From contig JAIPIH010000002.1 of the NCBI GenBank assembly GCA_021734835.1, forward strand, positions 141,979-205,978: a stretch of DNA of 64,000 nucleotides. The letters are read 5' to 3'. The translations under genes were made by a program, and so were the position numbers. This DNA is from Candidatus Cloacimonadota bacterium (GTDB lineage Bacteria > Cloacimonadota > Cloacimonadia > Cloacimonadales > TCS61). Below are positions 1 through 64,000 of this stretch, one piece after another. Numbering within the stretch: the first letter of the stretch is position 1; the number at the start of each line of letters is the position of its first letter. Below the pieces are notes generated by a model. The model was not told where the DNA came from. It ran no database searches and was given only the letters and a program-made list of their open reading frames with translations.

Positions 1-426
1 AAAAAATCAATTTTACTGAGTTTGCTTTTATGGTTTGCATCCTGTTCACCACCCGGAATTTTAATTTCAGGCAATATTGATTATACTACTTTTATTCATC
101 AAAATGGAAAGTTAAACAACCTACTTCAAACACTCAGTCCAGCGGCTGAATATGCATTAATAATCGGAAGTGACGGAACGGCTGTACTAGTAACTGCGAA
201 GAGTTTTTCTGAAATTGAGATCTATAAAAAAGCAGATAGATGGTTCTCTAAAACTGAAAAATTGCCGCCTGTATGCAATATAAAGGATATTAAAGAAATT
301 TGTGTTTATAGCCAAGTCCCGGCTGAATATAATAGTTTTGAAGAGCGATTTAAAGACTTTGAGTTTTTAGGACAAAGTAGCAAAAATGATCACTACGTCC
401 GTAAATATAAAGAAATATATTTATGA
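1..426 (+). CDS. putative lipoprotein, 5' end cut by window edge (function unknown)
   Basis: The frame is open from nt 1 with no upstream stop, so the TTG at 22 in the ORF track is probably internal. The translated N-terminus ...KKSILLSLLLWFASC looks like a lipoprotein signal peptide with lipobox FASC. ATGA overlap with the next ORF. Confidence 0.5.
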   Translation, partial: KKSILLSLLLWFASCSPPGILISGNIDYTTFIHQNGKLNNLLQTLSPAAEYALIIGSDGTAVLVTAKSFSEIEIYKKADRWFSKTEKLPPVCNIKDIKEICVYSQVPAEYNSFEERFKDFEFLGQSSKNDHYVRKYKEIYL

Positions 427-851
427 AAAAAGTTCTTCCCATTTTAATTGTCTTGACCATCTTGCTGGTGATCCTCGTAATAATTCAAAAAAACAGGTTT
501 AAAAATTCAGATGGGATTACGATAATCAATTTAGGAAATAAGATTTTGTTATCTTATGTAGATATCCAAAAGAATGAACAAATAAGCTTTGTTACTGAAC
601 GTGGTGACAATATGACCGGCTATCAATTACTGGAAATATTGGAAAATATGCAGATTAACACTCAGGAAATTGAAGGGTATATTTTTCGATCTTTGGACGG
701 CGGAACTTTGGAACTATCAAAGGACGATGAAGCCCAGTTTTATCTGATTTTTCAGGATGTTTTAGATAAACAAGATGTGAGACTTGTGATTCCAACTGAT
801 CAGTTTAGTCAACGCTGGATCAAGCATATTATTGAAATTGAGCTGATATAA
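423..851 (+). CDS. membrane-anchored hypothetical protein
   Basis: 142-aa ORF with an ATGA overlap upstream and a TAATG overlap with the downstream ATPase gene. Single N-terminal TM helix (ILIVLTILLVILVII). No family assignable by eye. Confidence 0.5.
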   Translation: MKKVLPILIVLTILLVILVIIQKNRFKNSDGITIINLGNKILLSYVDIQKNEQISFVTERGDNMTGYQLLEILENMQINTQEIEGYIFRSLDGGTLELSKDDEAQFYLIFQDVLDKQDVRLVIPTDQFSQRWIKHIIEIELI

Positions 852-1495
852 TGTTATACTTGGATGACCTTACATTTCAATACAAATTCTCTTCTCCGAA
901 GCTTTTGAACAATTTAACACGGAAAATTAACAAAGGTGAGATAGTTGCAGTTAACGGCGACAGTGCTGCCGGCAAGACCACATTATTAAATATAATTTGC
1001 GGAGTTATACCTAAATTTGTTCAGGGAAATTTGTCCGGAGAAGTATTTTTCAACGACATTCCCATCTCTTCACTCTCACTCGCTGAAACTGCACCATACA
1101 TAAGTCTCCTGATGCAGCATCCCGATAATCAGCTCTTTTTCCCTACGGTTGAACAAGAGTTAGCTTTTGGACCGGAAAACCTGAATATCCAACCGAATGA
1201 AATTCTAAAGCGAATTTATAATACTTTGAAACATTTAAATATCGAAGATTTACGGTTTCAAGAAACAACTGAGTTATCTTTCGGACAAAAAAAACTCGTT
1301 GTTTTTGCTTCTTTATTGATATTATCACCCCAAGTCTTATTACTGGATGAGCCATTTACAGGGATTTCGCAGATAAATATCGAATTGATGAAAGAAGAGA
1401 TCTATAATCAGGCAGAAATGGGAAAGATCATCATTGTTGCTGGTCATGAAAATGCTAAAATTAAAGCTTCACAAACTATTGAGTTAAAGCAGTAA
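851..1495 (+). CDS. ABC-type ATPase, ECF/CbiO (EcfA-like) energy-coupling component
   Basis: Walker A GDSAAGKTT, degenerate signature LSFGQKK, Walker B LLLDEP, H-loop GHE. Paired with a second ATPase, as in ECF transporters. Confidence 0.85.
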   Translation: MLYLDDLTFQYKFSSPKLLNNLTRKINKGEIVAVNGDSAAGKTTLLNIICGVIPKFVQGNLSGEVFFNDIPISSLSLAETAPYISLLMQHPDNQLFFPTVEQELAFGPENLNIQPNEILKRIYNTLKHLNIEDLRFQETTELSFGQKKLVVFASLLILSPQVLLLDEPFTGISQINIELMKEEIYNQAEMGKIIIVAGHENAKIKASQTIELKQ

Positions 1496-1496
1496 T

Positions 1497-2156
1497 ATGG
1501 AAAGTTTACAGATCAAAGATCTCGCTTTTGAGTACAAACAGGGAAAACCATTATTTACTCAAATTTCCCTTTCCTTCAAGTTGAATGATATTACCTTCCT
1601 GAGTGGGGCAAATGGCTCAGGTAAAACTACATTTTGCCGTATTATCAGCGGATTAGAAAAAAAATATCGCGGTAAAGTAGAAATTGCCGATCAGGATTTG
1701 AGATCTTTTTCTTTTGCTGAACTTGCTAAAATACTTGTTTATTTAAAACAAGAGCCAATTTCAAATATTATTGCTTCTGAGGCGGAAGAAGATCTGAAGA
1801 TATGGCAGTTTTTTTCTGATTCTCATGAAGATGTACTTTCTCGGGAGCGACAAAGTGCGTTAAATAAATATGAGATATCAAGTATCAGCAGGAAACCGAA
1901 TTGGGAACTGAGCGGCGGTCAATTAAAAAGAATTGGTTTGGCTGCCTTATTGTTAAAAGATAATCATTATTGGATCATGGATGAACCGCTGGCAGGACTG
2001 GACGACTCACTTGTAAGTTTACTGGTAAAGATACTCAAAGAAAGGAAACTAAACGGTAATGGTTGTTTGATTGTCTCCCATAATGAAAAGGTATTAAAAG
2101 AAATAATTGATCAATATTACATAATATGCGATCAGAAAATTAAATCAAGGATTTGA
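1497..2156 (+). CDS. ABC-type ATPase, ECF/CbiO (EcfA'-like) energy-coupling component
   Basis: Walker A GANGSGKTT, signature LSGGQLKR, Walker B WIMDEP, H-loop SHN. Starts 1 nt after the first ATPase stop. Confidence 0.85.
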   Translation: MESLQIKDLAFEYKQGKPLFTQISLSFKLNDITFLSGANGSGKTTFCRIISGLEKKYRGKVEIADQDLRSFSFAELAKILVYLKQEPISNIIASEAEEDLKIWQFFSDSHEDVLSRERQSALNKYEISSISRKPNWELSGGQLKRIGLAALLLKDNHYWIMDEPLAGLDDSLVSLLVKILKERKLNGNGCLIVSHNEKVLKEIIDQYYIICDQKIKSRI

Positions 2157-2163
2157 AAACAGC

Positions 2164-4050
2164 GTGAAAAAATATATCGTATTTGTGCTAATCATTTCAA
2201 TTTTCCGAACGCTCAACTCTGCAAATGTAGATTCACTTGAGACATCTAAACGTCATTATTATTTAGACGGTATCAGAGTAATTGCAGACAGACAGCAGGA
2301 AACAATAGGAGCTGTTAATATTTTGGGCTTTGATACGACAAAATTAAGACCGGAAATTAATATTGCAGAAACAGTTGATAAGATGAACGGATTACACGTT
2401 TCAAGCGGTGGAAAATCAGGCAGTTCGCTCCGCATCCGAGGTTTTAACAATGATCAGGTTAAGATATTATTAGATGGAAGACCTTTATGTGGTGGTTACT
2501 TTGGCAATATTGACCTTAATACGATCCCCAATTCTGATATTAAAGAAATTAGAATTTTAAAAGGTCCGGTTTCTTCTATTTATGGTTCAAATACATTGGG
2601 CGGAGTTGTCAATATCATAACTGAAACACCAAAAAATGGTGCATTACTTAAAATCGGTACTGAATTTCAAAGGAATAGTACAAATAAATCTTATATTTCT
2701 TCCAATCATGATCTGGGAAAATGGGATTACTGGCTTTATGTATCTCGTTATCAAACCGATGGATTTTCACTTTCCAAAGATTTTTTACCAACTATTAATG
2801 AAGACGGAAAACTTAGAGATAACACATCCCGAGATCAGTGGGATTTCCAATCAAAATTTGATTTTACGGTATGGGATTTTCATTCGATCGGCTTCCAGGC
2901 CGGTTATACTTTTATGGATAACAAAGAAATTCCCAGCAGCATATATGAAAGCAGAGTGCGTAAATTTACTGATTGGAAGAGATATCAAGCTTCAACTCTG
3001 GGATTTTTTCAGTTAAAACATAACCTTACTTTAGAATCAAATATTTTTTATGATCGTTATGATGATACTTATGCTGAGTATAATCCCGCAACAGGTGAAA
3101 TGTTCGGACAATGGCCTTCCTTCATCAAAAGCTGGATTTACGGCACTCATATAAAATTTGATTGGGAATTATTCTCCTATCTGCATAATTCTTTTGGTTA
3201 TCGCTTTGAGAACCAAGAATATACCAGAAAGGATAATGCCAATTATCCGGATTGGCTGGGAAATGAGCAAATACAGCATTACTGTTTTTGGCAATCGGAA
3301 TACACACTCAATAGTATGATCTTTACAGCCGGATCAGGAATGTCATTTTTCAAACCAGCAGGAATCTCCAATTGGAATTTACATTGGGAGCCATCAGCCG
3401 GGATTCACTATTCAAATAGCAAAAACTGGAAGTATTCTCTAGCTTATTCGTCGAATACAAAATATCCGTCAATGCATCAGTTATTTAGTGACAGCAGTGG
3501 AAATCCTGCTTTAATAGCAGAAAGAGCAGAAAAAAACGAGTTCAATTTGCATATTCCGGTTTTCTTAGGAAGTTTAACCGGTTCAATTCAGAATTCTCTT
3601 TATTATAATCATATTACAAATTTAATTGATAAAGTAAGTGGTACTTATCAGAATCTGGATAAGATAGATACATACGGTTTTGAAATCTCATTAACATTTT
3701 TCGCTCTCTGGGAACATCAAATAGAATATTCACATTTAAAATATATGAAAAACAGTTCAACTCCGCTACTTGAGACACCTGAAAACAGCGTTAATCTTAA
3801 AGAAAACATTAAACTACCTTTCGCTACTGATCTGGAATACGATCTATCTTGGGTTGATAAACGCTTCACTGACGAAGGTGTTATCCTTCCTGGTTATTGG
3901 CTTAATTCAGTTTATCTTCGTAACAAATTCAATAACTTTAAGATATTATTCGGATTAGAGAATATTTTTGATATTGATTATCAGGAAGAATTCGGATATC
4001 CGGGGAAAGGACTTAATTTTATCATTAGGTTAGAAACCGAATTCTTCTAA
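2164..4050 (+). CDS. TonB-dependent outer-membrane receptor
   Basis: GTG start and signal peptide. Plug-domain motifs (LLDGRPL, ILKGPVSSIYGSNTLGGVVNIIT). Long beta-rich C-terminal region ending in an aromatic residue (...LETEFF). Confidence 0.85.
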   Translation: MKKYIVFVLIISIFRTLNSANVDSLETSKRHYYLDGIRVIADRQQETIGAVNILGFDTTKLRPEINIAETVDKMNGLHVSSGGKSGSSLRIRGFNNDQVKILLDGRPLCGGYFGNIDLNTIPNSDIKEIRILKGPVSSIYGSNTLGGVVNIITETPKNGALLKIGTEFQRNSTNKSYISSNHDLGKWDYWLYVSRYQTDGFSLSKDFLPTINEDGKLRDNTSRDQWDFQSKFDFTVWDFHSIGFQAGYTFMDNKEIPSSIYESRVRKFTDWKRYQASTLGFFQLKHNLTLESNIFYDRYDDTYAEYNPATGEMFGQWPSFIKSWIYGTHIKFDWELFSYLHNSFGYRFENQEYTRKDNANYPDWLGNEQIQHYCFWQSEYTLNSMIFTAGSGMSFFKPAGISNWNLHWEPSAGIHYSNSKNWKYSLAYSSNTKYPSMHQLFSDSSGNPALIAERAEKNEFNLHIPVFLGSLTGSIQNSLYYNHITNLIDKVSGTYQNLDKIDTYGFEISLTFFALWEHQIEYSHLKYMKNSSTPLLETPENSVNLKENIKLPFATDLEYDLSWVDKRFTDEGVILPGYWLNSVYLRNKFNNFKILFGLENIFDIDYQEEFGYPGKGLNFIIRLETEFF

Positions 4051-4062
4051 CTAATAGGTATT

Positions 4063-4818
4063 ATGAAACAGGAAATTGATAACAACAACCCGGCAATCTT
4101 AAATTTACGAACTATTATTCTCATCGTATCTGCTCTCACTACTTTATCCGTTGTTTACAATTCAATTTTTATGCAAGTTTCTTTGATCTCAACAGCTATT
4201 ATCTTAAATTTAACGATTCAGCCTTCTCAGAATAGATTTTACAGACTTTATCACAGAATGAAACTTGTGTTAAAGATCATTACGATCATGTTGATATTTC
4301 AAGTTCTGTTTCGTCAGGGTGGTGAGATAATTTGGCAATACGGTTTTATCAAAATAACCGAAACTGGCTTGAATTACGGAATATCTTCCTCATTGCGTAT
4401 GTTGTTAATAGTTGTAATTGCTGGTTTACTTTTTGATATTCCATATCATGAATACATTATAGCTTTTCGTAAATGGAAGATTCCCTATGAAATATCATTT
4501 TTAGTAGCATCCACAATTCACTTTATTCCCATTTTTCAAAAGCAGTTTACCATAAGTAAAGAAGCGTTAAATCTGCGGGGTATTGAGTTATCAAAAGTTA
4601 AACTTAGCTCGAGAATTAAATTGTTTTCTGCTCTTGTGTTTCCAGTTATAGCAAAATCAATTTACCAAGTGAAATATCGCTCGATCTCTTTGGAATTAAA
4701 AGCTTTCAGGATCTCACCTGTTCGTACTTATATCTACGAAAACAAGTTAAAATGGTTTGATCTTGTACTTCAGATCTTAGCTGTTTGCGGATTTTTCGGA
4801 ATATTATTTCTATATTAA
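4063..4818 (+). CDS. ECF transporter transmembrane (T) component, EcfT/CbiQ-like
   Basis: 251 aa with multiple TM helices. Coupling-helix-like motifs (SSSLRM, EALNLRGIEL), as in the CbiQ/EcfT family. Sits in the same cluster as the two ECF-type ATPases. Confidence 0.65.
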   Translation: MKQEIDNNNPAILNLRTIILIVSALTTLSVVYNSIFMQVSLISTAIILNLTIQPSQNRFYRLYHRMKLVLKIITIMLIFQVLFRQGGEIIWQYGFIKITETGLNYGISSSLRMLLIVVIAGLLFDIPYHEYIIAFRKWKIPYEISFLVASTIHFIPIFQKQFTISKEALNLRGIELSKVKLSSRIKLFSALVFPVIAKSIYQVKYRSISLELKAFRISPVRTYIYENKLKWFDLVLQILAVCGFFGILFLY

Positions 4819-4921
4819 TGTAGATAATTATCAATATTGAATTAAATGTTTATCAAAACTTTTTAATTTGACAAACATCTAAGTTTTTTTAATTTTAATT
4901 ATTATTTACAAAGGAGAGGAT

Positions 4922-6028
4922 ATGAAAATAGTAATATTTGTTCTTCTGGTTTTCATTACTTGTTTTATTTATGCCCAGGAAGTTAAGTTTGATATCTATG
5001 ATAAACCAAATGATGATGGTTCTGCCTTGATAATCTCTTGGGATACAACTCAGATCTCTCCTTACCGCATTCTGATCTCACGCCAAACACCGGAAGGTAA
5101 AGTTCTGAATATCAAAAAGTCTAATGCTTTTAGCGGGAAGCACGAAGACGGTATCAATATTGAACCTGGTAAAATGTACGATTATCAACTTTTTGCTTTT
5201 AACAGTGCTGATGAGATTATATTTTCAGAAACCAGATCAGGTGAATCAAAAGCGCAGTGGTTCAATACAGGCAAAATATCACTCTTGATCCTGATGCTTC
5301 TAATATCTTCTTCTATAATATATTATATCTTCTCTGCCAGAAGCGGAAAGGAACTTTATATAAGAAAGATCAGCGGGTTGGAATCTATTGATGAATCTGT
5401 TGGTCGTGCTACAGAAATGGGCCGTCCGATATTATTCATCCCCGGAACTTTGGATCTTGACGATATGCAGACAATAGCAGGATTGACAATTCTAAGAAGA
5501 CTTGCCCAGAAAACTGCAGAATATGATTCAAAACTAATTGTTCCGGTTTGCCGGTCTATGGTACTTTCAACTGCAAAAGAAGTAGTAAAAGAAGCATATT
5601 TGAAAGCCGGTCGTCCTGATGCTTATGATCCTGATTCAGTATTTTACCTTACTGATGACCAATTTGGCTATGTCGCTGGCGTGGACGGGATAATAGTTCG
5701 AGAAAAACCAGCAGCTAATTTTTTCCTTGGTGCATTTTACGCCGAATCGTTGATCCTCGCTGAAACCGGATTTTCCAGTGGAGCGATTCAAACAGCAGGA
5801 ACAGCAATGCCCAGTCAACTACCTTTTTTTGTTGTAGCATGTGATTTTACTTTAATTGGTGAAGAGTTATTTGCAGCATCAGCTTATTTATCAAAAGACC
5901 CTCATCAATTAGGCAGCTTAAAAGGTCAGGATTTTGGAAAAGCTATCTTTGTTCTCGTTCTCGTAGTAGGAATAATATTAGAAATATCCGGAATTAGCAT
6001 CATAAAAGATTTTTTAACAATACATTAA
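4922..6028 (+). CDS. unknown membrane protein A: signal peptide, beta-rich ectodomain, TM, cytoplasmic domain, C-terminal TM
   Basis: Strong SD AAAGGAGAGG before the ATG. Signal peptide MKIVIFVLLVFITCFIYAQ. Ectodomain with DKPNDDGSALIISW (FN3/Ig-like look). TM ISLLILMLLISSSIIYYIF. No recognisable catalytic motif. Confidence 0.7.
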   Translation: MKIVIFVLLVFITCFIYAQEVKFDIYDKPNDDGSALIISWDTTQISPYRILISRQTPEGKVLNIKKSNAFSGKHEDGINIEPGKMYDYQLFAFNSADEIIFSETRSGESKAQWFNTGKISLLILMLLISSSIIYYIFSARSGKELYIRKISGLESIDESVGRATEMGRPILFIPGTLDLDDMQTIAGLTILRRLAQKTAEYDSKLIVPVCRSMVLSTAKEVVKEAYLKAGRPDAYDPDSVFYLTDDQFGYVAGVDGIIVREKPAANFFLGAFYAESLILAETGFSSGAIQTAGTAMPSQLPFFVVACDFTLIGEELFAASAYLSKDPHQLGSLKGQDFGKAIFVLVLVVGIILEISGISIIKDFLTIH

Positions 6029-6037
6029 GGAGAAACC

Positions 6038-6733
6038 ATGAAAAGAAAATTACCTTTAATGATAACATTCATTGTTGGTGTTATTTTAATATTTTCAGAA
6101 TTCATTCCTCATAAACCGTTTGGTCAGCTTTCAGGAGAACTTGAAATTTGGTTTCTGATCATATCCGGTTTTGCTATTTTACTGGGACAATTAAGTTTAT
6201 TCAAAGTTAATATATTTAAAATAAGATACAAGCAGCATGACTGGCCATTTTACGTGATAACTTTAGTAAGTTTTGTGATCATGGTAACTTTTGGTTTTTT
6301 ATGGGGAACCGGAAACAGCGGTGGTTTCTTAGGTCAGGGAGAAGCAATCTCTTCCGCTATGGGTTATAAACCATTTGATTATTTGTTCCATAACGTTTAT
6401 CAGCACTTACAAGCGACTATGTTTTCTCTCTTAGCTTTTTTTATTGCTTCAGCCGCATACAGAGCATTTATCGGAAGGACAGTTGAATCAAATCTTCTTT
6501 TATTCGCTGCGCTGCTTGTGATGTTGGGCAATACAACCTTAGGTGTATTACTAACAAGCTGGTTGCCGGAATCTCTGAACTTCCTCCATTTACCTAAAAT
6601 ATCTGAATTTATTATGACTTTCCCAACTACGGCTGGGCAAAGAGCGATTATGATCGGAGCAGGGTTGGGTATTATCGGCAGTTCGTTGAGGATCATCTTA
6701 GGAATTGAAAGATCTTACCTGGGAGGTGATTAA
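6038..6733 (+). CDS. unknown polytopic membrane protein B (~6 TM)
   Basis: SD AAGGAG at 6027-6032, with a 10-nt gap from the upstream ORF. About six hydrophobic helices. No family recognised. Confidence 0.7.
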   Translation: MKRKLPLMITFIVGVILIFSEFIPHKPFGQLSGELEIWFLIISGFAILLGQLSLFKVNIFKIRYKQHDWPFYVITLVSFVIMVTFGFLWGTGNSGGFLGQGEAISSAMGYKPFDYLFHNVYQHLQATMFSLLAFFIASAAYRAFIGRTVESNLLLFAALLVMLGNTTLGVLLTSWLPESLNFLHLPKISEFIMTFPTTAGQRAIMIGAGLGIIGSSLRIILGIERSYLGGD

Positions 6734-7566
6734 TGGGCAGATCCAAACAGATTGACAGACGCTGGTTATTCCTCTTGATTTTTGTTGGGGTTGCTTTACC
6801 ACTGATCTTTAAGATCGGCTTACCATTAGAAACCTCAAAGAATGTTCAAATGGTTCATGATCTGGTAGAGAATACACCAAAAGGATCAATAGCATTGATC
6901 TCTTTTGATTATGATCCTGCTAGTATGCCTGAGCTGCATCCGATGGCAAAAACTTTGGTAAAACACTGTTTCAAAAAAAATATAAAATTGATCTTTACTG
7001 CTATGTGGCCAATGGGTGTGCAAATGGCAGAAGATATTTTGGCGCAATTAGAAAATGAATATCCTGATCTTGTTTATGGAGAAGATTATGTGAATCTCGG
7101 CTTTAAAGCAGGGGGAATGATAACTATCCAATCTATGGGTAAAAATTTTGCTGAAGTCTTTCCTAAAGATGTGAATGGTAATGACGTCATGGATCTACCA
7201 ATTTTAGACGGCATTAAGAATTTCAATAACATTGGTTTTGTCTTTTCCTTATCTGCTGGTGCTCCCGGAATTAAAGAATGGGTACAAATTGCCCATGATG
7301 CTTATGGTAGACCAACTTCCGGTGGTGTTACCGGTGTAAGTGCTCCGGCAATTTTACCCTATGTTAATGAACAAAAACAGCTGACGGGTTTATTGGCCGG
7401 ACTCAAGGCTGCTGCAGAATATGAATTTTTAACTTTCTCCCCTGGAACGGCAACAAGCGGGATGGATGCCCAATCGATAGCTCATTTGATCATTATAATC
7501 TTTATAATTATTGGAAATGTAAACTACTGGCGGAATAAGCGTTCCCGGGAAAAAGGGGAGGATTAA
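6733..7566 (+). CDS. unknown bitopic protein C (N- and C-terminal TM anchors flanking a ~200-aa soluble domain)
   Basis: TAATG overlap with ORF B, preceded by GGGAGG. TM helices WLFLLIFVGVALPLIF and IAHLIIIIFIIIGNV. No family recognised. Confidence 0.7.
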   Translation: MGRSKQIDRRWLFLLIFVGVALPLIFKIGLPLETSKNVQMVHDLVENTPKGSIALISFDYDPASMPELHPMAKTLVKHCFKKNIKLIFTAMWPMGVQMAEDILAQLENEYPDLVYGEDYVNLGFKAGGMITIQSMGKNFAEVFPKDVNGNDVMDLPILDGIKNFNNIGFVFSLSAGAPGIKEWVQIAHDAYGRPTSGGVTGVSAPAILPYVNEQKQLTGLLAGLKAAAEYEFLTFSPGTATSGMDAQSIAHLIIIIFIIIGNVNYWRNKRSREKGED

Positions 7567-8207
7567 TGGAACAGTTTTTCACAACATTAGGTGTTTGGCT
7601 CGGAGCTTTTTTTACATTTGCGATCTTTAGTTTCCTTTATAAAGATAATCCCTTTTACAAAGCTGCTGAGCAGATATTTGTTGGACTATCAGCAGGTTAT
7701 TGGTTCGTTTATACTATATTTTTTATTTTGATCCCAAATCTATATGATCCGCTTACTAGTGATTTTAATGCAAACTGGATCAAGCTTATTCCTGCTGTCC
7801 TGGGTATCATGATGTTAATGAGATTGATACCTAAAACAGAATGGGTAAGCAGATTCCCGATTTCGGTCGTGATAGGTACAACATCCGGTGTATTTTTTCT
7901 CAGGTATTTGAAATCAGATGTCTTAAATCAGATAACTGCAACTATGATAAATCCCTTCCAAAGTGATGATTGGGTGATGGTAATTGGAAATATCATGCTA
8001 ATTGTTGGTACGATCTGCGGTGTAATTTATTTTTATTTCAGTAAGAAACATGAAGGTGTGTTCGGTGTTTCAGCGAAAATTGGGATATATTTTCTAATGG
8101 TTAGTTTTGGTGCTGCTTTTGGTTATACGGCAATGGCGCGTATTTCATTACTAATTGGAAGACTGCAGTTTTTACTAGGTGATTGGTTAGGGATCATTCA
8201 TCCCTAA
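7566..8207 (+). CDS. unknown polytopic membrane protein D (~6 TM)
   Basis: TAATG overlap with ORF C, preceded by GGAGG. About six hydrophobic helices. No family recognised. Confidence 0.7.
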   Translation: MEQFFTTLGVWLGAFFTFAIFSFLYKDNPFYKAAEQIFVGLSAGYWFVYTIFFILIPNLYDPLTSDFNANWIKLIPAVLGIMMLMRLIPKTEWVSRFPISVVIGTTSGVFFLRYLKSDVLNQITATMINPFQSDDWVMVIGNIMLIVGTICGVIYFYFSKKHEGVFGVSAKIGIYFLMVSFGAAFGYTAMARISLLIGRLQFLLGDWLGIIHP

Positions 8208-8218
8208 ATAAATTTAAT

Positions 8219-10066
8219 ATGAAAAAGTATATAATTCTATTTCTCTTTGCGGTGATAATTGTAAAGGTTGCTGCATTAACCAGACTGGATTTTTTAAAGC
8301 AGCAGTTGGAAACCGCTTCCGGTTTGCAAGAGATCGTAATTTTAGATGAATTACAAAAAGCTTATTGGAAGATATACCCCCAAGCAAGTTTAGAATACGG
8401 AATTCAAGCTTTGAAATCTTCTACAAATCTAAAAAATGAATTACAAAAAGGAAAACAACTTAATAATATTGCTATATCTTATAAACATTTAGAAGATTAC
8501 GAAAAGGCAATAGAATATATGACTTTATGCCTTCGTCAGGTTAAAAAAATTAATGATATCGAGTTACAGATCAATGCTTTGTATTACCTTGCTTCCTTTG
8601 AAAATGCTTTAGCGCGTAACGTAAAAGCTTTTGAATATGCTTTAGAAGCATTAGATTTGAGTAAAAAGTCGAAAAACCATCCCGGTTTGGCTAAATGCCA
8701 TTTCATTATTGCGGAAATATATTTTGATTTGAACGACCTCAAAGGTGCTTATGAGAATTATCTGATATCCCTTGCGGAACACGAAAACTTTGATGATAAA
8801 TCTTCTTACGCGCTTACAAATGAAAAACTAGGCGAAATCGATCTGTATAATAAGAATTACAACTATGCGGAAGATCATTTTTATACAGCATCTGAAAATT
8901 ATGAGGCAATTAATGATCTGGAAAGTTTGGTTAGAACTTACCAAGCTCTCGGAAGAATTTATAAAGAATCCGGTGAAAAAGAAAAAGCACTTGAATATGT
9001 TGAAAAGTATGCCGAAACAAATGAACAACTTAATCAGAGGATCATAAAAAATAAATTATTACATAATTATGAATATTATAATGTTATTGGCAGTGAAGAT
9101 AAAGCACTGGAATATTATAAATTATATACCGCTCATTTGGATTCTCTAAAGACCGAGATCAAACAAAAACAGGTTGATGAGTTGATTAGCGATATTGAGT
9201 ATAAGCATGAAAAAGAAAAAGCTAAAACAACTGAAAAGATTTTGGAAGTAGAAAGAACCGCAGAAGAAAAATTAGAAGAAAAACAACAAAAGATCGAAAA
9301 GCTGGTCAATGAAACACAATATATAGAAAAAATTGCTAAATTAGAAAATGATAAAATCATAAAACAAATTGAGGCAATGCAAAATGAACGAAATTTAAAA
9401 GAAGTCGAGTTAAAAAGACAACAAAAGATAAATAAAATAACAATTTATATAGCAATAATTATAGGAGTTTTTATTGTAATAATTGGGTTTATTGCTTATA
9501 GTAGATATAAATTACAGGAAAAATATACTTCCGAAATGGAAAAAATTGCTAAAACAGATCTTTTAACGCAATTACCAAATCGCCGTGCTGTTCTGGATCA
9601 GATCAACTATGAAGTGAACAGGTTCTTACGAAACAATGAGCCTTTCACCATTGTTATTAGTGATATTGACGATTTTAAGAACATTAATGATTCTTATGGT
9701 CATGATGTTGGTGATAAAGTGTTGATCGCTTTGGCGAAGTTAATAAAAGATTCTATACGGAAACAAGATATTTGCGCGCGTTGGGGCGGAGAAGAATTCC
9801 TCTTTCTTCTGCCTGGAACTGATGCAAAAGGCGGACTGACTATTTCTGAAAAAATCAGAAAAAAAATTGAGAAAGAGAAAATAAAACATGGTGAGAATCT
9901 ACTCACGTTTACAATGACCTTTGGAGTGAGTACTTATACCAAGGGATCAACAGTTGATGAATGCATTACTAGAGCCGATAAAGCTCTTTATCAAGGTAAG
10001 AAAACAGGAAAAAACAGAGTTGAATGTTTTAAGCAGACTCCTGTGAAGAGTAAAAGATCAAAATGA
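8219..10066 (+). CDS. diguanylate cyclase: signal peptide, TPR repeats, coiled coil, TM, GGDEF domain
   Basis: ATG at 8219 (MKKYIILFLFAV...) is preferred over the TTG at 8183. TPR-like repeats, then a long E/K-rich coiled coil, then TM ITIYIAIIIGVFIVIIGFIAY. GGDEF domain with LTQLPNRR, I-site RKQD and active site GGEEF. Confidence 0.85.
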   Translation: MKKYIILFLFAVIIVKVAALTRLDFLKQQLETASGLQEIVILDELQKAYWKIYPQASLEYGIQALKSSTNLKNELQKGKQLNNIAISYKHLEDYEKAIEYMTLCLRQVKKINDIELQINALYYLASFENALARNVKAFEYALEALDLSKKSKNHPGLAKCHFIIAEIYFDLNDLKGAYENYLISLAEHENFDDKSSYALTNEKLGEIDLYNKNYNYAEDHFYTASENYEAINDLESLVRTYQALGRIYKESGEKEKALEYVEKYAETNEQLNQRIIKNKLLHNYEYYNVIGSEDKALEYYKLYTAHLDSLKTEIKQKQVDELISDIEYKHEKEKAKTTEKILEVERTAEEKLEEKQQKIEKLVNETQYIEKIAKLENDKIIKQIEAMQNERNLKEVELKRQQKINKITIYIAIIIGVFIVIIGFIAYSRYKLQEKYTSEMEKIAKTDLLTQLPNRRAVLDQINYEVNRFLRNNEPFTIVISDIDDFKNINDSYGHDVGDKVLIALAKLIKDSIRKQDICARWGGEEFLFLLPGTDAKGGLTISEKIRKKIEKEKIKHGENLLTFTMTFGVSTYTKGSTVDECITRADKALYQGKKTGKNRVECFKQTPVKSKRSK

Positions 10067-10812
10067 AAGTTCTAAGTATAACAGGATATCATCATTCCGG
10101 CAAAACAACTGTAGCTATCGGATTGATAAAGGAGCTAAAAAAACGCGGATACTCAGTAACTTCCATCAAGGATATTCATTATCAAGATTTTACTATGGAA
10201 AAAAGAGGAAGTAATAGTTGGAAACATTTGCAAGCCAGCGGTAGTACAGTAATTGCCAGAGGACCTTCCGAGACATATCAAATCTGGAATAAACAACTTA
10301 CTTTAAACGAAATGCTGGCAAATTTACACTGTGATTTTGTGGTCGTAGAAGGCATGAAAGATGCTGATCTTCCCCGTATAATCTCTGCTAAAAATGAAGA
10401 TCAATTAGAGGAACTTGTCGATGAGACTGTATTCGCTGTTTCAGGAATTTATGGAAACAATCATAATAAATATAAAAATTTAACTGTCTTCAATTCATCT
10501 GAGCAAATAAGTGAACTAGCCGATTTAACAGTTAAAAAAGTATTCGATGTTTTACCACAAGCACAGGAAGAATGCTGCGGGGAATGTGGACTTAACTGCC
10601 GGCAGATGGTTGCAGGAATTCTTGCAGGACGGAATAAAAGAGAAGATTGCAAAGTGGATAACGATCCTAAAATTAACGTGAAGATCGGCGGAAAAGATAT
10701 GAAAATTGTACCTTATGTGCAAAACACTTTGAAGGATGTGATCAAAGCTTATGTAAAAAACCTGAAAGGATATGATGATGGAAATAGCATAGAAATTAGA
10801 ATCAGAGAGTGA
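10063..10812 (+). CDS. mobB: MobB-like molybdopterin-guanine dinucleotide biosynthesis adaptor fused to a Cys-rich C-terminal domain
   Basis: ATGA overlap with the cyclase gene. P-loop ITGYHHSGKTT and MobB-like N-terminal ~160 aa. The C-terminal extension carries CCGECGLNC...C. Confidence 0.7.
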   Translation: MKVLSITGYHHSGKTTVAIGLIKELKKRGYSVTSIKDIHYQDFTMEKRGSNSWKHLQASGSTVIARGPSETYQIWNKQLTLNEMLANLHCDFVVVEGMKDADLPRIISAKNEDQLEELVDETVFAVSGIYGNNHNKYKNLTVFNSSEQISELADLTVKKVFDVLPQAQEECCGECGLNCRQMVAGILAGRNKREDCKVDNDPKINVKIGGKDMKIVPYVQNTLKDVIKAYVKNLKGYDDGNSIEIRIRE

Positions 10813-10814
10813 TA

Positions 10815-11414
10815 ATGAAAAATGAGATAATTATTAACAAAAATAAAAGACAGGTTATCAAAATTTGTAATACTCCCAAAATGTTTAAAAAAGAACTTTA
10901 TATTTACAAATATCATTTACCATATACGCCAAGATTGATCGATAATGACGGCAAAAATACCCTCATTCTTGAATATATAGATGGGATCCCGATATTTGAC
11001 ATGGCTGAACCAGATTTCGTTAAAATAACTAAATTAATTATGCACTTCCATTCTATTGAGCCTCAGGGAAACAAATGTATCTGTCACTACGATAACAATC
11101 CCAGGAATTTTCTGTTCTCAAATGGTAAATATTATATACTGGATTTTAGTGAATGGATTTATGATTATCCGGAAACTGACCTTATCCATTTTCTATTGTT
11201 TTGTGCGTCTGAATACAATCTCAGTAAATTCCGCAAAGTTTTTAAGCAAGTAACGGAAACATACAGATCTGCTAGAATGATAAATCCTTTAGAATGGGAG
11301 CTGCTGATCCCGGAAGTAATTTTCAGATTTGATTCCAGAAGGAAAAAATTCCATAAGTATAAAGATAATCCTGATCTTTCCGAAAATAGAGATTTTTTGA
11401 AGAATATTCTTTAA
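10815..11414 (+). CDS. small protein-kinase-like fold phosphotransferase (APH / choline / Kdo-kinase-like)
   Basis: Catalytic-loop-like HYDNNPRNFLF followed by YILDFSEW (HxDxxxxN ... DF pattern). ATG at 10815; an alternative GTG at 10809 would overlap the mobB stop. Confidence 0.55.
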   Translation: MKNEIIINKNKRQVIKICNTPKMFKKELYIYKYHLPYTPRLIDNDGKNTLILEYIDGIPIFDMAEPDFVKITKLIMHFHSIEPQGNKCICHYDNNPRNFLFSNGKYYILDFSEWIYDYPETDLIHFLLFCASEYNLSKFRKVFKQVTETYRSARMINPLEWELLIPEVIFRFDSRRKKFHKYKDNPDLSENRDFLKNIL

Positions 11415-11421
11415 TCAGTTA

Positions 11422-11976
11422 TTACAATCCAAATATATAAATTGTCGTTTCGCCTACTTGAAGATCAAGTGCTTCTTCCTGAAATTCCGAGCCGAAAGAA
11501 TCAGTTATTTTTATATAATTAAAATCAGGTTCAACAGACAAGACAGAACTGATGTTTTCTGAGTAAATTGGTTCTTCAATAATGCTATCTCCCCAATCAT
11601 CATCACCTTCTCGTCTCAAATAAACTGCACTTATCGTATATACGGAAGGATTACTGATCTGCAATCCAGCACGATCAAATGTAATATGATATTTTTTATT
11701 AACATTGGCTTTGATCCTAAAAACCTTCTCTTTTGATTCTAAAAAAACCTGCCCCTCTAGTATAAATGGAACTTTCAAAGTTTCACTAAATAAAATATAT
11801 GAATTTACATAAAATGTTTGAGCAGCGGGTGGATCGGCAGGCAAAAGATGATAAATTCTATCTCCTAAAACAAAACTTACAGAGTTTTCTGTATCATTAA
11901 AGATCTCAATCTCAGATTCTGTTGCGCAGGCGGTTATTAAAATTAATACTAATGTAGATAAAATGATTCTCACCAT
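11422..11976 (-). CDS. lipoprotein, function unknown
   Basis: The internal ATG at 11976 is preceded by AGGAGG. Signal peptide MVRIILSTLVLILITAC with a lipobox. The 7-codon upstream extension in the ORF track is unlikely. Confidence 0.6.
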   Translation of the reverse strand: MVRIILSTLVLILITACATESEIEIFNDTENSVSFVLGDRIYHLLPADPPAAQTFYVNSYILFSETLKVPFILEGQVFLESKEKVFRIKANVNKKYHITFDRAGLQISNPSVYTISAVYLRREGDDDWGDSIIEEPIYSENISSVLSVEPDFNYIKITDSFGSEFQEEALDLQVGETTIYIFGL

Positions 11977-12122
11977 ATTGCCTCCTAAATAATTCATTAA
12001 ACTAGACAGATTATTTTATTATAAATGTAAAGAAAAAGTTATTCTTGACAGAGGGAAAGATTTAATAATATTTTCTTTTAAAGAATATTTAAATTTCAAA
12101 TTACCTTGTGGAGTGTAGTAGA

Positions 12123-12431
12123 ATGAAAATTTTTGTTGGGAATTTGACACGCGATATTGGTAAAGAAACTTTACTTGACTTGTTCAGTGATTATGGTGAT
12201 GTCCAAGCAGTCAATATCCTGATAGATAAGATCGATGGTGAATGGAAAGCCTTTGCATTCATTGATATGCCACAAGAGAAAGAAGCCTGGGATGCTATTG
12301 CAGCACTTGATAATAAAGAACACTTTGGTCATACTTTGATCGTACATCAAGCTCGGTACCGCACAAAAGACAGAAGAGGTCCTGATAGACAGGGCGGAAG
12401 ACGATACACAGATCTTCCTGAAGTAACATAG
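12123..12431 (+). CDS. RRM-domain RNA-binding protein with Arg-rich C-terminal tail
   Basis: RNP2 IFVGNL and RNP1-like KAFAFIDM. Tail VHQARYRTKDRRGPDRQGGRR. ATG at 12123 is preferred over the upstream GTG. Confidence 0.85.
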   Translation: MKIFVGNLTRDIGKETLLDLFSDYGDVQAVNILIDKIDGEWKAFAFIDMPQEKEAWDAIAALDNKEHFGHTLIVHQARYRTKDRRGPDRQGGRRYTDLPEVT

Positions 12432-12442
12432 ACTGAGGGTTT

Positions 12443-12760
12443 ATGAAAATTTTTATTGGAAATTTATCAAACTCTTTAGATCAACAAGATATCAAAGAAA
12501 GATTAGAAAAATATGGGCAGGTAGAATCAGTAAAAATTGATGAGCAGATAGCTTTTGCCGAAATGCCTTATCCAACCGAAGCTGAGAAAGCAATTCTACA
12601 CCTCGATAAATCTGAATTGGACGGGTTAGTTATCAGTGTTCATCAGGCCAGACATGGACTATCGGATAGACGCAAAAGCAAACGTTTGGGCGGTAGACGT
12701 TCAGATGATCCCCAAAAACACCTCTCTGAGATCTTAACAAAAGACGAAATAATTAAATAA
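12443..12760 (+). CDS. RRM-domain RNA-binding protein, paralog 2
   Basis: RNP2 IFIGNL and RNP1-like IAFAEM. Tail VHQARHGLSDRRKSKRLGGRR matches the upstream paralog. Confidence 0.8.
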   Translation: MKIFIGNLSNSLDQQDIKERLEKYGQVESVKIDEQIAFAEMPYPTEAEKAILHLDKSELDGLVISVHQARHGLSDRRKSKRLGGRRSDDPQKHLSEILTKDEIIK

Positions 12761-12773
12761 TTTTCAGCTTAGG

Positions 12774-13358
12774 TTATTGTAAGCCTTTTTCTGCAATTGC
12801 TCTACCGGCTTTCATCGCTATTAGATTTATTTCTACAACTTTTTCACCTTTACGACCAAAAATGTAGCTTATTCCTTCTTCCAATTTTTCATAAGGAAGA
12901 TCCAAATATTTTGAGGCAGCTCCAAGCACAACCATATTCATAGATTTGGCAGATCCACTTTCCTTGGCTATCGAATCCGCATCCAAAATAACTTTTTTAG
13001 TTAATGAATTGATCTCATCTATGACATTTTGTATTTGAGGGTAATTGGGAATATTAACAACCGGATTGCTATTTGAAATAAACCAGCCGCTTGGTGATAA
13101 ATAAGGTTTATATCTTAAGGCTTCCATGGGTTCAACTGAGATAATAACATCTGCCCCGCCGTGAGGAATGAGATCAGAATATATTTGCCGGTCTGAGATC
13201 CTTAAATGAGATTGTACATCACCACCTCTTTGACTCATACCATGAACTTCAGCTTGCTTTAAATTTAAACCTGATTCAATAGCTGCATAACCAATGATCG
13301 TAGCAATTGAGAGAATTCCCTGACCGCCTACTCCGGCTAATATTATATCCTTTTTCAT
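12774..13358 (-). CDS. iorB: indolepyruvate:ferredoxin oxidoreductase, beta subunit
   Basis: 194 aa. N-terminus ILAGVGGQGILS is typical of the gamma-domain / IorB family. ATGA overlap with iorA. Confidence 0.85.
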   Translation of the reverse strand: MKKDIILAGVGGQGILSIATIIGYAAIESGLNLKQAEVHGMSQRGGDVQSHLRISDRQIYSDLIPHGGADVIISVEPMEALRYKPYLSPSGWFISNSNPVVNIPNYPQIQNVIDEINSLTKKVILDADSIAKESGSAKSMNMVVLGAASKYLDLPYEKLEEGISYIFGRKGEKVVEINLIAMKAGRAIAEKGLQ

Positions 13359-14956
13359 TTGTTTTTCTCCTTTTTCAGGCTCTTTTTATAAACATGAATA
13401 CAGGGTCTCCTGGGGATGATGACGGATACACCTGTATAATCAATTTCTTTCTGGATTATCCTCACATTTTCTTCATGATTTCTCGAGAGAGGATTGATCA
13501 CTTTAATATGTTCCTCAGGTACTCCAATTCCAAGACATATTTTCTCAATCCTGCCATTAACTTGAGAATCCTGCATCCCTGTCATCGCAGTTGTATCATT
13601 ATCCATAATAAAAATAACTATGTTGGAATCAGTTTCTACAGCATCTAACAATCCGGTAATACCTGAGTGTCCGAAAGTTGAATCCCCAATTGTTGCTATA
13701 GCAGGAAAGAAACCTGCATCTGCGGCTCCAATTGCCATAGAGATCGAAGCACCCATATCAACACAAGAGCTGATAGCATTATAGGGAGGTAAAAAACCTA
13801 AAGTATAGCATCCTATATCTGAAAAAACATGTCCCTTCCCATATTTTGCTGTGATCTCATTTATCGCTTTATAAGTATCTATATGAGGACAGCCTTTGCA
13901 AAGTGCAGGTGGTCTGTTTTCAACTACAAGTGGAATTTCCTGACTTTCCAGCTTGGATAAGCCCAAAGCTTTCCGGACGATCTGAGGATTTAGTTCTCCG
14001 GCTCTCGGAAGAGTTCCATCAAGTCGTCCTGATACTTTGATACCTTTGTCTAAATAGCCTTTCAGCATCTCTTCCACTAATGGCATTCCCTCTTCAAAAA
14101 CCAAGAGTTTCTCACATTCAGAGCTAATTTTTTCAATCTGCTTTCTTGGTATTGGATATTGACTTATCTTTAATATCGAAAAGTTATTTTTCTCAATATC
14201 AAGGTTTTCCATAACATAATTATAAGCAAGACCACAAACAATGATACCAAGAGATTTATCTTTTCCATCCTGATAAGTATTGAACTCAGAATTTTCAGAT
14301 TCTTTAACCAGATCTTCATTAATTGAAAGAAGGTGCTGATATTTTTTTCTGGCAAATGCTGGTAACAACATAAACTGATCCGGATTTTGAGGTAAATGCA
14401 TTTTGTTTTCTTTAATGGTTTTCTTTCTTTCTACACCTGCCCGTGAATGAGCCAGACGAGTTGTAATTCGCATCATGACTGGTAAATTATATTTTTCTGA
14501 AAGTTCATAAGCTTTAAAACACATATCGTAGGCTTCTTGTTGATTTGAAGGTTCAAAAGCAGGTAACAAAGCAAATTTTGAGAAAAAACGCGAATCTTGC
14601 TCATTTTGAGAAGAGTGCATCGAAGGATCATCAGCAACTGCAACAATTACCCCGCCATTTGCTCCTGTTAAAGCTGAATTCATATAAGCATCTGCAGCAA
14701 CATTAAGGCCCACGTGTTTCATGGTTACAATTACCCGTTTCCCGGCATAAGACATACCGAGTGCTGATTCCAACGCAGTTTTTTCATTAGCCGACCAAGT
14801 TCGGTGGACATTCCTTTTAATCGCTTCAGAATTTTTTTGAATATATTCTATGATCTCAGTTGAAGGAGTTCCGGGATATCCGTAAGCACCTGATAAACCT
14901 GCATCAAGAGCTCCTTGTCCAATAGCTTCATCACCTAAAAGTAATAACTTCTTCAT
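13355..14956 (-). CDS. iorA: indolepyruvate:ferredoxin oxidoreductase, alpha subunit (no C-terminal ferredoxin domain visible)
   Basis: N-terminus LLGDEAIGQGALDAGL..GYPGTPS. TPP-binding region GDSTFGHSG...DN. CKGCPH motif. 533 aa. Confidence 0.85.
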   Translation of the reverse strand: MKKLLLLGDEAIGQGALDAGLSGAYGYPGTPSTEIIEYIQKNSEAIKRNVHRTWSANEKTALESALGMSYAGKRVIVTMKHVGLNVAADAYMNSALTGANGGVIVAVADDPSMHSSQNEQDSRFFSKFALLPAFEPSNQQEAYDMCFKAYELSEKYNLPVMMRITTRLAHSRAGVERKKTIKENKMHLPQNPDQFMLLPAFARKKYQHLLSINEDLVKESENSEFNTYQDGKDKSLGIIVCGLAYNYVMENLDIEKNNFSILKISQYPIPRKQIEKISSECEKLLVFEEGMPLVEEMLKGYLDKGIKVSGRLDGTLPRAGELNPQIVRKALGLSKLESQEIPLVVENRPPALCKGCPHIDTYKAINEITAKYGKGHVFSDIGCYTLGFLPPYNAISSCVDMGASISMAIGAADAGFFPAIATIGDSTFGHSGITGLLDAVETDSNIVIFIMDNDTTAMTGMQDSQVNGRIEKICLGIGVPEEHIKVINPLSRNHEENVRIIQKEIDYTGVSVIIPRRPCIHVYKKSLKKEKNK

Positions 14957-15110
14957 ATTAAGCTCCTTATATGTTTTTTATTAATTTTATTTACAACAAT
15001 TCTAAATCCGCAAATTCTTACAAGCTTTTTATTTGACACATTCATTTCTAAATTAAAACTTGAAAAAGAATTATTTTATCGGAAGTTATTGATCCGGAAA
15101 GGATAAAAAC

Positions 15111-16538
15111 ATGAAGAATGAAAACTTTATTGATAAATTTGACCACTATTCTGATAGGAACAAATTATTCAAGAAAGGTGAAAAATTATTAGTTGGGTTT
15201 TCTGGAGGTGCCGATTCAACAGCTCTTCTTTTAGCCTTATGGCATTTGAAATCAAGATACGGGTATTCGATCCTGGCAGCACATGTTAATTATAATCTCC
15301 GCGGAGACGATTCACTGAGTGACGAGAAGTTTGTCAGAAAATTCTGTTTTGAAAGAAATATTTCACTTGTAGTAAAAAATATTAGTATAAATCCTAATTC
15401 AAATGTAGAAAATCATGCTAGAGAAACACGCTTTGAATTCTTCAATTCGCTAAGGAAACAATATAAAATTTATAAAATAGTTCTTGGTCACAACAAGAAA
15501 GATCAAGCAGAGACTCTACTGTTTCGCTTATTCAGAGGTTCCGGCTACACAGGTATCAAAGGGATTTCTCCAATTACAGATGATGTAGTACATCCCTTGC
15601 TTAGTTTCAGTAGAGAAGAAATTGTGGATTATCTTCAGTCCGAAAATATCCAATGGAGGGAAGATTTATCAAACAAAAACAATAAACATTCGAGAAATAA
15701 GATCCGTAATCAGATGATTCCCTGGATCGAAGAAAATCTTAATCCGAATGTTGTTACAAAATTGTTTGAAACTGCTGAGATATTGTCAGAAACAGATGAA
15801 ATTTTAAGATCACTAGCAACCCGAAGATTTTTAAAAGCACAGATCAAAAATACGAATGATAAATATATTTTGAATATTAAAGTAATTAATAAAACTAAAC
15901 CTGTGCTTAGATATTATGTTTATCTGGAAGCATATTCAAAGATAAACGGCAACTCAAAAGATTTTTATCATAATAATTTTGAAGAGATTGAAAACCTGGT
16001 TGTCTCTGACGGTTCAAAGCACATTTATCTTCCAAACGGTGTATTTGTCTTTAAAGAATATGAAAAATTGATCTTTACTAAAATAGATCTATCCATATCG
16101 GAAAATGTCAATAATGAGAAAGTAATAACATCTATCAGAAACCGATTCACTTTTGAAGATTATCGCATAATAATGAAAAGATTAAAGAAATTACCTAAAA
16201 AAAGAAATTTATTTGAAGATGATAACGTTGCCTATTTCGATTTTGATAAAATCCATTTTCCGATAACAGTTCGCCATAGAAAACCGGGAGACAGATTCCA
16301 TCCGCTGGGTTTAGATCATAATAAGAAATTAAAAGATTTTTTGATTGACGAAAAAGTCCCAAAATTTGAGAGAGATAAGGTGTTGATCTTCTGTGAGGAA
16401 AAAAAAATAATTTGGCTTGCCGGTCATAGAATTGATAATAGATTCATAACTTCGGAAGATACTCAGAATATCCTTAAAATCCGGATTGAAGCAAGAGCTA
16501 AAAAAAGCAAAAGAGCAGCTGAAAGAATTAGCAAATAG
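15111..16538 (+). CDS. tilS: tRNA(Ile)-lysidine synthase
   Basis: PP-loop SGGADS and the GHNKKDQAETLLFRLFRG motif. Conserved tilS-hpt-ftsH synteny. Confidence 0.9.
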   Translation: MKNENFIDKFDHYSDRNKLFKKGEKLLVGFSGGADSTALLLALWHLKSRYGYSILAAHVNYNLRGDDSLSDEKFVRKFCFERNISLVVKNISINPNSNVENHARETRFEFFNSLRKQYKIYKIVLGHNKKDQAETLLFRLFRGSGYTGIKGISPITDDVVHPLLSFSREEIVDYLQSENIQWREDLSNKNNKHSRNKIRNQMIPWIEENLNPNVVTKLFETAEILSETDEILRSLATRRFLKAQIKNTNDKYILNIKVINKTKPVLRYYVYLEAYSKINGNSKDFYHNNFEEIENLVVSDGSKHIYLPNGVFVFKEYEKLIFTKIDLSISENVNNEKVITSIRNRFTFEDYRIIMKRLKKLPKKRNLFEDDNVAYFDFDKIHFPITVRHRKPGDRFHPLGLDHNKKLKDFLIDEKVPKFERDKVLIFCEEKKIIWLAGHRIDNRFITSEDTQNILKIRIEARAKKSKRAAERISK

Positions 16539-16556
16539 GAGGGCTAAAAGATCATA

Positions 16557-17093
16557 ATGAAAAATGATATAGAGAAAATATTATTAACTAAAGAAGAAAT
16601 ACAGGATAAAGTTAAAATGATCGGTGAACAGATTTCGCAAGATTACAAAGATAAAACTCCTGTTTTAGTTTGTATTCTAAAAGGTGGAGTAATCTTTCTT
16701 TCTGATTTAATGAAGCATATATCCATACCGATCAATATTGATTTTATGTCGGTTTCCAGTTATGGAGACAGCACAAAATCATCCGGTGTTGTAAAGATCA
16801 AAAAAGATATTGATATTGATATTTCTAATCGGCATGTACTTATTATCGAAGATATAGTTGACAGCGGCTTAACATTAAAGTACATTAATAATTACTTTAC
16901 GAATCATAATGTAGCATCAGTAAAATTATGCGCATTATTAGATAAGCCGGAAGCCCATAAATCGGATCTGGATATTGATTATTTAGGATTTGAAGTGGGA
17001 AATGAGTTTGTGGTTGGATACGGACTGGATTATGCACAAGAATATCGCAATCTTCCCTACATTGGAATTTTGAAGAAGGAGATCTACAAATAA
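16557..17093 (+). CDS. hpt: hypoxanthine phosphoribosyltransferase
   Basis: PRPP-binding motif VLIIEDIVDSGLTL, 178 aa. Sits between tilS and ftsH. Confidence 0.9.
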   Translation: MKNDIEKILLTKEEIQDKVKMIGEQISQDYKDKTPVLVCILKGGVIFLSDLMKHISIPINIDFMSVSSYGDSTKSSGVVKIKKDIDIDISNRHVLIIEDIVDSGLTLKYINNYFTNHNVASVKLCALLDKPEAHKSDLDIDYLGFEVGNEFVVGYGLDYAQEYRNLPYIGILKKEIYK

Positions 17094-19171
17094 TGCAACA
17101 AAATAATAAAAAAGATAAAAACAAAAACCAATTTCCTAAAATGAAAAAACCACAGAAAATTACTTTTTGGATAGTTTTGATCTTACTGGTGATTGTAATG
17201 TTCCAGATCAGCAATATGGCAAATAGCAAAACGACCGAGATATCTTATTCCGATTTCTTAGAAATGGTTAAGCGCGGTGAAGTACTGGAAGTAGGTTTCA
17301 ATGAAAAGGACGTTAGTATTGTTAGTGTTGACGGTCAAAAATCTACAACCTATTTGCCGTTTAGGGATCCTGATCTTGTTAAAGAACTTACAACTTCAGG
17401 AATTCGAGTTTATTCTCAAAAACCAAATAAATTGATCGGTGTTTTGCTTTCATGGTTCCCCTTTATAATTTTCATTGGGATCTGGATATTTCTGATGCGT
17501 GGTATGCGTGGTGGAGCAAATCAAGCTTTTAGTTTTGGTAAAAGTAAAGCTAAATTAAATGCTGACGGAAAGACAAAGGTCACCTTTAAAGATGTTGCAG
17601 GAGTTGAAGAAGCCAAAGAAGAACTTGAGGAAATTGTAGAATTTTTAAAAGATCCTAAAAAATTCCAAAGGTTGGGTGGTCGTATTCCTAGAGGTGTGCT
17701 GTTACTTGGAAGACCTGGCACCGGTAAAACCCTTCTGGCCAAAGCTGTTGCCGGAGAAGCACAAGTACCGTTTTACAGTATCAGTGGATCTGATTTCGTG
17801 GAGATGTTCGTTGGCGTTGGCGCTTCACGTGTTAGGGATATGTTCTCAAACGCTAAGAAAACTGCTCCCTGCATAGCCTTTATAGATGAAATTGATGCAG
17901 TCGGCAGACATCGTGGCTCCGGACTCGGTGGTGGTCATGATGAAAGAGAACAAACACTGAATCAGTTATTAGTAGAAATGGATGGTTTTGATCCTAATGA
18001 TTCGGTTATTATTATAGCTGCTACCAACAGGCCTGATGTGCTTGATCCAGCTTTACTGCGTCCCGGACGATTTGATAGACAGATTATCGTTGATCTTCCG
18101 GATATTAAAGGCAGAGAAGCGATTCTAGTAGTTCATACCAGAAAATTACCTGTTTCCAAAGGAGTGAGATTAGATATAATTGCTCGGATTACACCCGGAT
18201 TCAGCGGTGCAGATCTGGCAAACCTTGTTAATGAAGCTGCTTTGCTTGCTGCCAGAAATGGTAAAAAGAAGATTGAAATGGACGATTTTGAAGAGGCAAA
18301 AGATAAAGTTACACTTGGGAAAGCCAGAAAAAGCAAAGTCATAACAGAAGAAGATAAAAAGATAACTGCTTATCATGAAGTTGGGCATGTACTTTGCTCT
18401 ATGTTTTTGGACAAAGTCGAACCGATTCACAAAGTTACAATCATCCCGCGTGGTTTTACCGGAGGAGCGACCCATTTCTTGCAAACTGATAAATCTTATT
18501 ATTCTAAATTGTATATGGAACAATCGTTGATCGGATTAATGGGCGGCAGATCAGCTGAAGAGATTATTTTTAAAGATGTTTCTACAGGTGCAACTAATGA
18601 TATTGAACGTGCTACTGATATTGCTAAACAAATGGTTTGTAATTGGGGCATGAGCGAAAAGGTAGGTCCCATTACTTTAGCTAAAAAACAAACACAAGTA
18701 TTTTTAGGTAGAGATATTTCACAACATGATCAACTCAGTGAAGCTACTGCAAATCTAATAGATCAAGAGATTAAAGTTATAATTACAAAAGCTCATAATA
18801 GAGCAATGGAAATTTTAAATGCTAAACGTGAATTATTGGTAACATTAGCAGAAAAACTTCTGATTAAAGAAACTTTGGAAGCGGAAGAAATATTTAAAAT
18901 TAGTCTTCCCTTTATTAGCGGTTCCGATAAAGACATAGTAGAAAAACAATTCAAGAAGATCCAAGCCATAAACAAGGAAATAGAGAAAGCCAAAGAAATA
19001 GCAAGATTGGAAGAAGAAAAAAAGAAAGCAGAAGCTAAAAAGAAAATGCAAAAAGAGATGGCTAAAAAAAAGGCAGCTGAAAAAGCGAAAAAAGAAGAAG
19101 ACGAGACAAAATCATCCGGTGATACTGTAAAAGCTGGTAAGGATATTAAGGATAACAAGGAAAAGAAATAG
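17093..19171 (+). CDS. ftsH: ATP-dependent zinc metalloprotease FtsH
   Basis: Walker [17 protein letters not shown] region and zinc motif HEVGH. Two N-terminal TM helices. Lys/Glu-rich C-terminal tail. Confidence 0.95.
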
Positions 19172-19192
19172 TTCATTTGAGGTTTTTAAGAT

Positions 19193-19726
19193 ATGAAAAA
19201 TATGCACGGTACGACAATACTTGGCGTTAAGTTAGATGGAGAAGTAGTTATCGGAGGCGACGGGCAGGTTACTTTAGGAAATACCATAATAAAAGCAACT
19301 GCTCAAAAAATAAGAAGATTATATGATGATAACGTCATAGCCGGATTTGCCGGTGCTACTGCTGACGCTTTTACACTTTTTGAAAAATTTGAAGACAAAT
19401 TGAAAGAACATAAAGGCAACCTGAAGCGTGCTGCAGTTGAGCTGGCAAAAGACTGGAGATCAGATAAGATTCTGAGAAGATTGGAGGCCATGATAATAGT
19501 TGCAGACAAAACATCTCTTCTGCTTATTTCAGGTACAGGTGATGTTTTAGAACCTGATGAAGGAGTAGTTGCAATCGGATCGGGGGGAAATTATGCACTT
19601 GCCTCAGCAAAAGCTTTTATTATTGATAAAAAACTTTCTGCACGACAAATTGTAGAAAAATCTTTAAAAATTGCCTCTCAAATCTGCATCTATACTAATG
19701 ATCAAATCATGATTGAGGAACTTTAA
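19193..19726 (+). CDS. hslV: ATP-dependent protease subunit HslV
   Basis: N-terminal HGTTILGV with the catalytic Thr, and GSGGNYAL. 177 aa, directly upstream of hslU. Confidence 0.92.
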
Positions 19727-21079
19727 ATGAAAAAATTCACACCTGTTAGAATAGTTGAAGAGCTTGATAAATATATTATTGGTCAGGAAAAAGCTAAAAG
19801 AGCAGTGGCAATTGCTTTAAGAAATCGGTGGAGAAGACAGCAGGTGGAAGGCGAATTACAACAAGAGATAATGCCGAATAATATCATTTTGATAGGACCG
19901 ACAGGTGTTGGAAAAACCGAGATCGCACGTCGTCTTTCAAGACTAGCAGGAGCTCCGTTCATAAAAGTGGAAGCTTCCAAATTTACTGAAGTAGGATATG
20001 TAGGAAGAGATGTAGAATCTATGATCCGAGAACTTATGAATATCGCACTGAATGATGTTAGAGTGGAGATGACAAAGAGGGTGCAGGTTCAGGCCAAAAT
20101 TAATGCTCGCAATCGCATTATTGACATTCTCTATCCCAAACCACCTGGAAATCCAAAAGATGATGCAGAAGAGACCAAGAAAAAAGAAGAAAGATATCAA
20201 CGAATCCGCTTGAAAATGGAGAAACTTTTTGATACAGGTGAATTAAATAACAGAGAAGTCGAGATATCTTCCGAAAGACATGCTGCTCATATTGAATTAC
20301 TCTCTCACACAGGTACTGAGAATTTTGAACTTCCAATCGGTGAGATACTAGGTGGATTACTGCCACGAAGACAAGGTGAAAAGAAGAAAAAAGTCAGAGT
20401 TGATAAAGCCTATAAAGTACTTATTGATGAAGAAGCAAGTAAACTTGTAAAACCGGAACTTGTAAAAGAAGAAGCAAAAAAGCGGGTTGAAAACAATGGC
20501 ATTATCTTTATTGATGAAATCGATAAAATTGCCGGTAACGAAAACCGCACGGGAGCTGATGTCTCACGTTCTGGGGTACAGCGTGATCTACTGCCAATTG
20601 TTGAAGGCTCGAACGTTCCAACAAAACAAGGTCTGATTAATACATCTCACATTTTATTCATCGCAGCAGGTGCATTTACTACATCAAAACCTTCTGACCT
20701 GATTCCGGAATTACAAGGAAGATTCCCTATTAGAGAAGAATTAAACAGTCTCACTAAGGATGATCTCAGAAAAATACTTCTCTATCCCAGAAACTCATTA
20801 ACTAAGCAGTATATAGCTCTGTTTAAAGCGGAAAATGTAAAATTAGCTTTTAAAGATGATGCCGTTGAAGCTATAGCCGATTTTGCTTCTAAAGCTAACA
20901 ACAAAATGGAAGATATCGGAGCAAGAAGGCTTCATACTATCATGAATTCACTTTTAGATGATCATCTTTTTAGCATGCCAGATCCTAAAATTAAAACTGT
21001 TACTATTACTAAGAATAAAGTTAATAAAAAACTTGATAAGATCATTAAAAACGAAGATCTATCGAAATATATTTTATAA
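19727..21079 (+). CDS. hslU: ATP-dependent protease ATPase subunit HslU
   Basis: LDKYIIGQEKAKRAVAIALRNRWRR, Walker A GPTGVGKTEIARRLA, Walker B IIFIDEIDK. Confidence 0.95.
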   Translation: MKKFTPVRIVEELDKYIIGQEKAKRAVAIALRNRWRRQQVEGELQQEIMPNNIILIGPTGVGKTEIARRLSRLAGAPFIKVEASKFTEVGYVGRDVESMIRELMNIALNDVRVEMTKRVQVQAKINARNRIIDILYPKPPGNPKDDAEETKKKEERYQRIRLKMEKLFDTGELNNREVEISSERHAAHIELLSHTGTENFELPIGEILGGLLPRRQGEKKKKVRVDKAYKVLIDEEASKLVKPELVKEEAKKRVENNGIIFIDEIDKIAGNENRTGADVSRSGVQRDLLPIVEGSNVPTKQGLINTSHILFIAAGAFTTSKPSDLIPELQGRFPIREELNSLTKDDLRKILLYPRNSLTKQYIALFKAENVKLAFKDDAVEAIADFASKANNKMEDIGARRLHTIMNSLLDDHLFSMPDPKIKTVTITKNKVNKKLDKIIKNEDLSKYIL

Positions 21080-21420
21080 TGAAGATAAACTCATATTCCT
21101 TTGGTAAGATCATTATCGATGATATGATTTATAATTCTGATATAATTATTTTTCCCGATCATATACAACAAAACTGGAGAAGAAAAAAAGGTCATCTCTT
21201 ACAAGTAGAAGATTTGGAAGCCATCCTGAAAATTGATTCCAATACAATTATAGTGGGCACCGGAGCCTATGGTCTTATGAAAATCCACCAGGAAGTTCTG
21301 GAAGAATTCAAAAATCGTAATATTAATTTTGTAGCAAATAAAACCGGTAAGGCAGTTGAAATGTATAACAAAATGTACTCTCATAATAATGTAAGTGCTT
21401 GTTTGCATTTAACTTGTTAA
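21079..21420 (+). CDS. Mth938-like (DUF498-like) small protein
   Basis: 113 aa. Pattern SYSFGKIIID....DIIIFPD....W......L..EDLE.IL....TIIVGTGAYG recalls the Mth938/NDUFAF3-like domain. TAATG overlap with hslU. Confidence 0.5.
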   Translation: MKINSYSFGKIIIDDMIYNSDIIIFPDHIQQNWRRKKGHLLQVEDLEAILKIDSNTIIVGTGAYGLMKIHQEVLEEFKNRNINFVANKTGKAVEMYNKMYSHNNVSACLHLTC

Positions 21421-21429
21421 TGAAGGATC

Positions 21430-22323
21430 ATGAAAAATATTTTTCTCTTATTAATTTTTTTTATGATTATACCTGTTTTTGCTCAAGTGATATCTTTTGA
21501 ATTACCAAATGTCGAACCCGTTATCTTGCAGCCTTTTGCCAAATTCGATTTTCCGGAGATAAATGAATCATCAGCAATAATTAAAAGTCGTGTTTGGGAT
21601 GATGTTTATTGGACACTTAACGATTCCGGTAATAATAACCGCATCTTTCCATTCAATTCAAAAGGAGAACTATACAGAGCAGAATGGTTTAAAAAAGCTG
21701 ATGGCGGCATTTTCATCAGTAATGCAGTGAATATTGATTGGGAAGAAATGGCGGTTGACAATAATGGAAACATTTATGTTTGTGATACCGGTAACAACTT
21801 CAATTCCCGGAAGGATCTAGCAATTTACGTCATTAGAGATCCGCTACCGTATGCAACAGAAAAAACTACAGCAATGAAAAAAATCATGTTCTATTACAGC
21901 GAGCAATCAGAATTTCCAGCAGAATCTATGAACTACGATTGTGAAGCTGTATTTTGGGCTCAAGACAATTTGTTTCTTTTGACTAAACACCGCTCAAATA
22001 ATGCTACTCAACTTTATCGATTTGACAATATTAAGGACCAAAAGATAAATCCACTAAAAAAACTAGGTGCTTTTGAAATTGATGGAATGGTCACAGCTGC
22101 TGATGCCTCTATAGATGGGACAAAACTGGCTGTTCTCACCTACAACAATGTCTGGGTCTTTGAATCTGAAGAACTTGATTTTTTCAATGGTAAGGTCAGC
22201 TGGCTTCCTATAAAAGCACAACAATGCGAAGGCCTTTGTTTTGACGGTAATCAGCTTCAGATAACAAACGAGCAAATGGAACTTTTCAGAATTCCTATTT
22301 CTGATCTTATTCCTCTGAACTAA
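21430..22323 (+). CDS. secreted hypothetical protein (beta-propeller-like impression)
   Basis: Signal peptide MKNIFLLLIFFMIIPVFAQ. Repeated beta-rich segments. No motif assignable. Confidence 0.55.
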   Translation: MKNIFLLLIFFMIIPVFAQVISFELPNVEPVILQPFAKFDFPEINESSAIIKSRVWDDVYWTLNDSGNNNRIFPFNSKGELYRAEWFKKADGGIFISNAVNIDWEEMAVDNNGNIYVCDTGNNFNSRKDLAIYVIRDPLPYATEKTTAMKKIMFYYSEQSEFPAESMNYDCEAVFWAQDNLFLLTKHRSNNATQLYRFDNIKDQKINPLKKLGAFEIDGMVTAADASIDGTKLAVLTYNNVWVFESEELDFFNGKVSWLPIKAQQCEGLCFDGNQLQITNEQMELFRIPISDLIPLN

Positions 22324-22970
22324 TGAGATATTATTTCATTTTTCTTCTTATCTTCCCTATCTTTAAATTAGAAAGCACAACAAACCATTATAAAATCTCC
22401 ATAGATGAAGTGGATTACTACTCCACTTTTTCATTAGAAGCAACTGATTCTTTATTACTTTATATCTATAATCACGATAATGAGGAGCAGATAAACTATT
22501 ATGATCCAGATGGATCAACCATTAAATTTACTTACATTGATCCTGATAAAAATATTAATATTAGGATCATAAAAAAAGATGATAAACTTATAATCAATTC
22601 TCAACATAACGATAGAGAAAAATATGAAGAAATCAAACTCGATAAAACATCATGGCAACAGTCTATGTCCTATTCTTTAGGTGAATTCGCTTTATCAGAT
22701 CAGAATGATACAGAATTTTTATTAGTCCGTCTCGATAATTTTGAAGCCGAGAAGATGAAAGCTGAAAGAATTGATATTGAAGAAATCACTGTTGCTGGTA
22801 AGGAATATTCTGCTGTCAGAATTAAAGTAAGAGCTGCTGGTATCAAATCATTTCTTTGGCATGGAACTTACTGGTTTAGAGATTCTGACGGTTTATTCTT
22901 GAGATATGAAGGTTTAAATGGACTGCCGGGTTCTTCTAAAACTATTATTGAATATTTAGATAAGGAGTAA
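22323..22970 (+). CDS. secreted hypothetical protein
   Basis: TAATG overlap with the upstream ORF. N-terminal hydrophobic signal. No family recognised. Confidence 0.5.
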   Translation: MRYYFIFLLIFPIFKLESTTNHYKISIDEVDYYSTFSLEATDSLLLYIYNHDNEEQINYYDPDGSTIKFTYIDPDKNINIRIIKKDDKLIINSQHNDREKYEEIKLDKTSWQQSMSYSLGEFALSDQNDTEFLLVRLDNFEAEKMKAERIDIEEITVAGKEYSAVRIKVRAAGIKSFLWHGTYWFRDSDGLFLRYEGLNGLPGSSKTIIEYLDKE

Positions 22971-22972
22971 AT

Positions 22973-23911
22973 TTGAAATCAAAAATAGAACATTACTCAA
23001 TAATCTTTAATCCTACAGCTGGAAAAGGTAAAGCTCAAAAAAAACTACCAATTATCAAACAATTTTTTTCTGATAACAAACTAAATTACTCACTACATAT
23101 AACTGAACGAATAGGACATGCCATAAATTTATCAGAAAGTTTATACAAAAAACCTAACTCAGCTGTTATAGCTGTCGGGGGTGATGGTACTGTAAATGAA
23201 GTGATCAATGGGCTAATGCTGTCAAAATCAAAAAACCCATCTTTATCACCCGTTTTTGGAGTGATAGCAGCTGGACGCGGGAATGATTTTGCTTTTGGAG
23301 CTGGTGTTCCTGAACAACTTGATAAATGCTTGGATCTAATGATCACAGGTGTGGTTAAACCATTGGATATTGGTTTGATCAAAGGCGAAAAATATCCTGA
23401 CGGTCGATATTTCGGAAACGGTATTGGAGTAGGTTTTGATACGATAGTTGGCCTGGAAGCTGCTAAATTAAAACATATCCACGGTGCTGCTGCTTATTTA
23501 TACAGCGCAATTAAAACTATCATCACATATCCTGAAGCACCACAAGTTGAAATGAGTTTAAATGAAATTCCGGGTACTTACACACCAATTCTAATTTCAA
23601 TAATGAATGGACGCAGAATGGGCGGCCAGTTTTTCATGGCTCCAGAAGCAGAAAATAATGACGGATTGCTGGATCTTTGTATGACAAAACAAGGTACCAG
23701 GTTAAAGTTATTAAAAACCATGCTGCATTATATGAAAGGTACTCAGAGTAAATTGGATAACACAGAAATTGCCAGGATAGCGAATATAAAAATAGAGGCA
23801 ATCAAAGGCGATATGGCCGTTCATGCTGATGGCGAAACATTTTGTGAGAAATGCAAAGCCTTGGAAATAGACTGTATTCCAAAAGGACTGAGCATTATAA
23901 CGGAAAAGTGA
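22973..23911 (+). CDS. diacylglycerol-kinase-family lipid kinase (YegS/DagK-like)
   Basis: TTG start. Motifs NPTAGKGKA and GGDGTVNEV are typical of the DAGK catalytic domain. Confidence 0.8.
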   Translation: MKSKIEHYSIIFNPTAGKGKAQKKLPIIKQFFSDNKLNYSLHITERIGHAINLSESLYKKPNSAVIAVGGDGTVNEVINGLMLSKSKNPSLSPVFGVIAAGRGNDFAFGAGVPEQLDKCLDLMITGVVKPLDIGLIKGEKYPDGRYFGNGIGVGFDTIVGLEAAKLKHIHGAAAYLYSAIKTIITYPEAPQVEMSLNEIPGTYTPILISIMNGRRMGGQFFMAPEAENNDGLLDLCMTKQGTRLKLLKTMLHYMKGTQSKLDNTEIARIANIKIEAIKGDMAVHADGETFCEKCKALEIDCIPKGLSIITEK

Positions 23912-23912
23912 T

Positions 23913-24593
23913 TTGAAATTATCAGAAACAATAGCAAATAAAATAATAAAATTGATCTTAAAGATTATTTGCAAAGTTGATTCCACCGAACTCAAGAAAA
24001 TACCTGATAAAGGCCCTTATATAATTGCAATTAATCATACAAATTTTTTAGAAGTTCCAATTTTTTATACCTTTTTACAGCCAAGAAAAGTTATTGGTAT
24101 TGCCAAAAGGGAAACCTGGGACAATAAATTTTCCAGATGGCTGGCAAATTCCTGGGATGCAATTCCTTTAGATAGAGAAGGAGCGACAGTTGAAGCATTT
24201 CGTAAAGCTTATAAAGCATTATTAAATAGCTACTTTCTGGTTATTGCCCCAGAAGGAACACGCAATAAAACTGGGAGATTGCGAGAAGCTAAATCAGGTA
24301 TTATCAGTATAGCAATAAAAGCTAATGTTCCAGTTATTCCTGTTGCTCATTATGGTGGTGAAAAGCTGGCTGCTAACCTTAAAAGAATAAAAAGAACACA
24401 ATTTACTATTAAAGTTGGTCAACCAATTATTCTTAATACGCTGGAGAGGGTAGATCAAGCGAAAAGGAAATATTTTGTAGATCAGCTAATGTACAGGATT
24501 GCTGAATTGTTACCAAAAAAATATAGAGGTGCTTATGCCGAAATCGGATCTATAAGCAAAAAAGATATAAATGACTGGAGGATTGATGAATGA
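23913..24593 (+). CDS. plsC: 1-acyl-sn-glycerol-3-phosphate acyltransferase-like (PlsC family)
   Basis: TTG start 1 nt after the lipid kinase stop. Acyltransferase block I NHTNFLE (HX4E variant of HX4D) and block III APEGTR. Confidence 0.7.
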   Translation: MKLSETIANKIIKLILKIICKVDSTELKKIPDKGPYIIAINHTNFLEVPIFYTFLQPRKVIGIAKRETWDNKFSRWLANSWDAIPLDREGATVEAFRKAYKALLNSYFLVIAPEGTRNKTGRLREAKSGIISIAIKANVPVIPVAHYGGEKLAANLKRIKRTQFTIKVGQPIILNTLERVDQAKRKYFVDQLMYRIAELLPKKYRGAYAEIGSISKKDINDWRIDE

Positions 24594-24930
24594 AATTATT
24601 GCTGCCTGCGGACTGATCTGCAGTGAATGTAATGCTTATAAAGCAACTATAAACGATGATATGAACTTGCGGGAAAAAACTGCTGAGTTCTGGTCAACAA
24701 TATACGGATCAGATATCGCCACTGAAGATATCAACTGCCTAGGCTGCCTTACGGACGGGATAAAATTTTCACATTGTAAATTTTGTGAAATCAGAAAATG
24801 TTGTGAAATTAAAGGTCTGCCTAACTGTGCACATTGTCCTGAATACAGTTGTGATAAATTGTATGAACTGTTCCAACATGTTCCAAAAGCAAAAATTGTC
24901 CTAGATAGTATAATATCTAATATTAAATAA
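24586..24930 (+). CDS. Cys-rich small protein, DUF3795-like
   Basis: N-terminus IAACGLICSECNAYKA plus further CxxC and C..C clusters resembles the DUF3795 pattern. ATG at 24586 is preferred over 24571. Confidence 0.55.
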   Translation: MNEIIAACGLICSECNAYKATINDDMNLREKTAEFWSTIYGSDIATEDINCLGCLTDGIKFSHCKFCEIRKCCEIKGLPNCAHCPEYSCDKLYELFQHVPKAKIVLDSIISNIK

Positions 24931-26116
24931 ACTCTTTAATTCGCTCAAGATTTTGTTTTGCCAGATCAAAATCGGGATTTTTACTGATACAAGTATTAAG
25001 TAATTCAGCAGCTTTTCCGTATTCTTTCTCATCGATGTACATTGAAGCAAGATTATTCAATGTTTTTGGTTCTGTTGGAGCTTCATTCAATATTTCTTGA
25101 TACAGTTTTTTAGCCTGATGCATCTTTGCCTTTGAATGCATTAATAGAGCATAATTATACTTTGCTTCGATAAAGGCGGGATCCAGAATCACAGCTTGTA
25201 AAAAGTGAATCTCAGCCTTTTTGGAGTTCTTTAAATAAGTGTAATATATGCCCCAATAATATTCAAAATCTGATGACATTAAATAGATGTTGGCGTATTT
25301 AGATAGGAGATCAAAAGCTTTTGAAGTCTCATTTTTTGAAAGTAACACGGCAACTTGCTGGAGTGCTTCCTGTTCGCTATTAATTAAATCCAGACTACCG
25401 GCAATTATCGATTTGAGAATCCATTTCTCATTATCTAGTTGTAAATTTATCGTAAGATCATACTTATTATTGATATCAAAATAAACAAGTGCATTATTCC
25501 TTTCCTTATTTAAAGCTGATGATACCAAATCAAAATTACTGATTTTCTTCAATATTTTATGCGAAGCGATAAATTTACTAAATTTGTCTATTAGATTGTT
25601 AGATTCAAGATATTGATATTGCGGCATTGATTTAACTAATTCATACCATTCGTTTGTATATAGAAGCTGCATAATATCTTCAGCTTTATCTTCGTAGGAA
25701 AGCTGTCTAGAAACTACTTCAAGATCATCGAGGTTAAGCCTTTCTTTTATGTATTTTAGTGGTACTATTGGATTGATTTTAAATTGTTTCAAATACGCTA
25801 TGATCTTTTGTTTACCTTCCTCTGATTCTGCTAGTGTGAAAGGTATCTGATCTGCAAAGACCTTTTGCGGTTTATTTATCCATAAAGTCATCTGAACTTT
25901 TAACACGTCTATGTATTCGCTTTGAGAATCTGTTTTAGCTCTCAAACTCATAATTCCATTACTCTTCACACTATACTCACAATCATCAGGACATTTTTGA
26001 TCAACTCTTATGTTATTACAATCGTGCCAGCAAATCTCTGCTCCATTCCGCATACAGAATCTGGTACCGGTTCTGGCATTACAGATAAAACATTTTTTCT
26101 TTTTGAAAAAACTCAA
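24923..26116 (-). CDS. TPR-repeat protein with N-terminal Cys-rich region
   Basis: The N-terminus has about 8 Cys (CFICN...FC...CWHDC...CPDDC). C-terminal TPR-like repeats (YYWGIYYTYL, AKYNYALLM, LNNLASMY). ATGA overlap with nadE. Confidence 0.65.
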   Translation of the reverse strand: MSFFKKKKCFICNARTGTRFCMRNGAEICWHDCNNIRVDQKCPDDCEYSVKSNGIMSLRAKTDSQSEYIDVLKVQMTLWINKPQKVFADQIPFTLAESEEGKQKIIAYLKQFKINPIVPLKYIKERLNLDDLEVVSRQLSYEDKAEDIMQLLYTNEWYELVKSMPQYQYLESNNLIDKFSKFIASHKILKKISNFDLVSSALNKERNNALVYFDINNKYDLTINLQLDNEKWILKSIIAGSLDLINSEQEALQQVAVLLSKNETSKAFDLLSKYANIYLMSSDFEYYWGIYYTYLKNSKKAEIHFLQAVILDPAFIEAKYNYALLMHSKAKMHQAKKLYQEILNEAPTEPKTLNNLASMYIDEKEYGKAAELLNTCISKNPDFDLAKQNLERIKEFI

Positions 26117-26892
26117 CTTTTCTCCTCTAGCCTATTAAGAACCGGAGGCATAATCCGCTTAAATTCTGATTTTAAAATCATTTGCTTTACTTTATTAACC
26201 ATTTGTTCAGAAAAAATTGAGATAAGTTTCTTATCATTTACCCTTTTATCTAACATTAAATGAAGAATCTCATCAAGATTAACATAAGTAATTCCCATCT
26301 CTTCTTCATCGGTTTGCCCTTCCCAAAGATCTGCTGTTGGTTTTTTTGAAATTATCTCTTCGGGAAGTTTCAGGTATTTTGCTAATTCGAACGTTTCAGT
26401 TTTATAAAGATGACCAATAGGTTCGAAGGCACAAGCGTTATCCCCATATTGCGTACTATATCCGATCATAAGTTCAGATCTGTTTCCTGTTCCTGCTACT
26501 AGCGCATTATATTTTGCAGAGTGATCATAAAGAACACTCATTCGTATGCGTGCCATAAAGTTTCCTTTCCTCAGGTTATCAGCTTCTTGTTCCTCATCTT
26601 TATAATAGTTATCTACCATAGGACTAATATCTACTTTTCGAAATTTGACATTAAGATGTTGAGCAACGATGATGGCATCGGCCAAACTGGCAGGATCACT
26701 ACTACGATACGGCAGCATTAAACCGTAAACTTTATCATTTCCAAGCGCTTTTGCACATAATGCTGCTGTTACTGATGAATCCAGACCTCCGGACAGTCCC
26801 ACAACAACCATTTTTTTCTTAGCATAACTCAATTGTTTCTTGATAAATTCTGTAATTCTTTCAATCTCCTGCAACTTATCCTGCTTAAACAT
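26113..26892 (-). CDS. nadE: NH3-dependent NAD+ synthetase
   Basis: PP-loop GLSGGLDSS and the size (259 aa) are typical of NadE. Confidence 0.88.
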   Translation of the reverse strand: MFKQDKLQEIERITEFIKKQLSYAKKKMVVVGLSGGLDSSVTAALCAKALGNDKVYGLMLPYRSSDPASLADAIIVAQHLNVKFRKVDISPMVDNYYKDEEQEADNLRKGNFMARIRMSVLYDHSAKYNALVAGTGNRSELMIGYSTQYGDNACAFEPIGHLYKTETFELAKYLKLPEEIISKKPTADLWEGQTDEEEMGITYVNLDEILHLMLDKRVNDKKLISIFSEQMVNKVKQMILKSEFKRIMPPVLNRLEEKS

Positions 26893-27102
26893 ATTACCTC
26901 TTACAATTTAGATTTATTGATTTCTGAATAGTGAATTTCTGCGTCAAGTATTTTAACTCAAGAAATTAAAAACAGTTAACAAAATTAGCGATAATCTGCT
27001 TGACAAGAGGCTTCTAAATAGAATTTTCGTTATGTCATCATAATACATTAGCATCATGTTACTTCCATATTTTGGATTGTCTAAAATAATTTTGGAGGCT
27101 TT

Positions 27103-27525
27103 ATGAAAGTTTTAGTATGGGATAAAGAGAAATGTATTGGCTGCCGAACTTGTGAAAAGGTTTGTTCCCAAACATGGTTCAAAGAAGAGAATAGAGACAA
27201 GTCGCGTATTAAGATAACTGAGACTGAAAATGGATTTGAAAGTAACTTTTGTAATCAATGCGGGGAGTGTATTCTGGTTTGTCCTGTCGAAGCACTAACC
27301 CGTAATGCAAAAGGTATCGTTAGATTAAATGACAAGACTTGTGTAGGCTGTTTATCGTGCGTAGGATTTTGTCCTTCCCAATCGATGTTTATTGCCAAAA
27401 CCGAACCAAAGCCATTTAAATGTATTTCTTGTGGAGTTTGTGTAAAGAATTGCCCGTCAGGAGCTCTCGCCTTACAAGAACTACCCGAACCATTGGAAAA
27501 AGTATTTTACAGGAGGCACTTCTAA
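27103..27525 (+). CDS. poly-[4Fe-4S] ferredoxin (AOR electron-transfer partner)
   Basis: Four Cys cluster motifs: CIGCRTCEKVC, CNQCGECILVCP, CVGCLSCVGFCP, CISCGVCVKNCP. TAATG overlap with the AOR gene. Confidence 0.85.
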   Translation: MKVLVWDKEKCIGCRTCEKVCSQTWFKEENRDKSRIKITETENGFESNFCNQCGECILVCPVEALTRNAKGIVRLNDKTCVGCLSCVGFCPSQSMFIAKTEPKPFKCISCGVCVKNCPSGALALQELPEPLEKVFYRRHF

Positions 27526-29702
27526 TGAATATTTATAAAAATAAATACAATGTAGATCAAATTAAGGAAAATCACAAAATCATTGCAGAATTTAAATATG
27601 ATATCAAAAAACTCTCCCTTGGATATTCAAACAAAACATTACATATCAACCTTGGTAAATCAAAGATCAGTTCAAAAGAAGTTTCACAAGAGATGAAAGA
27701 TAAATTTACCGGAGGACGCGGTTTTAACCTCAAATTATTGTGGGATGCTGTCAATGAAAATACAAAATGGGATTCTCCTGAAAATGAAATCGTTATCGCA
27801 GCCGGTCCTATGAGCGGTATTACTCAATACCCAGGAACGGGGAAATCTATAGTATGCGGGATATCTCCACTCACACAAGCACCTGTGGATAGTAATGTTG
27901 GAGGTTATTTCGGTCCTTATTTAAAATTTTCAGGTTGGGATGCAATAGAACTTCAAGGTATCTCAAAGAAGGACGTAATTGTCTATATCAATGGAGATGA
28001 AGGTCTAATTCAGATAATTGAAGCCCCCAAGGAAGATGTCAATTCTCATTTGATCTCTGAACAAATGTGCGATATATTTGCAGAAAATGAAATGGATATG
28101 AAATCAATTGCTACTGTTAGTGCCGGTCAAGGTGCCGAAAACAGCTTTTTTGGCTGCTTAAATTTCAGTTTTTATGATAGGCGCAGAAAGGTGGCTAGAC
28201 TGAAACAAGCTGGTCGCGGTGGACTGGGAACACTTTTCCGTCATAAGAAAGTAAAAGCAGTAGTTTGTAAATTTAGTAGTTTAAATTTTAATAACAACGA
28301 AGTAGATAATCTGGAAATGATCAAGGAAGTGGGCAAAAATTATCATCGAGAGCTATATGAGGAAGATGATAAACAATGTGATATGCGTCATGTTGGAACA
28401 GCTCATCTTGTCGAGATAATGGATGATTATGATCTGCTTCCTACCCATAATTACAAATTTGGTTCTGACTCTAAAACACCTAAGATTTCTTCTCCAATCT
28501 GGAGAGAAATGTTTACACAAGGGATTCCTGACGGATGCTGGTATGGATGTTCAATGCAATGCGCAAAATGTGTGGATGGTTATGTGCTGAGAACAGGACC
28601 TTATAAAGGAGATACTGTTTCTGTAGATGGCCCGGAATATGAGACAGCAGCTGCCTTCGGTGCCAATATGGGCATCTTTGATCCTCACTTTATTGTCGAA
28701 GCTAATTTCTATTGTGATACTTATGCGATTGATACTATCTCTTTTGGAACAACAATGGCATTTATCATGGAATGTTATGAAAATAATATTATTAACAAAG
28801 AGATAACAGGCGGCTATGATCTATCATTTGGAAATGGTGAAGAAGCTCTGAATATGCTGCATCTAATGGCCTCCGGAGTTGGCTTTGGCAAAACTATCGG
28901 CCTGGGGATCAGAAGACTAAAAAAATTATTCGTCGATAAATATAATGCTGATGCAAATTTTCTAAATGATATTGGAATGGAATGCAAAGGAATGGAATAT
29001 TCCGAATATATGACTAAAGAATCTCTCGCTATGCAAGGCGGATATGGTTTAGCTCTCAAGGGTGCACAACACGATGAAGCCTGGCTGATCTTTATGGATA
29101 TGGTAAACAATCAAATTCCTACATTTGAAGATAAGGCTGAAGCTCTTCATTACTTCCCTATGTTCAGGACATGGTTTGGTTTGCAGGGCTTGTGTAAGCT
29201 GCCATGGAATGACGTTGAACCGGCTGATAATGCTGAGACTGAAGAACCTGCAAAAGTTCCTTCTCATGTACAGAATTATGTTGATATTTTTAATTCTATA
29301 ACAGGTAGAAAAATTGATAAAAATGAAATGATCTTGCAATCTGAACGTGTATATAATTTCCAACGCGTTTTCAATTTAAGAATGGGCTTTGGTACCAGAA
29401 CTTCTGATAAGATACCCTATCGTTCTGCTGGTCCTGTAACAAATGAGGAATATCTTTCCAGAGAAGACCGTTATGATAAGCAGTTACAAGAGAAATGGAA
29501 CTGGAATCCCAAAGGAAAATCTGTTGATGAAAGAAAAAATAAACTAAGACAATTTCGTGAAGATGCCTATCAGCAACTCTGTGATGCTGTTTATAAAAGA
29601 CGCGGCTGGGATAATAACGGGGTTCCAACAATTAATAAAATGAAAGAACTTAAAATGGATCTGCCCGGTGTGATCGAAGTTCTGAAAAAATATGGGCAAT
29701 AA
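27525..29702 (+). CDS. aor: aldehyde:ferredoxin oxidoreductase family (tungsten/molybdopterin) enzyme
   Basis: ATG at 27525 is preceded by AGGAGG (27511-27516). AOR N-terminal domain motif FTGGRGFNLKLLW, Cys cluster DGCWYGCSMQCAKC and later GLCKLPW. 725 aa. Confidence 0.85.
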   Translation: MNIYKNKYNVDQIKENHKIIAEFKYDIKKLSLGYSNKTLHINLGKSKISSKEVSQEMKDKFTGGRGFNLKLLWDAVNENTKWDSPENEIVIAAGPMSGITQYPGTGKSIVCGISPLTQAPVDSNVGGYFGPYLKFSGWDAIELQGISKKDVIVYINGDEGLIQIIEAPKEDVNSHLISEQMCDIFAENEMDMKSIATVSAGQGAENSFFGCLNFSFYDRRRKVARLKQAGRGGLGTLFRHKKVKAVVCKFSSLNFNNNEVDNLEMIKEVGKNYHRELYEEDDKQCDMRHVGTAHLVEIMDDYDLLPTHNYKFGSDSKTPKISSPIWREMFTQGIPDGCWYGCSMQCAKCVDGYVLRTGPYKGDTVSVDGPEYETAAAFGANMGIFDPHFIVEANFYCDTYAIDTISFGTTMAFIMECYENNIINKEITGGYDLSFGNGEEALNMLHLMASGVGFGKTIGLGIRRLKKLFVDKYNADANFLNDIGMECKGMEYSEYMTKESLAMQGGYGLALKGAQHDEAWLIFMDMVNNQIPTFEDKAEALHYFPMFRTWFGLQGLCKLPWNDVEPADNAETEEPAKVPSHVQNYVDIFNSITGRKIDKNEMILQSERVYNFQRVFNLRMGFGTRTSDKIPYRSAGPVTNEEYLSREDRYDKQLQEKWNWNPKGKSVDERKNKLRQFREDAYQQLCDAVYKRRGWDNNGVPTINKMKELKMDLPGVIEVLKKYGQ

Positions 29703-29726
29703 TTACCACTTGGAAATTGTTATATA

Positions 29727-30344
29727 ATGAGCAGTATGAAGAAAGAAGAATTTTTTTCAAAGCATGATCAACGGATCATTCCTAAACTGCAAAGAGCTGT
29801 AATCGGCATTGCAGGAGCAGGAGGTTTAGGTTCTAATGTTGCAATTTCATTAACCAGAGCTGGTATTGGAGAGCTTATCATTGCTGACTTCGATAAAATA
29901 GAACCTTCCAATTTGAATAGACAGCAGTATTTTCAAAATCAAATAGGACTACCAAAGGTTGCAGCATTAAAAGATAATTTGGAGAAGATAAGCCCCTTCA
30001 CAAGAGTAAAGATTTATGAAGTTAAACTTGATAAAACTAACATCATCCCAATATTCAAAAATGTTGATATTTTAGTAGAAGCTTTTGATAAATCTGAGAT
30101 GAAAGTGATGCTGATCGAAACCTGGCTGGGGAAATTCCCTAAAAAACCAATCATAGCAGCTTCTGGGCTGGCCGGCTGGGGAAAAAATGAATTGATTCAT
30201 ACAAAACAGATTGATAACTTGTTGATATGTGGTGATGAGGAATCAAGAGTTACAGAAGCTATCTCTCCACTGAGCCCAAGAGTAGGTATTATCGCTAATA
30301 TGCAGGCAAACTTAGTTTTGGAGCTGTTGCTGAGTAAAATATGA
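29727..30344 (+). CDS. ThiF/MoeB-family sulfur-carrier adenylyltransferase (short form)
   Basis: Nucleotide-binding GAGGLGSNVA and DFD...SNLNRQ motifs. 205 aa. Confidence 0.8.
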   Translation: MSSMKKEEFFSKHDQRIIPKLQRAVIGIAGAGGLGSNVAISLTRAGIGELIIADFDKIEPSNLNRQQYFQNQIGLPKVAALKDNLEKISPFTRVKIYEVKLDKTNIIPIFKNVDILVEAFDKSEMKVMLIETWLGKFPKKPIIAASGLAGWGKNELIHTKQIDNLLICGDEESRVTEAISPLSPRVGIIANMQANLVLELLLSKI

Positions 30345-30544
30345 AAACTATAACTGTTAACGGAAATGAAATTAATTGGGAAAAGGATATAAACATCGAC
30401 GATTTACTCAAAAAAATGAATTATACTTTTAAAATGATAGTTGTGAAAATTGATGGTAATCTTATAAAAAAAAATGAGTATAAATCCACTATAGTTTATG
30501 CAGGAGCTGATGTAAAAGTTATTCATCTGGTTAGTGGTGGATAA
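30341..30544 (+). CDS. ThiS/MoaD-family ubiquitin-like sulfur carrier
   Basis: 67 aa ending in ...VSGG, the C-terminal Gly-Gly. ATGA overlap with the ThiF-like gene. Confidence 0.8.
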   Translation: MKTITVNGNEINWEKDINIDDLLKKMNYTFKMIVVKIDGNLIKKNEYKSTIVYAGADVKVIHLVSGG

Positions 30545-30616
30545 TAATTTAATAAATTAATTAAATTTAGATTTACATTGAAACTTATTTAATTAATTTT
30601 GTAATATGAGGTTAAA

Positions 30617-31096
30617 ATGAAAATTTATATTTTTCTAATCAGTATTTTGCTTGCATCCTGTGCAAAGCAGAAACTTGTAAAAGATTTTGACGAACAAACT
30701 ATTCCTGAATCTGCTGCAGGATTAGAAGAATTCAAAATTGAAGAGAATGAAGACAACGTCATAACCGAGAAAAATGCTCATGCAAAGCTTGTCTATGCTG
30801 ACAATCTAATTAAATTAGGTGATTATAAACAAGCTATCAGGATATACCAAGAGATATTTGATGATACAAAATATCGAGATGACCAGAGAGATGATGCGGT
30901 GTTCAAACTTGGTAAAACATATGAAAGCGTGCTTTATGAAGAAGCCGACATCAACAAAGCAATTTATTATTTCGATCTTTTGATCAATAAATTCCCTTTG
31001 TCAGACAGAAGACTTGAAGCTTATGAAAGAAGCCAGAGGTTAAAAATTAAATTGGAAGAAAAAAGAAATCTAAAAAACAACAATACAAATGAATAG
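30617..31096 (+). CDS. lipoprotein with TPR-like helical repeats
   Basis: Signal peptide and lipobox ILLASC. Helical repeat region (GDYKQAIRIYQEIF, KAIYYFDLLINKFP). Confidence 0.6.
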   Translation: MKIYIFLISILLASCAKQKLVKDFDEQTIPESAAGLEEFKIEENEDNVITEKNAHAKLVYADNLIKLGDYKQAIRIYQEIFDDTKYRDDQRDDAVFKLGKTYESVLYEEADINKAIYYFDLLINKFPLSDRRLEAYERSQRLKIKLEEKRNLKNNNTNE

Positions 31097-31104
31097 GAAA
31101 GGAT

Positions 31105-31419
31105 ATGTTTACAATCAACGATTATTTTGATGGAAAAGTTAAATCAATTTCTTTTAAAGATGAAAAAAGCGAGGCAACTCTTGGTGTGATGGCAAAAGGT
31201 GTTTATGAGTTCAAGACTTCTAAAAAAGAGGTGATGACTGTTATCAGCGGTAAACTCAACGTGCAGCTTCCAGGATGCGAATCTTGGAAAGAATTTGAAC
31301 GATACGATTCTTTTACGATTAATGCTGATAGCACTTTTAAAGTAAAAACAATTGGAGAATCTTCTTACATTTGCAGATATTATGAACCTAACTGCAATTG
31401 TAATTGTAATTGTACTTAA
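31105..31419 (+). CDS. ppnP: pyrimidine/purine nucleoside phosphorylase PpnP (DUF1255/YaiE family) with Asn-Cys repeat tail
   Basis: N-terminus NDYFDGKVKSISF and a cupin-like length match the PpnP/UPF0345 family. The extra C-terminal NCNCNCNCT is encoded by an AATTGT tandem repeat. Confidence 0.75.
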   Translation: MFTINDYFDGKVKSISFKDEKSEATLGVMAKGVYEFKTSKKEVMTVISGKLNVQLPGCESWKEFERYDSFTINADSTFKVKTIGESSYICRYYEPNCNCNCNCT

Positions 31420-31427
31420 TCTATTCT

Positions 31428-31985
31428 ATGAGACTTTTGTATCTCCTTTTATTTTGTACAATTCTAATTTTTTTTATTATATTTAACCTACAAGCTCAAG
31501 ATAAACTCGAAGTAAGTTTATTTGATGGTAAGCTACAACTAATGGGAACGGATTGGTTCTTAATTTTTAATGGTGATTTCTATCAGCTGGATTTAGCTCC
31601 TGAAGAATACCTGGCAGAAAAAAATATAAATCTTGAGACAAATAGTAATTTCCGGGGAGAAGGGAAATTATCCAACAATGTAATAACAATCGTTAACATT
31701 CACACTGTTGACAATATTGTAGATATTCGTAACCAAAACGGGAAACCGCTTTGGACTGAAAAAGAAGATCTCGGACACTTTATTATTGATCGCAGGAAAT
31801 GTATTGGATGTCAATTATGTGTAGCAGTCTGCCCTACTAATGCGATTTTAATGAAATATGGTTTTGCAGAAATAGATGCAGGGAAGTGTATAGATTGTGG
31901 TATTTGTATCAATGGAATAGCAGATTATAAAGGTTGCCCTACCTATGCCATCAGCGATAATGAAAACAAAATAAACAAAAAATAA
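31428..31985 (+). CDS. membrane-anchored protein with C-terminal 2x[4Fe-4S] ferredoxin domain
   Basis: N-terminal TM MRLLYLLLFCTILIFFIIF. C-terminal CIGCQLCVAVCP and CIDCGIC....CP. ATG at 31428 is preferred over the TTG at 31410, which overlaps ppnP. Confidence 0.65.
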   Translation: MRLLYLLLFCTILIFFIIFNLQAQDKLEVSLFDGKLQLMGTDWFLIFNGDFYQLDLAPEEYLAEKNINLETNSNFRGEGKLSNNVITIVNIHTVDNIVDIRNQNGKPLWTEKEDLGHFIIDRRKCIGCQLCVAVCPTNAILMKYGFAEIDAGKCIDCGICINGIADYKGCPTYAISDNENKINKK

Positions 31986-32015
31986 GCCTTGTATTAAAAT
32001 ACATATTTTTATCAT

Positions 32016-32047
32016 TTTGATAAATTTTAACACACTTTGTTATCAAA
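32016..32047 (+). promoter_or_regulatory. dyad TTTGATAA-N16-TTATCAAA, candidate upstream activator site
   Basis: Perfect 8-bp inverted repeat arms at 32016-32023 and 32040-32047. Centred about 100 bp upstream of the sigma-54 -24 element. Confidence 0.4.
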
Positions 32048-32130
32048 CTAATAAAATCTAACCCATTAACAATTCCCTAAATATCTTCCATCGGTATGCA
32101 CATCAACAGGTTATAGTACGACCTTATATT

Positions 32131-32146
32131 TGGCACATATCTTGCA
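32131..32146 (+). promoter_or_regulatory. sigma-54 (RpoN) -24/-12 promoter
   Basis: TGGCACatatcTTGCA matches the consensus TGGCAC-N5-TTGCW exactly in both sequence and spacing. Intergenic, correctly oriented, about 115 bp upstream of the PDZ gene. A GAFTGA-type activator is encoded 3 kb downstream. Confidence 0.8.
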
Positions 32147-32174
32147 GAAAGGTCTTTAAAATGAAGGAGGAAAA

Positions 32175-32249
32175 ATGGAGAATTTAATTATTAAGTGGCA
32201 GGAAAAGAAACTAAAGGTTATTAACCGATTGATCTGTAAAAATAAGTAA
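32175..32249 (+). CDS. candidate 24-codon mini-ORF (MENLIIKWQEKKLKVINRLICKNK)
   Basis: ATG preceded by AAGGAGG (32164-32170). Lies between the sigma-54 promoter and the PDZ gene. Below the ORF-track size cutoff, with no other support. Confidence 0.25.
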   Translation: MENLIIKWQEKKLKVINRLICKNK

Positions 32250-32260
32250 TAAGGGAGGAT

Positions 32261-33454
32261 ATGATGAACAAGATCATTGCAGCATTAATTTTAATTACAT
32301 GTTCCACACTATTATTGGGACAAGAACAACCCGCACAGAAGATAATGAATGAAACAGATTTTGAAAAGGAATTTGAGGGAATTCAATCCGATACTGAAGA
32401 GATAAATGTAGAGGTATTATCTGCTAAGACATCAGAGGTCACACCCAAAATGGGTCTCTATTTTTCTGATATGGACTTTGAAGACGCTTATCAAAAGCAT
32501 TATCCATATTGTTATGGAGTATATGTAGCAGGTGTTACACAAAATGGGCCTTCCTATAAAGCTGGAATTGTTGCGGGTGACATCATTATGGAATTCGATG
32601 GAAAAATTACCAGATTTGAAAAGCATCTTGTAACCTTGATCAAAAGTAAAAATATTGGAGATGAAGTTAAGGTTAAGATCTTTAGAGATGAAGAAATAGT
32701 CTATGCCAACGTCAAGTTAGATAGTTTAACACCAGCATCAAGTTCTTTCACAATAACAAAAGACGGTAAGGTTACAAAAGCCGCTAAAAAATTATCAGTT
32801 GGCCATGGTGGTGGTGGCTGGATACCTGTTTGGTATATAGATAACGATAAACTGAGAGACTTGAATTATCTTCTCGCAGAATATGGTTTTAATGAATTGG
32901 ATGAAAGCGGCATGTTAATGCACGGTGGCGGAGGTCATGGTAATATTGGAAAAGGTTGGTTTCTAGGTGGTATGGGTGCCGGATATTCGATCGATAAGAA
33001 AAAAGGTTATCAAACTGCTTCCGGCGAATCTGTTACCCGACGAATGTCATATTCAAATACTTTTGGTGGAGTAACATTGGATAAGAGAATTGCGTTTTCC
33101 AGTAATCTGATCTCGTCACTCGGATTTATGCTGGGTTGGGGTGGACATAATTTACAGATATCACAAACGGATGGCAATTATAATTGGGACAGTATGAATG
33201 ATGACATGGATTCAGCAGAAAATAATGCTGTTGAATTAGAGAAAAATTATATATTATTCCAACCAAAAGCAGCTCTGATGTTAAGAATTCTTGATTGGCT
33301 GAGTATCCGTGCTGAAGGTGGGTTGATGCTTTCTCATTCTTATACAAAAGGCTGGGATGCTGTTTCCTGTGAGGATAATTTCCAGATCGACAATTCCCCA
33401 GAAACCTCATATCAGGGTTATACTATTTCTATTGGCCCTTGGTTTGGTTTTTAA
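32261..33454 (+). CDS. secreted PDZ-domain protein with Gly-rich segments and an OMP-like beta-rich C-terminus
   Basis: SD AAGGGAGGA and a signal peptide. PDZ core GVYVAGVTQNGPSYKAGIVAGDIIMEFDG. Gly runs GHGGGGW and HGGGGHGNIGKGW. Alternating-pattern C-terminal region ending ...ISIGPWFGF. Confidence 0.75.
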   Translation: MMNKIIAALILITCSTLLLGQEQPAQKIMNETDFEKEFEGIQSDTEEINVEVLSAKTSEVTPKMGLYFSDMDFEDAYQKHYPYCYGVYVAGVTQNGPSYKAGIVAGDIIMEFDGKITRFEKHLVTLIKSKNIGDEVKVKIFRDEEIVYANVKLDSLTPASSSFTITKDGKVTKAAKKLSVGHGGGGWIPVWYIDNDKLRDLNYLLAEYGFNELDESGMLMHGGGGHGNIGKGWFLGGMGAGYSIDKKKGYQTASGESVTRRMSYSNTFGGVTLDKRIAFSSNLISSLGFMLGWGGHNLQISQTDGNYNWDSMNDDMDSAENNAVELEKNYILFQPKAALMLRILDWLSIRAEGGLMLSHSYTKGWDAVSCEDNFQIDNSPETSYQGYTISIGPWFGF

Positions 33455-33472
33455 TTATTGACACATTTGAAG

Positions 33473-33507
33473 AGTCTCTGACATTTTTTGCCGGAGACTT
33501 TTTTTTT
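33473..33507 (+). terminator. candidate intrinsic terminator or attenuator after the PDZ gene
   Basis: Stem AGTCTCTG / CGGAGACT (8 bp including one G-U) with an 11-nt loop, followed by a run of 9 T. It abuts the AGGAGG SD of the next gene. Confidence 0.45.
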
Positions 33508-33518
33508 AGGAGGATGTA

Positions 33519-34067
33519 GTGTTTCAGGTTCTAGCTGATAAAGTCATTACTGGTTTAGCGGCTCTTTCAATGTTACTCTTGAGTTCTTATCAAGGTAATG
33601 AAGCTAGATTCGAAAATTTTCATACTTCGGTGATCCAAGATAAAGTTTTCCTTGAATACAAGCTTGTTAAAGCATTTGAAAATGATTTTGAAGAGATATT
33701 TAAATCTGGACAAAACATAGAAATAATGTTTAAAATAACCTTCGATTTAAATAACACTGTGATCTTCGAAGACGTTTTTATTCACTCAGTTGTCTTCGAC
33801 CCACTCAAACAGGTTTTTTATGTCATGATCGAAGATAAAGAACTCAACATCACAACTGATTCTTATGAAGAGCTGAAAGCGATCATTTCAGAAGTACAAT
33901 ATAGTTTCGAAGATGAATTGATCTATGATTGTGAAGTAACTATTATGGCATATCTTTCTAAAATACAAATGGTGTCTGCTAAAAAGGATTTTGATCTTAT
34001 GCTACTGTGGAAATACAATAAACCTAAACTAACACATAAGATAATGGGTGAACAGAATGAAAATTAA
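33519..34067 (+). CDS. hypothetical exported or membrane-anchored protein encoded upstream of the sensor kinase
   Basis: GTG start after AGGAGG. N-terminal hydrophobic segment GLAALSMLLLSS. 20-nt overlap with the kinase gene. No family assignable by eye. Confidence 0.5.
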   Translation: MFQVLADKVITGLAALSMLLLSSYQGNEARFENFHTSVIQDKVFLEYKLVKAFENDFEEIFKSGQNIEIMFKITFDLNNTVIFEDVFIHSVVFDPLKQVFYVMIEDKELNITTDSYEELKAIISEVQYSFEDELIYDCEVTIMAYLSKIQMVSAKKDFDLMLLWKYNKPKLTHKIMGEQNEN

Positions 34068-35226
34068 TTTTGGGATCAGATCAAGCTTAATTATTCTATT
34101 TCTACTCTTGTATATTTCAAGTTTATTTATTATTAATAATTTTTTTATTAAAAAATATCAGCAATCGAATAAGTTGTTTCAGGATATGAAATTAGATACT
34201 TCAATCTCAGAGTTGTCTTTTCAAACTGAGCTGGACAGCATTCAGGCTAGAATTCTCCTTAACAAATTCCGACAAAATCTGGCAGATGCTAAAATGCTTA
34301 AACAAGAAGCTCAAATATATTCTATCGCCTTTTTACTTATACTGATGATATTTTCCATTGCCATATTTATAATATTTTTATATAAGATCACAAAACCACT
34401 TGATCAGCTGCAAAAGGCGACAAATAAGATAAAAGATGGAAACTTATCTGTTAATCTTCCGGTAACAGGTATCAAAGAGATACGTAACCTGAAACAATCA
34501 TTTAATGAAATGTCCAGAGAATTGAATTCGACTCAAAAAAAGTTAATCCAATCAGAAAAGAACATTATGTGGAAAGAACTTTCAAGAATCCTTGCTCATG
34601 AGATCAAAAACCCACTTACTCCTATTCAGTTAACCATGCAAAGATTAGAAGAAAAGTATAATAATGATACAGAAAACTTGTATGCTGTTTTCCCCGAATC
34701 TGTGATGATCATTAATCAGGAGATAAACAATTTAAAAAATCTGGTTAGTACTTTCTCAAATTTTGCTAAGAACGTTGAGCCTGAAAGCTCAATATTTAAT
34801 CCGAAAACAGAAATTGCTGAAATCCTTAAATCATATCAAAATGATTTCGAGCTTAAATTATCAGGTCAAAATTGTATGATCAAATTTGATAAAACTCATC
34901 TTTATCAGATTATTACTAATTTAGTTCAAAATGCGATTGAAGCTTCTAAGGAAGACGATATTGTAACTATAACCATTACTCAGAAAGATGATTTTGTAAA
35001 AATCTGTATCTTAGATTCAGGAATTGGGATAAAGGAAACTCAGCTCGATAAAATTTTCGAACCATATTTTACAAACAAGAAGAAAGGTACAGGATTAGGA
35101 TTAGCTCTAGTAAAAAAATTAGTTGATATAAATAATTCATCTATAAATGTGACATCAAAAGAAAATGAAGGTAGTTGTTTTGAAATTATCATTCCAAACT
35201 ACCCTTTTGAAAAGGGAATAGCATGA
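34048..35226 (+). CDS. sensor histidine kinase (2 TM, HAMP, HisKA, HATPase), NtrY/AtoS-like
   Basis: HAMP region around ITKPLDQLQKATNKIKDGNL. H-box LAHEIKNPLTPI, N-box NLVQNAIEA, G-boxes DSGIGI and GTGLGLALV. Confidence 0.85.
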   Translation: MNRMKINFGIRSSLIILFLLLYISSLFIINNFFIKKYQQSNKLFQDMKLDTSISELSFQTELDSIQARILLNKFRQNLADAKMLKQEAQIYSIAFLLILMIFSIAIFIIFLYKITKPLDQLQKATNKIKDGNLSVNLPVTGIKEIRNLKQSFNEMSRELNSTQKKLIQSEKNIMWKELSRILAHEIKNPLTPIQLTMQRLEEKYNNDTENLYAVFPESVMIINQEINNLKNLVSTFSNFAKNVEPESSIFNPKTEIAEILKSYQNDFELKLSGQNCMIKFDKTHLYQIITNLVQNAIEASKEDDIVTITITQKDDFVKICILDSGIGIKETQLDKIFEPYFTNKKKGTGLGLALVKKLVDINNSSINVTSKENEGSCFEIIIPNYPFEKGIA

Positions 35227-36569
35227 AAGTATTGATTATTGATGATGAAATGAATATTTGTTTATCATTAAAAAATATTTTAGAAGATGAAGGATATAGT
35301 TGCAGTTATGTTGTTGATACAAGAAAATGGCTGGATAAATTTGAAGTTGTTAATCCGGATATTATACTTCTAGATGTTAGACTTGATGGCGCAAATGGGA
35401 TAGATCTGCTAAAAGAAATTAAAAACAGGAAGAAAAATACTATCGTAATAATGATCTCAGGGCACAGTGGTATAAAAGAAGCTGTTCAATCCATAAAATA
35501 CGGCGCATATGATTTTCTGGAAAAGCCGCTGAGCTTAACAAAAGTAAAAATAATTATTAAAAAGGCTCTCGAATTTCATAATATGGCTTTAGATTATTCC
35601 AGATTAAAGCAAGATGAAAGTGAAAAGTATAAAATAATTGGGAATAGCAAATCAATCAAAAATCTTCTGGAACTGGTCGATAAGATAGCAGCAAGCAATT
35701 CCAAAGTGCTGATCAGAGGAGAAAGCGGCACCGGAAAAGAGCTGGTTGCCTTCGCTATTCATAATAAGAGTCAGCGCAAATACAAACATTTTGCTAAGTT
35801 CAATTCTGCAGCGATTCCCACCGAACTTGTAGAAAGTGAATTATTCGGATATGAAAAAGGTGCCTTTACCGGAGCTGAAGGTAATAAAGAAGGAAAAATC
35901 GAATTAGCTAATGGTGGAACTCTTTTCCTGGATGAAATTGGCGATATGAGCTTAATGGCACAATCAAAAATTTTGCGGGTAATACAGGAAGGAGAATTTG
36001 AAAGAGTTGGTAGCAACAAAACTCACAAAATTGATGTGCGATTGATTGCCGCAACGCATAAGAACTTGGAGGAACTTGTAAAAACCGGGCAATTTAGAGA
36101 AGATCTTTTCTATAGATTGAATGTAATACCACTGATCACTCCCCCACTCCGCGAACATCCGGAAGATATTCCAATATTAATAGATCATTTTTCTAAGAAA
36201 TTCTCCCAGGAATTGAACTTACCCTTAAAAAAATTTTTACCTGAAACGATATCTGAATTACAATCATGGGAATTCAAAGGGAACATACGAGAATTAAAAA
36301 ATTTAATCGAACGAATATATATTCTGTATCCTTATATGGAAGTTAAATTGGACGATATTATTGATAAAATTGATACGAAAAATGGACATGAACCTTCCTT
36401 CTGGAATGTAATACGCCCTTTCAAAGAAAAGAAGAATGAGTTTGAAAAAAAATATTTGTTGGCTCAATTGAAAATTAATAATGGAAGTATTTCGAAAACT
36501 GCCAAATCGCTCGATTTACAAGTCAGTAATTTATCCAGAAAATTAAAAGAATTAGACATACATTCTTAA
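35223..36569 (+). CDS. sigma-54-dependent response regulator (NtrC/AtoC family)
   Basis: Receiver domain (DIILLDVRL). AAA+ Walker A GESGTGKE, sigma-54 contact loop GAFTGA, Walker B LFLDEIG. C-terminal Fis-type HTH. ATGA overlap with the kinase gene. Confidence 0.9.
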   Translation: MKVLIIDDEMNICLSLKNILEDEGYSCSYVVDTRKWLDKFEVVNPDIILLDVRLDGANGIDLLKEIKNRKKNTIVIMISGHSGIKEAVQSIKYGAYDFLEKPLSLTKVKIIIKKALEFHNMALDYSRLKQDESEKYKIIGNSKSIKNLLELVDKIAASNSKVLIRGESGTGKELVAFAIHNKSQRKYKHFAKFNSAAIPTELVESELFGYEKGAFTGAEGNKEGKIELANGGTLFLDEIGDMSLMAQSKILRVIQEGEFERVGSNKTHKIDVRLIAATHKNLEELVKTGQFREDLFYRLNVIPLITPPLREHPEDIPILIDHFSKKFSQELNLPLKKFLPETISELQSWEFKGNIRELKNLIERIYILYPYMEVKLDDIIDKIDTKNGHEPSFWNVIRPFKEKKNEFEKKYLLAQLKINNGSISKTAKSLDLQVSNLSRKLKELDIHS

Positions 36570-36590
36570 AAATGAATAAAGGAGTATATA

Positions 36591-38336
36591 ATGAAATCTA
36601 AATGGTTTGCCTTTGGCTGTCTTACTTCAGTTGCTTTAATTATAATAGTGATATTAATGATCTCTAGTTTTTTTGGTAGTACCGGGAAAATGTTGCAAAA
36701 ACCATTACCCGAGAAAATCACATCCGGGTCCTGGCTCAAAATTGATATTATGGGTAGAATTGTAGATTATGACGAATTTGAAGGCAGTCCCTTTGCGGGT
36801 CCCTTTTCTAGTAAGAAAACTTCTGTTCATTCCATCTGTCATAAGATCAATAAGGCTTCAATGGATAGCAAGATCAAAGGAATCATCTTGGAACCTAAAT
36901 TTCTAACAAGTGGATACGCTAATATAAATGAAATTATGGCAGCTCTTGAAAATTTTAAAACCAAAGGTAAAGAAATATATGCCTACTTAGAGCTTGCTAT
37001 GGATAAAGATTACTTGCTTTCAACTGTCGCTGATAAAATTTATTTAAACCCATCCGCTTCAGCAGGGATATTACTAACAGGAGTCGGAGGTGAAATATTA
37101 TTTTACAAGGATTTTTTCGATAAAATTGGAGTTGAAGTTAAAGTTATTCATGCTGGTCAATACAAAGGCGCCGGAGAAAATTATTCAAGAAACAGATTGT
37201 CTGAACCAGTGCGGGAAAACCTAGAGGAATTATTTTCTGATATTTATGGGTCAATTTTAAGTAAAATCGCAACAAATAGAAGGATAGATTTCAATACTAT
37301 TATTGATCTATACGAAAAAAGAGAAGAAATTTTCATCAAACAAGAAAACGCTTTGGAATCTAACTTAATCGATAAGCTCAGTCATAAGGAGGATTTTTAT
37401 AATGCAATTGGGGTAATACCAAAAAAAATAATTTCATACTCAGACTACAAAATACCTGTTTTAAAGAAATCTGATTCCAATATTGCGGTTGTTTATGCTC
37501 AAGGTGCCATTATGATGCAATCTCAAGGTTTTGATACAGTTAATATTACAGATACTAATTTGAATTCAATCTTAAATAAAATTGAAAAAGATAACAGTAT
37601 TAAAGGTGTTGTAATTCGTGTGAACAGTCCAGGAGGAAGTGCTTTGATATCTGAAAATATTCATTCTAAAATAAAAAATCTCAGAGCTGTTAAGCCAGTA
37701 GTTATATCAATGGGAAATGTAGCTGCATCAGGCGGTTATTACATCTCAGCGGAATCAGATTATATTTTTGCAGATCCTTATACTGTCACCGGTTCAATTG
37801 GAGTAGTGGCGATGATACCCAATATTGCAGGATTAACTGATAAACTCGGTATTCATAAAGATAGTATTTCAAGAGGTAAATATGCTGATGCAATTAGCAT
37901 TTATTCGAAATTAGATGATTCCATGAAAAAATCATTAAAGATGAGCATCGAGGATACTTACACGGAGTTTAAGGAGAGAGTATCTGAAGGCAGGGGAATA
38001 TCAGTGTCCGAGGTAGAACAAATTGCACAAGGGCAGGTCTGGTCAGCTGATAACGCTGTTCAAAATCATCTAATAGATGAGACTGGAATATTAAATAATG
38101 CAATCAGTAAAGCCGCCGATTTAGCTGAGGTTAAAGAATTTACAATTAAATATTATCCTGAACAAAAGAATTTTTTTACAGAATTTCTAAAAAATAAATT
38201 TAGTTTTGGTATTGCTGAAACTTTCATTTCAAATGAAATAATTGAAGATCAAACAATGATGAATGCCTTAAGATTGTTGAAATCAATTAAAAATGATCCA
38301 CAACAGGCTATTTTACTTTTTGAACTCAAAAATTAA
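36591..38336 (+). CDS. sppA: signal peptide peptidase SppA, 67K type (tandem S49 domains)
   Basis: N-terminal TM and two S49-like halves. Catalytic-Ser motif GNVAASGGYY in the C-terminal half. 581 aa. Confidence 0.85.
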   Translation: MKSKWFAFGCLTSVALIIIVILMISSFFGSTGKMLQKPLPEKITSGSWLKIDIMGRIVDYDEFEGSPFAGPFSSKKTSVHSICHKINKASMDSKIKGIILEPKFLTSGYANINEIMAALENFKTKGKEIYAYLELAMDKDYLLSTVADKIYLNPSASAGILLTGVGGEILFYKDFFDKIGVEVKVIHAGQYKGAGENYSRNRLSEPVRENLEELFSDIYGSILSKIATNRRIDFNTIIDLYEKREEIFIKQENALESNLIDKLSHKEDFYNAIGVIPKKIISYSDYKIPVLKKSDSNIAVVYAQGAIMMQSQGFDTVNITDTNLNSILNKIEKDNSIKGVVIRVNSPGGSALISENIHSKIKNLRAVKPVVISMGNVAASGGYYISAESDYIFADPYTVTGSIGVVAMIPNIAGLTDKLGIHKDSISRGKYADAISIYSKLDDSMKKSLKMSIEDTYTEFKERVSEGRGISVSEVEQIAQGQVWSADNAVQNHLIDETGILNNAISKAADLAEVKEFTIKYYPEQKNFFTEFLKNKFSFGIAETFISNEIIEDQTMMNALRLLKSIKNDPQQAILLFELKN

Positions 38337-38463
38337 TTCCAAATTATTCTTTTCAAGTAAAGTATTATTTATAACATTTTGAATTTATAAAGTGCTTGAC
38401 TTAATGCGCTTATAAAAAAATTTGCATTGTGAGATTATTAATTAATTTAATTATGGAGGAAAA

Positions 38464-39615
38464 ATGAAAAAAAATAAGAGAATTATATTATTAATTGGGA
38501 TGGTTTTCGTATTTTGTACTTCCATATTAGCAATTTCTCAAGAGTTATCAGCAGAAGGGAAAAAGAATTTACGTTCAGCTAATATGCATTTAGGTGGGAA
38601 AAGGCATGAAAAGGCACTTCCTTTATATGAAAAAGTATTAGAAGAAAATCCTAATAATATAGAAGCGTTGAATAATACTGCGGCAATTTATTATGACATT
38701 ATAGGTGATTATGCCAAAGCTCGTGAATATTTCGTTAGATTGATCGATGTAATTAATGCTACTTATGCTGAATATGAAGAATTAATGAAAACTGATGAGA
38801 AGGCTGCCAAGAAATATGAGAAAATCAATATCAAAAAACCAAAATTGGAAGATAAACTCAAGGCTGTAATAAAATTTCGAGATAATTGTTTTACTCAAAT
38901 GATAAACCAGGGTAAACTAAAGATTCAGACTCAGGAGTATGAGGAAGCTATAGAAAGTCTTCTGAGAGTTACCAAAGTTGTTCCTGACAGTACTTTAACT
39001 TACAGATTAATTGCCCTTTGCTACGACAAACTCGATGATAAAGAAAACTCAAAAAAGTACTTTATTAAAACCAGCGAACTGGATCCCAACGATACCTATG
39101 CCAAACAACAAGTGGCATCTTTATACTTTGCAGAAGAAAATTTTGAAGAGGCTGGAAACTGGTACTTAGCAGCTACTATCAATGAAAAAGATAACCCGGA
39201 CAATTATTATAATGCCGGTATAGCTTATAAAAATGCAAATAAAAACCAATTAGCGTTCGACGCTTTTCTGCAAGCCCTTGAACTGGATCCGGAAAATTTA
39301 ACGACACTAGTGACATTAAGTAATTTAGCTCTAACTTTAAAAGATAATGAAGCTTCAACATTGTTTCTACAAAAAGCAGTAGATCTTGATGTTGCAGATG
39401 GAACTTTGGATAATCCTATGTATGTTACAACTCTTTGCTATAAATTGTACGGTATTTCCCAATTTAAAGATTTAATTACTTATGCTGAAATGTGGCGTCA
39501 ATTCGATGAAACTTCTGTGGAAGCCGTGCAAATGCTATATAATGCTGCTAAAGAATTGAACGATAAGAAACTTATGGAAAAATATAATAAAATTTATCAA
39601 AAGATGCAAGAATAG
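38464..39615 (+). CDS. secreted TPR-repeat protein
   Basis: Signal peptide, then multiple TPR-like units (ALPLYEKVLEENPNN, YRLIALCYDKLDD, YYNAGIAYKNANK, AFDAFLQALELDPEN). Confidence 0.7.
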   Translation: MKKNKRIILLIGMVFVFCTSILAISQELSAEGKKNLRSANMHLGGKRHEKALPLYEKVLEENPNNIEALNNTAAIYYDIIGDYAKAREYFVRLIDVINATYAEYEELMKTDEKAAKKYEKINIKKPKLEDKLKAVIKFRDNCFTQMINQGKLKIQTQEYEEAIESLLRVTKVVPDSTLTYRLIALCYDKLDDKENSKKYFIKTSELDPNDTYAKQQVASLYFAEENFEEAGNWYLAATINEKDNPDNYYNAGIAYKNANKNQLAFDAFLQALELDPENLTTLVTLSNLALTLKDNEASTLFLQKAVDLDVADGTLDNPMYVTTLCYKLYGISQFKDLITYAEMWRQFDETSVEAVQMLYNAAKELNDKKLMEKYNKIYQKMQE

Positions 39616-39622
39616 TTAGCGT

Positions 39623-39709
39623 GCGAAAGTGGCGGAGTTGGTAGACGCGCTGGCCTTAGAAGCCAGTGAGAGAAATCTCGTAGGGGTTCGAGTCCCCTCT
39701 TTCGCACCA
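39623..39709 (+). tRNA. tRNA-Leu (anticodon UAG), CCA encoded
   Basis: Hand-folded cloverleaf. Acceptor GCGAAAG/CTTTCGC, D arm GCG-GAGTTGGTAGA-CGC. Anticodon stem CTGGC/GCCAG with loop CTTAGAA. Long variable arm (class II). T arm AGGGG-TTCGAGT-CCCCT. Discriminator A plus CCA. Confidence 0.9.
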
Positions 39710-39740
39710 AATATTTTTATAAAAAATAAGAGGAGATAAA

Positions 39741-41012
39741 TTGAAAACTAGTATCAAAGAAATTAGCCAATGTGTTAGAGAACTTACTATTACAATAGAT
39801 TCGAATACTGCTTTAGCAGATTATAAAAAAGTAGTAAATCAATTTAAAAATTATGTTGCCATTCCAGGCTTCCGCAAGGGCAAAGCTCCTGTCTCGATCA
39901 TTGAAAATAGCTTCGGACCACAGATCAAAGAAGAATTTTACAATCAGAAATTGGGAGATTATTATAAAGAGGCGATCGATACAGAAGATACTCATCCCAT
40001 TAATCAAGGAGAACCATTAAAATTTGATTGGGAAAAAGGTAATGACTTAATTGTAACCTTTAAATATGAGATCATGCCAGAAATAAAAGTAAAAAAATAT
40101 AAAAATTTAGAAATACCTTTTGAACCTGTAAAATTTAAAACAGAAATGATCGATGCAACCTTAGACGAATATCGAAGTAAAATGGCTACTGAAACGTCCA
40201 TTGAAGAAGGTGAAAAAGGAGCCATTATGGAGATTACGGTTAGTTTTCTTGATGAAAATGACGAGGTTACAAAGGAACTAAAAAGAAAAATTGAAATTGA
40301 TAATAATCAATATTCAAAATCTTTTAATACTAAGTTATTAGGATTGAAACCGGAAGCTGAATTTAAAAGCAAGCTGTTCACAAAATCGCAAAATTCAAGT
40401 GATCAGGATATAAATGATAAGATAAAGGACAGAGAATTCTTGATTAAAGTTGATTCAATAAAACGTAAAAATATCCCGGAGTTGAACGACGATTTCGCAA
40501 AGGATCTTGAATACGATTCTGTAAAAGACCTTAAGGAAAAAGTTGCAGAAGAACTGAAAAATAAGATCAAAGAAGATAATAAGAATAATATGAAAGGTGC
40601 GATCCTGTCCAAATTGATCGAGGAAAATGATTTTGAATTACCTCAGTCTATTGTGAAACAAGTTGCTGAGAATATGGCAAAACCGTATGCTGAATCATAT
40701 AAAATGGAACTGGATAAGATGACTCAAATGTATCTTGGGATAGCCGAATACAATTTGAAAGGACATTATTTAGTTGAAGAAATAAAAAAAATAGCTAATA
40801 TTAAATTAACAGAGAAAGAAAAAGAAGAATTAATTGTTAAAGCTGCTGAAAATATGAAGATGGAGCTTGAAAAGTACAAAAAAATGCATGAGAAACAAAT
40901 AAAGAGCGATGATTTCACTTATGCAGCAGAAGAAGAAAAAGTGATGGACTTGATAAAAGAAAGTTCAACGTTTGTTAAAGTGCCAAAAGAGAAAAATCAA
41001 AGCAAGAAATAA
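39741..41012 (+). CDS. tig: trigger factor
   Basis: TTG start 5 nt after GAGGAG. Ribosome-binding signature GFRKGKAP. tig-clpP-clpX synteny. Confidence 0.9.
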
Positions 41013-41026
41013 CTAAAGGAGAAAAT

Positions 41027-41641
41027 ATGGCTTACGTACCTATCGTCGTCGAACAAAATGGAAAAGCAGAAAGAGCTTATGATATCTATTCCAGGCTCTT
41101 AAAAGACAGAATTATTTTTGTTGGTTCTCCAATAGATTTTAATATTGCTAATGTAGTTATCGCACAATTACTGCATCTTGAAGCGGAAGATCCGGATAAA
41201 GATATCTATATGTATATTAATAGTCCTGGCGGTTCAGTTTCTGCAGGATTAGCTATTTATGATACAATGCAGTATATTCGACCTGATGTCTCAACAATTT
41301 GCATTGGACAAGCATCTAGTATGGGTGCATTTTTGTTGTCGGCCGGAGTAAAAGGTAAAAGATTTGCACTGCCGAATAGCAGGATAATGATCCATCAACC
41401 TTTAGGGGGTGTGCAAGGTCAGGCCTCTGATATTGAAATACATACAAAAGAAATCCTGCATCTCAAAAACAAACTTAATCAGTTACTGCATAAACATACT
41501 AACCAACCTTTAAAAAAGATCGAAAAGGATACTGATCGTAATTTCTTTATGAGTCCGGAAGAAGCTCACACCTACGGGATAATAGATGAAGTAATTGCAA
41601 CCCGAAAAGATTCGTTTGGTAAACCAAAAAAGGGAGAGTAG
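41027..41641 (+). CDS. clpP: ATP-dependent Clp protease proteolytic subunit
   Basis: [10 protein letters not shown], catalytic region [11 protein letters not shown], and MIHQPLGG with the catalytic His. Confidence 0.95.
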
Positions 41642-42871
41642 ATGGAACAAGAATATAAATGCTCATTCTGTGGCAGATCGGAAGCAGAAACTAAATATCT
41701 GATCAAAGGACTGAGTGGGAATATCTGTGAAGAATGTGTTTCAATGTGTTCAACAATAATGGAATCTGAATCGCAGAAAAAGGAGATGGATAATTTTATT
41801 TTACCCTCACCAAGGGAACTCCATGAACTTCTTAATCAGTATGTGATCGGACAGGAACAAGCAAAGAAAATTATTTCAGTTGCTGTTTATAATCACTATA
41901 AAAGAATATTTAAACAAGATCCAAATAGTGAGGTCGATATTGAGAAAAGCAATATCCTGATGATTGGTCCTACCGGTTCCGGTAAAACTCTCATTGCTCA
42001 GACTCTGGCCAGAATTCTTAAAGTTCCATTTGCAATTGCTGATGCAACAACCCTAACTGAAGCGGGTTACGTTGGTGAGGATGTAGAAAATATTCTTGTA
42101 AGACTTCTTCAAAATGCAAGTTATGATATTGATAAAGCAGAAAAAGGAATCATTTACATTGACGAACTTGATAAAATTGCCAGAAAATCTGAAACTCCTT
42201 CGATCACTCGTGATGTCTCAGGTGAAGGAGTTCAGCAGGCACTGTTAAAGATATTAGAAGGTGCAAAAGTGAATGTACCTCCAAAAGGCGGAAGAAAACA
42301 TCCTCAGCAGGAATTCATTGAAATTGATACAAAAAACATACTTTTTATTGCCGGTGGTGCCTTTTTTGGATTAGATAAAGTCATTAAAAACAGACTTAAG
42401 AAGAAAGCTGTTGGATTTGATGCTGACGTGATTTCCCAAAAAGATATCGACCTTGATTTTTTTAGTAAAACTATACCAAATGATCTGGTTAAATATGGTC
42501 TTATTCCTGAATTGGTCGGCAGAATACCGGTTTTATCTTCATTACATGAATTAGATGAAGAAGCTTTGATCGCTATTTTAACTCAACCAAAGAACGCAAT
42601 TTGCAAACAATATACAAAACTGTTTGAGATTGAAAATGTTAAACTTGATTTTGGTATTGATGCTCTTAGAGAGATCGCTCATACTGCAATTAAACAAAAA
42701 ACCGGTGCTAGAGGATTAAGAGCGATCATGGAAAAATTTATGCTTGAAATAATGTATGAACTACCAGAAATCAACAACTTAAAAGAATGCTTTATTTCTG
42801 CAGATGTTGTTTCAGGAAAAACTGATCCTATCTTCTCTTTTACTGATAATAAAAAGGAACAATCTGCATAG
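41642..42871 (+). CDS. clpX: ATP-dependent Clp protease ATPase subunit ClpX
   Basis: N-terminal zinc-binding CSFCG...C..C. Walker [16 protein letters not shown], Walker [10 protein letters not shown], pore loop GYVG. Confidence 0.95.
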
Positions 42872-42887
42872 ATATAGATAAACGAAT

Positions 42888-42920
42888 AAAAAGCCAACAA
42901 CGATGTTGGCTTTTTTATTT
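42888..42920 (+). terminator. rho-independent terminator after clpX
   Basis: Stem GCCAACA / TGTTGGC (7 bp, extendable by A-T pairs), loop ACGA, followed by TTTTTTATTT. Confidence 0.8.
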
Positions 42921-43124
42921 TTCTGTATATTCTAAACTCACTCTATTCATAGTAAATTAACCAATCGGATACAAGTGACATAGAATTTCAGAACGAGTTT
43001 TAAACATGCTTACCTAATAAAGTTGTGTTAATGAAGCACAATAACCTGATAAACAGCAGTTAAAAATACTTGACGTTATTAGTGTTAAAAACATTTTTTC
43101 CAAAATATTTTTATGGAGAAATAA

Positions 43125-45719
43125 ATGAATTTAAAGCCACAACCGGTTATTAATAAACGAGACAATTTGATTATTGGTTTGTTTGTATTTATTTTCACTA
43201 TAACCATTTACTATTTAACAATGGCCAGATCTCTATCTTTTTGGGATGCGGGAGAATATATAACCTGCAGCAGTATTCTTGGTGTTCCCCATCCTCCCGG
43301 AAATCCATTTTATATATTGATAGGAAGATTTTTTACAATTTTAGGAATGCATATTCCCCATGCAATAGTAATTAATTTTCTTTCCGGGCTATTCTCTGCT
43401 TTAGCAGTTATGTTCACATATTTTTTCACAGTTAAATTAGTTACTATGTGGATCCAAGAAAAATCTGCATATATAGCTTATATTGCCGGATTCATTGCTG
43501 CAATGTATAGTGCATTCTCCTTTACTTATTGGAATAATGCTATCGAAGCGGAAGTTTATTCCGGTCTTGCCTTTATCATAACTTTAATTGTGTGGTTAAC
43601 CTTGATCTGGGTGGAAAGATCAAAAGGGTTGTCACATCAAAATATTCTGTTGTTAATAATTTATATTTTCTTTCTCGGATTTGGGATTCATCAAACATCT
43701 TTGCAGATTGCACCGGCAGTATTATTTATTGCTGTATATCCTATGTTGAGAGATTTGATAAAAACCTCTTCCTTTTGGAAACGGGTTATCATGTATACCG
43801 TCGGTTTGATTTTTATTTATTTGATTTTCTTATATTTTGGAAAATTATTATTGATCCCCGCTTTACCAAAATTTATGTTTGCATTGGCATTTTTAGGGCT
43901 ATTAATCTATCACTTAAGAAACGGAGTTTCTACCAGAACATGGCTTTTAGCTCTTTTATTTGTCGTTGTAGCTTTATCAACACATCTTTTTTTGTTTATC
44001 AGATCTTCTCACCGACCATTTATCAATGAAGGTTATCCTCATACATTCGACCTTTTTTCTAATTATATCCTACGCAGACAATATGGTGTAACAAGCATGT
44101 TTGTTAGAAGAGCTTCGTTCTTTTTTCAAATGAAAGAACAATTCCTTAAATATTTCAGTTGGCAGTTTTTTAATGCAGAGACGATTTCCCGATGGTTACA
44201 TACTCCCCAAATGCTTATTCAACTGATCTCCAATTTATTAGTAACATTACTTGGTTTTGGTGGTGCTTATTATCACATTAAAAAGAATAAACACTCGTTT
44301 GCTTATTTTTTCTCATTTATATTTATGGCTTCTATTGCAATGGTCTTTGTGATCAATTTGTCTGATGCTGAGGTAAGGGAACGAGATTACTTCTTTACGA
44401 CTGCCTATAGCTTTTGGACTGTTTGGATGGCAATTGGTTCAATAGCTTTGATCGATCTAGCCAGGAAAAAAAGTAAATTTTTAGCAGGATTGTTAATCGT
44501 GATAGTTCTATTACTTCCGGTACTTAATCTCTCTTCTCAATATTTTATTCACAATCGTTCAAGAGAATATATAGCTCTAGACTACGGACAGAATATACTC
44601 AATAGTGTTGAAGAGAATGCTATTATTTTTACTAATGGTGATAATGACACCTTCCCGGTCTGGTACGCTCAGGCAGTTCACGATCCGGCTGCCAAAGAAT
44701 ATATTCAACCAAGCAATCCTTATAGTAGAGATGAAGAAGGTAAAATTTCTAAACAAGTTACAATGCCTACAGAAAAAACACATGAAATGATTTCCAAAGC
44801 TATGGCATTCAAGAATGAGCAATGCAAAGGAATAAGAAAAGATATTTCGATAGCTAATTTAAGTCTTCTGAATACTCCATGGTATATTAAACAGTTGAGA
44901 GATAATGAAGGCATTGAATTCAACATTCCTGATAAGCATATCGATGTCTGTCAGGATAATCCTAGATCTGCTCTCTATCCAAGAAAGATATTTAAGGATA
45001 CAAATTTAACAATCACCGGAACTTATCCAGGAGACGAATTTGTTGTAACTATAAAAAAAGACGCGATCCTGTACACGAAGGACTTGGCAGTTATTCAAAT
45101 CATTAGAGATAATTACGGTAAACGTCCTATTTACTTTGCAGTAACAACACCCGATCCTATTGGATTTACTGAAAATCTTAGAAATGAAGGAATGGTAAGC
45201 AAATTGGTGCCAACAAAAGGAAAAGATCAGTTTGATCTGGAAAGATTAATGACAAATATTGATTCTGTTTATTCTTATCGTGGAATAATGGATGATACGA
45301 TATATAAAGACAAAAACATGAGACGACTCTTAAACAATTATGGTGCCGCCTTCATGCGTACATCTCGGTTTGCTCACAGAAAAAATGATTATGATAATGC
45401 GATTAAATACATGGAAAAGGCGATTGATTTTATAGACCAAAAGAGCAGATTCTATATTGGACTTTCTCAACTATATGCTGAAGCAGCTTTCAATTCTTTT
45501 GATATGGAGGAAACAGAGAAAGGTTTTGATCACCTCGAGAAAGCTGTTTATTATAATCGATCCGATAAAAATATGATCCAGTTGATCTATCAATCGGCAC
45601 TTTATACAAATGAAATAGAAAGAGCTCTTGATTTGTTCAATAAAATTCGAGCATATCAAGATACTTCCGAAATAAACTTCTATATATCAAATCTCAAAGA
45701 ACAGCTTAAAGATGATTAG
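43125..45719 (+). CDS. large polytopic membrane protein, DUF2723 / glycosyltransferase-like, with C-terminal TPR-like region
   Basis: N-terminal motif SFWDAGEY....LGVPHPPGNP recalls the DUF2723 (PMT-like) family. More than 10 TM helices, a soluble middle domain and C-terminal helical repeats. 864 aa. Confidence 0.6.
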   Translation: MNLKPQPVINKRDNLIIGLFVFIFTITIYYLTMARSLSFWDAGEYITCSSILGVPHPPGNPFYILIGRFFTILGMHIPHAIVINFLSGLFSALAVMFTYFFTVKLVTMWIQEKSAYIAYIAGFIAAMYSAFSFTYWNNAIEAEVYSGLAFIITLIVWLTLIWVERSKGLSHQNILLLIIYIFFLGFGIHQTSLQIAPAVLFIAVYPMLRDLIKTSSFWKRVIMYTVGLIFIYLIFLYFGKLLLIPALPKFMFALAFLGLLIYHLRNGVSTRTWLLALLFVVVALSTHLFLFIRSSHRPFINEGYPHTFDLFSNYILRRQYGVTSMFVRRASFFFQMKEQFLKYFSWQFFNAETISRWLHTPQMLIQLISNLLVTLLGFGGAYYHIKKNKHSFAYFFSFIFMASIAMVFVINLSDAEVRERDYFFTTAYSFWTVWMAIGSIALIDLARKKSKFLAGLLIVIVLLLPVLNLSSQYFIHNRSREYIALDYGQNILNSVEENAIIFTNGDNDTFPVWYAQAVHDPAAKEYIQPSNPYSRDEEGKISKQVTMPTEKTHEMISKAMAFKNEQCKGIRKDISIANLSLLNTPWYIKQLRDNEGIEFNIPDKHIDVCQDNPRSALYPRKIFKDTNLTITGTYPGDEFVVTIKKDAILYTKDLAVIQIIRDNYGKRPIYFAVTTPDPIGFTENLRNEGMVSKLVPTKGKDQFDLERLMTNIDSVYSYRGIMDDTIYKDKNMRRLLNNYGAAFMRTSRFAHRKNDYDNAIKYMEKAIDFIDQKSRFYIGLSQLYAEAAFNSFDMEETEKGFDHLEKAVYYNRSDKNMIQLIYQSALYTNEIERALDLFNKIRAYQDTSEINFYISNLKEQLKDD

Positions 45720-45733
45720 ACTAAAGGAATAGC

Positions 45734-48562
45734 ATGAAAACAGAAATTTACATTAAAGGAGCGAGCGAACATAATCTAAAAAATATTGATCTCAGAATTC
45801 CCCGTAATAAATTGATAACAATAACTGGTGTATCCGGTTCGGGGAAATCTTCCTTAGCTTTCGATACTCTTTATGCAGAAGGTCAGCGGAGATATGTTGA
45901 ATCACTCTCTGCTTATGCCAGACAATTCCTTGGTCAGATGGAAAAACCAAAAGTTGACTACATCGAGGGTCTTTCTCCCTCAATATCTATTGAACAAAAA
46001 GCAACCAGTAAAAATCCTCGTTCTACTGTTGGGACAGTAACTGAGATCTATGACTATTTACGAATTCTATATGCTCGTATTGGTAAACAATTTTGTTATA
46101 ACTGCGGTGACCCGGTAGGATCGCAAACCGTTGATCAGTTAGTAGACCATATTTTAAGACATCCGGAAAAAACAAAAATACAAATACTGGCACCGATAGT
46201 ACAAAATCGTAAGGGAGAACATAAAGAAGAGCTTGAAGAGGCTCGCAATGAAGGTTTTGTGAGAATAAAAATTAACGATGTAATGCGTCTTCTTAGTGAA
46301 GAGATCACATTGGATAAAAAGAGTAAACATAACATCGATATTGTTGTAGATCGTCTGATTTTAAAAAATGATATCCGTTCAAGATTAATAGATTCCGTAG
46401 AAACAGCCTTAAAATTAACTGATGGTTTTATTAAAGTTGAATATTTGGACGAGAACAAAACCGAAAATTTATCTGAAACAAATTCCTGTTCTAAATGCGG
46501 TATAGGTTATCCTGAGCTCTCACCGCAGCATTTTTCTTTCAATAGTCCCATGGGAATGTGTATATCCTGTAATGGATTGGGCTCTAAAATGGAATTTGAT
46601 CCCGATCTTATAGTACCTGATAAATCTCTTCCGATTATGGATGGTGCTGTTGTTTATTGGGGCAATTTAAACCAAAAAAAAAGCAGTTGGCAGTTAAAAA
46701 AACTCAAAACTGTTTCGAATAAATACGGATTTTCTCTTAAAACTCCTTGGATAGATCTTCCCGAAACCATACAAGATTTACTTTTATATGGTTCAAAAGG
46801 TGATAAAATCAAATTTGAATGGAATTCCGAAAACGGAACTGGATCATTTTTCTCTTCCTTCGACGGAATTATCCCAACTCTTACGCGGAGAATGTCTGAA
46901 ACCAGATCAGAATCTATGCGGAAATATTATCTAAAATATATAGGTAATCATCAGTGTCCTAGCTGCCAAGGGAAAAAACTTAGGAAAGAGATGTTAGCTG
47001 TAAAGATAGCTGACAGATCGATAAATGAAATCACTGAGATGTCTATTTCAGACGCGATCAGATTTTTTAATAAACTCAAGCTTTCTGGTAATGATGCAAT
47101 TGTGGCTGAGGAAGTGTTAAAGGAAATTAACAACCGGCTTAATTTCTTGGTAAATGTTGGATTACATTATTTAACTTTAGATAGGAAAGCTCCAACTTTA
47201 TCAGGAGGAGAATCGCAAAGGATAAGATTAGCTAGCCAAATTGGGAGTAGCCTTGTTGGTGTTATGTATATTCTTGATGAACCAACAATCGGATTACATC
47301 AACGAGATAACAAGCGGTTGATTAAAATGCTGCTTCACTTGAGAGATATCGGCAATACGGTTATTATTGTTGAGCATGACGAACAGATGATACGTACAGC
47401 TGATCAAATAATTGACATTGGACCAAAAGCAGGAATACATGGCGGCAAAGTCGTCTTCCAAGGTACTATTGAACAACTATTAAAATCTGAGATATGTAAG
47501 AGCGGGCAATATTTATCAGGTAAACTGCAGATAACTAAGCCCCAGACAAAAATAGCTAATGGGAAGCGCAAATTAAGGATCATCGGAGCTAAGCAGAATA
47601 ACTTAAAAAATATAGATGTTAATATACCAGTAGGTTATTTTACCTGTATAACAGGAGTATCCGGTTCCGGGAAAAGTTCATTTGTTAATCAGATATTGTA
47701 TCCTGCAATGGCACAAAGGCTTAACAGATCCAACCTGCCGCAGGGTGCATTTGATGATATAAAAGGATACAATTATTACGATAAAGTGATCAATATTAAT
47801 CAGCAGCCAATTGGGAGAACACCACGATCAAATCCAGCAACATACACTAAATTGTTTGATCCAATCAGACAATTATTTTCGCAGACACCAGCAGCAAAAT
47901 TACGTGGATACAAGCCGGGACGTTTTTCTTTTAATGTAAAAGGAGGCCGGTGTGAGGCCTGCGGCGGCGGTGGTGTAAAACAAATCGAAATGCATTTTCT
48001 TCCCGATATATATGTAAAATGTGAAGTTTGCAATGGAACAAGATACAATAAAGAGACTCTAGCTGTAAAATTCAAAGGATACAACATAGCTGATGTTCTG
48101 AAAATGGATGTTCAAGAAGCAATCGAGATTTTTGCTAAAGTTCCTAAGATCAATAAGGTATTGCGAACTTTGAAAGAGGTTGGTCTAGAGTATATTAAAA
48201 TGGGGCAAGCTTCTACAACTCTATCGGGTGGTGAAGCTCAAAGGATAAAATTATCGCGGGAACTTAGCAAAACAAGCACTGGTAAAACATTGTATATTTT
48301 GGATGAGCCAACCACAGGTTTACATTTTGAAGATATTGAAAAATTATTAAAAGTACTACATAAATTAGTTTCAATGGGAAATACGGTTGTTGTGATAGAA
48401 CATAATCTTGATGTAATAAAATGCGCTGATTATATTATTGATCTGGGGCCGGAAGGCGGAGATGAGGGTGGAAGAATTGTTGTAGAAGGCTCACCGGAAT
48501 ATATTTCAACTATTACCAGATCATATACCGGAAAATTCTTAAAAAAACATTTTGTAAAATAA
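45734..48562 (+). CDS. uvrA: excinuclease ABC subunit A
   Basis: Two ABC modules (GVSGSGKSSLAFDTLYAEGQRRY; GVSGSGKSSFVNQIL), zinc-finger Cys clusters and LSGGEAQRIKL. 942 aa. Confidence 0.95.
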   Translation: MKTEIYIKGASEHNLKNIDLRIPRNKLITITGVSGSGKSSLAFDTLYAEGQRRYVESLSAYARQFLGQMEKPKVDYIEGLSPSISIEQKATSKNPRSTVGTVTEIYDYLRILYARIGKQFCYNCGDPVGSQTVDQLVDHILRHPEKTKIQILAPIVQNRKGEHKEELEEARNEGFVRIKINDVMRLLSEEITLDKKSKHNIDIVVDRLILKNDIRSRLIDSVETALKLTDGFIKVEYLDENKTENLSETNSCSKCGIGYPELSPQHFSFNSPMGMCISCNGLGSKMEFDPDLIVPDKSLPIMDGAVVYWGNLNQKKSSWQLKKLKTVSNKYGFSLKTPWIDLPETIQDLLLYGSKGDKIKFEWNSENGTGSFFSSFDGIIPTLTRRMSETRSESMRKYYLKYIGNHQCPSCQGKKLRKEMLAVKIADRSINEITEMSISDAIRFFNKLKLSGNDAIVAEEVLKEINNRLNFLVNVGLHYLTLDRKAPTLSGGESQRIRLASQIGSSLVGVMYILDEPTIGLHQRDNKRLIKMLLHLRDIGNTVIIVEHDEQMIRTADQIIDIGPKAGIHGGKVVFQGTIEQLLKSEICKSGQYLSGKLQITKPQTKIANGKRKLRIIGAKQNNLKNIDVNIPVGYFTCITGVSGSGKSSFVNQILYPAMAQRLNRSNLPQGAFDDIKGYNYYDKVININQQPIGRTPRSNPATYTKLFDPIRQLFSQTPAAKLRGYKPGRFSFNVKGGRCEACGGGGVKQIEMHFLPDIYVKCEVCNGTRYNKETLAVKFKGYNIADVLKMDVQEAIEIFAKVPKINKVLRTLKEVGLEYIKMGQASTTLSGGEAQRIKLSRELSKTSTGKTLYILDEPTTGLHFEDIEKLLKVLHKLVSMGNTVVVIEHNLDVIKCADYIIDLGPEGGDEGGRIVVEGSPEYISTITRSYTGKFLKKHFVK

Positions 48563-48588
48563 TCTTATCTTTTAAGAGGGAGTTAGAT

Positions 48589-49383
48589 ATGGATCTTAAA
48601 TTAAAGATACTAAAAATTTATGAAAAAAACAAATTTTCTGCCAATGATAAAGAGATATTTCTAGAATTCCGCTCACTGCTGAATAAAGGCGAGATCAGAG
48701 CTGCTAATAAAGAAGATGGTAGATGGGTTACAAACAACTGGGTCAAAAAAGGCATTATTGCTGGTTTCAAAATGGGAAACATAGTCAGATATGGAAATTT
48801 TTATGATAAGGATACTTTTCCACTTCAGGATATTGCCGGGAAAAAAAATGTACGATTCGTACCTGGTGGTTCTGCGATTCGAGAAGGATCTTTTATTGGG
48901 AATGATGTAATCCTAATGCCGCCGATGTACATAAATGTTGGAGCATTTGTTGATTCCGGTTCTATGATTGATTCACATGCCTTAGTTGGTACTTGTGCTC
49001 AGGTCGGGAAAAATGTTCATCTAAGTGCTGCTTCTCAACTGGGTGGAGTTTTAGAGCCTATTAGCTCAAACCCTGTTATTATTGAAGATAATGTTTTTAT
49101 TGGCGGCAATTGCGGAATTTACGAAGGTATCATTGTAGAGGAGAACGCTATTATCGCGGCCGGTGTTACAATTACAGCCGGAACTCCTATTTTTGATGCG
49201 GTTAACAATAAATTTTTGTGTAAAGTAAACAACATTACAATTATTCCTAAAAAAGCTGTTGTAGTTCCAGGATCCCGAAAATTCAAGAACAATCCAGATT
49301 TCTCGGTATATTGCCCTATCATTATCAAGTATAGAGATAAAATGACTGATAGGTCTGTATTGTTGGAAGAATTACTGAGATGA
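48589..49383 (+). CDS. dapD: 2,3,4,5-tetrahydropyridine-2,6-dicarboxylate N-acyl(succinyl)transferase
   Basis: N-terminus GEIRAA......W.VN.WVKKGIIAGF plus a left-handed beta-helix of hexapeptide repeats. 264 aa. Confidence 0.8.
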   Translation: MDLKLKILKIYEKNKFSANDKEIFLEFRSLLNKGEIRAANKEDGRWVTNNWVKKGIIAGFKMGNIVRYGNFYDKDTFPLQDIAGKKNVRFVPGGSAIREGSFIGNDVILMPPMYINVGAFVDSGSMIDSHALVGTCAQVGKNVHLSAASQLGGVLEPISSNPVIIEDNVFIGGNCGIYEGIIVEENAIIAAGVTITAGTPIFDAVNNKFLCKVNNITIIPKKAVVVPGSRKFKNNPDFSVYCPIIIKYRDKMTDRSVLLEELLR

Positions 49384-50525
49384 CACTTCAAAATTCTCTT
49401 AGCAGATTTTCCGGTGTGGAAAAATCCAACTTACGCCAAATCATTGATAAAGCGCCTCGGGATGCGATCAATTTAGGTTTAGGTGAAATCCAATTTTCAC
49501 CCCCTGACAACATTATTCGTGAAGCCCTAAAAGTTGTTGAACATGAGAATATTTTTTACACACCCAATGCAGGTTTAATCGAAGCACAACAAGCTGTTGC
49601 AGATTATTATGATATTGATTTAGATGATAATGTTTGTATAACAAGTGGTTCTGAGGAAGCTGTTTTTGCAACTTTGTTCAGCTACATAGAACCCGGTGAT
49701 GAAGTATTAATAGCCGATCCGACTTATCTTGCTTATAAAACTATCATTAAAATGCTGAATGGTATCTCAATTGATTTTTCTTTAAATCCTGAATCTGACT
49801 TTAGTCTGGATAAAACTGATTTTGAAAATAATATTTCTCCTAAGACTAAGATCTTACTTTTGAATAATCCTGCTAACCCTACCGGAAAATGTTTTTCAAA
49901 AAAAGAAATTAACTTTATGGTTTCAAAATGTATAGAAAATAACATATTAGTTGTGATAGATGAAGTTTATCGTGAACTGTTTGTAGAGAAGAGACCGGAA
50001 ACATTACTAAAGAAAGAGGGTAATATTATAGTTATATCCGGGCTGTCAAAATCTCATTGTATGAGCGGCTGGAGACTGGGCTGGACTGTATCGTCAAATC
50101 CTGAATTGATCAAACCGATCATTGTCGCTCATCAATATATTTGCTCCTGTGCTCCTTATATATCCCAGAAAGCTGCTATTGTTGCCTTGTCAAAGCAAGG
50201 TATGAATTTACAAAATCAGATCCGTAAAAAACTTAAAGCTAATAGATTATTCCTAATTGATGCTTTAAAAACCTCAAAAATTAACTTAACTATTCTTCCC
50301 AACGATGCCTATCCCTACCTTTTTATCAAATTCGAAATTGATGATAAACTCCTCGTACAGGAATTGATAAATTCTGGTTTGATCCTGATGCCGGGTTCAA
50401 TTTTCGGTACAAATGGGAAGAATTGGATTAGAATTAATTATGGTGTAAATAAAAAAAAACTTGCCAAAGCATTAGCAATTTTTAAAAATAATGTAAATTT
50501 GTTCAGTACTGGAAGTTATCGATAA
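49380..50525 (+). CDS. class I/II PLP-dependent aminotransferase (possibly DAP-pathway DapC-like)
   Basis: ATGA overlap with dapD. Motifs NNPANPTG and the PLP-Lys region SGLSKSHCMSGWRLGW. Confidence 0.8.
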   Translation: MTLQNSLSRFSGVEKSNLRQIIDKAPRDAINLGLGEIQFSPPDNIIREALKVVEHENIFYTPNAGLIEAQQAVADYYDIDLDDNVCITSGSEEAVFATLFSYIEPGDEVLIADPTYLAYKTIIKMLNGISIDFSLNPESDFSLDKTDFENNISPKTKILLLNNPANPTGKCFSKKEINFMVSKCIENNILVVIDEVYRELFVEKRPETLLKKEGNIIVISGLSKSHCMSGWRLGWTVSSNPELIKPIIVAHQYICSCAPYISQKAAIVALSKQGMNLQNQIRKKLKANRLFLIDALKTSKINLTILPNDAYPYLFIKFEIDDKLLVQELINSGLILMPGSIFGTNGKNWIRINYGVNKKKLAKALAIFKNNVNLFSTGSYR

Positions 50526-50547
50526 TTAATAGATTTGTGAGGATTTA

Positions 50548-52254
50548 ATGAAGGTTTGTCTAACTATAATTCTGCTTCTTGTATTTACTATCTCACTTTT
50601 ATCAATAAGTTTAATCGATAGTCTTGAAAACAAATTAGATATAGTTGTGGCTGAAGAAAAAGTCAAAGTTCTTAATGCACTTTCCAATGAATATTTATAT
50701 ATTTCGCCCAAACAAGCAATTTATTATGGTGATCAGGCAGCTGAATTAGCAAAATCTTTCCGAGACGATATGAATGAATATAAAGCCTATGTTAATATTG
50801 CTAATTCTTATTCCCTGCTACGAAATTATGAAAAAGGAATAGAATATTTTGAGAAGGCTTTAAAGAAGAGTGAGGCAATTGGTGATGTAGAATATATTCT
50901 GAAAGATATTTATAGAATTGCAGATGCCTACAGCAGTAATAAAAATTCTATGAAAGCCATTGAGTATTATAATAAAGCACTAAAGATCAATGAAATTACT
51001 AATAAGCGTAATGAAGTTGCTTTAACTTTGAATAGAATAGGGTTAGAATATAAGAAAACCGAGGATTATAAAAAAGCTTCTGAGTATTTCATTAAAGCAC
51101 TCAGATTTGAAGAAGAGAACGTGCGTGTTCTAATGCGCGATGAATACAAACAGATCTCTGAATTTTATACCTTAAGAGGTGAAGATGAAAAGGCGCTTAA
51201 GTATTATAAACTATTCACTTCAATAAAAGATACTATTACCAGTGAAGAAAGGTCAAATACTATCAGCGATATGCAAAACAGATATGATTCCGAACAAAGA
51301 AAACGAAGAATAGAACTGCTGCAAAAAGAAAAAGAGATCAAAGACCTTGAATTAACACAACTAACTTTGACTCAGCAGAAAAAAGAAAAGGAGTATGAGA
51401 CAAAACAAAGAGTTCAACAAATAGAAGCATTACAGAGAGAAAAAGAATTGAAAGAAGCTCAATTAAAAACAGCAGAGTTAGCCAGAGAAAATATTCAAAA
51501 AAAGATCGATGCTTATCAGAGGGATAAGGAAATTCGAGAGTTAGAACTTGAAAAGCGAGATATGCAGATCCGGTCCCAAAGTTTTATTCAAAAAGTCTTG
51601 ATAACTGCTTCAATAATGATCTTTATCTTTGCTGTGATCAGTACGATATTATTTATTGCCAATCGGAAAAAGAATAAAGAATTGAGTAACGCATATTCTA
51701 AACTGGAACATATTGCAAAAACAGATCCATTAACAGGTCTATCTAATCGTCGGGATATGATTGAAAAACTGGAACATGAGCAGAAACGTTTCGGTAGGAA
51801 TGGAAAATCTTTTGTCCTATTAATGTCTGATATTGATGATTTTAAAAAGATAAATGATGCTCATGGCCATGATAGTGGAGACTTTATCTTAGGATCACTT
51901 GCTAAGCAAATGCAATCTTTAGCCCGGAAACAAGATATTACCGGGCGCTGGGGTGGCGAAGAATTTCTGATGATGCTGCCGGAAACTGATATCGAAGGCG
52001 GATTTTCATTAGCAGAAAAAATACGGAATGATATTGAAACTTCTACTTATATCTATAATGATATTGAGTTAACATTAACAATGACATTTGGTGTTAGTGT
52101 TTACAATAGACCTATGGATATAGATCATTGCATTAAAATGGCTGATGAAGCACTCTATAAAGGAAAAAATCAAGGTAAAAACTGTGTTGTAATCACTAAA
52201 CCGGAAGATAACCCCTTGGTAGTTAGTGTAGAACAATCTGCCAAATCAGTTTAG
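50548..52254 (+). CDS. diguanylate cyclase: signal anchor, TPR repeats, coiled coil, TM, GGDEF
   Basis: Same architecture as 8219-10066. TPR units, Q/E/K-rich coiled coil, TM VLITASIMIFIFAVISTILFI. KTDPLTGLSNRR, I-site RKQD, active site GGEEF. Confidence 0.85.
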   Translation: MKVCLTIILLLVFTISLLSISLIDSLENKLDIVVAEEKVKVLNALSNEYLYISPKQAIYYGDQAAELAKSFRDDMNEYKAYVNIANSYSLLRNYEKGIEYFEKALKKSEAIGDVEYILKDIYRIADAYSSNKNSMKAIEYYNKALKINEITNKRNEVALTLNRIGLEYKKTEDYKKASEYFIKALRFEEENVRVLMRDEYKQISEFYTLRGEDEKALKYYKLFTSIKDTITSEERSNTISDMQNRYDSEQRKRRIELLQKEKEIKDLELTQLTLTQQKKEKEYETKQRVQQIEALQREKELKEAQLKTAELARENIQKKIDAYQRDKEIRELELEKRDMQIRSQSFIQKVLITASIMIFIFAVISTILFIANRKKNKELSNAYSKLEHIAKTDPLTGLSNRRDMIEKLEHEQKRFGRNGKSFVLLMSDIDDFKKINDAHGHDSGDFILGSLAKQMQSLARKQDITGRWGGEEFLMMLPETDIEGGFSLAEKIRNDIETSTYIYNDIELTLTMTFGVSVYNRPMDIDHCIKMADEALYKGKNQGKNCVVITKPEDNPLVVSVEQSAKSV

Positions 52255-52269
52255 CCCATATAGTTAGTT

Positions 52270-53292
52270 ATGAAAAAAATATATGCTGTTTTATTGTTAA
52301 CTTTTTTTCTAATCTCATTGCTGGCTGAGCAACAAAAAGGAGTTGATAACTCAAGTATAAACTTTTCTATAACTTTGCAGGAAAATAGTGAATTACTCAG
52401 ATTGATCCAAGTCAAAGATTCATTAACTACTGGGGAACGGCTTGACCTCTGTAAACAAGCTAAAAGAATGGCTGTCAGTCAAAATAATAATGACTTGATC
52501 TTAAAAATTCTACTCCTTCAAGCAGAGATTTACAAAGAGACTCAAGATGTAGAAAAATACACAGATGTCATACATGAGTATTTGCAACTTTATACCTTAA
52601 AAAATGAATTAGAGATCGAAAAAACTAGAAAGCAAATATCCAAACAGATCTTTATCAGGAATTCATTTATGATTGGTTTTTTAATAATTCTCAATCTGGC
52701 GTTTGTATTTTTTGTACGATATAAGCTTAGGTCGGCCGATCAGAACAAATTAAAAAAAGCAAATGAAAAATTAAAAGAATTATCTAGTAAAGATCCACTT
52801 ACAGGATTATCTAACCGCCGTGATTGTTTAGAAAAAATTAATTATGAAATTGTCCGTTCAAATAGGAATAATCGTATTTTCAGCATAATAATGAGCGATA
52901 TAGATCATTTTAAGTCAGTAAATGATAACTACGGACACAATTGTGGAGATTACATTTTGCAAGAGCTGGCAAAAATTCTTACAAAAACTTTAAGAAAACA
53001 GGATATTGTTAGTCGTTGGGGCGGTGAAGAATTTTTACTCCTGCTGCCAGAAACTAATCTGGAAGGTGCAAAATTTGCAGCTGAAAAAATAAGAACTACT
53101 ATTGAGAAGAATAAGTTTTTTTATGATAAAAAAGCTATATCAATAACCTTAACATTTGGAATAAGCGAATTTGCTAAAGATAAAACCGTGGATACTTGTG
53201 TTAGAGAAGCAGATACAGCACTTTATAAGGGAAAACATCGCGGCAGAAACCGCATTGAGCTCTTTAAAGATTCTGATATTTTAATTGGATAA
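52270..53292 (+). CDS. diguanylate cyclase: signal peptide, short helical sensor region, TM, GGDEF
   Basis: SKDPLTGLSNRR, I-site RKQD, GGEEF. TM FMIGFLIILNLAFVFFV. 340 aa. Confidence 0.85.
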   Translation: MKKIYAVLLLTFFLISLLAEQQKGVDNSSINFSITLQENSELLRLIQVKDSLTTGERLDLCKQAKRMAVSQNNNDLILKILLLQAEIYKETQDVEKYTDVIHEYLQLYTLKNELEIEKTRKQISKQIFIRNSFMIGFLIILNLAFVFFVRYKLRSADQNKLKKANEKLKELSSKDPLTGLSNRRDCLEKINYEIVRSNRNNRIFSIIMSDIDHFKSVNDNYGHNCGDYILQELAKILTKTLRKQDIVSRWGGEEFLLLLPETNLEGAKFAAEKIRTTIEKNKFFYDKKAISITLTFGISEFAKDKTVDTCVREADTALYKGKHRGRNRIELFKDSDILIG

Positions 53293-53296
53293 ATAA

Positions 53297-53322
53297 ATAA
53301 GGCTACCTTCAGGCAGCCTTAT
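53297..53322. terminator. candidate bidirectional terminator hairpin between convergent genes
   Basis: ATAAGGCT...AGCCTTAT perfect 8-bp arms plus an inner CC/GG pair, loop TTCA. A/T-rich flanks on both sides but no long T-run. Confidence 0.5.
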
Positions 53323-53341
53323 TAATTCAAAGTAACTTTAT

Positions 53342-54061
53342 CTACTTGTTAAATAATTCTAAAGTTCTTTCTTTTGCCAGTTTAAATTTATTAAATGTAC
53401 TTACATTATAATCTACTTCAGAAGCTGACATGCAGTTACATATCAAATTTTCATCGAAAGAGAAATTCATTTCCATTAGGAGTAGATTGTAATTAGTCAA
53501 CGTAGAATCAACCCAATTCGCCGGAATTGTATGAGACCGAGCGGATGCATCAAGATTTACATACTGTTCATCCCAAATTGTATAATCTGTTGCAGTAGCG
53601 TACAAATCCTGATATTGAGCATCTGCGGTTAAACTCCAAGATAAATCTGTAGCTTCTGTAACTATCCATTCTTCAGGCCAATTAACAGAAGGTATATAAG
53701 CTGTTTTCATATTAAATGAATAATCTATATCATTCATTGTCAGCGCAACCGGATAAGTTTGCCCTTGATCTAACGTGGTGGTACCTGCCCACATGTTCAT
53801 ATTCACATAATTTACCATCGTTACAGAATAGTCATTTACCACTAACTCAAGAGATTCAATAGTGTTATTCTCAATAGGTGAAACAGTGATCATGTATTCG
53901 CCACTGAGATCAGCTTCTGACACGACCATGTAGAAATCATAATCATTGGGATCAATTGATGGGCCAGTAGTTCCGTTGTTACCATCATCTTTACTACAAC
54001 CGGAAATAAACAAAAGTAAACTAAACGTGATTACAAAAAAAAGTAATGCAGATTTTTTCAT
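53342..54061 (-). CDS. lipoprotein, function unknown
   Basis: SD AAGGGAGGG and signal peptide with lipobox LLFISGC. 239 aa. No family recognised. Confidence 0.6.
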   Translation of the reverse strand: MKKSALLFFVITFSLLLFISGCSKDDGNNGTTGPSIDPNDYDFYMVVSEADLSGEYMITVSPIENNTIESLELVVNDYSVTMVNYVNMNMWAGTTTLDQGQTYPVALTMNDIDYSFNMKTAYIPSVNWPEEWIVTEATDLSWSLTADAQYQDLYATATDYTIWDEQYVNLDASARSHTIPANWVDSTLTNYNLLLMEMNFSFDENLICNCMSASEVDYNVSTFNKFKLAKERTLELFNK

Positions 54062-54138
54062 TTTTCCCTCCCTTAATTTGATAACAGTATCAGTTTAAAG
54101 TTACTTAAATATATGTCAAATATATTTTTAGATGCTAA

Positions 54139-55404
54139 TTATTCAAAGTAATATATAGCTTTGATCGGATCTATTTTTGATGCTTTATGAGCTGGATAGA
54201 TACCGGAAACTATACCGATTATCAAAGAAAATGCAATACCTAATAGTATACCTTCGATCGGTACAGGAAAATTGAATTTAAGCGCAATAGCTATAACCTT
54301 AACAAGCAAACTTGAGAAGAATATACCAATGAAAGCACCCAGTATGGAAAGTGATATTGCTTCAAAAATAAATAGGAGGAAGATATCGCGATTTGTTGCT
54401 CCTATACTTTTTCTGATCCCAATTTCTTTCATTCTTTCATTTATTGAGATCAGCAAAGTGCTAAACAAGCCAATACCACCAACGATCAGTGAAATTGAAG
54501 CTATTGCAGATAGTGTGATATTCCATTTTTTCATCATCTCATTTATCTCTTTTGTGATATTCAACATGAAAGCACCTATATTGTTAAAAGAAAAATCGTG
54601 CGACATTTTATGACTGATCAACAAATTTTGCCGTACAGCATTTTTTACATCTTGATAATCATCTTCAGATTTTGCCTGGATGTAAATATAATCAATCGAT
54701 TTATCAGATTTCAAATATTTTGAACCAGTTGACAACGGTATATAAACCGCTTCCAGGTCATGCCTTCGTTCCCAAGCATTAAAATTCATACCCTTAGAAT
54801 TAAGCTTGTCATCAGCCAATATTCCAATAATTTTATAACGATGATTACCAATGCTGATTTTTTTATTCAAAGGATCATTATTTGGAAAATATTGATTAGC
54901 AAAATGATAGCCAATAACACATACTTTTAATGAATTCAGATCTTCAAATGAATTGAAATATCTACCGGATTTTAACGAATATGTCTTGCTTAAGAAAAAC
55001 TCTATATTTGTAGCCTTAAGTCTTACCCACTCTTCTTTTTCTTCATATAGATATTTCTGCCAATTTTCAATATAGCCATAAATATATTTAGCTTTAATGT
55101 TCTTTTTAAGCATAATATAATCTTCAAATGTTAGAGGTTTTGCTTCACGCTGAATATGTCTGAATCTGTACATTCTGCGGCTTGAAATATTCTCTTCCCC
55201 TTGAGAAGGATATACAATAATAGAATTATTCCAGCCCATTTCTTTCATTCTTTCATTAATCAACTTTTTCATACCGTAAACTGTTGAAAACATAGTTACT
55301 ACTGCAAATACGCCGATTATAATACCCAGTAGGGTTAGAAATGAACGTAATTTATGAGTAAAAATATTCTGGAAACTGCTGACTATGCTTTCCGATAAAT
55401 TCAC
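54139..55404 (-). CDS. ABC transporter permease, MacB/FtsX family
   Basis: N-terminal TM, a large periplasmic MacB-like domain, and C-terminal FtsX-type helices (ERMKEIGIRKSIGATNRDI motif). Confidence 0.8.
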   Translation of the reverse strand: MNLSESIVSSFQNIFTHKLRSFLTLLGIIIGVFAVVTMFSTVYGMKKLINERMKEMGWNNSIIVYPSQGEENISSRRMYRFRHIQREAKPLTFEDYIMLKKNIKAKYIYGYIENWQKYLYEEKEEWVRLKATNIEFFLSKTYSLKSGRYFNSFEDLNSLKVCVIGYHFANQYFPNNDPLNKKISIGNHRYKIIGILADDKLNSKGMNFNAWERRHDLEAVYIPLSTGSKYLKSDKSIDYIYIQAKSEDDYQDVKNAVRQNLLISHKMSHDFSFNNIGAFMLNITKEINEMMKKWNITLSAIASISLIVGGIGLFSTLLISINERMKEIGIRKSIGATNRDIFLLFIFEAISLSILGAFIGIFFSSLLVKVIAIALKFNFPVPIEGILLGIAFSLIIGIVSGIYPAHKASKIDPIKAIYYFE

Positions 55405-55415
55405 TTTAATAAATC

Positions 55416-57632
55416 CTAATAAACAGTTTTTTTACATGATGGGCATTCTTTAAAACTACCCTTAACTTTGTTTTTTTTCTCTTCCATAAAATGATTTCCG
55501 CATTCCGGACATTTAATAGCAACAGGCTTATTATTAGTTATAAACTTACATTCGGGATAATTTGAGCAGGAATAAAAATATTTGCCTTTTTTATTCTTCT
55601 TTTCGGTTAGTTCTCCATCCTCACAATCTGGGCATTTTACACCAATCGTATAGGGTTCTGTATATTTGCATTTAGGAAAGTTTGAACAAGCAATAAATTT
55701 ACCAAATCTACCTTCTCTCAAGATCAATTCTGAATTGCATTCAGGGCATTTTCTCCCTAAAGTTTCAGGTTTTAATATGTCTATTTTTCCTGCACTGTTT
55801 TTTGTGAAATTTTTTATGTTTTTGCACTTTGGATAATTCGAACAAGCTAGGAATTGACCATTTCTACCCCATTTCAAGATCATTGCATTACCACATTTTT
55901 CACATTTTAGATCAGTTTTTTCAACTAAGCTTTGTTTAGCACTTTTATAATCGATCTTAGAGATCAATGAATGTAGTGATTCGTAATATTTTGTTAACAA
56001 TTCATGCCATTCAACATCGCCATACATTACTTTATCAAGGCTGTCTTCCATCTCAGCTGTAAATTCGATGTTAAAGAATTCATCGAAATTGGAAACTAAA
56101 AATTTGTTAACAGTTGTTCCCAATTCAGTTGGATGAAATCGTTTATTTGTCAGGAAAACATACTTTCTTGACCTGATAGTGTTTGTTATTGCAGCATAAG
56201 TGGAAGGACGTCCGATCCCTTTTGATTCCAGTTCTTTGATCAATAGAGCTTCTGTGTAGCGGGCTGGTGGTTTAGTAAAATGCTGTTTTGAGTTTAACTC
56301 TTTAATTTCCAATACATCATTTTCCTGATAAGCATCATCAATTTTTTCACCTAAGATAACCATCGTGTGTGGAAAAACCTCCAGGAACCCCTTGTTCTCG
56401 ATGGAACTACCTGTTGCATTGAAAACAACTTTTCCGATAATAATGATCAGTTCTTTATTATTCAGTTTAGCAGGGATCATTTGACTTGCAATGAACTTCT
56501 GCCAGATGATCGTATATAGTTTCAATTGATCTTTTGTTAAATATTGTTTAATTTTTTCGGGAGTATAAAAGCAATCTGTAGGTCTTATAGCTTCGTGAGC
56601 ATCTTGGGCAGAATTTTTGTTCTTGAAATATCTCGATTTTGGATTTACTTTGTCAGAGCCAAATCTCTCAGAGATCATCTGCCTTGTTCTTGTTACTGCT
56701 TCTGAAGCTACCCGAAGTGAATCGGTACGCATATACGTGATCAATCCTACCGAACCTTTATCCAGTTCAATACCTTCGTATAATTGCTGAGCGATCATCA
56801 TTGTTTTTTTGGCAGAAAAATTCAGTATCCGCGCTGCATCTTGTTGAATTGTACTGGTAATATAAGGTGGTCCTGGATTGATTTTTCTTTGAGATCTTTT
56901 TTCGGAATCTATAACGAATTTCTCATTTTCAATTGAGGTTAATAGAACTTCGGCTTCTTCTTTTGTTTTAAAGTCAGGTTTTTTTCCTTTCCATTTTTTC
57001 AAAGCAGCCTTAAAAGCTGTAAGATCATCTTTAAATAATTCAGCCGAAACATTCCATGATTCAACTGGTTTAAAGTTTAAGATTTTTTCTTCCCGTTCAC
57101 AGATTATCCTCAGAGCAACAGACTGGACCCTTCCTGCACTTAAATTTTTTGTAACGACTTTCCATAAGATCGGGCTAATATTATAACCAACGATCCTATC
57201 CAGAATTCTACGGGCCTGTTGAGAGTTAACTTTTTTCTCATCTATCTTCCCCGGATTTTCCAGAGCTTTTCGGATAGCATCTTTTGTGATCTCGTTAAAA
57301 ATTATTCTATGAACATTTTTATCTTTGATCTCCTTTTTCAGGACTTCCGCTAAATGCCAGGCTATTGCTTCACCTTCCCTATCATGGTCGGATGCCAGGT
57401 AGATATTGTCTGCTTCTTTAGCAGCAGTTTTAAGAGTACTGATCACCTTTTTTTTAGCCGGATCAATGATATACTTAGCTTTAAAGTTATTGGCCGGATC
57501 AACACCAAAAGTCTTTTTTGGCAGATCACGAATATGACCGTTTGATGCTTTTATTAAATACTTATTCTGCAGAAACTTACTAATTGTTTTTGCTTTTGCC
57601 GGTGACTCAACTATAATTAAATTCTTACCCAT
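55416..57632 (-). CDS. topA: DNA topoisomerase I
   Basis: TOPRIM N-terminus LIIVESPAKAKTI, active-site region ITYMRTDS, and four C-terminal zinc ribbons (C..C...........C....PxC). Confidence 0.95.
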   Translation of the reverse strand: MGKNLIIVESPAKAKTISKFLQNKYLIKASNGHIRDLPKKTFGVDPANNFKAKYIIDPAKKKVISTLKTAAKEADNIYLASDHDREGEAIAWHLAEVLKKEIKDKNVHRIIFNEITKDAIRKALENPGKIDEKKVNSQQARRILDRIVGYNISPILWKVVTKNLSAGRVQSVALRIICEREEKILNFKPVESWNVSAELFKDDLTAFKAALKKWKGKKPDFKTKEEAEVLLTSIENEKFVIDSEKRSQRKINPGPPYITSTIQQDAARILNFSAKKTMMIAQQLYEGIELDKGSVGLITYMRTDSLRVASEAVTRTRQMISERFGSDKVNPKSRYFKNKNSAQDAHEAIRPTDCFYTPEKIKQYLTKDQLKLYTIIWQKFIASQMIPAKLNNKELIIIIGKVVFNATGSSIENKGFLEVFPHTMVILGEKIDDAYQENDVLEIKELNSKQHFTKPPARYTEALLIKELESKGIGRPSTYAAITNTIRSRKYVFLTNKRFHPTELGTTVNKFLVSNFDEFFNIEFTAEMEDSLDKVMYGDVEWHELLTKYYESLHSLISKIDYKSAKQSLVEKTDLKCEKCGNAMILKWGRNGQFLACSNYPKCKNIKNFTKNSAGKIDILKPETLGRKCPECNSELILREGRFGKFIACSNFPKCKYTEPYTIGVKCPDCEDGELTEKKNKKGKYFYSCSNYPECKFITNNKPVAIKCPECGNHFMEEKKNKVKGSFKECPSCKKTVY

Positions 57633-57633
57633 A

Positions 57634-58068
57634 TTAGTTTATCTCTTCTCCAAAATTATTTTCAGGTTCTTGCATAAAAAACAGTTCTAACAGATCTTTT
57701 AATGTAATTTCTTCCACGCCAGAAAATATTATGTAGTTTACAATGTTATCGATCATCTCTTTGGTGATTTTTTGTTTAAGAAAACCATTAAGCTGAATAG
57801 ACAAAAAAATTATTTTTTCAAAAATTCCTCTATTGATCGAGCCTAATTTTAAAAGATGAATTAGATATCCAAATGCTTCCGGAGTAACTATTTTACGCTC
57901 ATCATCGGCTAATATCCTATTATAATTTTTCGATTCCTGCCGAATGACTACCGATTCCATTAAATCATCTAACTCCTGCTCTGATAACCCTAACTTCTTT
58001 AACTTCTTACGTGCAGGTTTATCTGTGAGTATTGATTTAAGAAATTCTTTTGTACCTGGTTCTGACAT
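57634..58068 (-). CDS. hypothetical small acidic protein between secA and topA (weak Smg/DUF494-like impression)
   Basis: 144-aa ORF whose stop lies 1 nt from the topA start. Helical and acidic. The family call is not secure. Confidence 0.45.
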   Translation of the reverse strand: MSEPGTKEFLKSILTDKPARKKLKKLGLSEQELDDLMESVVIRQESKNYNRILADDERKIVTPEAFGYLIHLLKLGSINRGIFEKIIFLSIQLNGFLKQKITKEMIDNIVNYIIFSGVEEITLKDLLELFFMQEPENNFGEEIN

Positions 58069-58095
58069 ATTATTTCCTATATTTTTGGTTGTGAT

Positions 58096-61000
58096 CTAAG
58101 TTATTTTGCCACAACATTTTTTATACTTTTTACCACTACCGCAAGGGCAAGGGTCATTCCTTCCAATCTTCTCACCCACGGTTCGCGGTTGAAGTTTTGG
58201 TTTTTCCGGTGCATTAGTTGTTACATTTTGATCCTCAGCAGGAGGTGCTTGAAAGGCAGAACTTGATTCATGCCTCTGTTTAGCCATTTTCAAGAAATCC
58301 TGTATCTTTTCTGGTGCAATAATATAAGTTGTAAAGACTTTTTTTGTTACACTCATGTTTATATTTGCAACTAATGTCTGAAAAAGATAAAATGATTCTT
58401 TCTTGTATTCTATGAGAGGATCTTTCTGACCGTAAGCTCTTAGTCCAATTCCTTCTTTCAATAGATCCATTTCATGAAGATGATCACGCCACAATGAATC
58501 TACAACATCCAATAAAACCCTTCTTTCAATTTCACGTAATTGTTCGGATGTCAAATCATCTTCTCTGTCTTGATACGCTTTCAGGACTCCTTCGTATAAA
58601 TTCTCCAGCAATGTCTCAAAATCCATATTGTCTGTTACAATGTTCTGTTCATATAGGACCACATTTGTATTTACTCGGATCCAGTCGATAATTTTAGAAA
58701 TATCCCAATTTTCGTAATACTTATCTTCACCGATGATGTTATCAGCAATTTCGGAAATAGTATCTTTGATCATTTCAATGATCTCAAATTTCAGATCATA
58801 CCCTTTGAGGACATTACGACGATAATTATAGATCACGTTTCTTTGTTGATTTATAACTTCATCATATTTAATAAGTTGTTTTCTACTTTCAAAATTATAA
58901 GACTCAACCCTTTTCTGAGCTTTACTAACAGCTTTTGTCATCCAGGGATGCACAATAGCCTCCCCTTTTTGTAAACCCATTCTTACCATCATAGGACCCA
59001 TTTTTTCAGATCCAAAAAGCCTCATTAGATCATCTTCTAATGAAAGATAGAAACGTGAAGTTCCGGGATCACCCTGACGTCCGCTTCTTCCTCTGAGTTG
59101 CCTGTCTATTCTTCTACTTTCATGCCTTTCTGTACCTATAACATGTAATCCGTCCAAAGGTAAGCCATAGGGATATTCCTCACTTGTTTTTTGAGTAACA
59201 CCCAAATAGCTGGCTTTTTCTTGGGTAACTACTGATTTTCCTAATTTGATATCTGTTCCTCTACCTGCCATATTTGTTGCAATTGTTACAGCTTCCGGAT
59301 GACCTGCTGATTTAATGATTTCCGCCTCTTTTTCATGATATTTTGCGTTAAGAACATTGTGCTTAATTCCGCGCCTTCTAAGTAATCGCGACAGAGTTTC
59401 AGAAACTTCAACAGAGACCGTACCAACAAGAACAGGTTTTTTAAGTTCATGCCAATGAGCTATTTCATCCAGAATAGCTTGATATTTCTCATTTTTTGTT
59501 AAATATATAACGTCATTGTGATCAATTCTTGATATTGGCAGATTAGTTGGGATTACACTAACGGGCAAGTTATATATCTCCATGAATTCTGATTCTTCAG
59601 TTATCGCTGTTCCTGTCATTCCAGCAAGTTTATCGTACATTCGAAAGTAATTTTGCAGTGTTATCGTCGCAAATGTTTGGGTAGCTTCTTCAATTTTAAC
59701 GCTTTCTTTAGCTTCCAACGCCTGGTGTAAACCATCACTGAATCTTCTTCCCTGCATCATTCTTCCTGTGAATTGATCTACTATCATGACTTTATTATCC
59801 ATCACCACATAATCGATTTCCTTTTCAAACAACACATAAGCTTTAAGTAATTGTTTTATATTGTGAAGCTTCTCACTTTTATCCATGAATTTCGAAGTTT
59901 CTTCTTCTTTCTTAGCAGTTTTTTGTTTAAGAGTAAGATTCTCCTCATTGTCAATTTGATCAACGATCTCATCTAAACTAGTCATAACAAATAGGTCAGG
60001 TTCTTTCTGAGCAACAAGGTTATTTCCCTTCTCGCTAAGTTCAACGCTATTTTGCCTTTCTTCTACTACATAGAATAATTCTTCATCAATTTCATACATT
60101 TTTTTATCACGCAGATAATAACCTTCAAATTCGGTTACTAGTTTTTTAAGTTCTCCCTCTTTCATGAATTTAATAAAGGATTTGTGTTTAGGAGCTGCCC
60201 GTTTCATTAACAGTAATGCTTTACCAACAATATCTGCATTATATTCTTCATTGTTCAACTCGCTTTTAATTTCCGAAACATATTTATTTACTAAAATATT
60301 CTGAGCATTGAATAGTTTTAATATTATCGGTTTTAATTCTTTGAAGAAATTAATGCTCTCTTTTACAGGACCGCTTATGATCAGCGGAGTTCTGGCTTCA
60401 TCGATAAGAACACTATCAACTTCATCTACAATTGCAAATTGCAGATTTCTCTGCACAAGCCTTTCTTCCGAAACCGCCATGTTATCTCTCAGATAATCAA
60501 ATCCAAATTCACTATTCGTACCGTAAGTTATATCACAATCATAGGCAGCTTTCTTTTCTTCACTGCTTAATCCGCCGATATTACAACCTATGGTTAGATC
60601 ATGAAATTCAAATATTGGTGACATCCATTCCGCATCACGTTGAGCAAGATAATCGTTTACCGTTATCAAATGTACTCCGCGTCCCAAAAGTGCATTGAGG
60701 AAAAGAGGAAATGTTGCGACAAGTGTTTTACCTTCGCCTGTTGCCATCTCTGCGATCTTTCCTTCATGCAATACAACGGCTCCAATCAATTGAACATCAA
60801 ATGGAATCATAAACCAAGTTTCATCATCACCGCGTACTTCGTATTCATACCCGATCAAACGACGGCAGGTGTCTTTAACTATTGCAAATACTTCCGGTAA
60901 ATTCTCATCTAGAATTGATTGGGTTTCTTCTTTTAATTTTTTCTCCAGCTTATCAATATTGTTGCCTAACGTAGTTTTTTTATTTTCCTCCGGTTCTGTT

Positions 61001-61218
61001 TGATATTCCCGGTTAAGATCTTCCAATTCGGTTTCAAGCGGATTTAAAGTATTTTGAATTTCTTCTTTTATCTGCTGGACCCTAATTTTGATAGCCTCAT
61101 CTGAAAGCTTTTTTAATTGCTCAATATGTTCATTTATTTCAGAGATACGGGGCAGCATTTTCTTTGCTTCCCTATCTTCTCTATCTCCAAATATTGTTTT
61201 TACAAACTTTTTTATCAT
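58096..61218 (-). CDS. secA: preprotein translocase ATPase SecA
   Basis: Walker A MATGEGKTLVA and DEVDSVLIDEARTPLIISG. C-terminal zinc motif CPCGSGKKYKKCCG. 1040 aa. Confidence 0.95.
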   Translation of the reverse strand: MIKKFVKTIFGDREDREAKKMLPRISEINEHIEQLKKLSDEAIKIRVQQIKEEIQNTLNPLETELEDLNREYQTEPEENKKTTLGNNIDKLEKKLKEETQSILDENLPEVFAIVKDTCRRLIGYEYEVRGDDETWFMIPFDVQLIGAVVLHEGKIAEMATGEGKTLVATFPLFLNALLGRGVHLITVNDYLAQRDAEWMSPIFEFHDLTIGCNIGGLSSEEKKAAYDCDITYGTNSEFGFDYLRDNMAVSEERLVQRNLQFAIVDEVDSVLIDEARTPLIISGPVKESINFFKELKPIILKLFNAQNILVNKYVSEIKSELNNEEYNADIVGKALLLMKRAAPKHKSFIKFMKEGELKKLVTEFEGYYLRDKKMYEIDEELFYVVEERQNSVELSEKGNNLVAQKEPDLFVMTSLDEIVDQIDNEENLTLKQKTAKKEEETSKFMDKSEKLHNIKQLLKAYVLFEKEIDYVVMDNKVMIVDQFTGRMMQGRRFSDGLHQALEAKESVKIEEATQTFATITLQNYFRMYDKLAGMTGTAITEESEFMEIYNLPVSVIPTNLPISRIDHNDVIYLTKNEKYQAILDEIAHWHELKKPVLVGTVSVEVSETLSRLLRRRGIKHNVLNAKYHEKEAEIIKSAGHPEAVTIATNMAGRGTDIKLGKSVVTQEKASYLGVTQKTSEEYPYGLPLDGLHVIGTERHESRRIDRQLRGRSGRQGDPGTSRFYLSLEDDLMRLFGSEKMGPMMVRMGLQKGEAIVHPWMTKAVSKAQKRVESYNFESRKQLIKYDEVINQQRNVIYNYRRNVLKGYDLKFEIIEMIKDTISEIADNIIGEDKYYENWDISKIIDWIRVNTNVVLYEQNIVTDNMDFETLLENLYEGVLKAYQDREDDLTSEQLREIERRVLLDVVDSLWRDHLHEMDLLKEGIGLRAYGQKDPLIEYKKESFYLFQTLVANINMSVTKKVFTTYIIAPEKIQDFLKMAKQRHESSSAFQAPPAEDQNVTTNAPEKPKLQPRTVGEKIGRNDPCPCGSGKKYKKCCGKIT

Positions 61219-61398
61219 ATCATTAATTCCCTAATAGAAAATTTGAACAATCCTTTTTTCCAATGCTTGCTTGTCAAATAAATTAAGGTTATAAGCCGAA
61301 TGTGAAAAATTAAAAACTATACATCGTTGACAATCTACTTGACCTACAAGCAATTGATAATTTTTTAAACTTTAAATAATATAAACAGGAGTTTGAAA

Positions 61399-62061
61399 AT
61401 GAAAAATTTTTTTTTGATCACACTGTTAACATTTAGCGTTTTGGTTTTTTGTGAAGAAGTTTCTATCAAAAGTAATATGAGAAATATGAGCGTTAATGTT
61501 GAGAGTCAAACAGGCAAGATAAATATTGCTGATGAAATTGCCAAGAGATTAGACATTCTACAGGAAAAATACATTTCAAAATTGAACAAATTAGATCAGA
61601 AACGAACTGAGAAGATAATTGAAGATATCTATGAATTATTAGTCTTATTTCCCGAAGATATAACTACAGAACAGATCAACCAAACATCAGATATTAATAT
61701 CACTTTTGAGATCAAAGATCAGACTACTGAACCTACCACAAATACTAACTTGGGTGTAAAGGAAACCATCAGTCCTCAAGCTCAGAGTGATTCCGAGTTT
61801 CAAGCATTAATTGCAAATGTAAAAAATGAAGGATTTGCCGATGATAAAACTTCAGTTGTAAGAATTACAGCTAAAAGTAGATACTTTAATATTTCACAGC
61901 TCATCTCCTTGCTGGATGTTTTTTCATTTTCTGATGATAAAATAAACATCGTTACAATTGTATATCCCAGAATAGTTGATAAAGTTAACGCTCATAATTT
62001 ACTTGGAGCTTTTACCTATTCTGCCGATAAAGCAAAGATTGAACAGATCATATCCCAGTAG
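61399..62061 (+). CDS. secreted hypothetical protein (C-terminal region resembles DUF4476)
   Basis: ATG at 61399 lies 7 nt after AGGAG. Signal peptide MKNFFLITLLTFSVLVFC. C-terminal pattern F.DDK......A....F...Q...LL..FSFSDDK. Confidence 0.5.
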   Translation: MKNFFLITLLTFSVLVFCEEVSIKSNMRNMSVNVESQTGKINIADEIAKRLDILQEKYISKLNKLDQKRTEKIIEDIYELLVLFPEDITTEQINQTSDINITFEIKDQTTEPTTNTNLGVKETISPQAQSDSEFQALIANVKNEGFADDKTSVVRITAKSRYFNISQLISLLDVFSFSDDKINIVTIVYPRIVDKVNAHNLLGAFTYSADKAKIEQIISQ

Positions 62062-62127
62062 TTATAACTTAATTTTCTAATGTGCAAGTGAACTAGATAG
62101 TGATCAATTAATAAATTGGAGGATCAG

Positions 62128-64000
62128 ATGATACTTGAAAAAGCAAAACTTTCTATTGATAAATTGAAAAATATCCAAGATCAGGCGAGAGAAGCTCGAG
62201 GTGCAATTTTAAAAATGACAACTTTAGCAAACTCGGGGCATCCCGGAGGCTCGATGTCAACTATTGACTTTCTGTTAACCTTATATCACATGATAAATAT
62301 TGATCCTTTAAATCCTAAAATGGAGCAGCGAGACCGCATAGTATTCAGCCATGGACATATTTCTCCAGCTGCATATTCTACTCTAGCCAAATGCGGTTTC
62401 TTTGCTATCGATGATGCCATTTCTCAATTCCGGTTAGCCGGCAGCATCTTTGAAGGACATGTTGAGCCATCTGTACCGGGAATTGAATGGGCAAGTGGAA
62501 ATTTGGGACAAGGACTTTCTGCGGGGTGCGGCTTTGCTTTAGCTGCAAAATTAAAAAAACTCGATTATCATACTTTTGTGCTTATGGGTGATGGAGAACA
62601 ACAAAAAGGTCAATTGAGTGAGGCAAGAAGATTTGCAGTTAAATATAATCTGGGCATTACAGCTTTTATTGATTATAATCAGTTGCAAATAAGCGGAAGT
62701 ATACATAAAGTTATGCCGCAATATATAACAGACAATTATCTTTCGGACGGCTGGGATGTTGTTGAAATAGACGGTCATAATCTGGTTGAAATAAGAGATG
62801 CGATCCTGGATGCTTATCAAAACGATAAACCTACTGTGATAATTGGTCACACAACAATGGGTAAAGGTGTATCATTTATAGAGAATAAAGAGAAATATCA
62901 TGGCTCTCCACTTTCTGAAGAGCAGCTAAATCTGGCTTTGAAAGAATTGAAGCTGGAAAATGACCTGGAAAGATATAAAAAACTTAGGAGTGGATTTATC
63001 CCATCCTCTCATCTCAAAAAGCAGGAAAATTCTGATTTTCCAATTAAAACAGGAAATCCAATACTTTACAAAGAAAGAACAGATAACCGCTCTGCCTGGG
63101 GAAATGCAGTTGCTAATATTGCTGCAATAAATAAAAATGCTTCCATGGTGGTTTTCGATTGTGACTTACAGGTCAGTGTAAAAACCAAAGAATTTGAAGC
63201 GGTACTTCCGGAGAATTTTATTCAGGTCGGTATAATGGAACATAATACAGCTGTTGTTGCTGCAGCTGTTTCAAAAGAAGGTTTTCAAACTTTCTTCCCT
63301 GATTTCGGTGTCTTCGGTGTTGATGAAACTTATAATCAACATAGATTGAGCGATATCAACGAGGCAAATCTTAAGGTGATCACTACTCATGTAGGTTTAG
63401 ATGTTGGAGAAGACGGGAAAACCCATCAATGTATCGACTACCTCGGGTTAATGAAAAATCTCTTTCATTTTAAAATCATTATTCCGGCTGATCCAAATCA
63501 GACAGATAGGGTCATCAGATATATTTCAGGAAAATCAGGTAATTACCTGGTCGCAATGGGAAGATCCAAACTAGACATCATTACTCAGAACAGCGGAGAA
63601 ATCTATTTTGGAGAAGATTATCAATTTGAATACGGTAAGGCAGATCTGTTTAGGAATGGAAATGACGCAGCCTTATTTGTAATGGGAACTTTATCTGGCA
63701 AAGCCTTAGAAATCGCAGATAAACTCAGCAAACAAAATATATCTCTGCAAGTCTGGAATATATCATGCCCAGTTGACCTCGATAAAAAAGCATTAATTGC
63801 AGCTGCAAAAACGGGAACAGTTTTTTCTTATGAAGACCATAATGTTCATACCGGTCTGGGAAATAGCATTGCGGATAAAATGATGCAATTGGGATTAAAT
63901 TGTAAATTTATCAAATTCGGTGTGAAAGAATATGCTTTTTCCGGAAACAGCGACGATGTATTTAAATATAGCAAATTGGATGTAGATTCTGTCGTTGAGA
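62128..64000 (+). CDS. tkt: transketolase (single-chain, N- and C-terminal modules fused), 3' end beyond window
   Basis: Absent from the ORF track because no stop falls inside the window. ATG at 62128 follows GGAGGA. Translation gives ANSGHPGGSMS, TPP motif GDGEQQKG...DYN and GEDGKTHQ. The frame is open to nt 64000. Confidence 0.88.
   Translation, partial: MILEKAKLSIDKLKNIQDQAREARGAILKMTTLANSGHPGGSMSTIDFLLTLYHMINIDPLNPKMEQRDRIVFSHGHISPAAYSTLAKCGFFAIDDAISQFRLAGSIFEGHVEPSVPGIEWASGNLGQGLSAGCGFALAAKLKKLDYHTFVLMGDGEQQKGQLSEARRFAVKYNLGITAFIDYNQLQISGSIHKVMPQYITDNYLSDGWDVVEIDGHNLVEIRDAILDAYQNDKPTVIIGHTTMGKGVSFIENKEKYHGSPLSEEQLNLALKELKLENDLERYKKLRSGFIPSSHLKKQENSDFPIKTGNPILYKERTDNRSAWGNAVANIAAINKNASMVVFDCDLQVSVKTKEFEAVLPENFIQVGIMEHNTAVVAAAVSKEGFQTFFPDFGVFGVDETYNQHRLSDINEANLKVITTHVGLDVGEDGKTHQCIDYLGLMKNLFHFKIIIPADPNQTDRVIRYISGKSGNYLVAMGRSKLDIITQNSGEIYFGEDYQFEYGKADLFRNGNDAALFVMGTLSGKALEIADKLSKQNISLQVWNISCPVDLDKKALIAAAKTGTVFSYEDHNVHTGLGNSIADKMMQLGLNCKFIKFGVKEYAFSGNSDDVFKYSKLDVDSVVE

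Follow-up and report, generated by a model that had tools for sequence, protein, structure and literature searches.

Four consecutive genes at positions 4922–8207 of the window, which is the whole 64,000-nucleotide stretch of Candidatus Cloacimonadota DNA that was analysed, very probably encode the subunits (A, B, C, and D) of a single, obligate and hitherto uncharacterised complex of the inner membrane. We infer the physical association of the four proteins from genomics alone, namely from translational coupling and co-divergence. As judged from their sequences, neither these subunits nor the wider set of eight genes found in relatives appears to tie to any characterised system. This analysis supplies the list of subunits, their predicted topology, the conserved residues, the paralogs found in tandem, and a candidate for the ATPase partner.

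Gene layout and predicted architecture of the subunits

The genes for A (4922..6028), B (6038..6733), C (6733..7566), and D (7566..8207) are all located on the + strand and encode proteins of 368, 231, 277, and 213 aa, respectively, in exact agreement with the open reading frames listed in an earlier note on this DNA. That note also gave every gene its own Shine-Dalgarno site, and strong sites can indeed be read directly from the sequence upstream of all four: aggagagg (4912..4919, + strand) for A, aggaga for B, ggaggtga for C, and ggggagga for D. The TAATG overlaps reported for the B/C and C/D junctions are both present, whereas the gap between A and B, given as 10 nt, measures 9 nt (6029–6037). 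A, B, C, and D are translationally coupled. An AT-rich gap of 103 nt separates the upstream CbiQ gene from the Shine-Dalgarno site of A, and a promoter scan upstream of A returned nothing above chance.

The earlier note considered the protein family unrecognisable, which does not hold for A. Its residues 110–364, i.e., the C-terminal 255 aa, match Pfam DUF6754 (PF20539) with E = 4.1e-123 and 410 bits for a cut-off of 27, covering model positions 2–256 of 257, so this is a full-length match above the gathering score. DUF6754 is a catalogued family without assigned function, and no paper naming it was found in a literature search. The family is large: there are at least 8000 homologues of A at 90% clustering, and grouping at 50% identity yields 2244 clusters or more.

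The topology of A–D was derived from hydropathy and from applying the positive-inside rule to alignments. Protein A is formed by a signal-like helix, an FN3-like ectodomain, a TM helix, a conserved alpha/beta domain, and a further TM helix; AF2, Foldseek, and hydropathy thus agree with the layout proposed before (signal peptide, FN3/Ig-like ectodomain, TM, cytoplasmic domain, C-terminal TM). The FN3-like beta-sandwich (residues ~20–110; 4979..5251, + strand) is predicted to be periplasmic, has a pLDDT of ~90 in the AF2 model, and reaches TM ~0.6–0.75 against FN3 domains in Foldseek, with ~0.7 for fibronectin/tencon FN3. The ectodomain is the variable part of the family: the N-terminal regions of relatives range from ~20 to >1000 aa and carry PQQ/BamB-like propellers or FN3 repeats, PQQ_2 propellers being present in 20 of 66 long forms. 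The first TM helix (residues 116–140; 5267..5341, + strand; hydropathy) is followed, on the predicted cytoplasmic side, by a segment rich in K and R, with an alignment-level count of K+R of 4.6 after the helix vs 1.7 before it. Next comes the DUF6754 alpha/beta core (residues 141–341; 5342..5944, + strand), delimited from alignments and model secondary structure and predicted to be cytoplasmic. It has invariant acidic and basic residues after its beta-strands (alignments A1, A5, and A9), and its motifs are GRATEMG, PGxxDxDD, VPVxRS, YLTDDQFG, REKP, FYAES...AETG, QLPFF, and CDYTLIGEE. The C-terminal TM helix was placed by hydropathy (2.74) at residues 342–360 (5945..6001, + strand) and spans 333–355 in the AF2 model. 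This model is poor at residues 263–337 (pLDDT <50), so the fold and the ligand site of the DUF6754 domain are drawn from secondary structure and conservation only. Between phyla, the domain keeps 55–64% identity over 250 aa, a level usual for core machinery.

Both B and D had been described as polytopic proteins with ~6 TM segments each, and about six hydrophobic segments are found in either one. B is predicted N-in/C-in from hydropathy and charge distribution, and its invariant residues are R142 (AAYRAF), R202 (AGQRAI), and E224/R225 (GIERSYLGG). D, for which hydropathy also gives ~six TM segments, has invariant D27/N28 (YKDNPFYK), E35, and R192 (MARISLLIGR), with R199 near-invariant; by sequence it appears unrelated to B. 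In C, an N-in TM helix and a C-terminal TM helix, located by hydropathy, flank an alpha/beta domain of ~210 aa with a pLDDT of ~90 in the AF2 model, which bears out the soluble domain between two TM anchors described earlier. This domain is predicted to be periplasmic and has conserved loops rich in Gly and Asp at the C-terminal ends of its beta-strands, while in the C-terminal TM helix H251 is invariant and Q247 near-invariant (alignments A2 and A7).

None of B, C, and D has a sequence match in Pfam, NCBIfam, PADLOC, or the PDB. A Foldseek search of C against the PDB gave only generic Rossmann-like matches with E > 1e-3 and TM < 0.4; assignment of C to the GT-B glycosyltransferases or to a Rossmann-like nucleotide-binding family was discarded, no structural match being found at E < 1e-3 and TM > 0.5. 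As had been noted for Walker, transporter, and catalytic motifs, no ATPase, transporter, channel, catalytic, or enzyme family was detected in A–D by Pfam, NCBIfam, and PDB searches, nor did the PADLOC anti-phage defence models match any of the four at E <= 0.1. The conserved residues of A, like those of C, gather where the parallel beta-strands end on their C-terminal side, the position of the crevice in which Rossmann-like folds classically hold a ligand. Thus, each of these domains probably binds a ligand that would be small and possibly anionic or phosphorylated.

Conservation, tandem copies, and accessory genes

We define the module by a DUF6754 gene whose immediate downstream neighbours, in the same orientation, are homologs of B, C, and D in this order, as is the case in the window. 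The A-B-C-D order is kept in nearly all of ~160 related loci, with a single ABDC reading: it is seen in essentially all of the 80 genome loci that are long enough to display it and also in 83 metagenome and other loci. They belong to genomes of Cloacimonadota, WOR-3, and Eremiobacterota/Vulcanimicrobiota and to metagenome contigs. In Eremiobacterota/Vulcanimicrobiota the order is maintained, the homologs of B, C, and D there having E values from 1e-41 to 1e-86, and members of the A family occur in Planctomycetota as well. The intergenic distances in the module are mostly −4 to +16 nt. This recurrence of four genes is far beyond chance. The view that they form an undescribed, co-conserved membrane system is upheld, since they are kept together across phyla and neither profile nor structure searches tie them with confidence to any characterised family. 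The named carriers found are all metagenome-assembled genomes of uncultured lineages, which is a likely reason why the module has gone unstudied.

Tandem ABCD repeats are present in 13 of 83 loci, five of which have three copies. In four independent loci, copy i finds its best match in copy i for A, C, and D, so the triplication is ancient and these subunits co-diverge. We regard this co-divergence of all the tested subunits as strong evidence for an obligate complex. The identity between tandem copies is 37.5% for the A ectodomain, 39% for C, 44% for B, 49% for D, and 55% for the DUF6754 domain. We place specificity where the tandem copies differ most and in the variable N-terminal regions of the A family.

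Outside Cloacimonadota, the module is often accompanied by four further genes, E-F-G-H. Of the 16 well-flanked loci of this kind, nine have the set adjoining the module on the same strand; in one E-F-G-H locus, G and H are on the opposite strand. G (~600 aa) matches Pfam MutL (PF13941) with E = 6e-125 and the NCBIfam GlmL models with E = 4e-67, below equivalog cut-offs, and H matches RnfC_N, a barrel-sandwich domain, with E = 2e-6. These genes are missing from all 80 Cloacimonadota/WOR-3 loci, and tblastn and iterated profiles found no homologs of E, F, G, or H in the 64-kb window. An extended eight-gene cluster is therefore rejected here, G (PF13941) and H not being beside ABCD, and coupling to an ATPase may not apply in this genome.

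Proposed complex and alternative explanations

The best overall explanation, in our opinion, is an obligate complex that works as a translocation or transduction machine, a reading to which we give about an even chance. As for the working mode taken separately, trans-membrane translocation or transduction is the most likely one, a best guess that we make with low confidence. In the complex, the variable periplasmic domain of A, FN3-like here and a PQQ/BamB-like beta-propeller elsewhere, is joined by a single TM helix to the very highly conserved cytoplasmic alpha/beta domain of DUF6754, with the second TM helix behind it. The periplasmic alpha/beta domain of C, which is tethered at both ends, the C-terminal tether bearing the invariant His, would recognise a ligand or envelope partner together with the A ectodomain. 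The two unrelated ~six-TM subunits, B and D, with invariant Arg, Glu, and Asp in or beside the membrane, would form the membrane path, and the DUF6754 domain would handle the cytoplasmic side. With the A domain predicted in the cytoplasm and the A ectodomain and C in the periplasm, the complex is predicted to expose folded domains on either side of the membrane. In many other phyla, the GlmL/MutL-type actin-fold ATPase and the RnfC_N protein may energise or regulate the module. Their genes are not nearby in this Cloacimonadota genome, so here the ABCD core may act on its own, e.g., ion-driven, or have its partners elsewhere.

A broader proposal, which we put forward tentatively and consider rather doubtful, is that ABCD might form the membrane-embedded heart of a class of trans-membrane machines not recognised before. 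It would have eight components when full, a GlmL-type actin-fold ATPase driving or controlling it, a wide distribution in uncultured phyla (Cloacimonadota, WOR-3, Eremiobacterota/Vulcanimicrobiota, and Planctomycetota), and in some lineages an ancestral triplication into three specialised modules sharing one accessory set. If true, its architecture, for transport or energy coupling, would be new and without relative among known systems. With its subunits, topology, conserved residues, and tandem copies listed, the module lends itself to structure prediction, cryo-EM, and heterologous expression, and the outcome might be a membrane transporter or transducer of a new type.

A different role, that of an envelope sensor, would have the variable A ectodomain sense a cue, from the envelope or from outside, that DUF6754 relays to cytoplasmic effectors, in this genome a TPR-TM-GGDEF diguanylate cyclase encoded next to the conserved module and outside it (8219..10066, + strand; Pfam GGDEF 5e-47, TPR). 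The variable ectodomain and conserved cytoplasmic domain of A are in line with it. The cyclase has its GGEEF and RxxD sites intact, its ATG (8219) starts 11 nt past the stop of D, and no + strand terminator-like site lies at the junction, so the co-transcription suggested earlier is plausible. The link with c-di-GMP that had been drawn from it goes no further than a subclade: GGDEF directly follows D in 13 of the 80 genome loci, all of them close or moderately close relatives, and never in the distant lineages among the loci examined. Moreover, Pfam and NCBIfam show no known signalling domain in A–D, such as HisKA, HAMP, PilZ, GGDEF/EAL, or MshEN, and two polytopic subunits plus a doubly tethered periplasmic domain, conserved like A, are unusual for a sensor. 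A c-di-GMP-controlled system was rejected, as neither conserved GGDEF/EAL linkage nor a known c-di-GMP receptor domain in A–D was found, and we think that the sensor role is unlikely. A membrane-bound enzyme complex, e.g., a phosphoryl or glycosyl transferase acting on a lipid-linked or envelope substrate, with the Asp-rich DUF6754 as catalytic domain and C handling the product in the periplasm, would account for the invariant DxDD, TDDQ, Arg, and Glu motifs after the beta-strands of A and for the unusually high identity of A between phyla given above. The invariant Arg of B and D could serve to bind the head group of an anionic lipid, and the weak Foldseek neighbours of C include GT-B C-domains of glycosyltransferases and sugar-phosphate binders. 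Yet those matches are the generic ones already described, the searches that detected no enzyme family cover all four proteins, and the motifs fit no defined superfamily, which makes this whole reading, including the role of C, an improbable one.

The remaining explanations relate the subunits to each other or to known complexes. The earlier note proposed that (A+B) and (C+D) are a duplicated pair and make up a pseudo-symmetric complex; in its favour are the TM-flanked alpha/beta domains of A and C and the ~six TM segments of both B and D. With both shallow and diverse profiles, hhalign gave probabilities of 2.6% and 1.2% for A vs C and 1.2% and 0.4% for B vs D, and the soluble domains are predicted on opposite faces of the membrane, cytoplasmic in A and periplasmic in C. 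The collinear pattern that was seen by eye in A and C is a generic Rossmann-like strand-loop-helix-strand, and the short pieces aligned by hhalign fall elsewhere; the duplication is not supported and is extremely improbable. An Rnf/Nqr-like ion-translocating redox complex, with B and D as RnfA/E, C as RnfG, and the RnfC_N protein of relatives as RnfC/NqrA, has in its favour the size and TM count of B and D, the RnfG-like N-terminal anchor of C, and the barrel-sandwich domain of H. It is largely refuted at the sequence level and we hold it to be very improbable: when the profiles of B, D, and C were compared by hhalign with E. coli RsxA, RsxE, and RsxG, respectively, the probabilities were 0.8%, 0.1%, and 1.2%, no Rnf_Nqr or FMN_bind Pfam match was obtained in 49 B, 49 C, and 44 D diverse members, and no Fe-S or flavin-attachment family was detected. 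A–D might also assist, as accessory subunits or in substrate capture, the ECF-type ABC transporter whose genes lie just upstream (CbiO, CbiO, TonB-dependent receptor, and CbiQ), whose operon is without a recognisable S component; in size and TM count, B and D resemble S components, and in 10 of the 60 Cloacimonadota loci whose upstream sequence is long enough, CbiQ is on the same strand and no farther than 1.5 kb away. However, the linkage is local synteny only, with 1 of 50 loci elsewhere, other phyla have the module without any ECF gene, the 103-nt gap and the module's own Shine-Dalgarno site set it apart from CbiQ, and the B and D families have no CbiM, BioY, or other S-component Pfam match. 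Membership of an ABC/ECF system, with no ABC_tran, CbiM, or CbiQ match in A–D and no conserved linkage, was rejected, and a subunit role of this kind is very unlikely.

Comparison with known systems

The closest catalogued family is DUF6754 (PF20539): A matches the whole model and every relative found has this domain at its C-terminus, but A is the only subunit to which the entry applies, B, C, and D being without any family model. The likeness to Rnf/Nqr is only architectural, with two small six-TM subunits, an N-anchored periplasmic subunit, and an RnfC_N partner in relatives; the module differs by the lack of sequence relationship and of cofactor-binding families, by the anchoring of C at both ends, and by protein A, which has no counterpart there. 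With ABC/ECF importers that have tethered binding domains, the module shares a polytopic pair and a tethered periplasmic alpha/beta domain, besides the ECF module upstream in this genome, whereas it has no ATPase or Walker motif and no substrate-binding-protein fold match. Finally, G of the wider gene set carries PF13941, like the GlmL/MutL accessory proteins of B12-dependent glutamate/ornithine mutases, but it has a C-terminal extension of ~130 aa and is linked to membrane modules instead of mutase genes.

Gene layout and neighbourhood of the module

Proteins A, B, C and D are encoded by four consecutive + strand ORFs of 368 aa (4922–6028), 231 aa (6038–6733), 277 aa (6733–7566) and 213 aa (7566–8207), exactly where the earlier note, made from the sequence alone, had placed them. 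A strong Shine-Dalgarno sequence stands before each ORF (aggagagg for A, aggaga for B, ggaggtga for C and ggggagga for D), and the B/C and C/D junctions are TAATG overlaps; the gap between A and B, which had been read as 10 nt, is actually 9 nt. No Rfam riboswitch or leader element was found upstream of A, a scan for sigma-70-type promoters gave no signal above chance, and no terminator-like site was found on the + strand between 4000 and 11600.

The module is preceded by an ECF-type operon (851–4818) formed by two ABC ATPase genes (851–2156), a gene for a 628-aa protein that resembles a TonB-dependent receptor (2164–4050) and a CbiQ-type T component (4063–4818). Only CbiQ was confirmed by Pfam, the remaining genes being assigned by eye, and no recognisable S component was found. 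The presence of a TonB-dependent receptor gene within an ECF operon is unusual.

On the downstream side, a diguanylate cyclase (GGDEF) gene occupies 8219–10066, with its ATG 11 nt past the stop of D and no visible Shine-Dalgarno sequence before it. Its product begins with a signal or anchor helix and also comprises a long TPR region, a coiled coil, a TM helix and a GGDEF domain, the last with GGEEF and an RxxD site. At 10063–11414 lie a gene for a fusion of MobB and Fe-S domains (Pfam MobB and FeS; NCBIfam PRK14494 models) and, after it, one for a small protein resembling an aminoglycoside-phosphotransferase-type kinase. Whether or not the GGDEF gene is present, this pair follows ABCD in many Cloacimonadota loci, and in other members of the phylum the MobB-FeS gene comes directly after D; the arrangement is a phylum-level synteny, absent from the other phyla examined. 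Further downstream (12108–12760), two tandem proteins of 107 and 105 aa with Arg-rich tails look, by eye only, like RRM-type RNA-binding proteins.

The earlier note had linked the module to c-di-GMP signalling. In the window, the GGDEF gene is probably co-transcribed with the module. Among the 80 genome loci from Cloacimonadota and WOR-3, such a gene comes after D in just 13, and in the distant lineages in none; the linkage is confined to a subclade, and c-di-GMP can be discarded as a feature of the whole family.

Predicted architecture of the four proteins

Pfam DUF6754 matches residues 110–364 of protein A (E=4e-123, 410 bits), and no NCBIfam model does. In the AlphaFold2 model of A (mean pLDDT 67.8), residues 22–108 form a confidently modelled beta-sandwich (pLDDT ~90) that Foldseek groups with fibronectin type III (FN3) domains (TM ~0.6–0.75, rmsd ~3 Å), the only part of the protein that gave a match. 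After the sandwich come a TM helix (116–140), an alpha/beta domain and, C-terminally, a second TM helix. The region of highest conservation, residues 263–337, is nevertheless poorly modelled, which would fit a surface dependent on partners.

Protein C, for which neither Pfam nor NCBIfam has a family, is modelled as an alpha/beta domain of doubly wound fold, flanked by two TM helices (mean pLDDT 79; about 90 for the soluble domain). Foldseek against the PDB gave nothing under E=1e-3, with TM-scores of 0.17–0.35, and the weak neighbours are generic Rossmann-like domains (GT-B C-domains, transhydrogenase dIII, eIF2B). Proteins B and D have about six hydrophobic segments apiece and match nothing in Pfam, NCBIfam, PADLOC or the solved structures; this held for single sequences and for profiles built within the phylum or across phyla. 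The recurrent weak Pfam matches of B members to TMD0_ABC (14/49) and 7TMR-DISM_7TM (10/49) were judged to reflect hydrophobic composition, without a consistent partner, and neither identity was retained for B.

The topology was predicted by combining charge counts over the alignments with the positive-inside rule. In A, K+R amount to 4.6 directly after TM1 and 1.7 directly before it, so that the DUF6754 domain is predicted to be cytoplasmic and the FN3 domain periplasmic. In C, the N- and C-tails are rich in K/R (3.3 and 4.3, the flanks facing the domain having 1.2 and 2.2), which places both termini inside and the alpha/beta domain in the periplasm, also as a prediction. B appears to be N-in/C-in.

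Invariant motifs of A (PGxxDxDD, VPVxRS, YLTDDQFG, REKP) and C (SFDYDP, WPMG, GxKxGG, SxGxPG, GGxTxV) lie directly past beta-strands, the usual position of the ligand crevice in such alpha/beta folds. In or beside the membrane segments there are invariant ionisable residues in A (D337 and K340), invariant R142 and R202 in B, invariant H251 and near-invariant Q247 in C, and invariant E35 and R192 with near-invariant R199 in D.

Distribution, tandem copies and accessory genes

The homolog search returned a 100% identical protein, K9N07_02265 (a Candidatus Cloacimonetes MAG locus tag), and at least 8000 homologs of A at 90% clustering. Among 1.84 billion representatives searched exhaustively with HMMER there were 2244 DUF6754 clusters at 50% identity, of which 857 had matches below E=1e-30. 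The DUF6754 part is C-terminal without exception and 55–64% identical across phyla, and the N-terminal part varies from ~20 to >1000 residues; among 66 long forms of A, 20 carry PQQ_2/BamB-like propellers and three carry FN3 repeats. Named carriers include Cloacimonadota, WOR-3, Stahlbacteria, Vulcanimicrobiota/Eremiobacterota (Xenobium among them), Brocadiia, Phycisphaerales and MAGs labelled Armatimonadetes.

In the 80 genome loci, tblastn found the order A-B-C-D wherever the contig is long enough, with intergenic distances mostly of −4 to +16 nt. In loci of the Eremiobacterota/Vulcanimicrobiota type, where A has 768–840 aa and bears a propeller, the three genes after A are homologs of B, C and D (E = 1e-41 to 1e-86). 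In 83 more loci, mostly from a metagenome scan, profile searches showed ABCD, or part of it where the contig ends, and one locus was read as ABDC. The four genes are thus clearly co-conserved in the same order across phyla, the opposite of what the earlier note had held would speak against its proposal.

Some individual loci have further particularities. In the WOR-3 chromosome CP070664.1 (L080), a masked N run at approx. 8860–8960 breaks the gene after B, which limits the reading there to A and B. A 455-aa PQQ-like beta-propeller protein is encoded directly upstream of a propeller-bearing DUF6754 gene (L086:8566-9933), and a reverse transcriptase of the group II intron type (RVT_1 + GIIM) lies a short way downstream of the module, on a contig of 7.6 Mb (L085:15797-17125). 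In two loci (L167:4267-9920 and L168:193-5835) the module is directly downstream of the glycolytic genes gap-pgk-tpi, and Roadblock/LC7 and response-regulator-GAF-HATPase proteins are encoded ahead of these; the arrangement is probably a clade synteny.

The module is repeated along one strand in 13 of the 83 loci, and a complete ABCDABCDABCD array on one strand is present in five (L100, L121, L129, L143 and L151; e.g., L121:1140-12506), all from sediment and subsurface metagenomes. In L100, L121, L129 and L143, the first, second and third copies each best match the copy at the same position, for A, C and D separately. As this holds across independent loci, the triplication is old and its order fixed. 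Each paralogous set retains its own four subunits, as expected of a specific four-protein complex. The median identity between copies of the same locus is 55% for the DUF6754 domain, 49% for D, 44% for B, 39% for C and 37.5%, over part of the length only, for the A ectodomain; that is, the periplasmic parts are the most divergent and the cytoplasmic domain the least. The module of the window is closest to type 1 of the tandem copies.

Clustering of the module neighbours revealed four more linked families on the same strand, which either follow D (ABCDEFGH) or precede A, in front of one to three modules (EFGH-ABCD). E (~130–176 aa) has, by eye, apparently two hydrophobic helices and a weak bPH_6 match; F (~91–130 aa) belongs to no family; G (~600 aa) matches Pfam MutL (PF13941, E=6e-125) and the NCBIfam GlmL models (E=4e-67, under their cut-offs); and H (~375 aa) contains an RnfC_N barrel-sandwich domain (E=2e-6). 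The set follows D in L084:14503-18065, L167:13451-17251 and L168:9340-13136, where E is a membrane protein, F a small protein and G an actin-fold ATPase of GlmL/MutL type, extended at its C-terminus. Of the 16 loci outside Cloacimonadota that are flanked by 5 kb or more on each side, 9 carry both G and H; none of E–H was found in the window (64 kb) or in any of the 80 loci from Cloacimonadota and WOR-3.

Nature of the probable complex and comparison with known systems

We conclude, in part by strong inference, that ABCD is very probably an obligate complex of four subunits in the inner membrane, with folded domains on either side of it. As for its function, we tentatively think of a translocation or transduction machine. 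In such a machine, the divergent periplasmic parts (A ectodomain and C) would supply specificity, B and D could constitute the membrane path with a network of invariant Arg, Glu and His, and the DUF6754 domain might handle a shared ligand or partner in the cytoplasm; in many phyla this partner is plausibly the GlmL-type ATPase together with the RnfC_N protein. An envelope sensor and a membrane enzyme complex are both unlikely, to the same degree. An anti-phage defence role was discarded after PADLOC gave no match.

An accessory role for the neighbouring ECF/ABC operon is very improbable, the linkage being local synteny only. The RnfC_N partner and the subunit sizes bring to mind an Rnf/Nqr-like complex, but hhalign comparisons with E. 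coli RsxA, RsxE and RsxG failed and Pfam scans of diverse members were negative, and the relationship was rejected on both counts as scarcely credible. Least credible of all is the duplicated (A+B)/(C+D) pair of the earlier note: for A against C, hhalign gave a probability of 2.6% with phylum profiles and of 1.2% with diverse profiles, and for B against D of 1.2% and 0.4%, respectively, and the soluble domains of A and C are predicted on opposite sides of the membrane. The pattern seen by eye in A and C is the generic beta-loop-alpha-beta of Rossmann-like folds. Thus, neither mechanistic suggestion, duplication or c-di-GMP as a feature of the system, was upheld, and the core proposal of an undescribed membrane system stands.

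For the module, the only catalogue entry is Pfam DUF6754, confined to A and without a functional assignment; we found no paper mentioning it, and nothing relevant in the literature on DUF6754, PF20539, PF13941 and GlmL. Among all solved structures, none came up below E = 0.29 when A, B, C, D, G and H were searched by sequence and by profile, and G and H in particular have no solved relatives by sequence. The GlmL-family G, which accompanies membrane modules and not a B12 mutase, is puzzling in itself. The module is real, widespread and uncharacterised, very probably a membrane complex, well defined and directly testable, with one subunit already catalogued as a DUF. No defining feature tested for a characterised system was seen in it, and we therefore regard it as outside every known kind of system.

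Follow-up and report, generated by a model that had tools for sequence, protein, structure and literature searches.

A putative sigma-54-dependent control region with paired upstream activator sites is conserved before a PDZ protein gene in Cloacimonadota

In our study, a stretch of 64,000 nucleotides of Cloacimonadota DNA (the window) was found to contain a region, from nucleotide 32009 to 32146, which is probably a sigma-54-dependent control region. It contains a sigma-54-type promoter preceded by two candidate sites for an NtrC-family regulator, and it is likely to drive a short transcript composed of a mini-ORF and the gene of an exported PDZ protein. The promoter and the upstream dyad lie in an intergenic gap of 275 nucleotides, between the end of a 4Fe-4S protein gene at 31985 and the start of the PDZ gene at 32261. 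The sequence-only reading of the window had placed a mini-ORF, a PDZ protein, a small exported protein, a HAMP histidine kinase, an NtrC-family regulator and sppA downstream of the promoter on the same strand, and all six genes were confirmed.

The statistics of the single window are modest, and the elements of the locus are considered to be beyond chance because they are conserved in 80 orthologous loci. These loci were collected by an alignment-based scan of species-representative genomes, and the identity of the PDZ orthologs ranged from 30 to 67%. The PDZ protein has more than 120 homologs, nearly all of them labelled Cloacimonadota, and the nearest is from Ca. Tenebribacter; its sequence is identical to that of a protein from a Candidatus Cloacimonetes MAG. 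The gene order PDZ protein, small protein, kinase, regulator and SppA, followed by a TPR protein, was common to most of the 80 loci. Among the 61 loci with enough sequence, a DUF4390 or kinase gene was found within 400 nucleotides of the PDZ gene in 37 and more distantly, on the same strand as the PDZ gene, in 13. The PDZ gene of the other 11 retained the promoter and the TATCA/TGATA sites without a nearby kinase or regulator. The gene on the 5' side of the promoter differed among the orthologous loci, and the promoter and the sites stayed with the PDZ gene.

The promoter TGGCACATATCTTGCA (32131–32146, forward strand) contained TGGCAC at -24 and TTGCA at -12, with the exact spacing between the GG of the -24 element and the GC of the -12 element, and the start of transcription is predicted near 32157. 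An RpoN -24/-12 consensus had been claimed at this place as the single such match seen in an intergenic region of the window, and both parts of the claim held. When both strands of the 64 kb were searched for TGGCAC-N5-TTGCW with no mismatch or one, TGGCACATATCTTGCA was the sole match; the number of exact matches expected per window is 0.03, and at least one was present in 3 of 100 shuffles. We also scanned about 330 nucleotides 5' of the PDZ gene in 77 loci, requiring the GG and the GC and allowing at most one mismatch. A -24/-12 site was found in 49 of the 77, against 0.006 expected, and 25 of the sites were exact. In the clade of L021 and L025–L036, TGGCAC-N5-TTGA/TTGT was retained and the GC at -12 was replaced. 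The distance from the promoter to the start codon was 25–45 nucleotides in most lineages, so that only a short leader with GGAGG can fit. The conservation statistics over the orthologous loci rule out a chance match for the promoter and the sites, and by this evidence the element before the PDZ gene is a genuine sigma-54-type promoter, conserved across the phylum.

A dyad, TTTGATAA-N16-TTATCAAA, was found exact at 32016–32047, with its centre 100 bp upstream of the -24 GG, as the sequence-only reading had reported. A dyad of this kind with at most two mismatches is expected 0.26 times per window. Judged by sequence, the dyad is made up of the inner half-sites of two tandem palindromes, which is the classic layout of enhancer-binding-protein sites. 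Upstream positions are numbered here from the predicted start at 32157. Candidate activator site 1, TTATCATTTTGATAA (32009–32023), contained the core TATCA-N3-TGATA as a perfect palindrome centred near -141. Candidate site 2, TTATCAAACTAATAA (32040–32054), contained a perfect left half and a degenerate right half and was centred near -110. The two centres are 31 bp apart, and the half-site centres within the 13-bp palindrome are 8–9 bp apart. Both sites thus lie at about 80–150 bp from the promoter, the distance looked for in activator sites.

Once the upstream regions were aligned on the promoter, the 13-bp palindrome TATCA-N3-TGATA was found at fixed positions. Allowing at most one mismatch and a centre between -160 and -95, it was present in 62 of 70 loci against 0.015 expected, and 34 were exact. 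The position of the dyad had been claimed to be that of an enhancer-binding protein, and the fixed distance to the promoter, about 100–140 bp, bears this out; conservation of the dyad upstream of orthologous loci had been named beforehand as a test, and it was found. Most orthologous loci contained an equivalent of site 1, centred at -141 to -145. A class with the 31-bp spacing comprised 22–24 loci, with centres at -142 ± 2 and -111 ± 2. In another clade the TATCA-N3-TGATA units were 21 bp apart (-144 and -123), and in a further clade 13 bp apart (-121 and -108). Within the 31-bp class, the right half of site 1 (TGATAA) and the left half of site 2 (TTATCA) were invariant in 24 of 24 loci, whereas the outer halves of both sites were degenerate. 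The right half of site 2 read T[T/A]ATAA and never contained the G. Site 2 is a half-palindrome only. The form TGATAW-N16-WTATCA was present in 32 of the 71 loci with a promoter.

The first ORF past the promoter is a mini-ORF (32175–32249, forward strand) which encodes the 24-aa peptide MENLIIKWQEKKLKVINRLICKNK and is preceded by the Shine-Dalgarno sequence AAGGAGG at 32164–32170. Of 71 loci, 17 from three clades encode a related peptide at this place, with MKNLVIKWNEKKIEVITRSKSKTN, MKHNSIILLWKERKKLYNLPKK and MKRYSILKIWRRRVALYNLPRKLT as examples. The variable sites at codon positions 1, 2 and 3 numbered 3, 1 and 8 in one clade and 10, 7 and 15 in the clade of the window. Because the variation falls preferentially on third codon positions, the mini-ORF, a peptide conserved in three clades, is probably translated. 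A hairpin and a T-run were present between the mini-ORF and the PDZ gene in two of the three clades. In the clade of the window the mini-ORF ends 11 nucleotides before the PDZ start codon.

The PDZ gene (32261–33454, forward strand) would be the main regulated gene. Its product contained a signal peptide, an HtrA-type PDZ domain at about residues 62–153 (PF13180, E 3.5e-14), which matches the PDZ domains of DegP, DegQ, DegS and HtrA, and the C-terminal end ...GPWFGF, of which PWFGF was invariant in 18 aligned homologs. No trypsin-like protease domain was found in the protein, so that it falls outside the HtrA/DegP/DegS serine proteases; its score against TIGR02037 was 48 bits, from the PDZ part only, and the cut-off is 416. 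In the AlphaFold2 model (pLDDT 72), the C-terminal half was a predicted beta-barrel. We infer that the protein resides in the outer membrane and that its PDZ domain lies in the periplasm. The sequence-only reading had connected the circuit with the envelope, and the gene products are indeed envelope-associated, their domain content being what suggests a role in envelope stress.

A gap of 64 nucleotides follows the PDZ gene and contains, in this order, TTGACA, a hairpin, nine U nucleotides and the Shine-Dalgarno sequence of the DUF4390 gene. The TTGACA (33458–33463, forward strand), 3 nucleotides past the PDZ stop codon, is a candidate -35 box for the regulatory genes. In 37 of 51 loci it preceded the DUF4390 gene by 35–84 nucleotides (mostly 58–84), against 0.034 for the background, and among these loci are lineages with a separate GC-rich terminator ahead of the TTGACA. 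No consistent -10 element was found past it, TAnnnT at a spacing of 15–19 nucleotides being present in 15 of the 37 loci, and a full sigma-70 promoter was not upheld. The hairpin (33469–33503) and its nine-U run resemble an intrinsic terminator (33469–33508, forward strand). Its folding energy was -15.9 kcal/mol with a z of -4.15, and none of 200 shuffles folded as well. A hairpin with a T-rich tail was found past the PDZ stop codon in 58 of 76 loci; its distal stem covaries and its basal stem, AGTCTCT/AGAGACT, was conserved in sequence. The terminator-like hairpin and the conserved TTGACA together suggest that the sigma-54 unit probably contains the mini-ORF and the PDZ gene only, and that the regulatory genes are probably under their own promoter. 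The simplest reading is therefore two transcription units, probably the mini-ORF and PDZ gene from the sigma-54 promoter and the DUF4390, kinase, regulator and SppA genes from their own promoter. The second promoter would overlap the terminator, and read-through may occur, hence some feedback.

The first gene past the gap encodes a small exported protein (33519–34067, forward strand) with an N-terminal hydrophobic stretch. It was found to have a GTG start, with the Shine-Dalgarno sequence AGGAGG 5 nucleotides before it. The earlier claim of a small exported protein stood as regards the export signal, and we refined it to a DUF4390 (PlrP-like) type. The protein of the window scored 18.9 bits against PF14334, under the Pfam cut-off of 27, and 38 of 47 orthologs matched this family at E ≤ 0.01, with a best E of 1.3e-18; the assignment is thus made at the level of the family and not from the window sequence alone. 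The DUF4390 gene lies directly 5' of the kinase gene and overlaps it, and the NtrC-family regulator gene comes next, which together with the export signal is the layout of PlrP-type systems. By analogy with these, the protein is probably a third signalling component. The sensor histidine kinase (34048–35226, forward strand) has two transmembrane segments and, in the periplasm, a loop of about 55 aa; the only domains found in it were HAMP, HisKA and HATPase_c, without the PDC or PAS domain of an NtrY-type partner. It reached no NCBIfam equivalog cut-off, and the best family, LIC_11548, was below its cut-off.

The NtrC-family response regulator, a predicted enhancer-binding protein (35223–36569, forward strand), contained REC (PF00072), Sigma54_activat (PF00158, an AAA+ domain, E 2.3e-72), AAA_lid_14 (PF25601) and HTH_8 (PF02954) in the domain order of the NtrC family. 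Its GAFTGA motif occupied residues 213–218 (DNA position 35859), and no other protein of the window contained this motif; the locus thus supplies an enhancer-binding protein whose loop is intact, next to the HAMP kinase, as the sequence-only reading had stated. GAFTGA was intact in 42 of 44 regulator orthologs, and the other two contained single substitutions. Among proteins of solved structure, its nearest relatives are NtrC4, NtrC1 and NtrX. The regulator scored below every NCBIfam cut-off compared: 414.6 bits against 714 for AtoC, 414.0 against 558.6 for NtrC, 411.0 against 600 for NtrX and 334.7 against 760 for ZraR. The sppA gene (36591–38336, forward strand) starts 21 nucleotides past the regulator gene and encodes a signal peptide peptidase of the 67K type (TIGR00705, 374 bits against a cut-off of 311.45). 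The regulator and SppA genes were adjacent in 24 of 37 loci. A TPR-repeat protein gene (38464–39615, forward strand) was often conserved after sppA, and its membership of the unit is uncertain.

The recognition helix of the regulator, Q-x-SNLSRK[LI]KEL, was essentially invariant in the 44 orthologs, including the clades with another site spacing. Because this helix is invariant where the TATCA/TGATA core is invariant, we infer that the adjacent regulator is the likely activator at the TATCA-N3-TGATA sites. It is co-conservation that pairs the regulator with the sites, since the 11 loci mentioned above have neither the kinase nor the regulator nearby. The presence of rpoN in the host genome is implied. 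A pattern search of the window and of 81 loci (about 760 kb of Cloacimonadota DNA) turned up no RpoN-box protein, and ORFs of RpoN-like size (about 370–530 aa) were other proteins in a Pfam scan. Nothing was found in the literature on sigma-54 in Cloacimonadota.

The dyad might be read as the operator of a repressor or metalloregulator, or as the terminator of the upstream 4Fe-4S protein gene, which we consider very improbable. The element starts 24 nucleotides past the upstream stop codon, and its GATA-rich half-sites, TGATAA and TTATCA, resemble Fur-box hexamers, both of which speak for such a reading. However, the distance from the dyad to the -24/-12 element is fixed to ± 2 bp across clades, which is typical of an enhancer and involves no overlap with the promoter, and the dyad accompanies the PDZ gene even where a different gene lies upstream. 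As RNA, the dyad region folds weakly (-6.6 kcal/mol, z -1.84), with the dyad outside the minimum-energy structure, which rules out an RNA hairpin or a terminator of the upstream gene. The half-sites are invariant in sequence and do not covary; this and the weak fold indicate recognition of the DNA by a protein. That protein could be an enhancer-binding protein encoded elsewhere, acting at a real promoter and real sites, with the adjacent kinase and regulator serving other targets. We regard this as unlikely. The persistence of the promoter and the sites in the 11 loci without a nearby kinase or regulator favours it, and so does the uncoupling of the two gene sets by the terminator and the likely separate promoter. 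On the other side stand the linkage of the PDZ gene to the DUF4390, kinase and regulator genes in 50 of the 61 loci over deep divergence, the invariance of the recognition helix in precisely those clades whose operator core does not vary, and the presence of a single GAFTGA protein in the window.

A further reading, to which we give a minor though appreciable probability, is one long autoregulated operon from the mini-ORF to sppA, with positive feedback and with the hairpin as a stabiliser or weak attenuator. The genes are on the same strand throughout with short or overlapping junctions, the TTGACA is without a consistent -10 element, and NtrX-type and many NtrC-type systems autoregulate. Against a single operon, the terminator past the PDZ gene argues against simple positive autoregulation: the hairpin and U-tract recur in most loci and, in the window, combine a strong fold with U9. 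Distant clades contain a separate GC-rich terminator before the TTGACA, and in some genomes the kinase and regulator are unlinked from the PDZ gene. The sequence-only reading had proposed a self-contained and possibly autoregulated circuit. Of this proposal, the sigma-54 promoter and a candidate activator encoded at the locus were retained, and the single operon was not, in view of the counts for the hairpin (58/76), the TTGACA (37/51) and the unlinked kinase and regulator (11/61).

Under the preferred reading, a sigma-54-dependent control region served by the adjacent regulator, RNA polymerase with sigma-54 would form a closed complex at 32131–32146. The phosphorylated NtrC-family regulator, encoded 3 kb downstream, would bind both TATCA-N3-TGATA sites near -141 and -110, whose 31-bp separation corresponds to three helical turns. 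Regulator oligomers would then loop the AT-rich DNA, and their GAFTGA loops would touch sigma-54 and bring about promoter opening. Transcription from near 32157 would give a short mRNA for the 24-aa basic peptide and the outer-membrane PDZ/beta-barrel protein, and most transcripts would stop at the hairpin and U9 (33469–33508). The DUF4390, kinase, regulator and SppA genes would be expressed mainly from their own promoter (TTGACA at 33458), with some read-through. As has been proposed for PlrP and PlrS, the periplasmic DUF4390 protein would probably pass the input on to the kinase, and the signal would most likely be the state of the cell envelope.

The predicted arrangement is close to that of Escherichia coli glnAp2 (NtrB/NtrC), where a sigma-54 promoter is served by two strong NtrC sites, one near -140 and the other near -108. 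Both contain a -24/-12 promoter matching TGGCAC-N5-TTGCA and two dimer-type palindromes about three helical turns apart at nearly the same positions, and in both an activator with REC, AAA+ (GAFTGA) and Fis-type HTH domains is paired with a histidine kinase. The operators differ, being TATCA-N3-TGATA here and TGCACC-N5-GGTGCA for NtrC, with tighter half-site centres (8–9 bp) here. The regulator scores 414 bits where an NtrC equivalog needs 558.6, the kinase contains a HAMP domain and sits in the membrane, and the target is an envelope protein and not nitrogen assimilation. ZraP-ZraS-ZraR of Enterobacteria is a sigma-54-dependent envelope stress system. It shares with the present locus a sigma-54-dependent two-component system, a periplasmic accessory protein and a periplasmic protein-quality target, whereas here no ZraP homolog was found, the genes are co-directional and not divergent, the target is a PDZ/beta-barrel protein, and neither cut-off was reached (ZraS 125 against 479 bits, ZraR 335 against 760). 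DegS and DegP sense unassembled outer-membrane proteins by means of PDZ domains. The exported protein of our locus contained a PDZ domain of the HtrA/DegS/DegP type; unlike those proteins, it has no protease domain, it carries a predicted beta-barrel joined to the PDZ domain, and its control would involve sigma-54 and not sigma-E or Cpx.

PlrP of Bordetella is a periplasmic DUF4390 protein whose gene lies just 5' of, and overlaps, the gene of the NtrY-type kinase PlrS; PlrP was proposed as a third component that restrains the phosphatase activity of PlrS, and internal promoters rather than a single operon were reported (PMC13001219). The locus of the window shares with PlrP-PlrS-PlrR the DUF4390 gene overlapping the kinase gene, the NtrC-family regulator gene after it, the export signal of the DUF4390 protein and, as a candidate feature, the internal promoter. 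It differs in that the kinase, with its loop of only about 55 aa, lacks the PDC and PAS domains which are the presumed route of action of PlrP, that no rsmB gene lies upstream, and that the organism belongs to the Cloacimonadota and not to the Proteobacteria. NtrYX controls envelope genes in Rhodobacter (PMC7240162), and the cell-envelope link of the present locus is a functional parallel only. The regulator, at 411 bits, is under the NtrX equivalog cut-off of 600. Caulobacter NtrX lacks GAFTGA, whereas the regulator described here retains it.

An enhancer-dependent sigma-54 promoter is a textbook mechanism, and what the locus offers is its occurrence in a little-studied phylum and not a new mechanism. 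A more far-reaching and rather doubtful interpretation is that the locus is a Cloacimonadota-wide, sigma-54-competent relative of NtrYX/PlrPSR, composed of a DUF4390 partner, a minimal HAMP kinase and a GAFTGA regulator, whose sole conserved direct target is a unit of a 22–24-aa basic leader peptide and the PDZ/beta-barrel protein. On this interpretation, the clades in which a terminator separates the leader peptide from the PDZ gene would have a translation-coupled attenuator behind the sigma-54 promoter. If this is true, a DUF4390-type system would for the first time have a defined operator and a direct target, and it would seem that the NtrX-like regulators originally worked on the envelope by way of sigma-54. 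Apart from this interpretation, the locus extends the kinase-regulator arrangement with DUF4390 (PlrP) past the Proteobacteria, with the sigma-54 contact loop retained, which bears on what NtrYX-type systems sense and on whether an envelope role is ancestral. Cloacimonadota have no cultured, genetically tractable member, and we found no published regulatory site for the phylum in the literature. The promoter, operator and regulator form a testable, phylum-wide set which is tied to SppA and to an uncharacterised outer-membrane PDZ family.

A tentative IHF-like bending site, CATCAACAGGTTA (32101–32113, forward strand), was found between the sites and the promoter, with one mismatch to WATCAANNNNTTR and a centre near -50. 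Five loci of another clade (L037, L038, L041, L045 and L048) contained the exact IHF consensus at -49 to -51, against a background of 0.01 per 75-nucleotide window. Between -105 and -30, an exact site was present in 7 of 62 loci, two of them reversed in orientation near -61, and at this frequency an IHF site was dropped as a general feature. No known RNA family was found in 31900–32400 at E ≤ 1. A second exact TATCATTTTGATA was present in the window at 19882–19894; it is hslU coding sequence (NIILIGP, just upstream of the Walker A GPTGVGKT) and was rejected as a regulon site. No further pairing of promoter and site was found in the window except for a match with four mismatches inside sppA, which was discounted. 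The only new pairings among the orthologous loci belonged to two additional genes, one of them about 1 kb upstream of the PDZ gene in L054 and the other about 0.7 kb upstream of it in L064. The pairing in L071 was its own PDZ promoter, and that in L047 lay inside the PDZ coding sequence.

The mini-ORF of the window (32175–32249) was found to encode a conserved basic peptide, which ranged from 21 to 24 amino acids across the loci and contained the common motif hydrophobic-x-W-K/R-E/D/K/R-K/R. The variable sites of the mini-ORF were biased toward the third codon position. Seventeen of 71 loci, drawn from three clades, had the mini-ORF as the first ORF past the sigma-54 promoter; besides the window, these were the orthologous Cloacimonadota loci L002, L003, L005, L015, L021–L026, L028–L030, L032, L033, and L036. 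In L006 and L007, the mini-ORF and the PDZ ORF were present as one in-frame fusion.

In two clades, the stop of the mini-ORF was separated from the PDZ start by a GC-rich hairpin followed by a T-run, as in L025 (about 5790–5950), and the same layout was found in L026, L028–L030, L032, L033, L036, and L022–L024. One example of the hairpin and T-run was GGGAAGCG-cccc-CGCTTCCC-TCCCTTTTT. The 5′ arm of the hairpin could pair with the 3′ end of the mini-ORF (CUCCCU). The mini-ORF and hairpin of these two clades look like a leader-peptide attenuator behind the sigma-54 promoter. The hairpin between the mini-ORF and the PDZ gene was absent from the window's own clade.

The terminator hairpin after the PDZ gene contained the basal stem sequence AGTCTCT/AGAGACT, kept across lineages, and a distal stem that covaried. 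At 33458–33508 of the window, TTGACA was present immediately 3′ of the PDZ stop, followed by this hairpin. The segment may be a promoter overlapping a terminator; alternatively, it may be a conserved 3′-UTR RNA.

One clade (L021 and L025–L036) contained the promoter variant TGGCACGATATTTGA(C/T) or ...TTGTA, for example in L028 at about 1500, where the canonical -12 GC was substituted by GA or GT. The TATCA-N3-TGATA sites, the predicted activator sites upstream, were still kept in this clade. A second promoter-plus-site pair was found ahead of another gene in L054 and L064, about 1 kb and roughly 0.7 kb upstream of the PDZ gene, respectively. The second exact copy of TATCATTTTGATA in the window (19882–19894) lies inside hslU and was rejected as a regulatory site; it is a coding coincidence, formed by the codons for NIILIGP immediately upstream of the Walker A motif.

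Some lineages contained two tandem PDZ/barrel paralogs behind the promoter, and in others an additional ORF of about 180–190 amino acids lay downstream of the sigma-54 promoter, ahead of the PDZ gene; one or the other was found in L053 (867–3872), L054 (5386–8330), L008 (5308–5881), and L077 (5239–5812).

Protein-quality-control genes were present on both sides of the locus in the window (17093–21079 and 39623–42871), the upstream flank containing ftsH, hslV, and hslU and the downstream flank tRNA-Leu, tig, clpP, and clpX. The region before the locus (27420–31985) encoded an aldehyde:ferredoxin oxidoreductase, ThiF, ThiS, a small TPR protein, Ppnp, and a 4Fe-4S protein, and this block was syntenic in many, not all, orthologous loci. 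At its end, the Ppnp ORF contained an NCNCNCNC repeat. Side by side at 50548–53292 were two genes for GGDEF diguanylate cyclases, of which one carried a TPR region at its N terminus.

Follow-up and report, generated by a model that had tools for sequence, protein, structure and literature searches.

The gene under study occupies positions 32261–33454 of the window (the whole 64-kb stretch of DNA that was analysed) and encodes an exported protein in which a PDZ domain is joined to a predicted outer-membrane barrel. It is preceded by promoter elements and followed by genes for an exported DUF4390-like protein, a sensor histidine kinase, a response regulator and SppA. The features of the locus are as follows:

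32009–32023, + strand: distal putative upstream activator site, the palindrome TTATCATTTTGATAA (TATCA-N3-TGATA)
32041–32053, + strand: proximal putative upstream activator site, TATCAAACTAATA, with one mismatch and a conserved core
32131–32146, + strand: sigma-54 (-24/-12) promoter, TGGCACatatcTTGCA, an exact consensus match conserved in orthologous loci
32175–32249, + strand: upstream open reading frame in the leader, 24 aa (MENLIIKWQEKKLKVINRLICKNK), with its own AAGGAGG Shine-Dalgarno sequence
32261–33454, + strand: PDZ-barrel coding sequence, 397 aa, start probably at the second ATG (32264)
32261–32320, + strand: signal peptide, residues 1–20, the sole hydrophobic helix-like segment (predicted helix 2–18)
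32321–32434, + strand: acidic, variable, disordered region, residues 21–58 (pLDDT, entropy, indels)
32438–32725, + strand: HtrA-type PDZ domain, residues ~60–155 (PF13180, Foldseek and HMM matches)
32726–32800, + strand: flexible basic linker, residues 156–180 (pLDDT <50 at 158–174, indels tolerated)
32801–33451, + strand: predicted 8-stranded outer-membrane beta-barrel, residues 181–397 (AF2 model, Foldseek, conservation)
33470–33507, + strand: intrinsic-terminator-like hairpin with a T9 run (folding, sequence reading)
33519–34067, + strand: exported DUF4390-like (PlrP-like) protein, 182 aa (weak PF14334 match, homologues, hydrophobic N-terminus)
34048–35226, + strand: sensor histidine kinase with two transmembrane segments, a periplasmic loop of ~55 aa, HAMP, HisKA and HATPase
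35223–36569, + strand: NtrC-family response regulator with REC, sigma-54 AAA+ (GAFTGA) and Fis-type HTH
36591–38336, + strand: signal peptide peptidase SppA (TIGR00705, 374 bits against a cutoff of 311)

An earlier note on this DNA had described a 397-aa open reading frame, and this is present. Its start is nevertheless probably the second ATG, because the Shine-Dalgarno sequence GGAGG at 32254–32258 suits position 32264 better; the resulting 396-aa product equals in length the identical database protein P0001. The signal peptide recognised in that note was found as the only hydrophobic segment of the protein, and a lipoprotein signal was ruled out since Cys14 is not conserved in the homologue alignment and the residue preceding it is Thr. 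Residues 18–58 have pLDDT <50 in the full-length model, while the acidic region shows high column entropy (1.82) and many indels in the homologue alignment. The full-length model reaches a pTM of only 0.54, with the linker disordered. A layout of signal peptide, acidic disordered stretch, HtrA-type PDZ, flexible linker and C-terminal barrel is well supported. No paralogue of the gene was found within the 64-kb window.

Residues 73–153 matched PF13180 (PDZ_2) in a Pfam profile search with an E-value of 3.5e-14 (53.3 bits against a cutoff of 27), and neither a protease nor any other domain was detected with Pfam or NCBIfam, in agreement with the proposal of a single PDZ domain that is not accompanied by a protease. 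The trypsin-like catalytic domain is absent, the region N-terminal to the PDZ amounting to just ~60 mostly disordered residues. Both sequence and fold searches (HMM, Foldseek) returned PDZ1 of DegP/DegQ as the best match for residues ~60–155. The carboxylate-binding loop, K63-M-G65-L, is intact, with M64-G65-L66 aligning to the MGI that opens PDZ1 of Legionella DegQ and G65 invariant among 52 homologues; the PDZ as a whole is conserved to the same degree as the barrel. Assignment to a known PDZ protein family was rejected, as Pfam and NCBIfam gave local PDZ matches only, far under the family cutoffs. For example, the HtrA-type NCBIfam profiles aligned to the PDZ segment alone, at 22–48 bits against cutoffs of 408–800. 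No profile in either collection therefore places the protein in a described periplasmic PDZ family.

The C-terminal region had been likened to an outer-membrane protein from its alternating pattern and its end. An AF2 model of this domain (~215 aa) has a pLDDT of 88.7 and a pTM of 0.82 and forms a barrel of eight long strands (residues 183–194, 218–230, 233–251, 257–278, 283–303, 322–344, 347–359 and 386–395), 12–23 residues in length, with GPWFGF at the end. Searched against the PDB with Foldseek, it gave 12 matches at E<=0.001, all 12 of which are outer-membrane barrels (among them Ail, OmpA, CarO, AlkL and a Legionella porin); the nearest solved folds are Ail, OmpA, OmpW, OmpX, CarO and TtoA, with TM-scores of 0.5–0.64. 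A soluble fold for this region was rejected on the model and the fold search, and residues 181–397 are confidently predicted to form an 8-stranded outer-membrane beta-barrel, as the likeness had suggested. The strands present one hydrophobic face and one glycine-rich or charged face carrying the conserved D274, R276, K336 and E352. Turns predicted to face the periplasm are 2–4 residues long and free of indels, which are limited to the predicted external loops, and the C-terminal GPWFGF is invariant in the homologue alignment, terminal Phe included. An even strand count and a periplasmic C-terminus would place the N-terminal PDZ in the periplasm as well, so that in the modelled topology the PDZ probably faces this compartment.

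Two segments within the barrel had previously been read as poly-Gly/His stretches. Both GHGGGGW (181–187) and HGGGGHGNIGKGWFLGGMGAG (221–241) are present, where they form barrel strands 1–3 of the AF2 model, and glycines 181, 183, 184, 225, 230, 236, 237 and 239 are invariant in the 52 homologues. The histidines are not conserved, however, the consensus residue at their positions being K or S; what is conserved is a Gly motif rather than a Gly/His motif, and a metal-binding role for it was discarded on the same ground. A known barrel family was also considered and rejected: this barrel and 15 free-standing relatives had no Pfam match and the homologues are all annotated ‘hypothetical’. With Pfam profiles the barrel showed no membership of PF13505, PF01389, PF03922 or other described barrel families, no precomputed Pfam domains were present on its homologues, and a single free-standing relative gave a sub-threshold match to PF13505 (E 0.072). 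Free-standing barrels that have no PDZ occur in Ignavibacteriales and Cloacimonadota. PDZ-fused members nearly always end in GPWFGF and the free-standing barrels end variably; co-evolution of the PDZ with the C-terminus of the protein that carries it, confounded by relatedness, was kept as a lead only.

Upstream of the gene, TGGCACatatcTTGCA agrees at 16 of 16 positions with TGGCAC-N5-TTGCW, with GG at -24 and GC at -12, and is the sole match with at most one mismatch in the window. This lone site is not significant by itself, since 77 of 100 shuffled sequences also contained at least one such match. Its conservation is significant: of 77 orthologous loci, 58 have an equivalent site, where the background rate is 0.013 per 300 nt. 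Taken with the conserved putative activator site upstream, these data bear out the sigma-54 promoter that the earlier note had claimed. The centre of the distal palindrome lies ~115 nt before the -24 element, roughly at -141 from the inferred transcription start, and that of the proximal site, whose TTATCAAA core is invariant in an alignment of close relatives, lies 31 bp further downstream (~84 nt before the -24 element). Across orthologous loci TATCA-N3-TGATA with at most one mismatch precedes the sigma-54 site in 49 of 59 cases (background 0.07 per 480 nt), the distances from palindrome to promoter clustering at ~85 and ~117 nt. A search of both strands of 878 kb of related DNA gave 55 instances of the composite of palindrome and promoter, each directly upstream of a PDZ-barrel gene (55/55). 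This composite is retained in loci that have no adjacent kinase, such as L079. Within the window, a second exact palindrome at 19882 lies within the coding sequence of hslU, away from any sigma-54 site, and no other good sigma-54 site is present. The palindrome could also serve another sigma-54 activator.

Peptides similar to the one encoded in the leader were seen at the same position in loci L003, L004, L006 and L016 and were absent from L005, L007 and L010; Rfam returned nothing meaningful for the leader or the 3' end. The segment 33455–33520 folds with an energy of -17.8 kcal/mol, and hairpins with T-runs also lie 3' of the gene in L001 and L002, making three lineages in all. A scan for sigma-70 and terminator consensus sequences was uninformative for promoters and missed this long-loop terminator; inspection and folding of the sequence revealed it. 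The best explanation of these features is a monocistronic sigma-54 unit consisting of two putative enhancers, a -24/-12 promoter, a short ORF in the leader of certain lineages, the coding sequence and a terminator.

The genes downstream include the two-component system and the sppA that had been claimed as neighbours. The 182-aa product of the first shares 20 nt of coding sequence with the kinase and matches PF14334 directly at E 0.0011 (18.9 bits, under the cutoff of 27), and PF14334 is precomputed on several homologues with 57–62% identity to it. DUF4390 proteins are the periplasmic third component of NtrYX-family systems and control the phosphatase activity of the kinase (PMC13001219). In the kinase itself Pfam detected HAMP, HisKA and HATPase_c and neither PAS nor PDC domains, and NCBIfam kinase matches were all far under their cutoffs. 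The regulator matched PF00158 with an E-value of 2.3e-72, and GAFTGA is visible in its translation.

When co-occurrence was examined, as the earlier note had advised, 53 of 60 loci carried the DUF4390-like protein, the histidine kinase, the sigma-54 activator and then SppA downstream of the gene, with the kinase on the same strand. The seven divergent loci keep promoter and enhancer and have no adjacent kinase. In L002 the upstream synteny is broken and the downstream block retained. SppA is a conserved downstream neighbour. Broad synteny across the phylum extends to much of this neighbourhood (SppA, a TPR protein, trigger factor, ClpP), and the linkage may therefore in part reflect gene order inherited from a common ancestor. 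The link in gene regulation between the PDZ-barrel gene and the neighbouring system is well supported, and it is presumably this particular regulator, encoded at 35223–36569, that activates the promoter at 32131. Most likely, the PDZ-barrel protein is a dedicated output of the kinase–regulator system beside it.

Relatives were found in at least 152 species genomes, nearly all from Cloacimonadota. Neither Pfam nor NCBIfam holds a family matching the barrel or the PDZ-barrel fusion, and a literature search for such a fusion or for sigma-54 envelope genes of Cloacimonadota returned nothing relevant. The architecture thus stands outside the described families, as had been supposed, and the gene is a candidate for a conserved, undescribed cell-envelope response of this phylum.

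We propose, with a probability of about 0.55, that the protein is a periplasmic PDZ anchored in the outer membrane, induced by the adjacent system and capturing hydrophobic C-termini as part of an envelope response. The exported DUF4390 (PlrP-like) accessory protein and the small-loop histidine kinase would together control the NtrC-type regulator encoded just downstream, which would in turn switch the PDZ-barrel gene on. The barrel would then anchor the flexibly tethered PDZ and its acidic disordered tail at the periplasmic face of the outer membrane, where the induced PDZ would most likely bind free hydrophobic C-termini. The most probable ligands would be outer-membrane proteins not yet assembled, bound by their aromatic C-terminal tails, an idea that comes solely from the analogy with DegS and DegP. 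Proteins bound in this way would be held back, passed on or reported, and the PDZ-barrel protein may accordingly act as an effector, possibly also a feedback element, of the Cloacimonadota envelope response. The PDZ ligand and the physiological role are what we infer here.

An alternative, rather unlikely in our estimate, is that the protein, itself induced by the system, acts chiefly on the adjacent kinase, as a co-sensor or in feedback, in the manner of CpxP or ZraP; its PDZ would report C-termini of outer-membrane proteins or titrate the DUF4390 protein and in this way alter, across the periplasm, the kinase or phosphatase activity. The strongest targets adjoining envelope two-component systems are often feedback modulators, as CpxP and ZraP are, and the tight linkage (53/60) would suit such a role. 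The periplasmic loop of the kinase is so short that accessory sensors are probably needed, and a DUF4390 accessory of the type that controls phosphatase activity is at hand (PMC13001219). The outer-membrane anchor, however, puts the PDZ far from the kinase loop at the inner membrane, and the seven loci that have the promoter and enhancer but no adjacent kinase fit an ordinary regulon member equally well. Decidedly unlikely is an extended version, in which the PDZ-barrel protein, the DUF4390 protein, the short-loop kinase and the sigma-54 activator form a trans-envelope circuit: the PDZ would detect unassembled outer-membrane proteins by their C-termini and, with no proteolysis involved, pass the signal to the kinase in the inner membrane, and the protein would itself be the output that the circuit induces. 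If true, it would constitute a sigma-E-independent, protease-free functional analogue of DegS–RseA in the Cloacimonadota/Fidelibacterota lineage.

Other readings give the barrel a different part. It might be a small channel resembling OmpW, AlkL or CarO that is induced on demand and conducts a small or hydrophobic solute, while the PDZ gates it from the periplasm or docks a binding protein; these three are among the top structural matches, one face of strands 1–3 is nearly pure glycine, which might keep the lumen open or let the barrel open sideways, and related barrels exist free-standing in Ignavibacteriales and Cloacimonadota. We regard this as improbable, given that the locus shows no consistent linkage to transporter or catabolic genes, that D274, R276, K336 and E352, the charged residues conserved on the face that is not hydrophobic, recall the closed interior of OmpA/OmpX, and that PDZ and barrel are equally conserved. 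Surface exposure of the PDZ, exported either through the barrel or alongside it to bind external peptides or partner cells, is suggested by the order of N-terminal passenger-like module, flexible linker and C-terminal barrel, which recalls type V secretion, and by the Gly-rich lumen-facing residues. It appears very improbable: the barrel has 8 predicted strands as against 12 in classical autotransporters, autotransporter structures ranked 39th and 50th in the fold search with TM-scores <=0.36, no helical plug or pore helix is predicted, and the nearest relatives of the PDZ are the periplasmic PDZ1 domains of HtrA proteins. Least probable of all is an ordinary periplasmic PDZ protein with a soluble beta-rich C-terminal domain. 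Although the C-terminal region matches none of the known outer-membrane-barrel families in profile searches, every Foldseek match at E<=0.001 is an integral outer-membrane barrel, and the strand lengths, the hydrophobic face, the invariant terminal Phe and the short indel-free turns on one side all argue for a membrane-embedded barrel.

To our knowledge, envelope quality control is known almost wholly from Proteobacteria. There, PDZ domains sense the C-termini of outer-membrane proteins within proteases, among them DegS, DegP and RseP. The present locus offers a phylum of uncultivated anaerobes in which a protease-free PDZ is joined to a barrel of an uncharacterised family, under a very clean single-gene sigma-54 regulatory signature. 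The PDZ-barrel protein is a testable candidate for monitoring or buffering outer-membrane assembly in non-proteobacterial diderms, and a defined candidate target of a DUF4390-type three-component system, the outputs of which are poorly known. In addition, it makes a new barrel family available for annotation, and the locus provides a compact module of promoter, enhancer and regulator for Cloacimonadota, currently a phylum that has no genetic tools.

Among known systems, PlrP–PlrS–PlrR/NtrYX shares with the downstream block a gene for an exported DUF4390 protein, putative in the present case, directly upstream of, and overlapping, the kinase gene, followed by a regulator with a REC domain of the NtrC/NtrX lineage (PMC13001219). 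The beta-proteobacterial NtrX/PlrR have no sigma-54 AAA+ domain (PMC13001219), whereas the regulator here keeps a functional-looking one. The parallel with PlrPSR is only partial, as the PAS and PDC domains found in NtrY/PlrS are missing from the kinase here; moreover, that system belongs to Proteobacteria rather than Cloacimonadota, and no PDZ-barrel target has been described for PlrSR. In enterobacterial ZraPSR and CpxP/CpxAR, as here, a two-component system adjoins one regulated gene for an exported envelope protein, and ZraR is a sigma-54 activator that drives zraP. ZraP and CpxP are soluble helical proteins unrelated to the PDZ-barrel protein, so the comparison indicates a possible working mode, not membership. 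The paired putative activator sites of the present locus, dyad-symmetric and separated by ~three helical turns, at about 110 and 140 bp on the upstream side of the -24/-12 promoter, recall the enhancer architecture of the NtrC-dependent glnAp2 promoter but differ from it in site sequence (TATCA-N3-TGATA).

The PDZ itself resembles PDZ1 of the HtrA family (DegP, DegQ, DegS) in sequence, fold and carboxylate-binding loop and probably in its periplasmic compartment; the theme, recognition of hydrophobic C-termini under envelope stress, would also be shared if the proposed ligand is correct. In contrast to those proteins, it has no trypsin-like protease domain and is tethered to an outer-membrane barrel instead of a protease or an inner-membrane anchor. 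The barrel is predicted to share with the OmpA N-domain, OmpX/Ail, OmpW, CarO and Thermus TtoA the fold class, eight strands, terminal aromatic residue, short periplasmic turns and long external loops. It has no detectable sequence relationship to barrels of the OmpA/OmpX/OmpW type, from which its invariant Gly motifs and GPWFGF end also set it apart, and while the periplasmic module of OmpA is C-terminal and binds peptidoglycan, the module here is an N-terminal PDZ.

The protein encoded by the PDZ-barrel gene joins an HtrA-type PDZ domain to a C-terminal domain predicted to form an outer-membrane barrel, and the gene carries its own cis-regulatory signature upstream of a two-component system. 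The features concerned are as follows:

32010-32022 and 32041-32053, two palindrome copies upstream of the sigma-54 promoter
32131-32146, sigma-54 promoter TGGCACatatcTTGCA, exact consensus match
32261-33454, + strand, PDZ-barrel ORF, 397 aa
33470-33507, hairpin then T-run after the PDZ-barrel stop codon, -17.8 kcal/mol
33519-34067, + strand, exported 182-aa protein; weak direct DUF4390 match, with PF14334 recorded on several homologues
34048-35226, + strand, histidine kinase; two TM segments, ~55-aa periplasmic loop, HAMP, HisKA and HATPase
35223-36569, + strand, NtrC-family regulator; sigma-54 AAA+ domain (GAFTGA) and Fis-type HTH
36591-38336, + strand, SppA

The spacing of the Shine-Dalgarno sequence (GGAGG, 32254-32258) favours the second ATG (32264), giving 396 aa, the length of the identical database protein P0001, whose sole annotation is 'PDZ domain-containing protein [Candidatus Cloacimonetes bacterium]'. 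The earlier note had described a signal peptide and one PDZ without a protease. The Pfam search returned PDZ (PF13180, residues 73-153, E 3.5e-14) and no second domain, and the NCBIfam matches, to HtrA, RseP and Ctp models, were confined to the PDZ segment and far under cutoffs; the protein therefore lacks a protease domain, and no profile assigns it to a known periplasmic PDZ family. Apart from the signal peptide at the N-terminus it has no hydrophobic segment of helical character. Both Gly-rich motifs and the terminal ...GPWFGF are there as described, and across 52 aligned homologues (41-67% identity) the glycines and the final six residues are invariant, whereas the histidines, which had been counted as part of the motifs, are not conserved.

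Structure prediction bore out the suspected barrel. In the full-length AlphaFold2 model (pLDDT 77.7) a well-defined PDZ domain stands between an acidic, disordered segment (residues 18-58) and a linker, also disordered (158-174), that leads to a confident, beta-rich C-terminal domain. Modelled separately, the C-terminal 223 residues form eight long strands (pLDDT 88.7, pTM 0.82). In a Foldseek search of the PDB all 12 matches at E<=0.001 were integral outer-membrane barrels (Ail, OmpA, Legionella Dot/Icm porin I, CarO and AlkL), followed by OmpW, OmpX, TtoA and the OprF N-domain, with TM-scores of 0.64 at most. If the barrel is as predicted, the indel-free connections of 2-4 residues at 231-232, 279-282 and 345-346 would lie on the periplasmic side; of the four long connections, predicted to be external, three (195-217, 252-256 and 304-321) contain indels, and the fourth (360-385) is likewise variable. 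In the membrane-proximal strand halves a hydrophobic/aromatic face alternates with a Gly/Ser/charged face bearing conserved D274, R276, K336 and E352, an alternation typical of small, polar-cored outer-membrane barrels; strands 1-3 of the model correspond to the Gly-rich segments. The best matches of the PDZ are PDZ1 of DegP and DegQ. M64-G65-L66, with G65 invariant, aligns with the MGI motif (hydrophobic-Gly-hydrophobic) that opens DegQ PDZ1, taken to be the carboxylate-binding loop.

One isolated sigma-54 consensus match carries little weight; a site with <=2 mismatches lies within 300 nt upstream in 58/77 orthologous loci (background 0.013 per 300 nt), and the promoter proposed in the earlier note stands. 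Ahead of it a palindrome, TATCA-N3-TGATA, is conserved, mostly in two copies with centres clustering ~85 and ~117 nt from the -24 element (49/59 loci; background 0.07 per 480 nt). When 878 kb (the window and related loci) were scanned on both strands, palindrome and promoter co-occurred at the correct distance 55 times, each time directly upstream of a PDZ-barrel gene. A 3' hairpin and T-run also recur in two distant loci. Promoter, palindromes and hairpin together mark the gene as a predicted self-contained sigma-54 unit. Set ~three helical turns from each other, near -110 and -140, the two dyad sites resemble those of the NtrC-dependent glnAp2. Between promoter and gene lies a 24-aa ORF, MENLIIKWQEKKLKVINRLICKNK (32175-32249, +), with its own strong Shine-Dalgarno, which could be a small protein or regulatory leader peptide; similar basic peptides occupy this position in related loci L003, L004, L006 and L016 and are absent from L005, L007 and L010. 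A second exact copy of TATCATTTTGATA (19882-19894), inside the hslU CDS where the Walker A region is encoded, has no sigma-54 site nearby and is most likely a chance match.

The two-component system and SppA reported next to the gene were found in place. The DUF4390 gene shares 20 nt with the kinase gene, which in turn shares 4 nt with the regulator gene, and a kinase lies downstream in 53 of the 60 loci with sufficient sequence to check. Locus L002 has lost upstream synteny and retains the PDZ-barrel/downstream block. Divergence is greatest in the seven loci that lack a neighbouring kinase, yet six of them (L079, for example) keep promoter and palindrome, which argues for a genuine regulatory link beyond shared gene order.

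Several other features of these neighbourhoods were recorded. Some lineages encode an additional secreted protein between the PDZ-barrel and DUF4390 genes, such as a repeat-rich 252-aa protein in one Cloacimonadota clade (L034, 7051-7809). Beside the gene in L079, where the adjacent kinase is lost, are large secreted proteins (2621-5536, 7210-9426 and 9761-12181) with similar tails (...KIIKLK, ...KLIKLK, ...KMILLK) that resemble type IX secretion sorting domains. Three distant loci share a TTGACA hexamer between the PDZ-barrel stop and the DUF4390 gene (window 33458-33463, L001 ~9231-9236, L002 ~9332-9337; <=10 nt from the stop codon in the window and L001). It could be the -35 element of a promoter of the kinase operon's own; no convincing -10 element was identified. 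Upstream, a block at 27103-30544 (+) encoding a 4Fe-4S ferredoxin, an aldehyde:ferredoxin oxidoreductase homologue and ThiF-like and ThiS-like proteins, syntenic with L001 (on which the Pfam labels are recorded), appears unrelated; 31105-31419 (+) encodes a Ppnp (pyrimidine/purine nucleoside phosphorylase, PF06865) homologue with an unusual Cys-Asn repeat end, ...CNCNCNCT.

Full-length relatives number more than 260, nearly all of them in Cloacimonadota, and 152 species-representative genomes encode one. One PDZ-bearing relative carries a Fidelibacterota annotation. The barrel alone retrieved 177 cluster representatives, including free-standing barrels of ~250 aa (signal peptide and barrel) in Ignavibacteriales and Cloacimonadota and a few with long N-terminal regions other than PDZ. 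None of the retrieved relatives without PDZ carries a Pfam domain or informative name, and by sequence the barrel is an undescribed family with the PDZ fusion as one clade. Because relatives such as P0194 and P0206 bear other N-terminal regions (~300 aa, acidic or Gly/Met/Cys-rich, without PDZ or Pfam match), the barrel may be a general outer-membrane anchor for differing periplasmic modules.

In the best-supported reading, which goes beyond the demonstrated architecture, fold class and cis-regulatory signature by inferring the activator, the orientation of the PDZ, its ligand and its physiological role, the DUF4390-kinase-regulator system would answer a signal, presumably in the envelope, and the phosphorylated regulator would bind the two palindromes and switch on the sigma-54 promoter. 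A barrel bearing a periplasmic HtrA-type PDZ would then be inserted in the outer membrane. If the PDZ works like those of DegS and DegP, it would recognise C-termini that are hydrophobic or aromatic, with unassembled outer-membrane proteins as their likeliest source. The protein could be a holdase or adaptor, and possibly a feedback element like CpxP or ZraP as well.

Eight strands and a periplasmic C-terminus should place the N-terminal PDZ, on its ~25-residue linker, in the periplasm, and its display on the cell surface has lower probability. So has a soluble C-terminal domain, given the Foldseek matches. A feedback sensor, or an inducible small channel formed by the barrel, is likewise rated below induced capture of C-termini.

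The PDZ is of the HtrA type, and the absence of a protease domain rules out membership in the HtrA family. The predicted eight-stranded barrel is of a known kind, although at the sequence level it falls in no described barrel family, and eight strands rather than 12 rule out an autotransporter. A sigma-54 promoter with enhancer is equally familiar, as is a DUF4390 protein serving as accessory to a two-component system; the kinase, lacking a PAS domain, is not a bona fide NtrY. Genetic evidence in a 2026 paper indicates that the DUF4390 protein PlrP serves in the periplasm as a third component and governs how an NtrY-family kinase acts as a phosphatase; the published survey of DUF4390/PlrP covers proteobacteria only and speculates on wider use of such components (PMC13001219). 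The order DUF4390-like exported protein (33519-34067), kinase (34048-35226) and sigma-54 activator (35223-36569) occurs here outside Proteobacteria. The literature searches turned up no account of such a fusion between a PDZ and an outer-membrane barrel, in keeping with the first impression of an unrecognised architecture. Since each part is known and the fusion is not described, what is new is the combination of PDZ and outer-membrane barrel, which is conserved phylum-wide and has an unusually clean regulatory signature.
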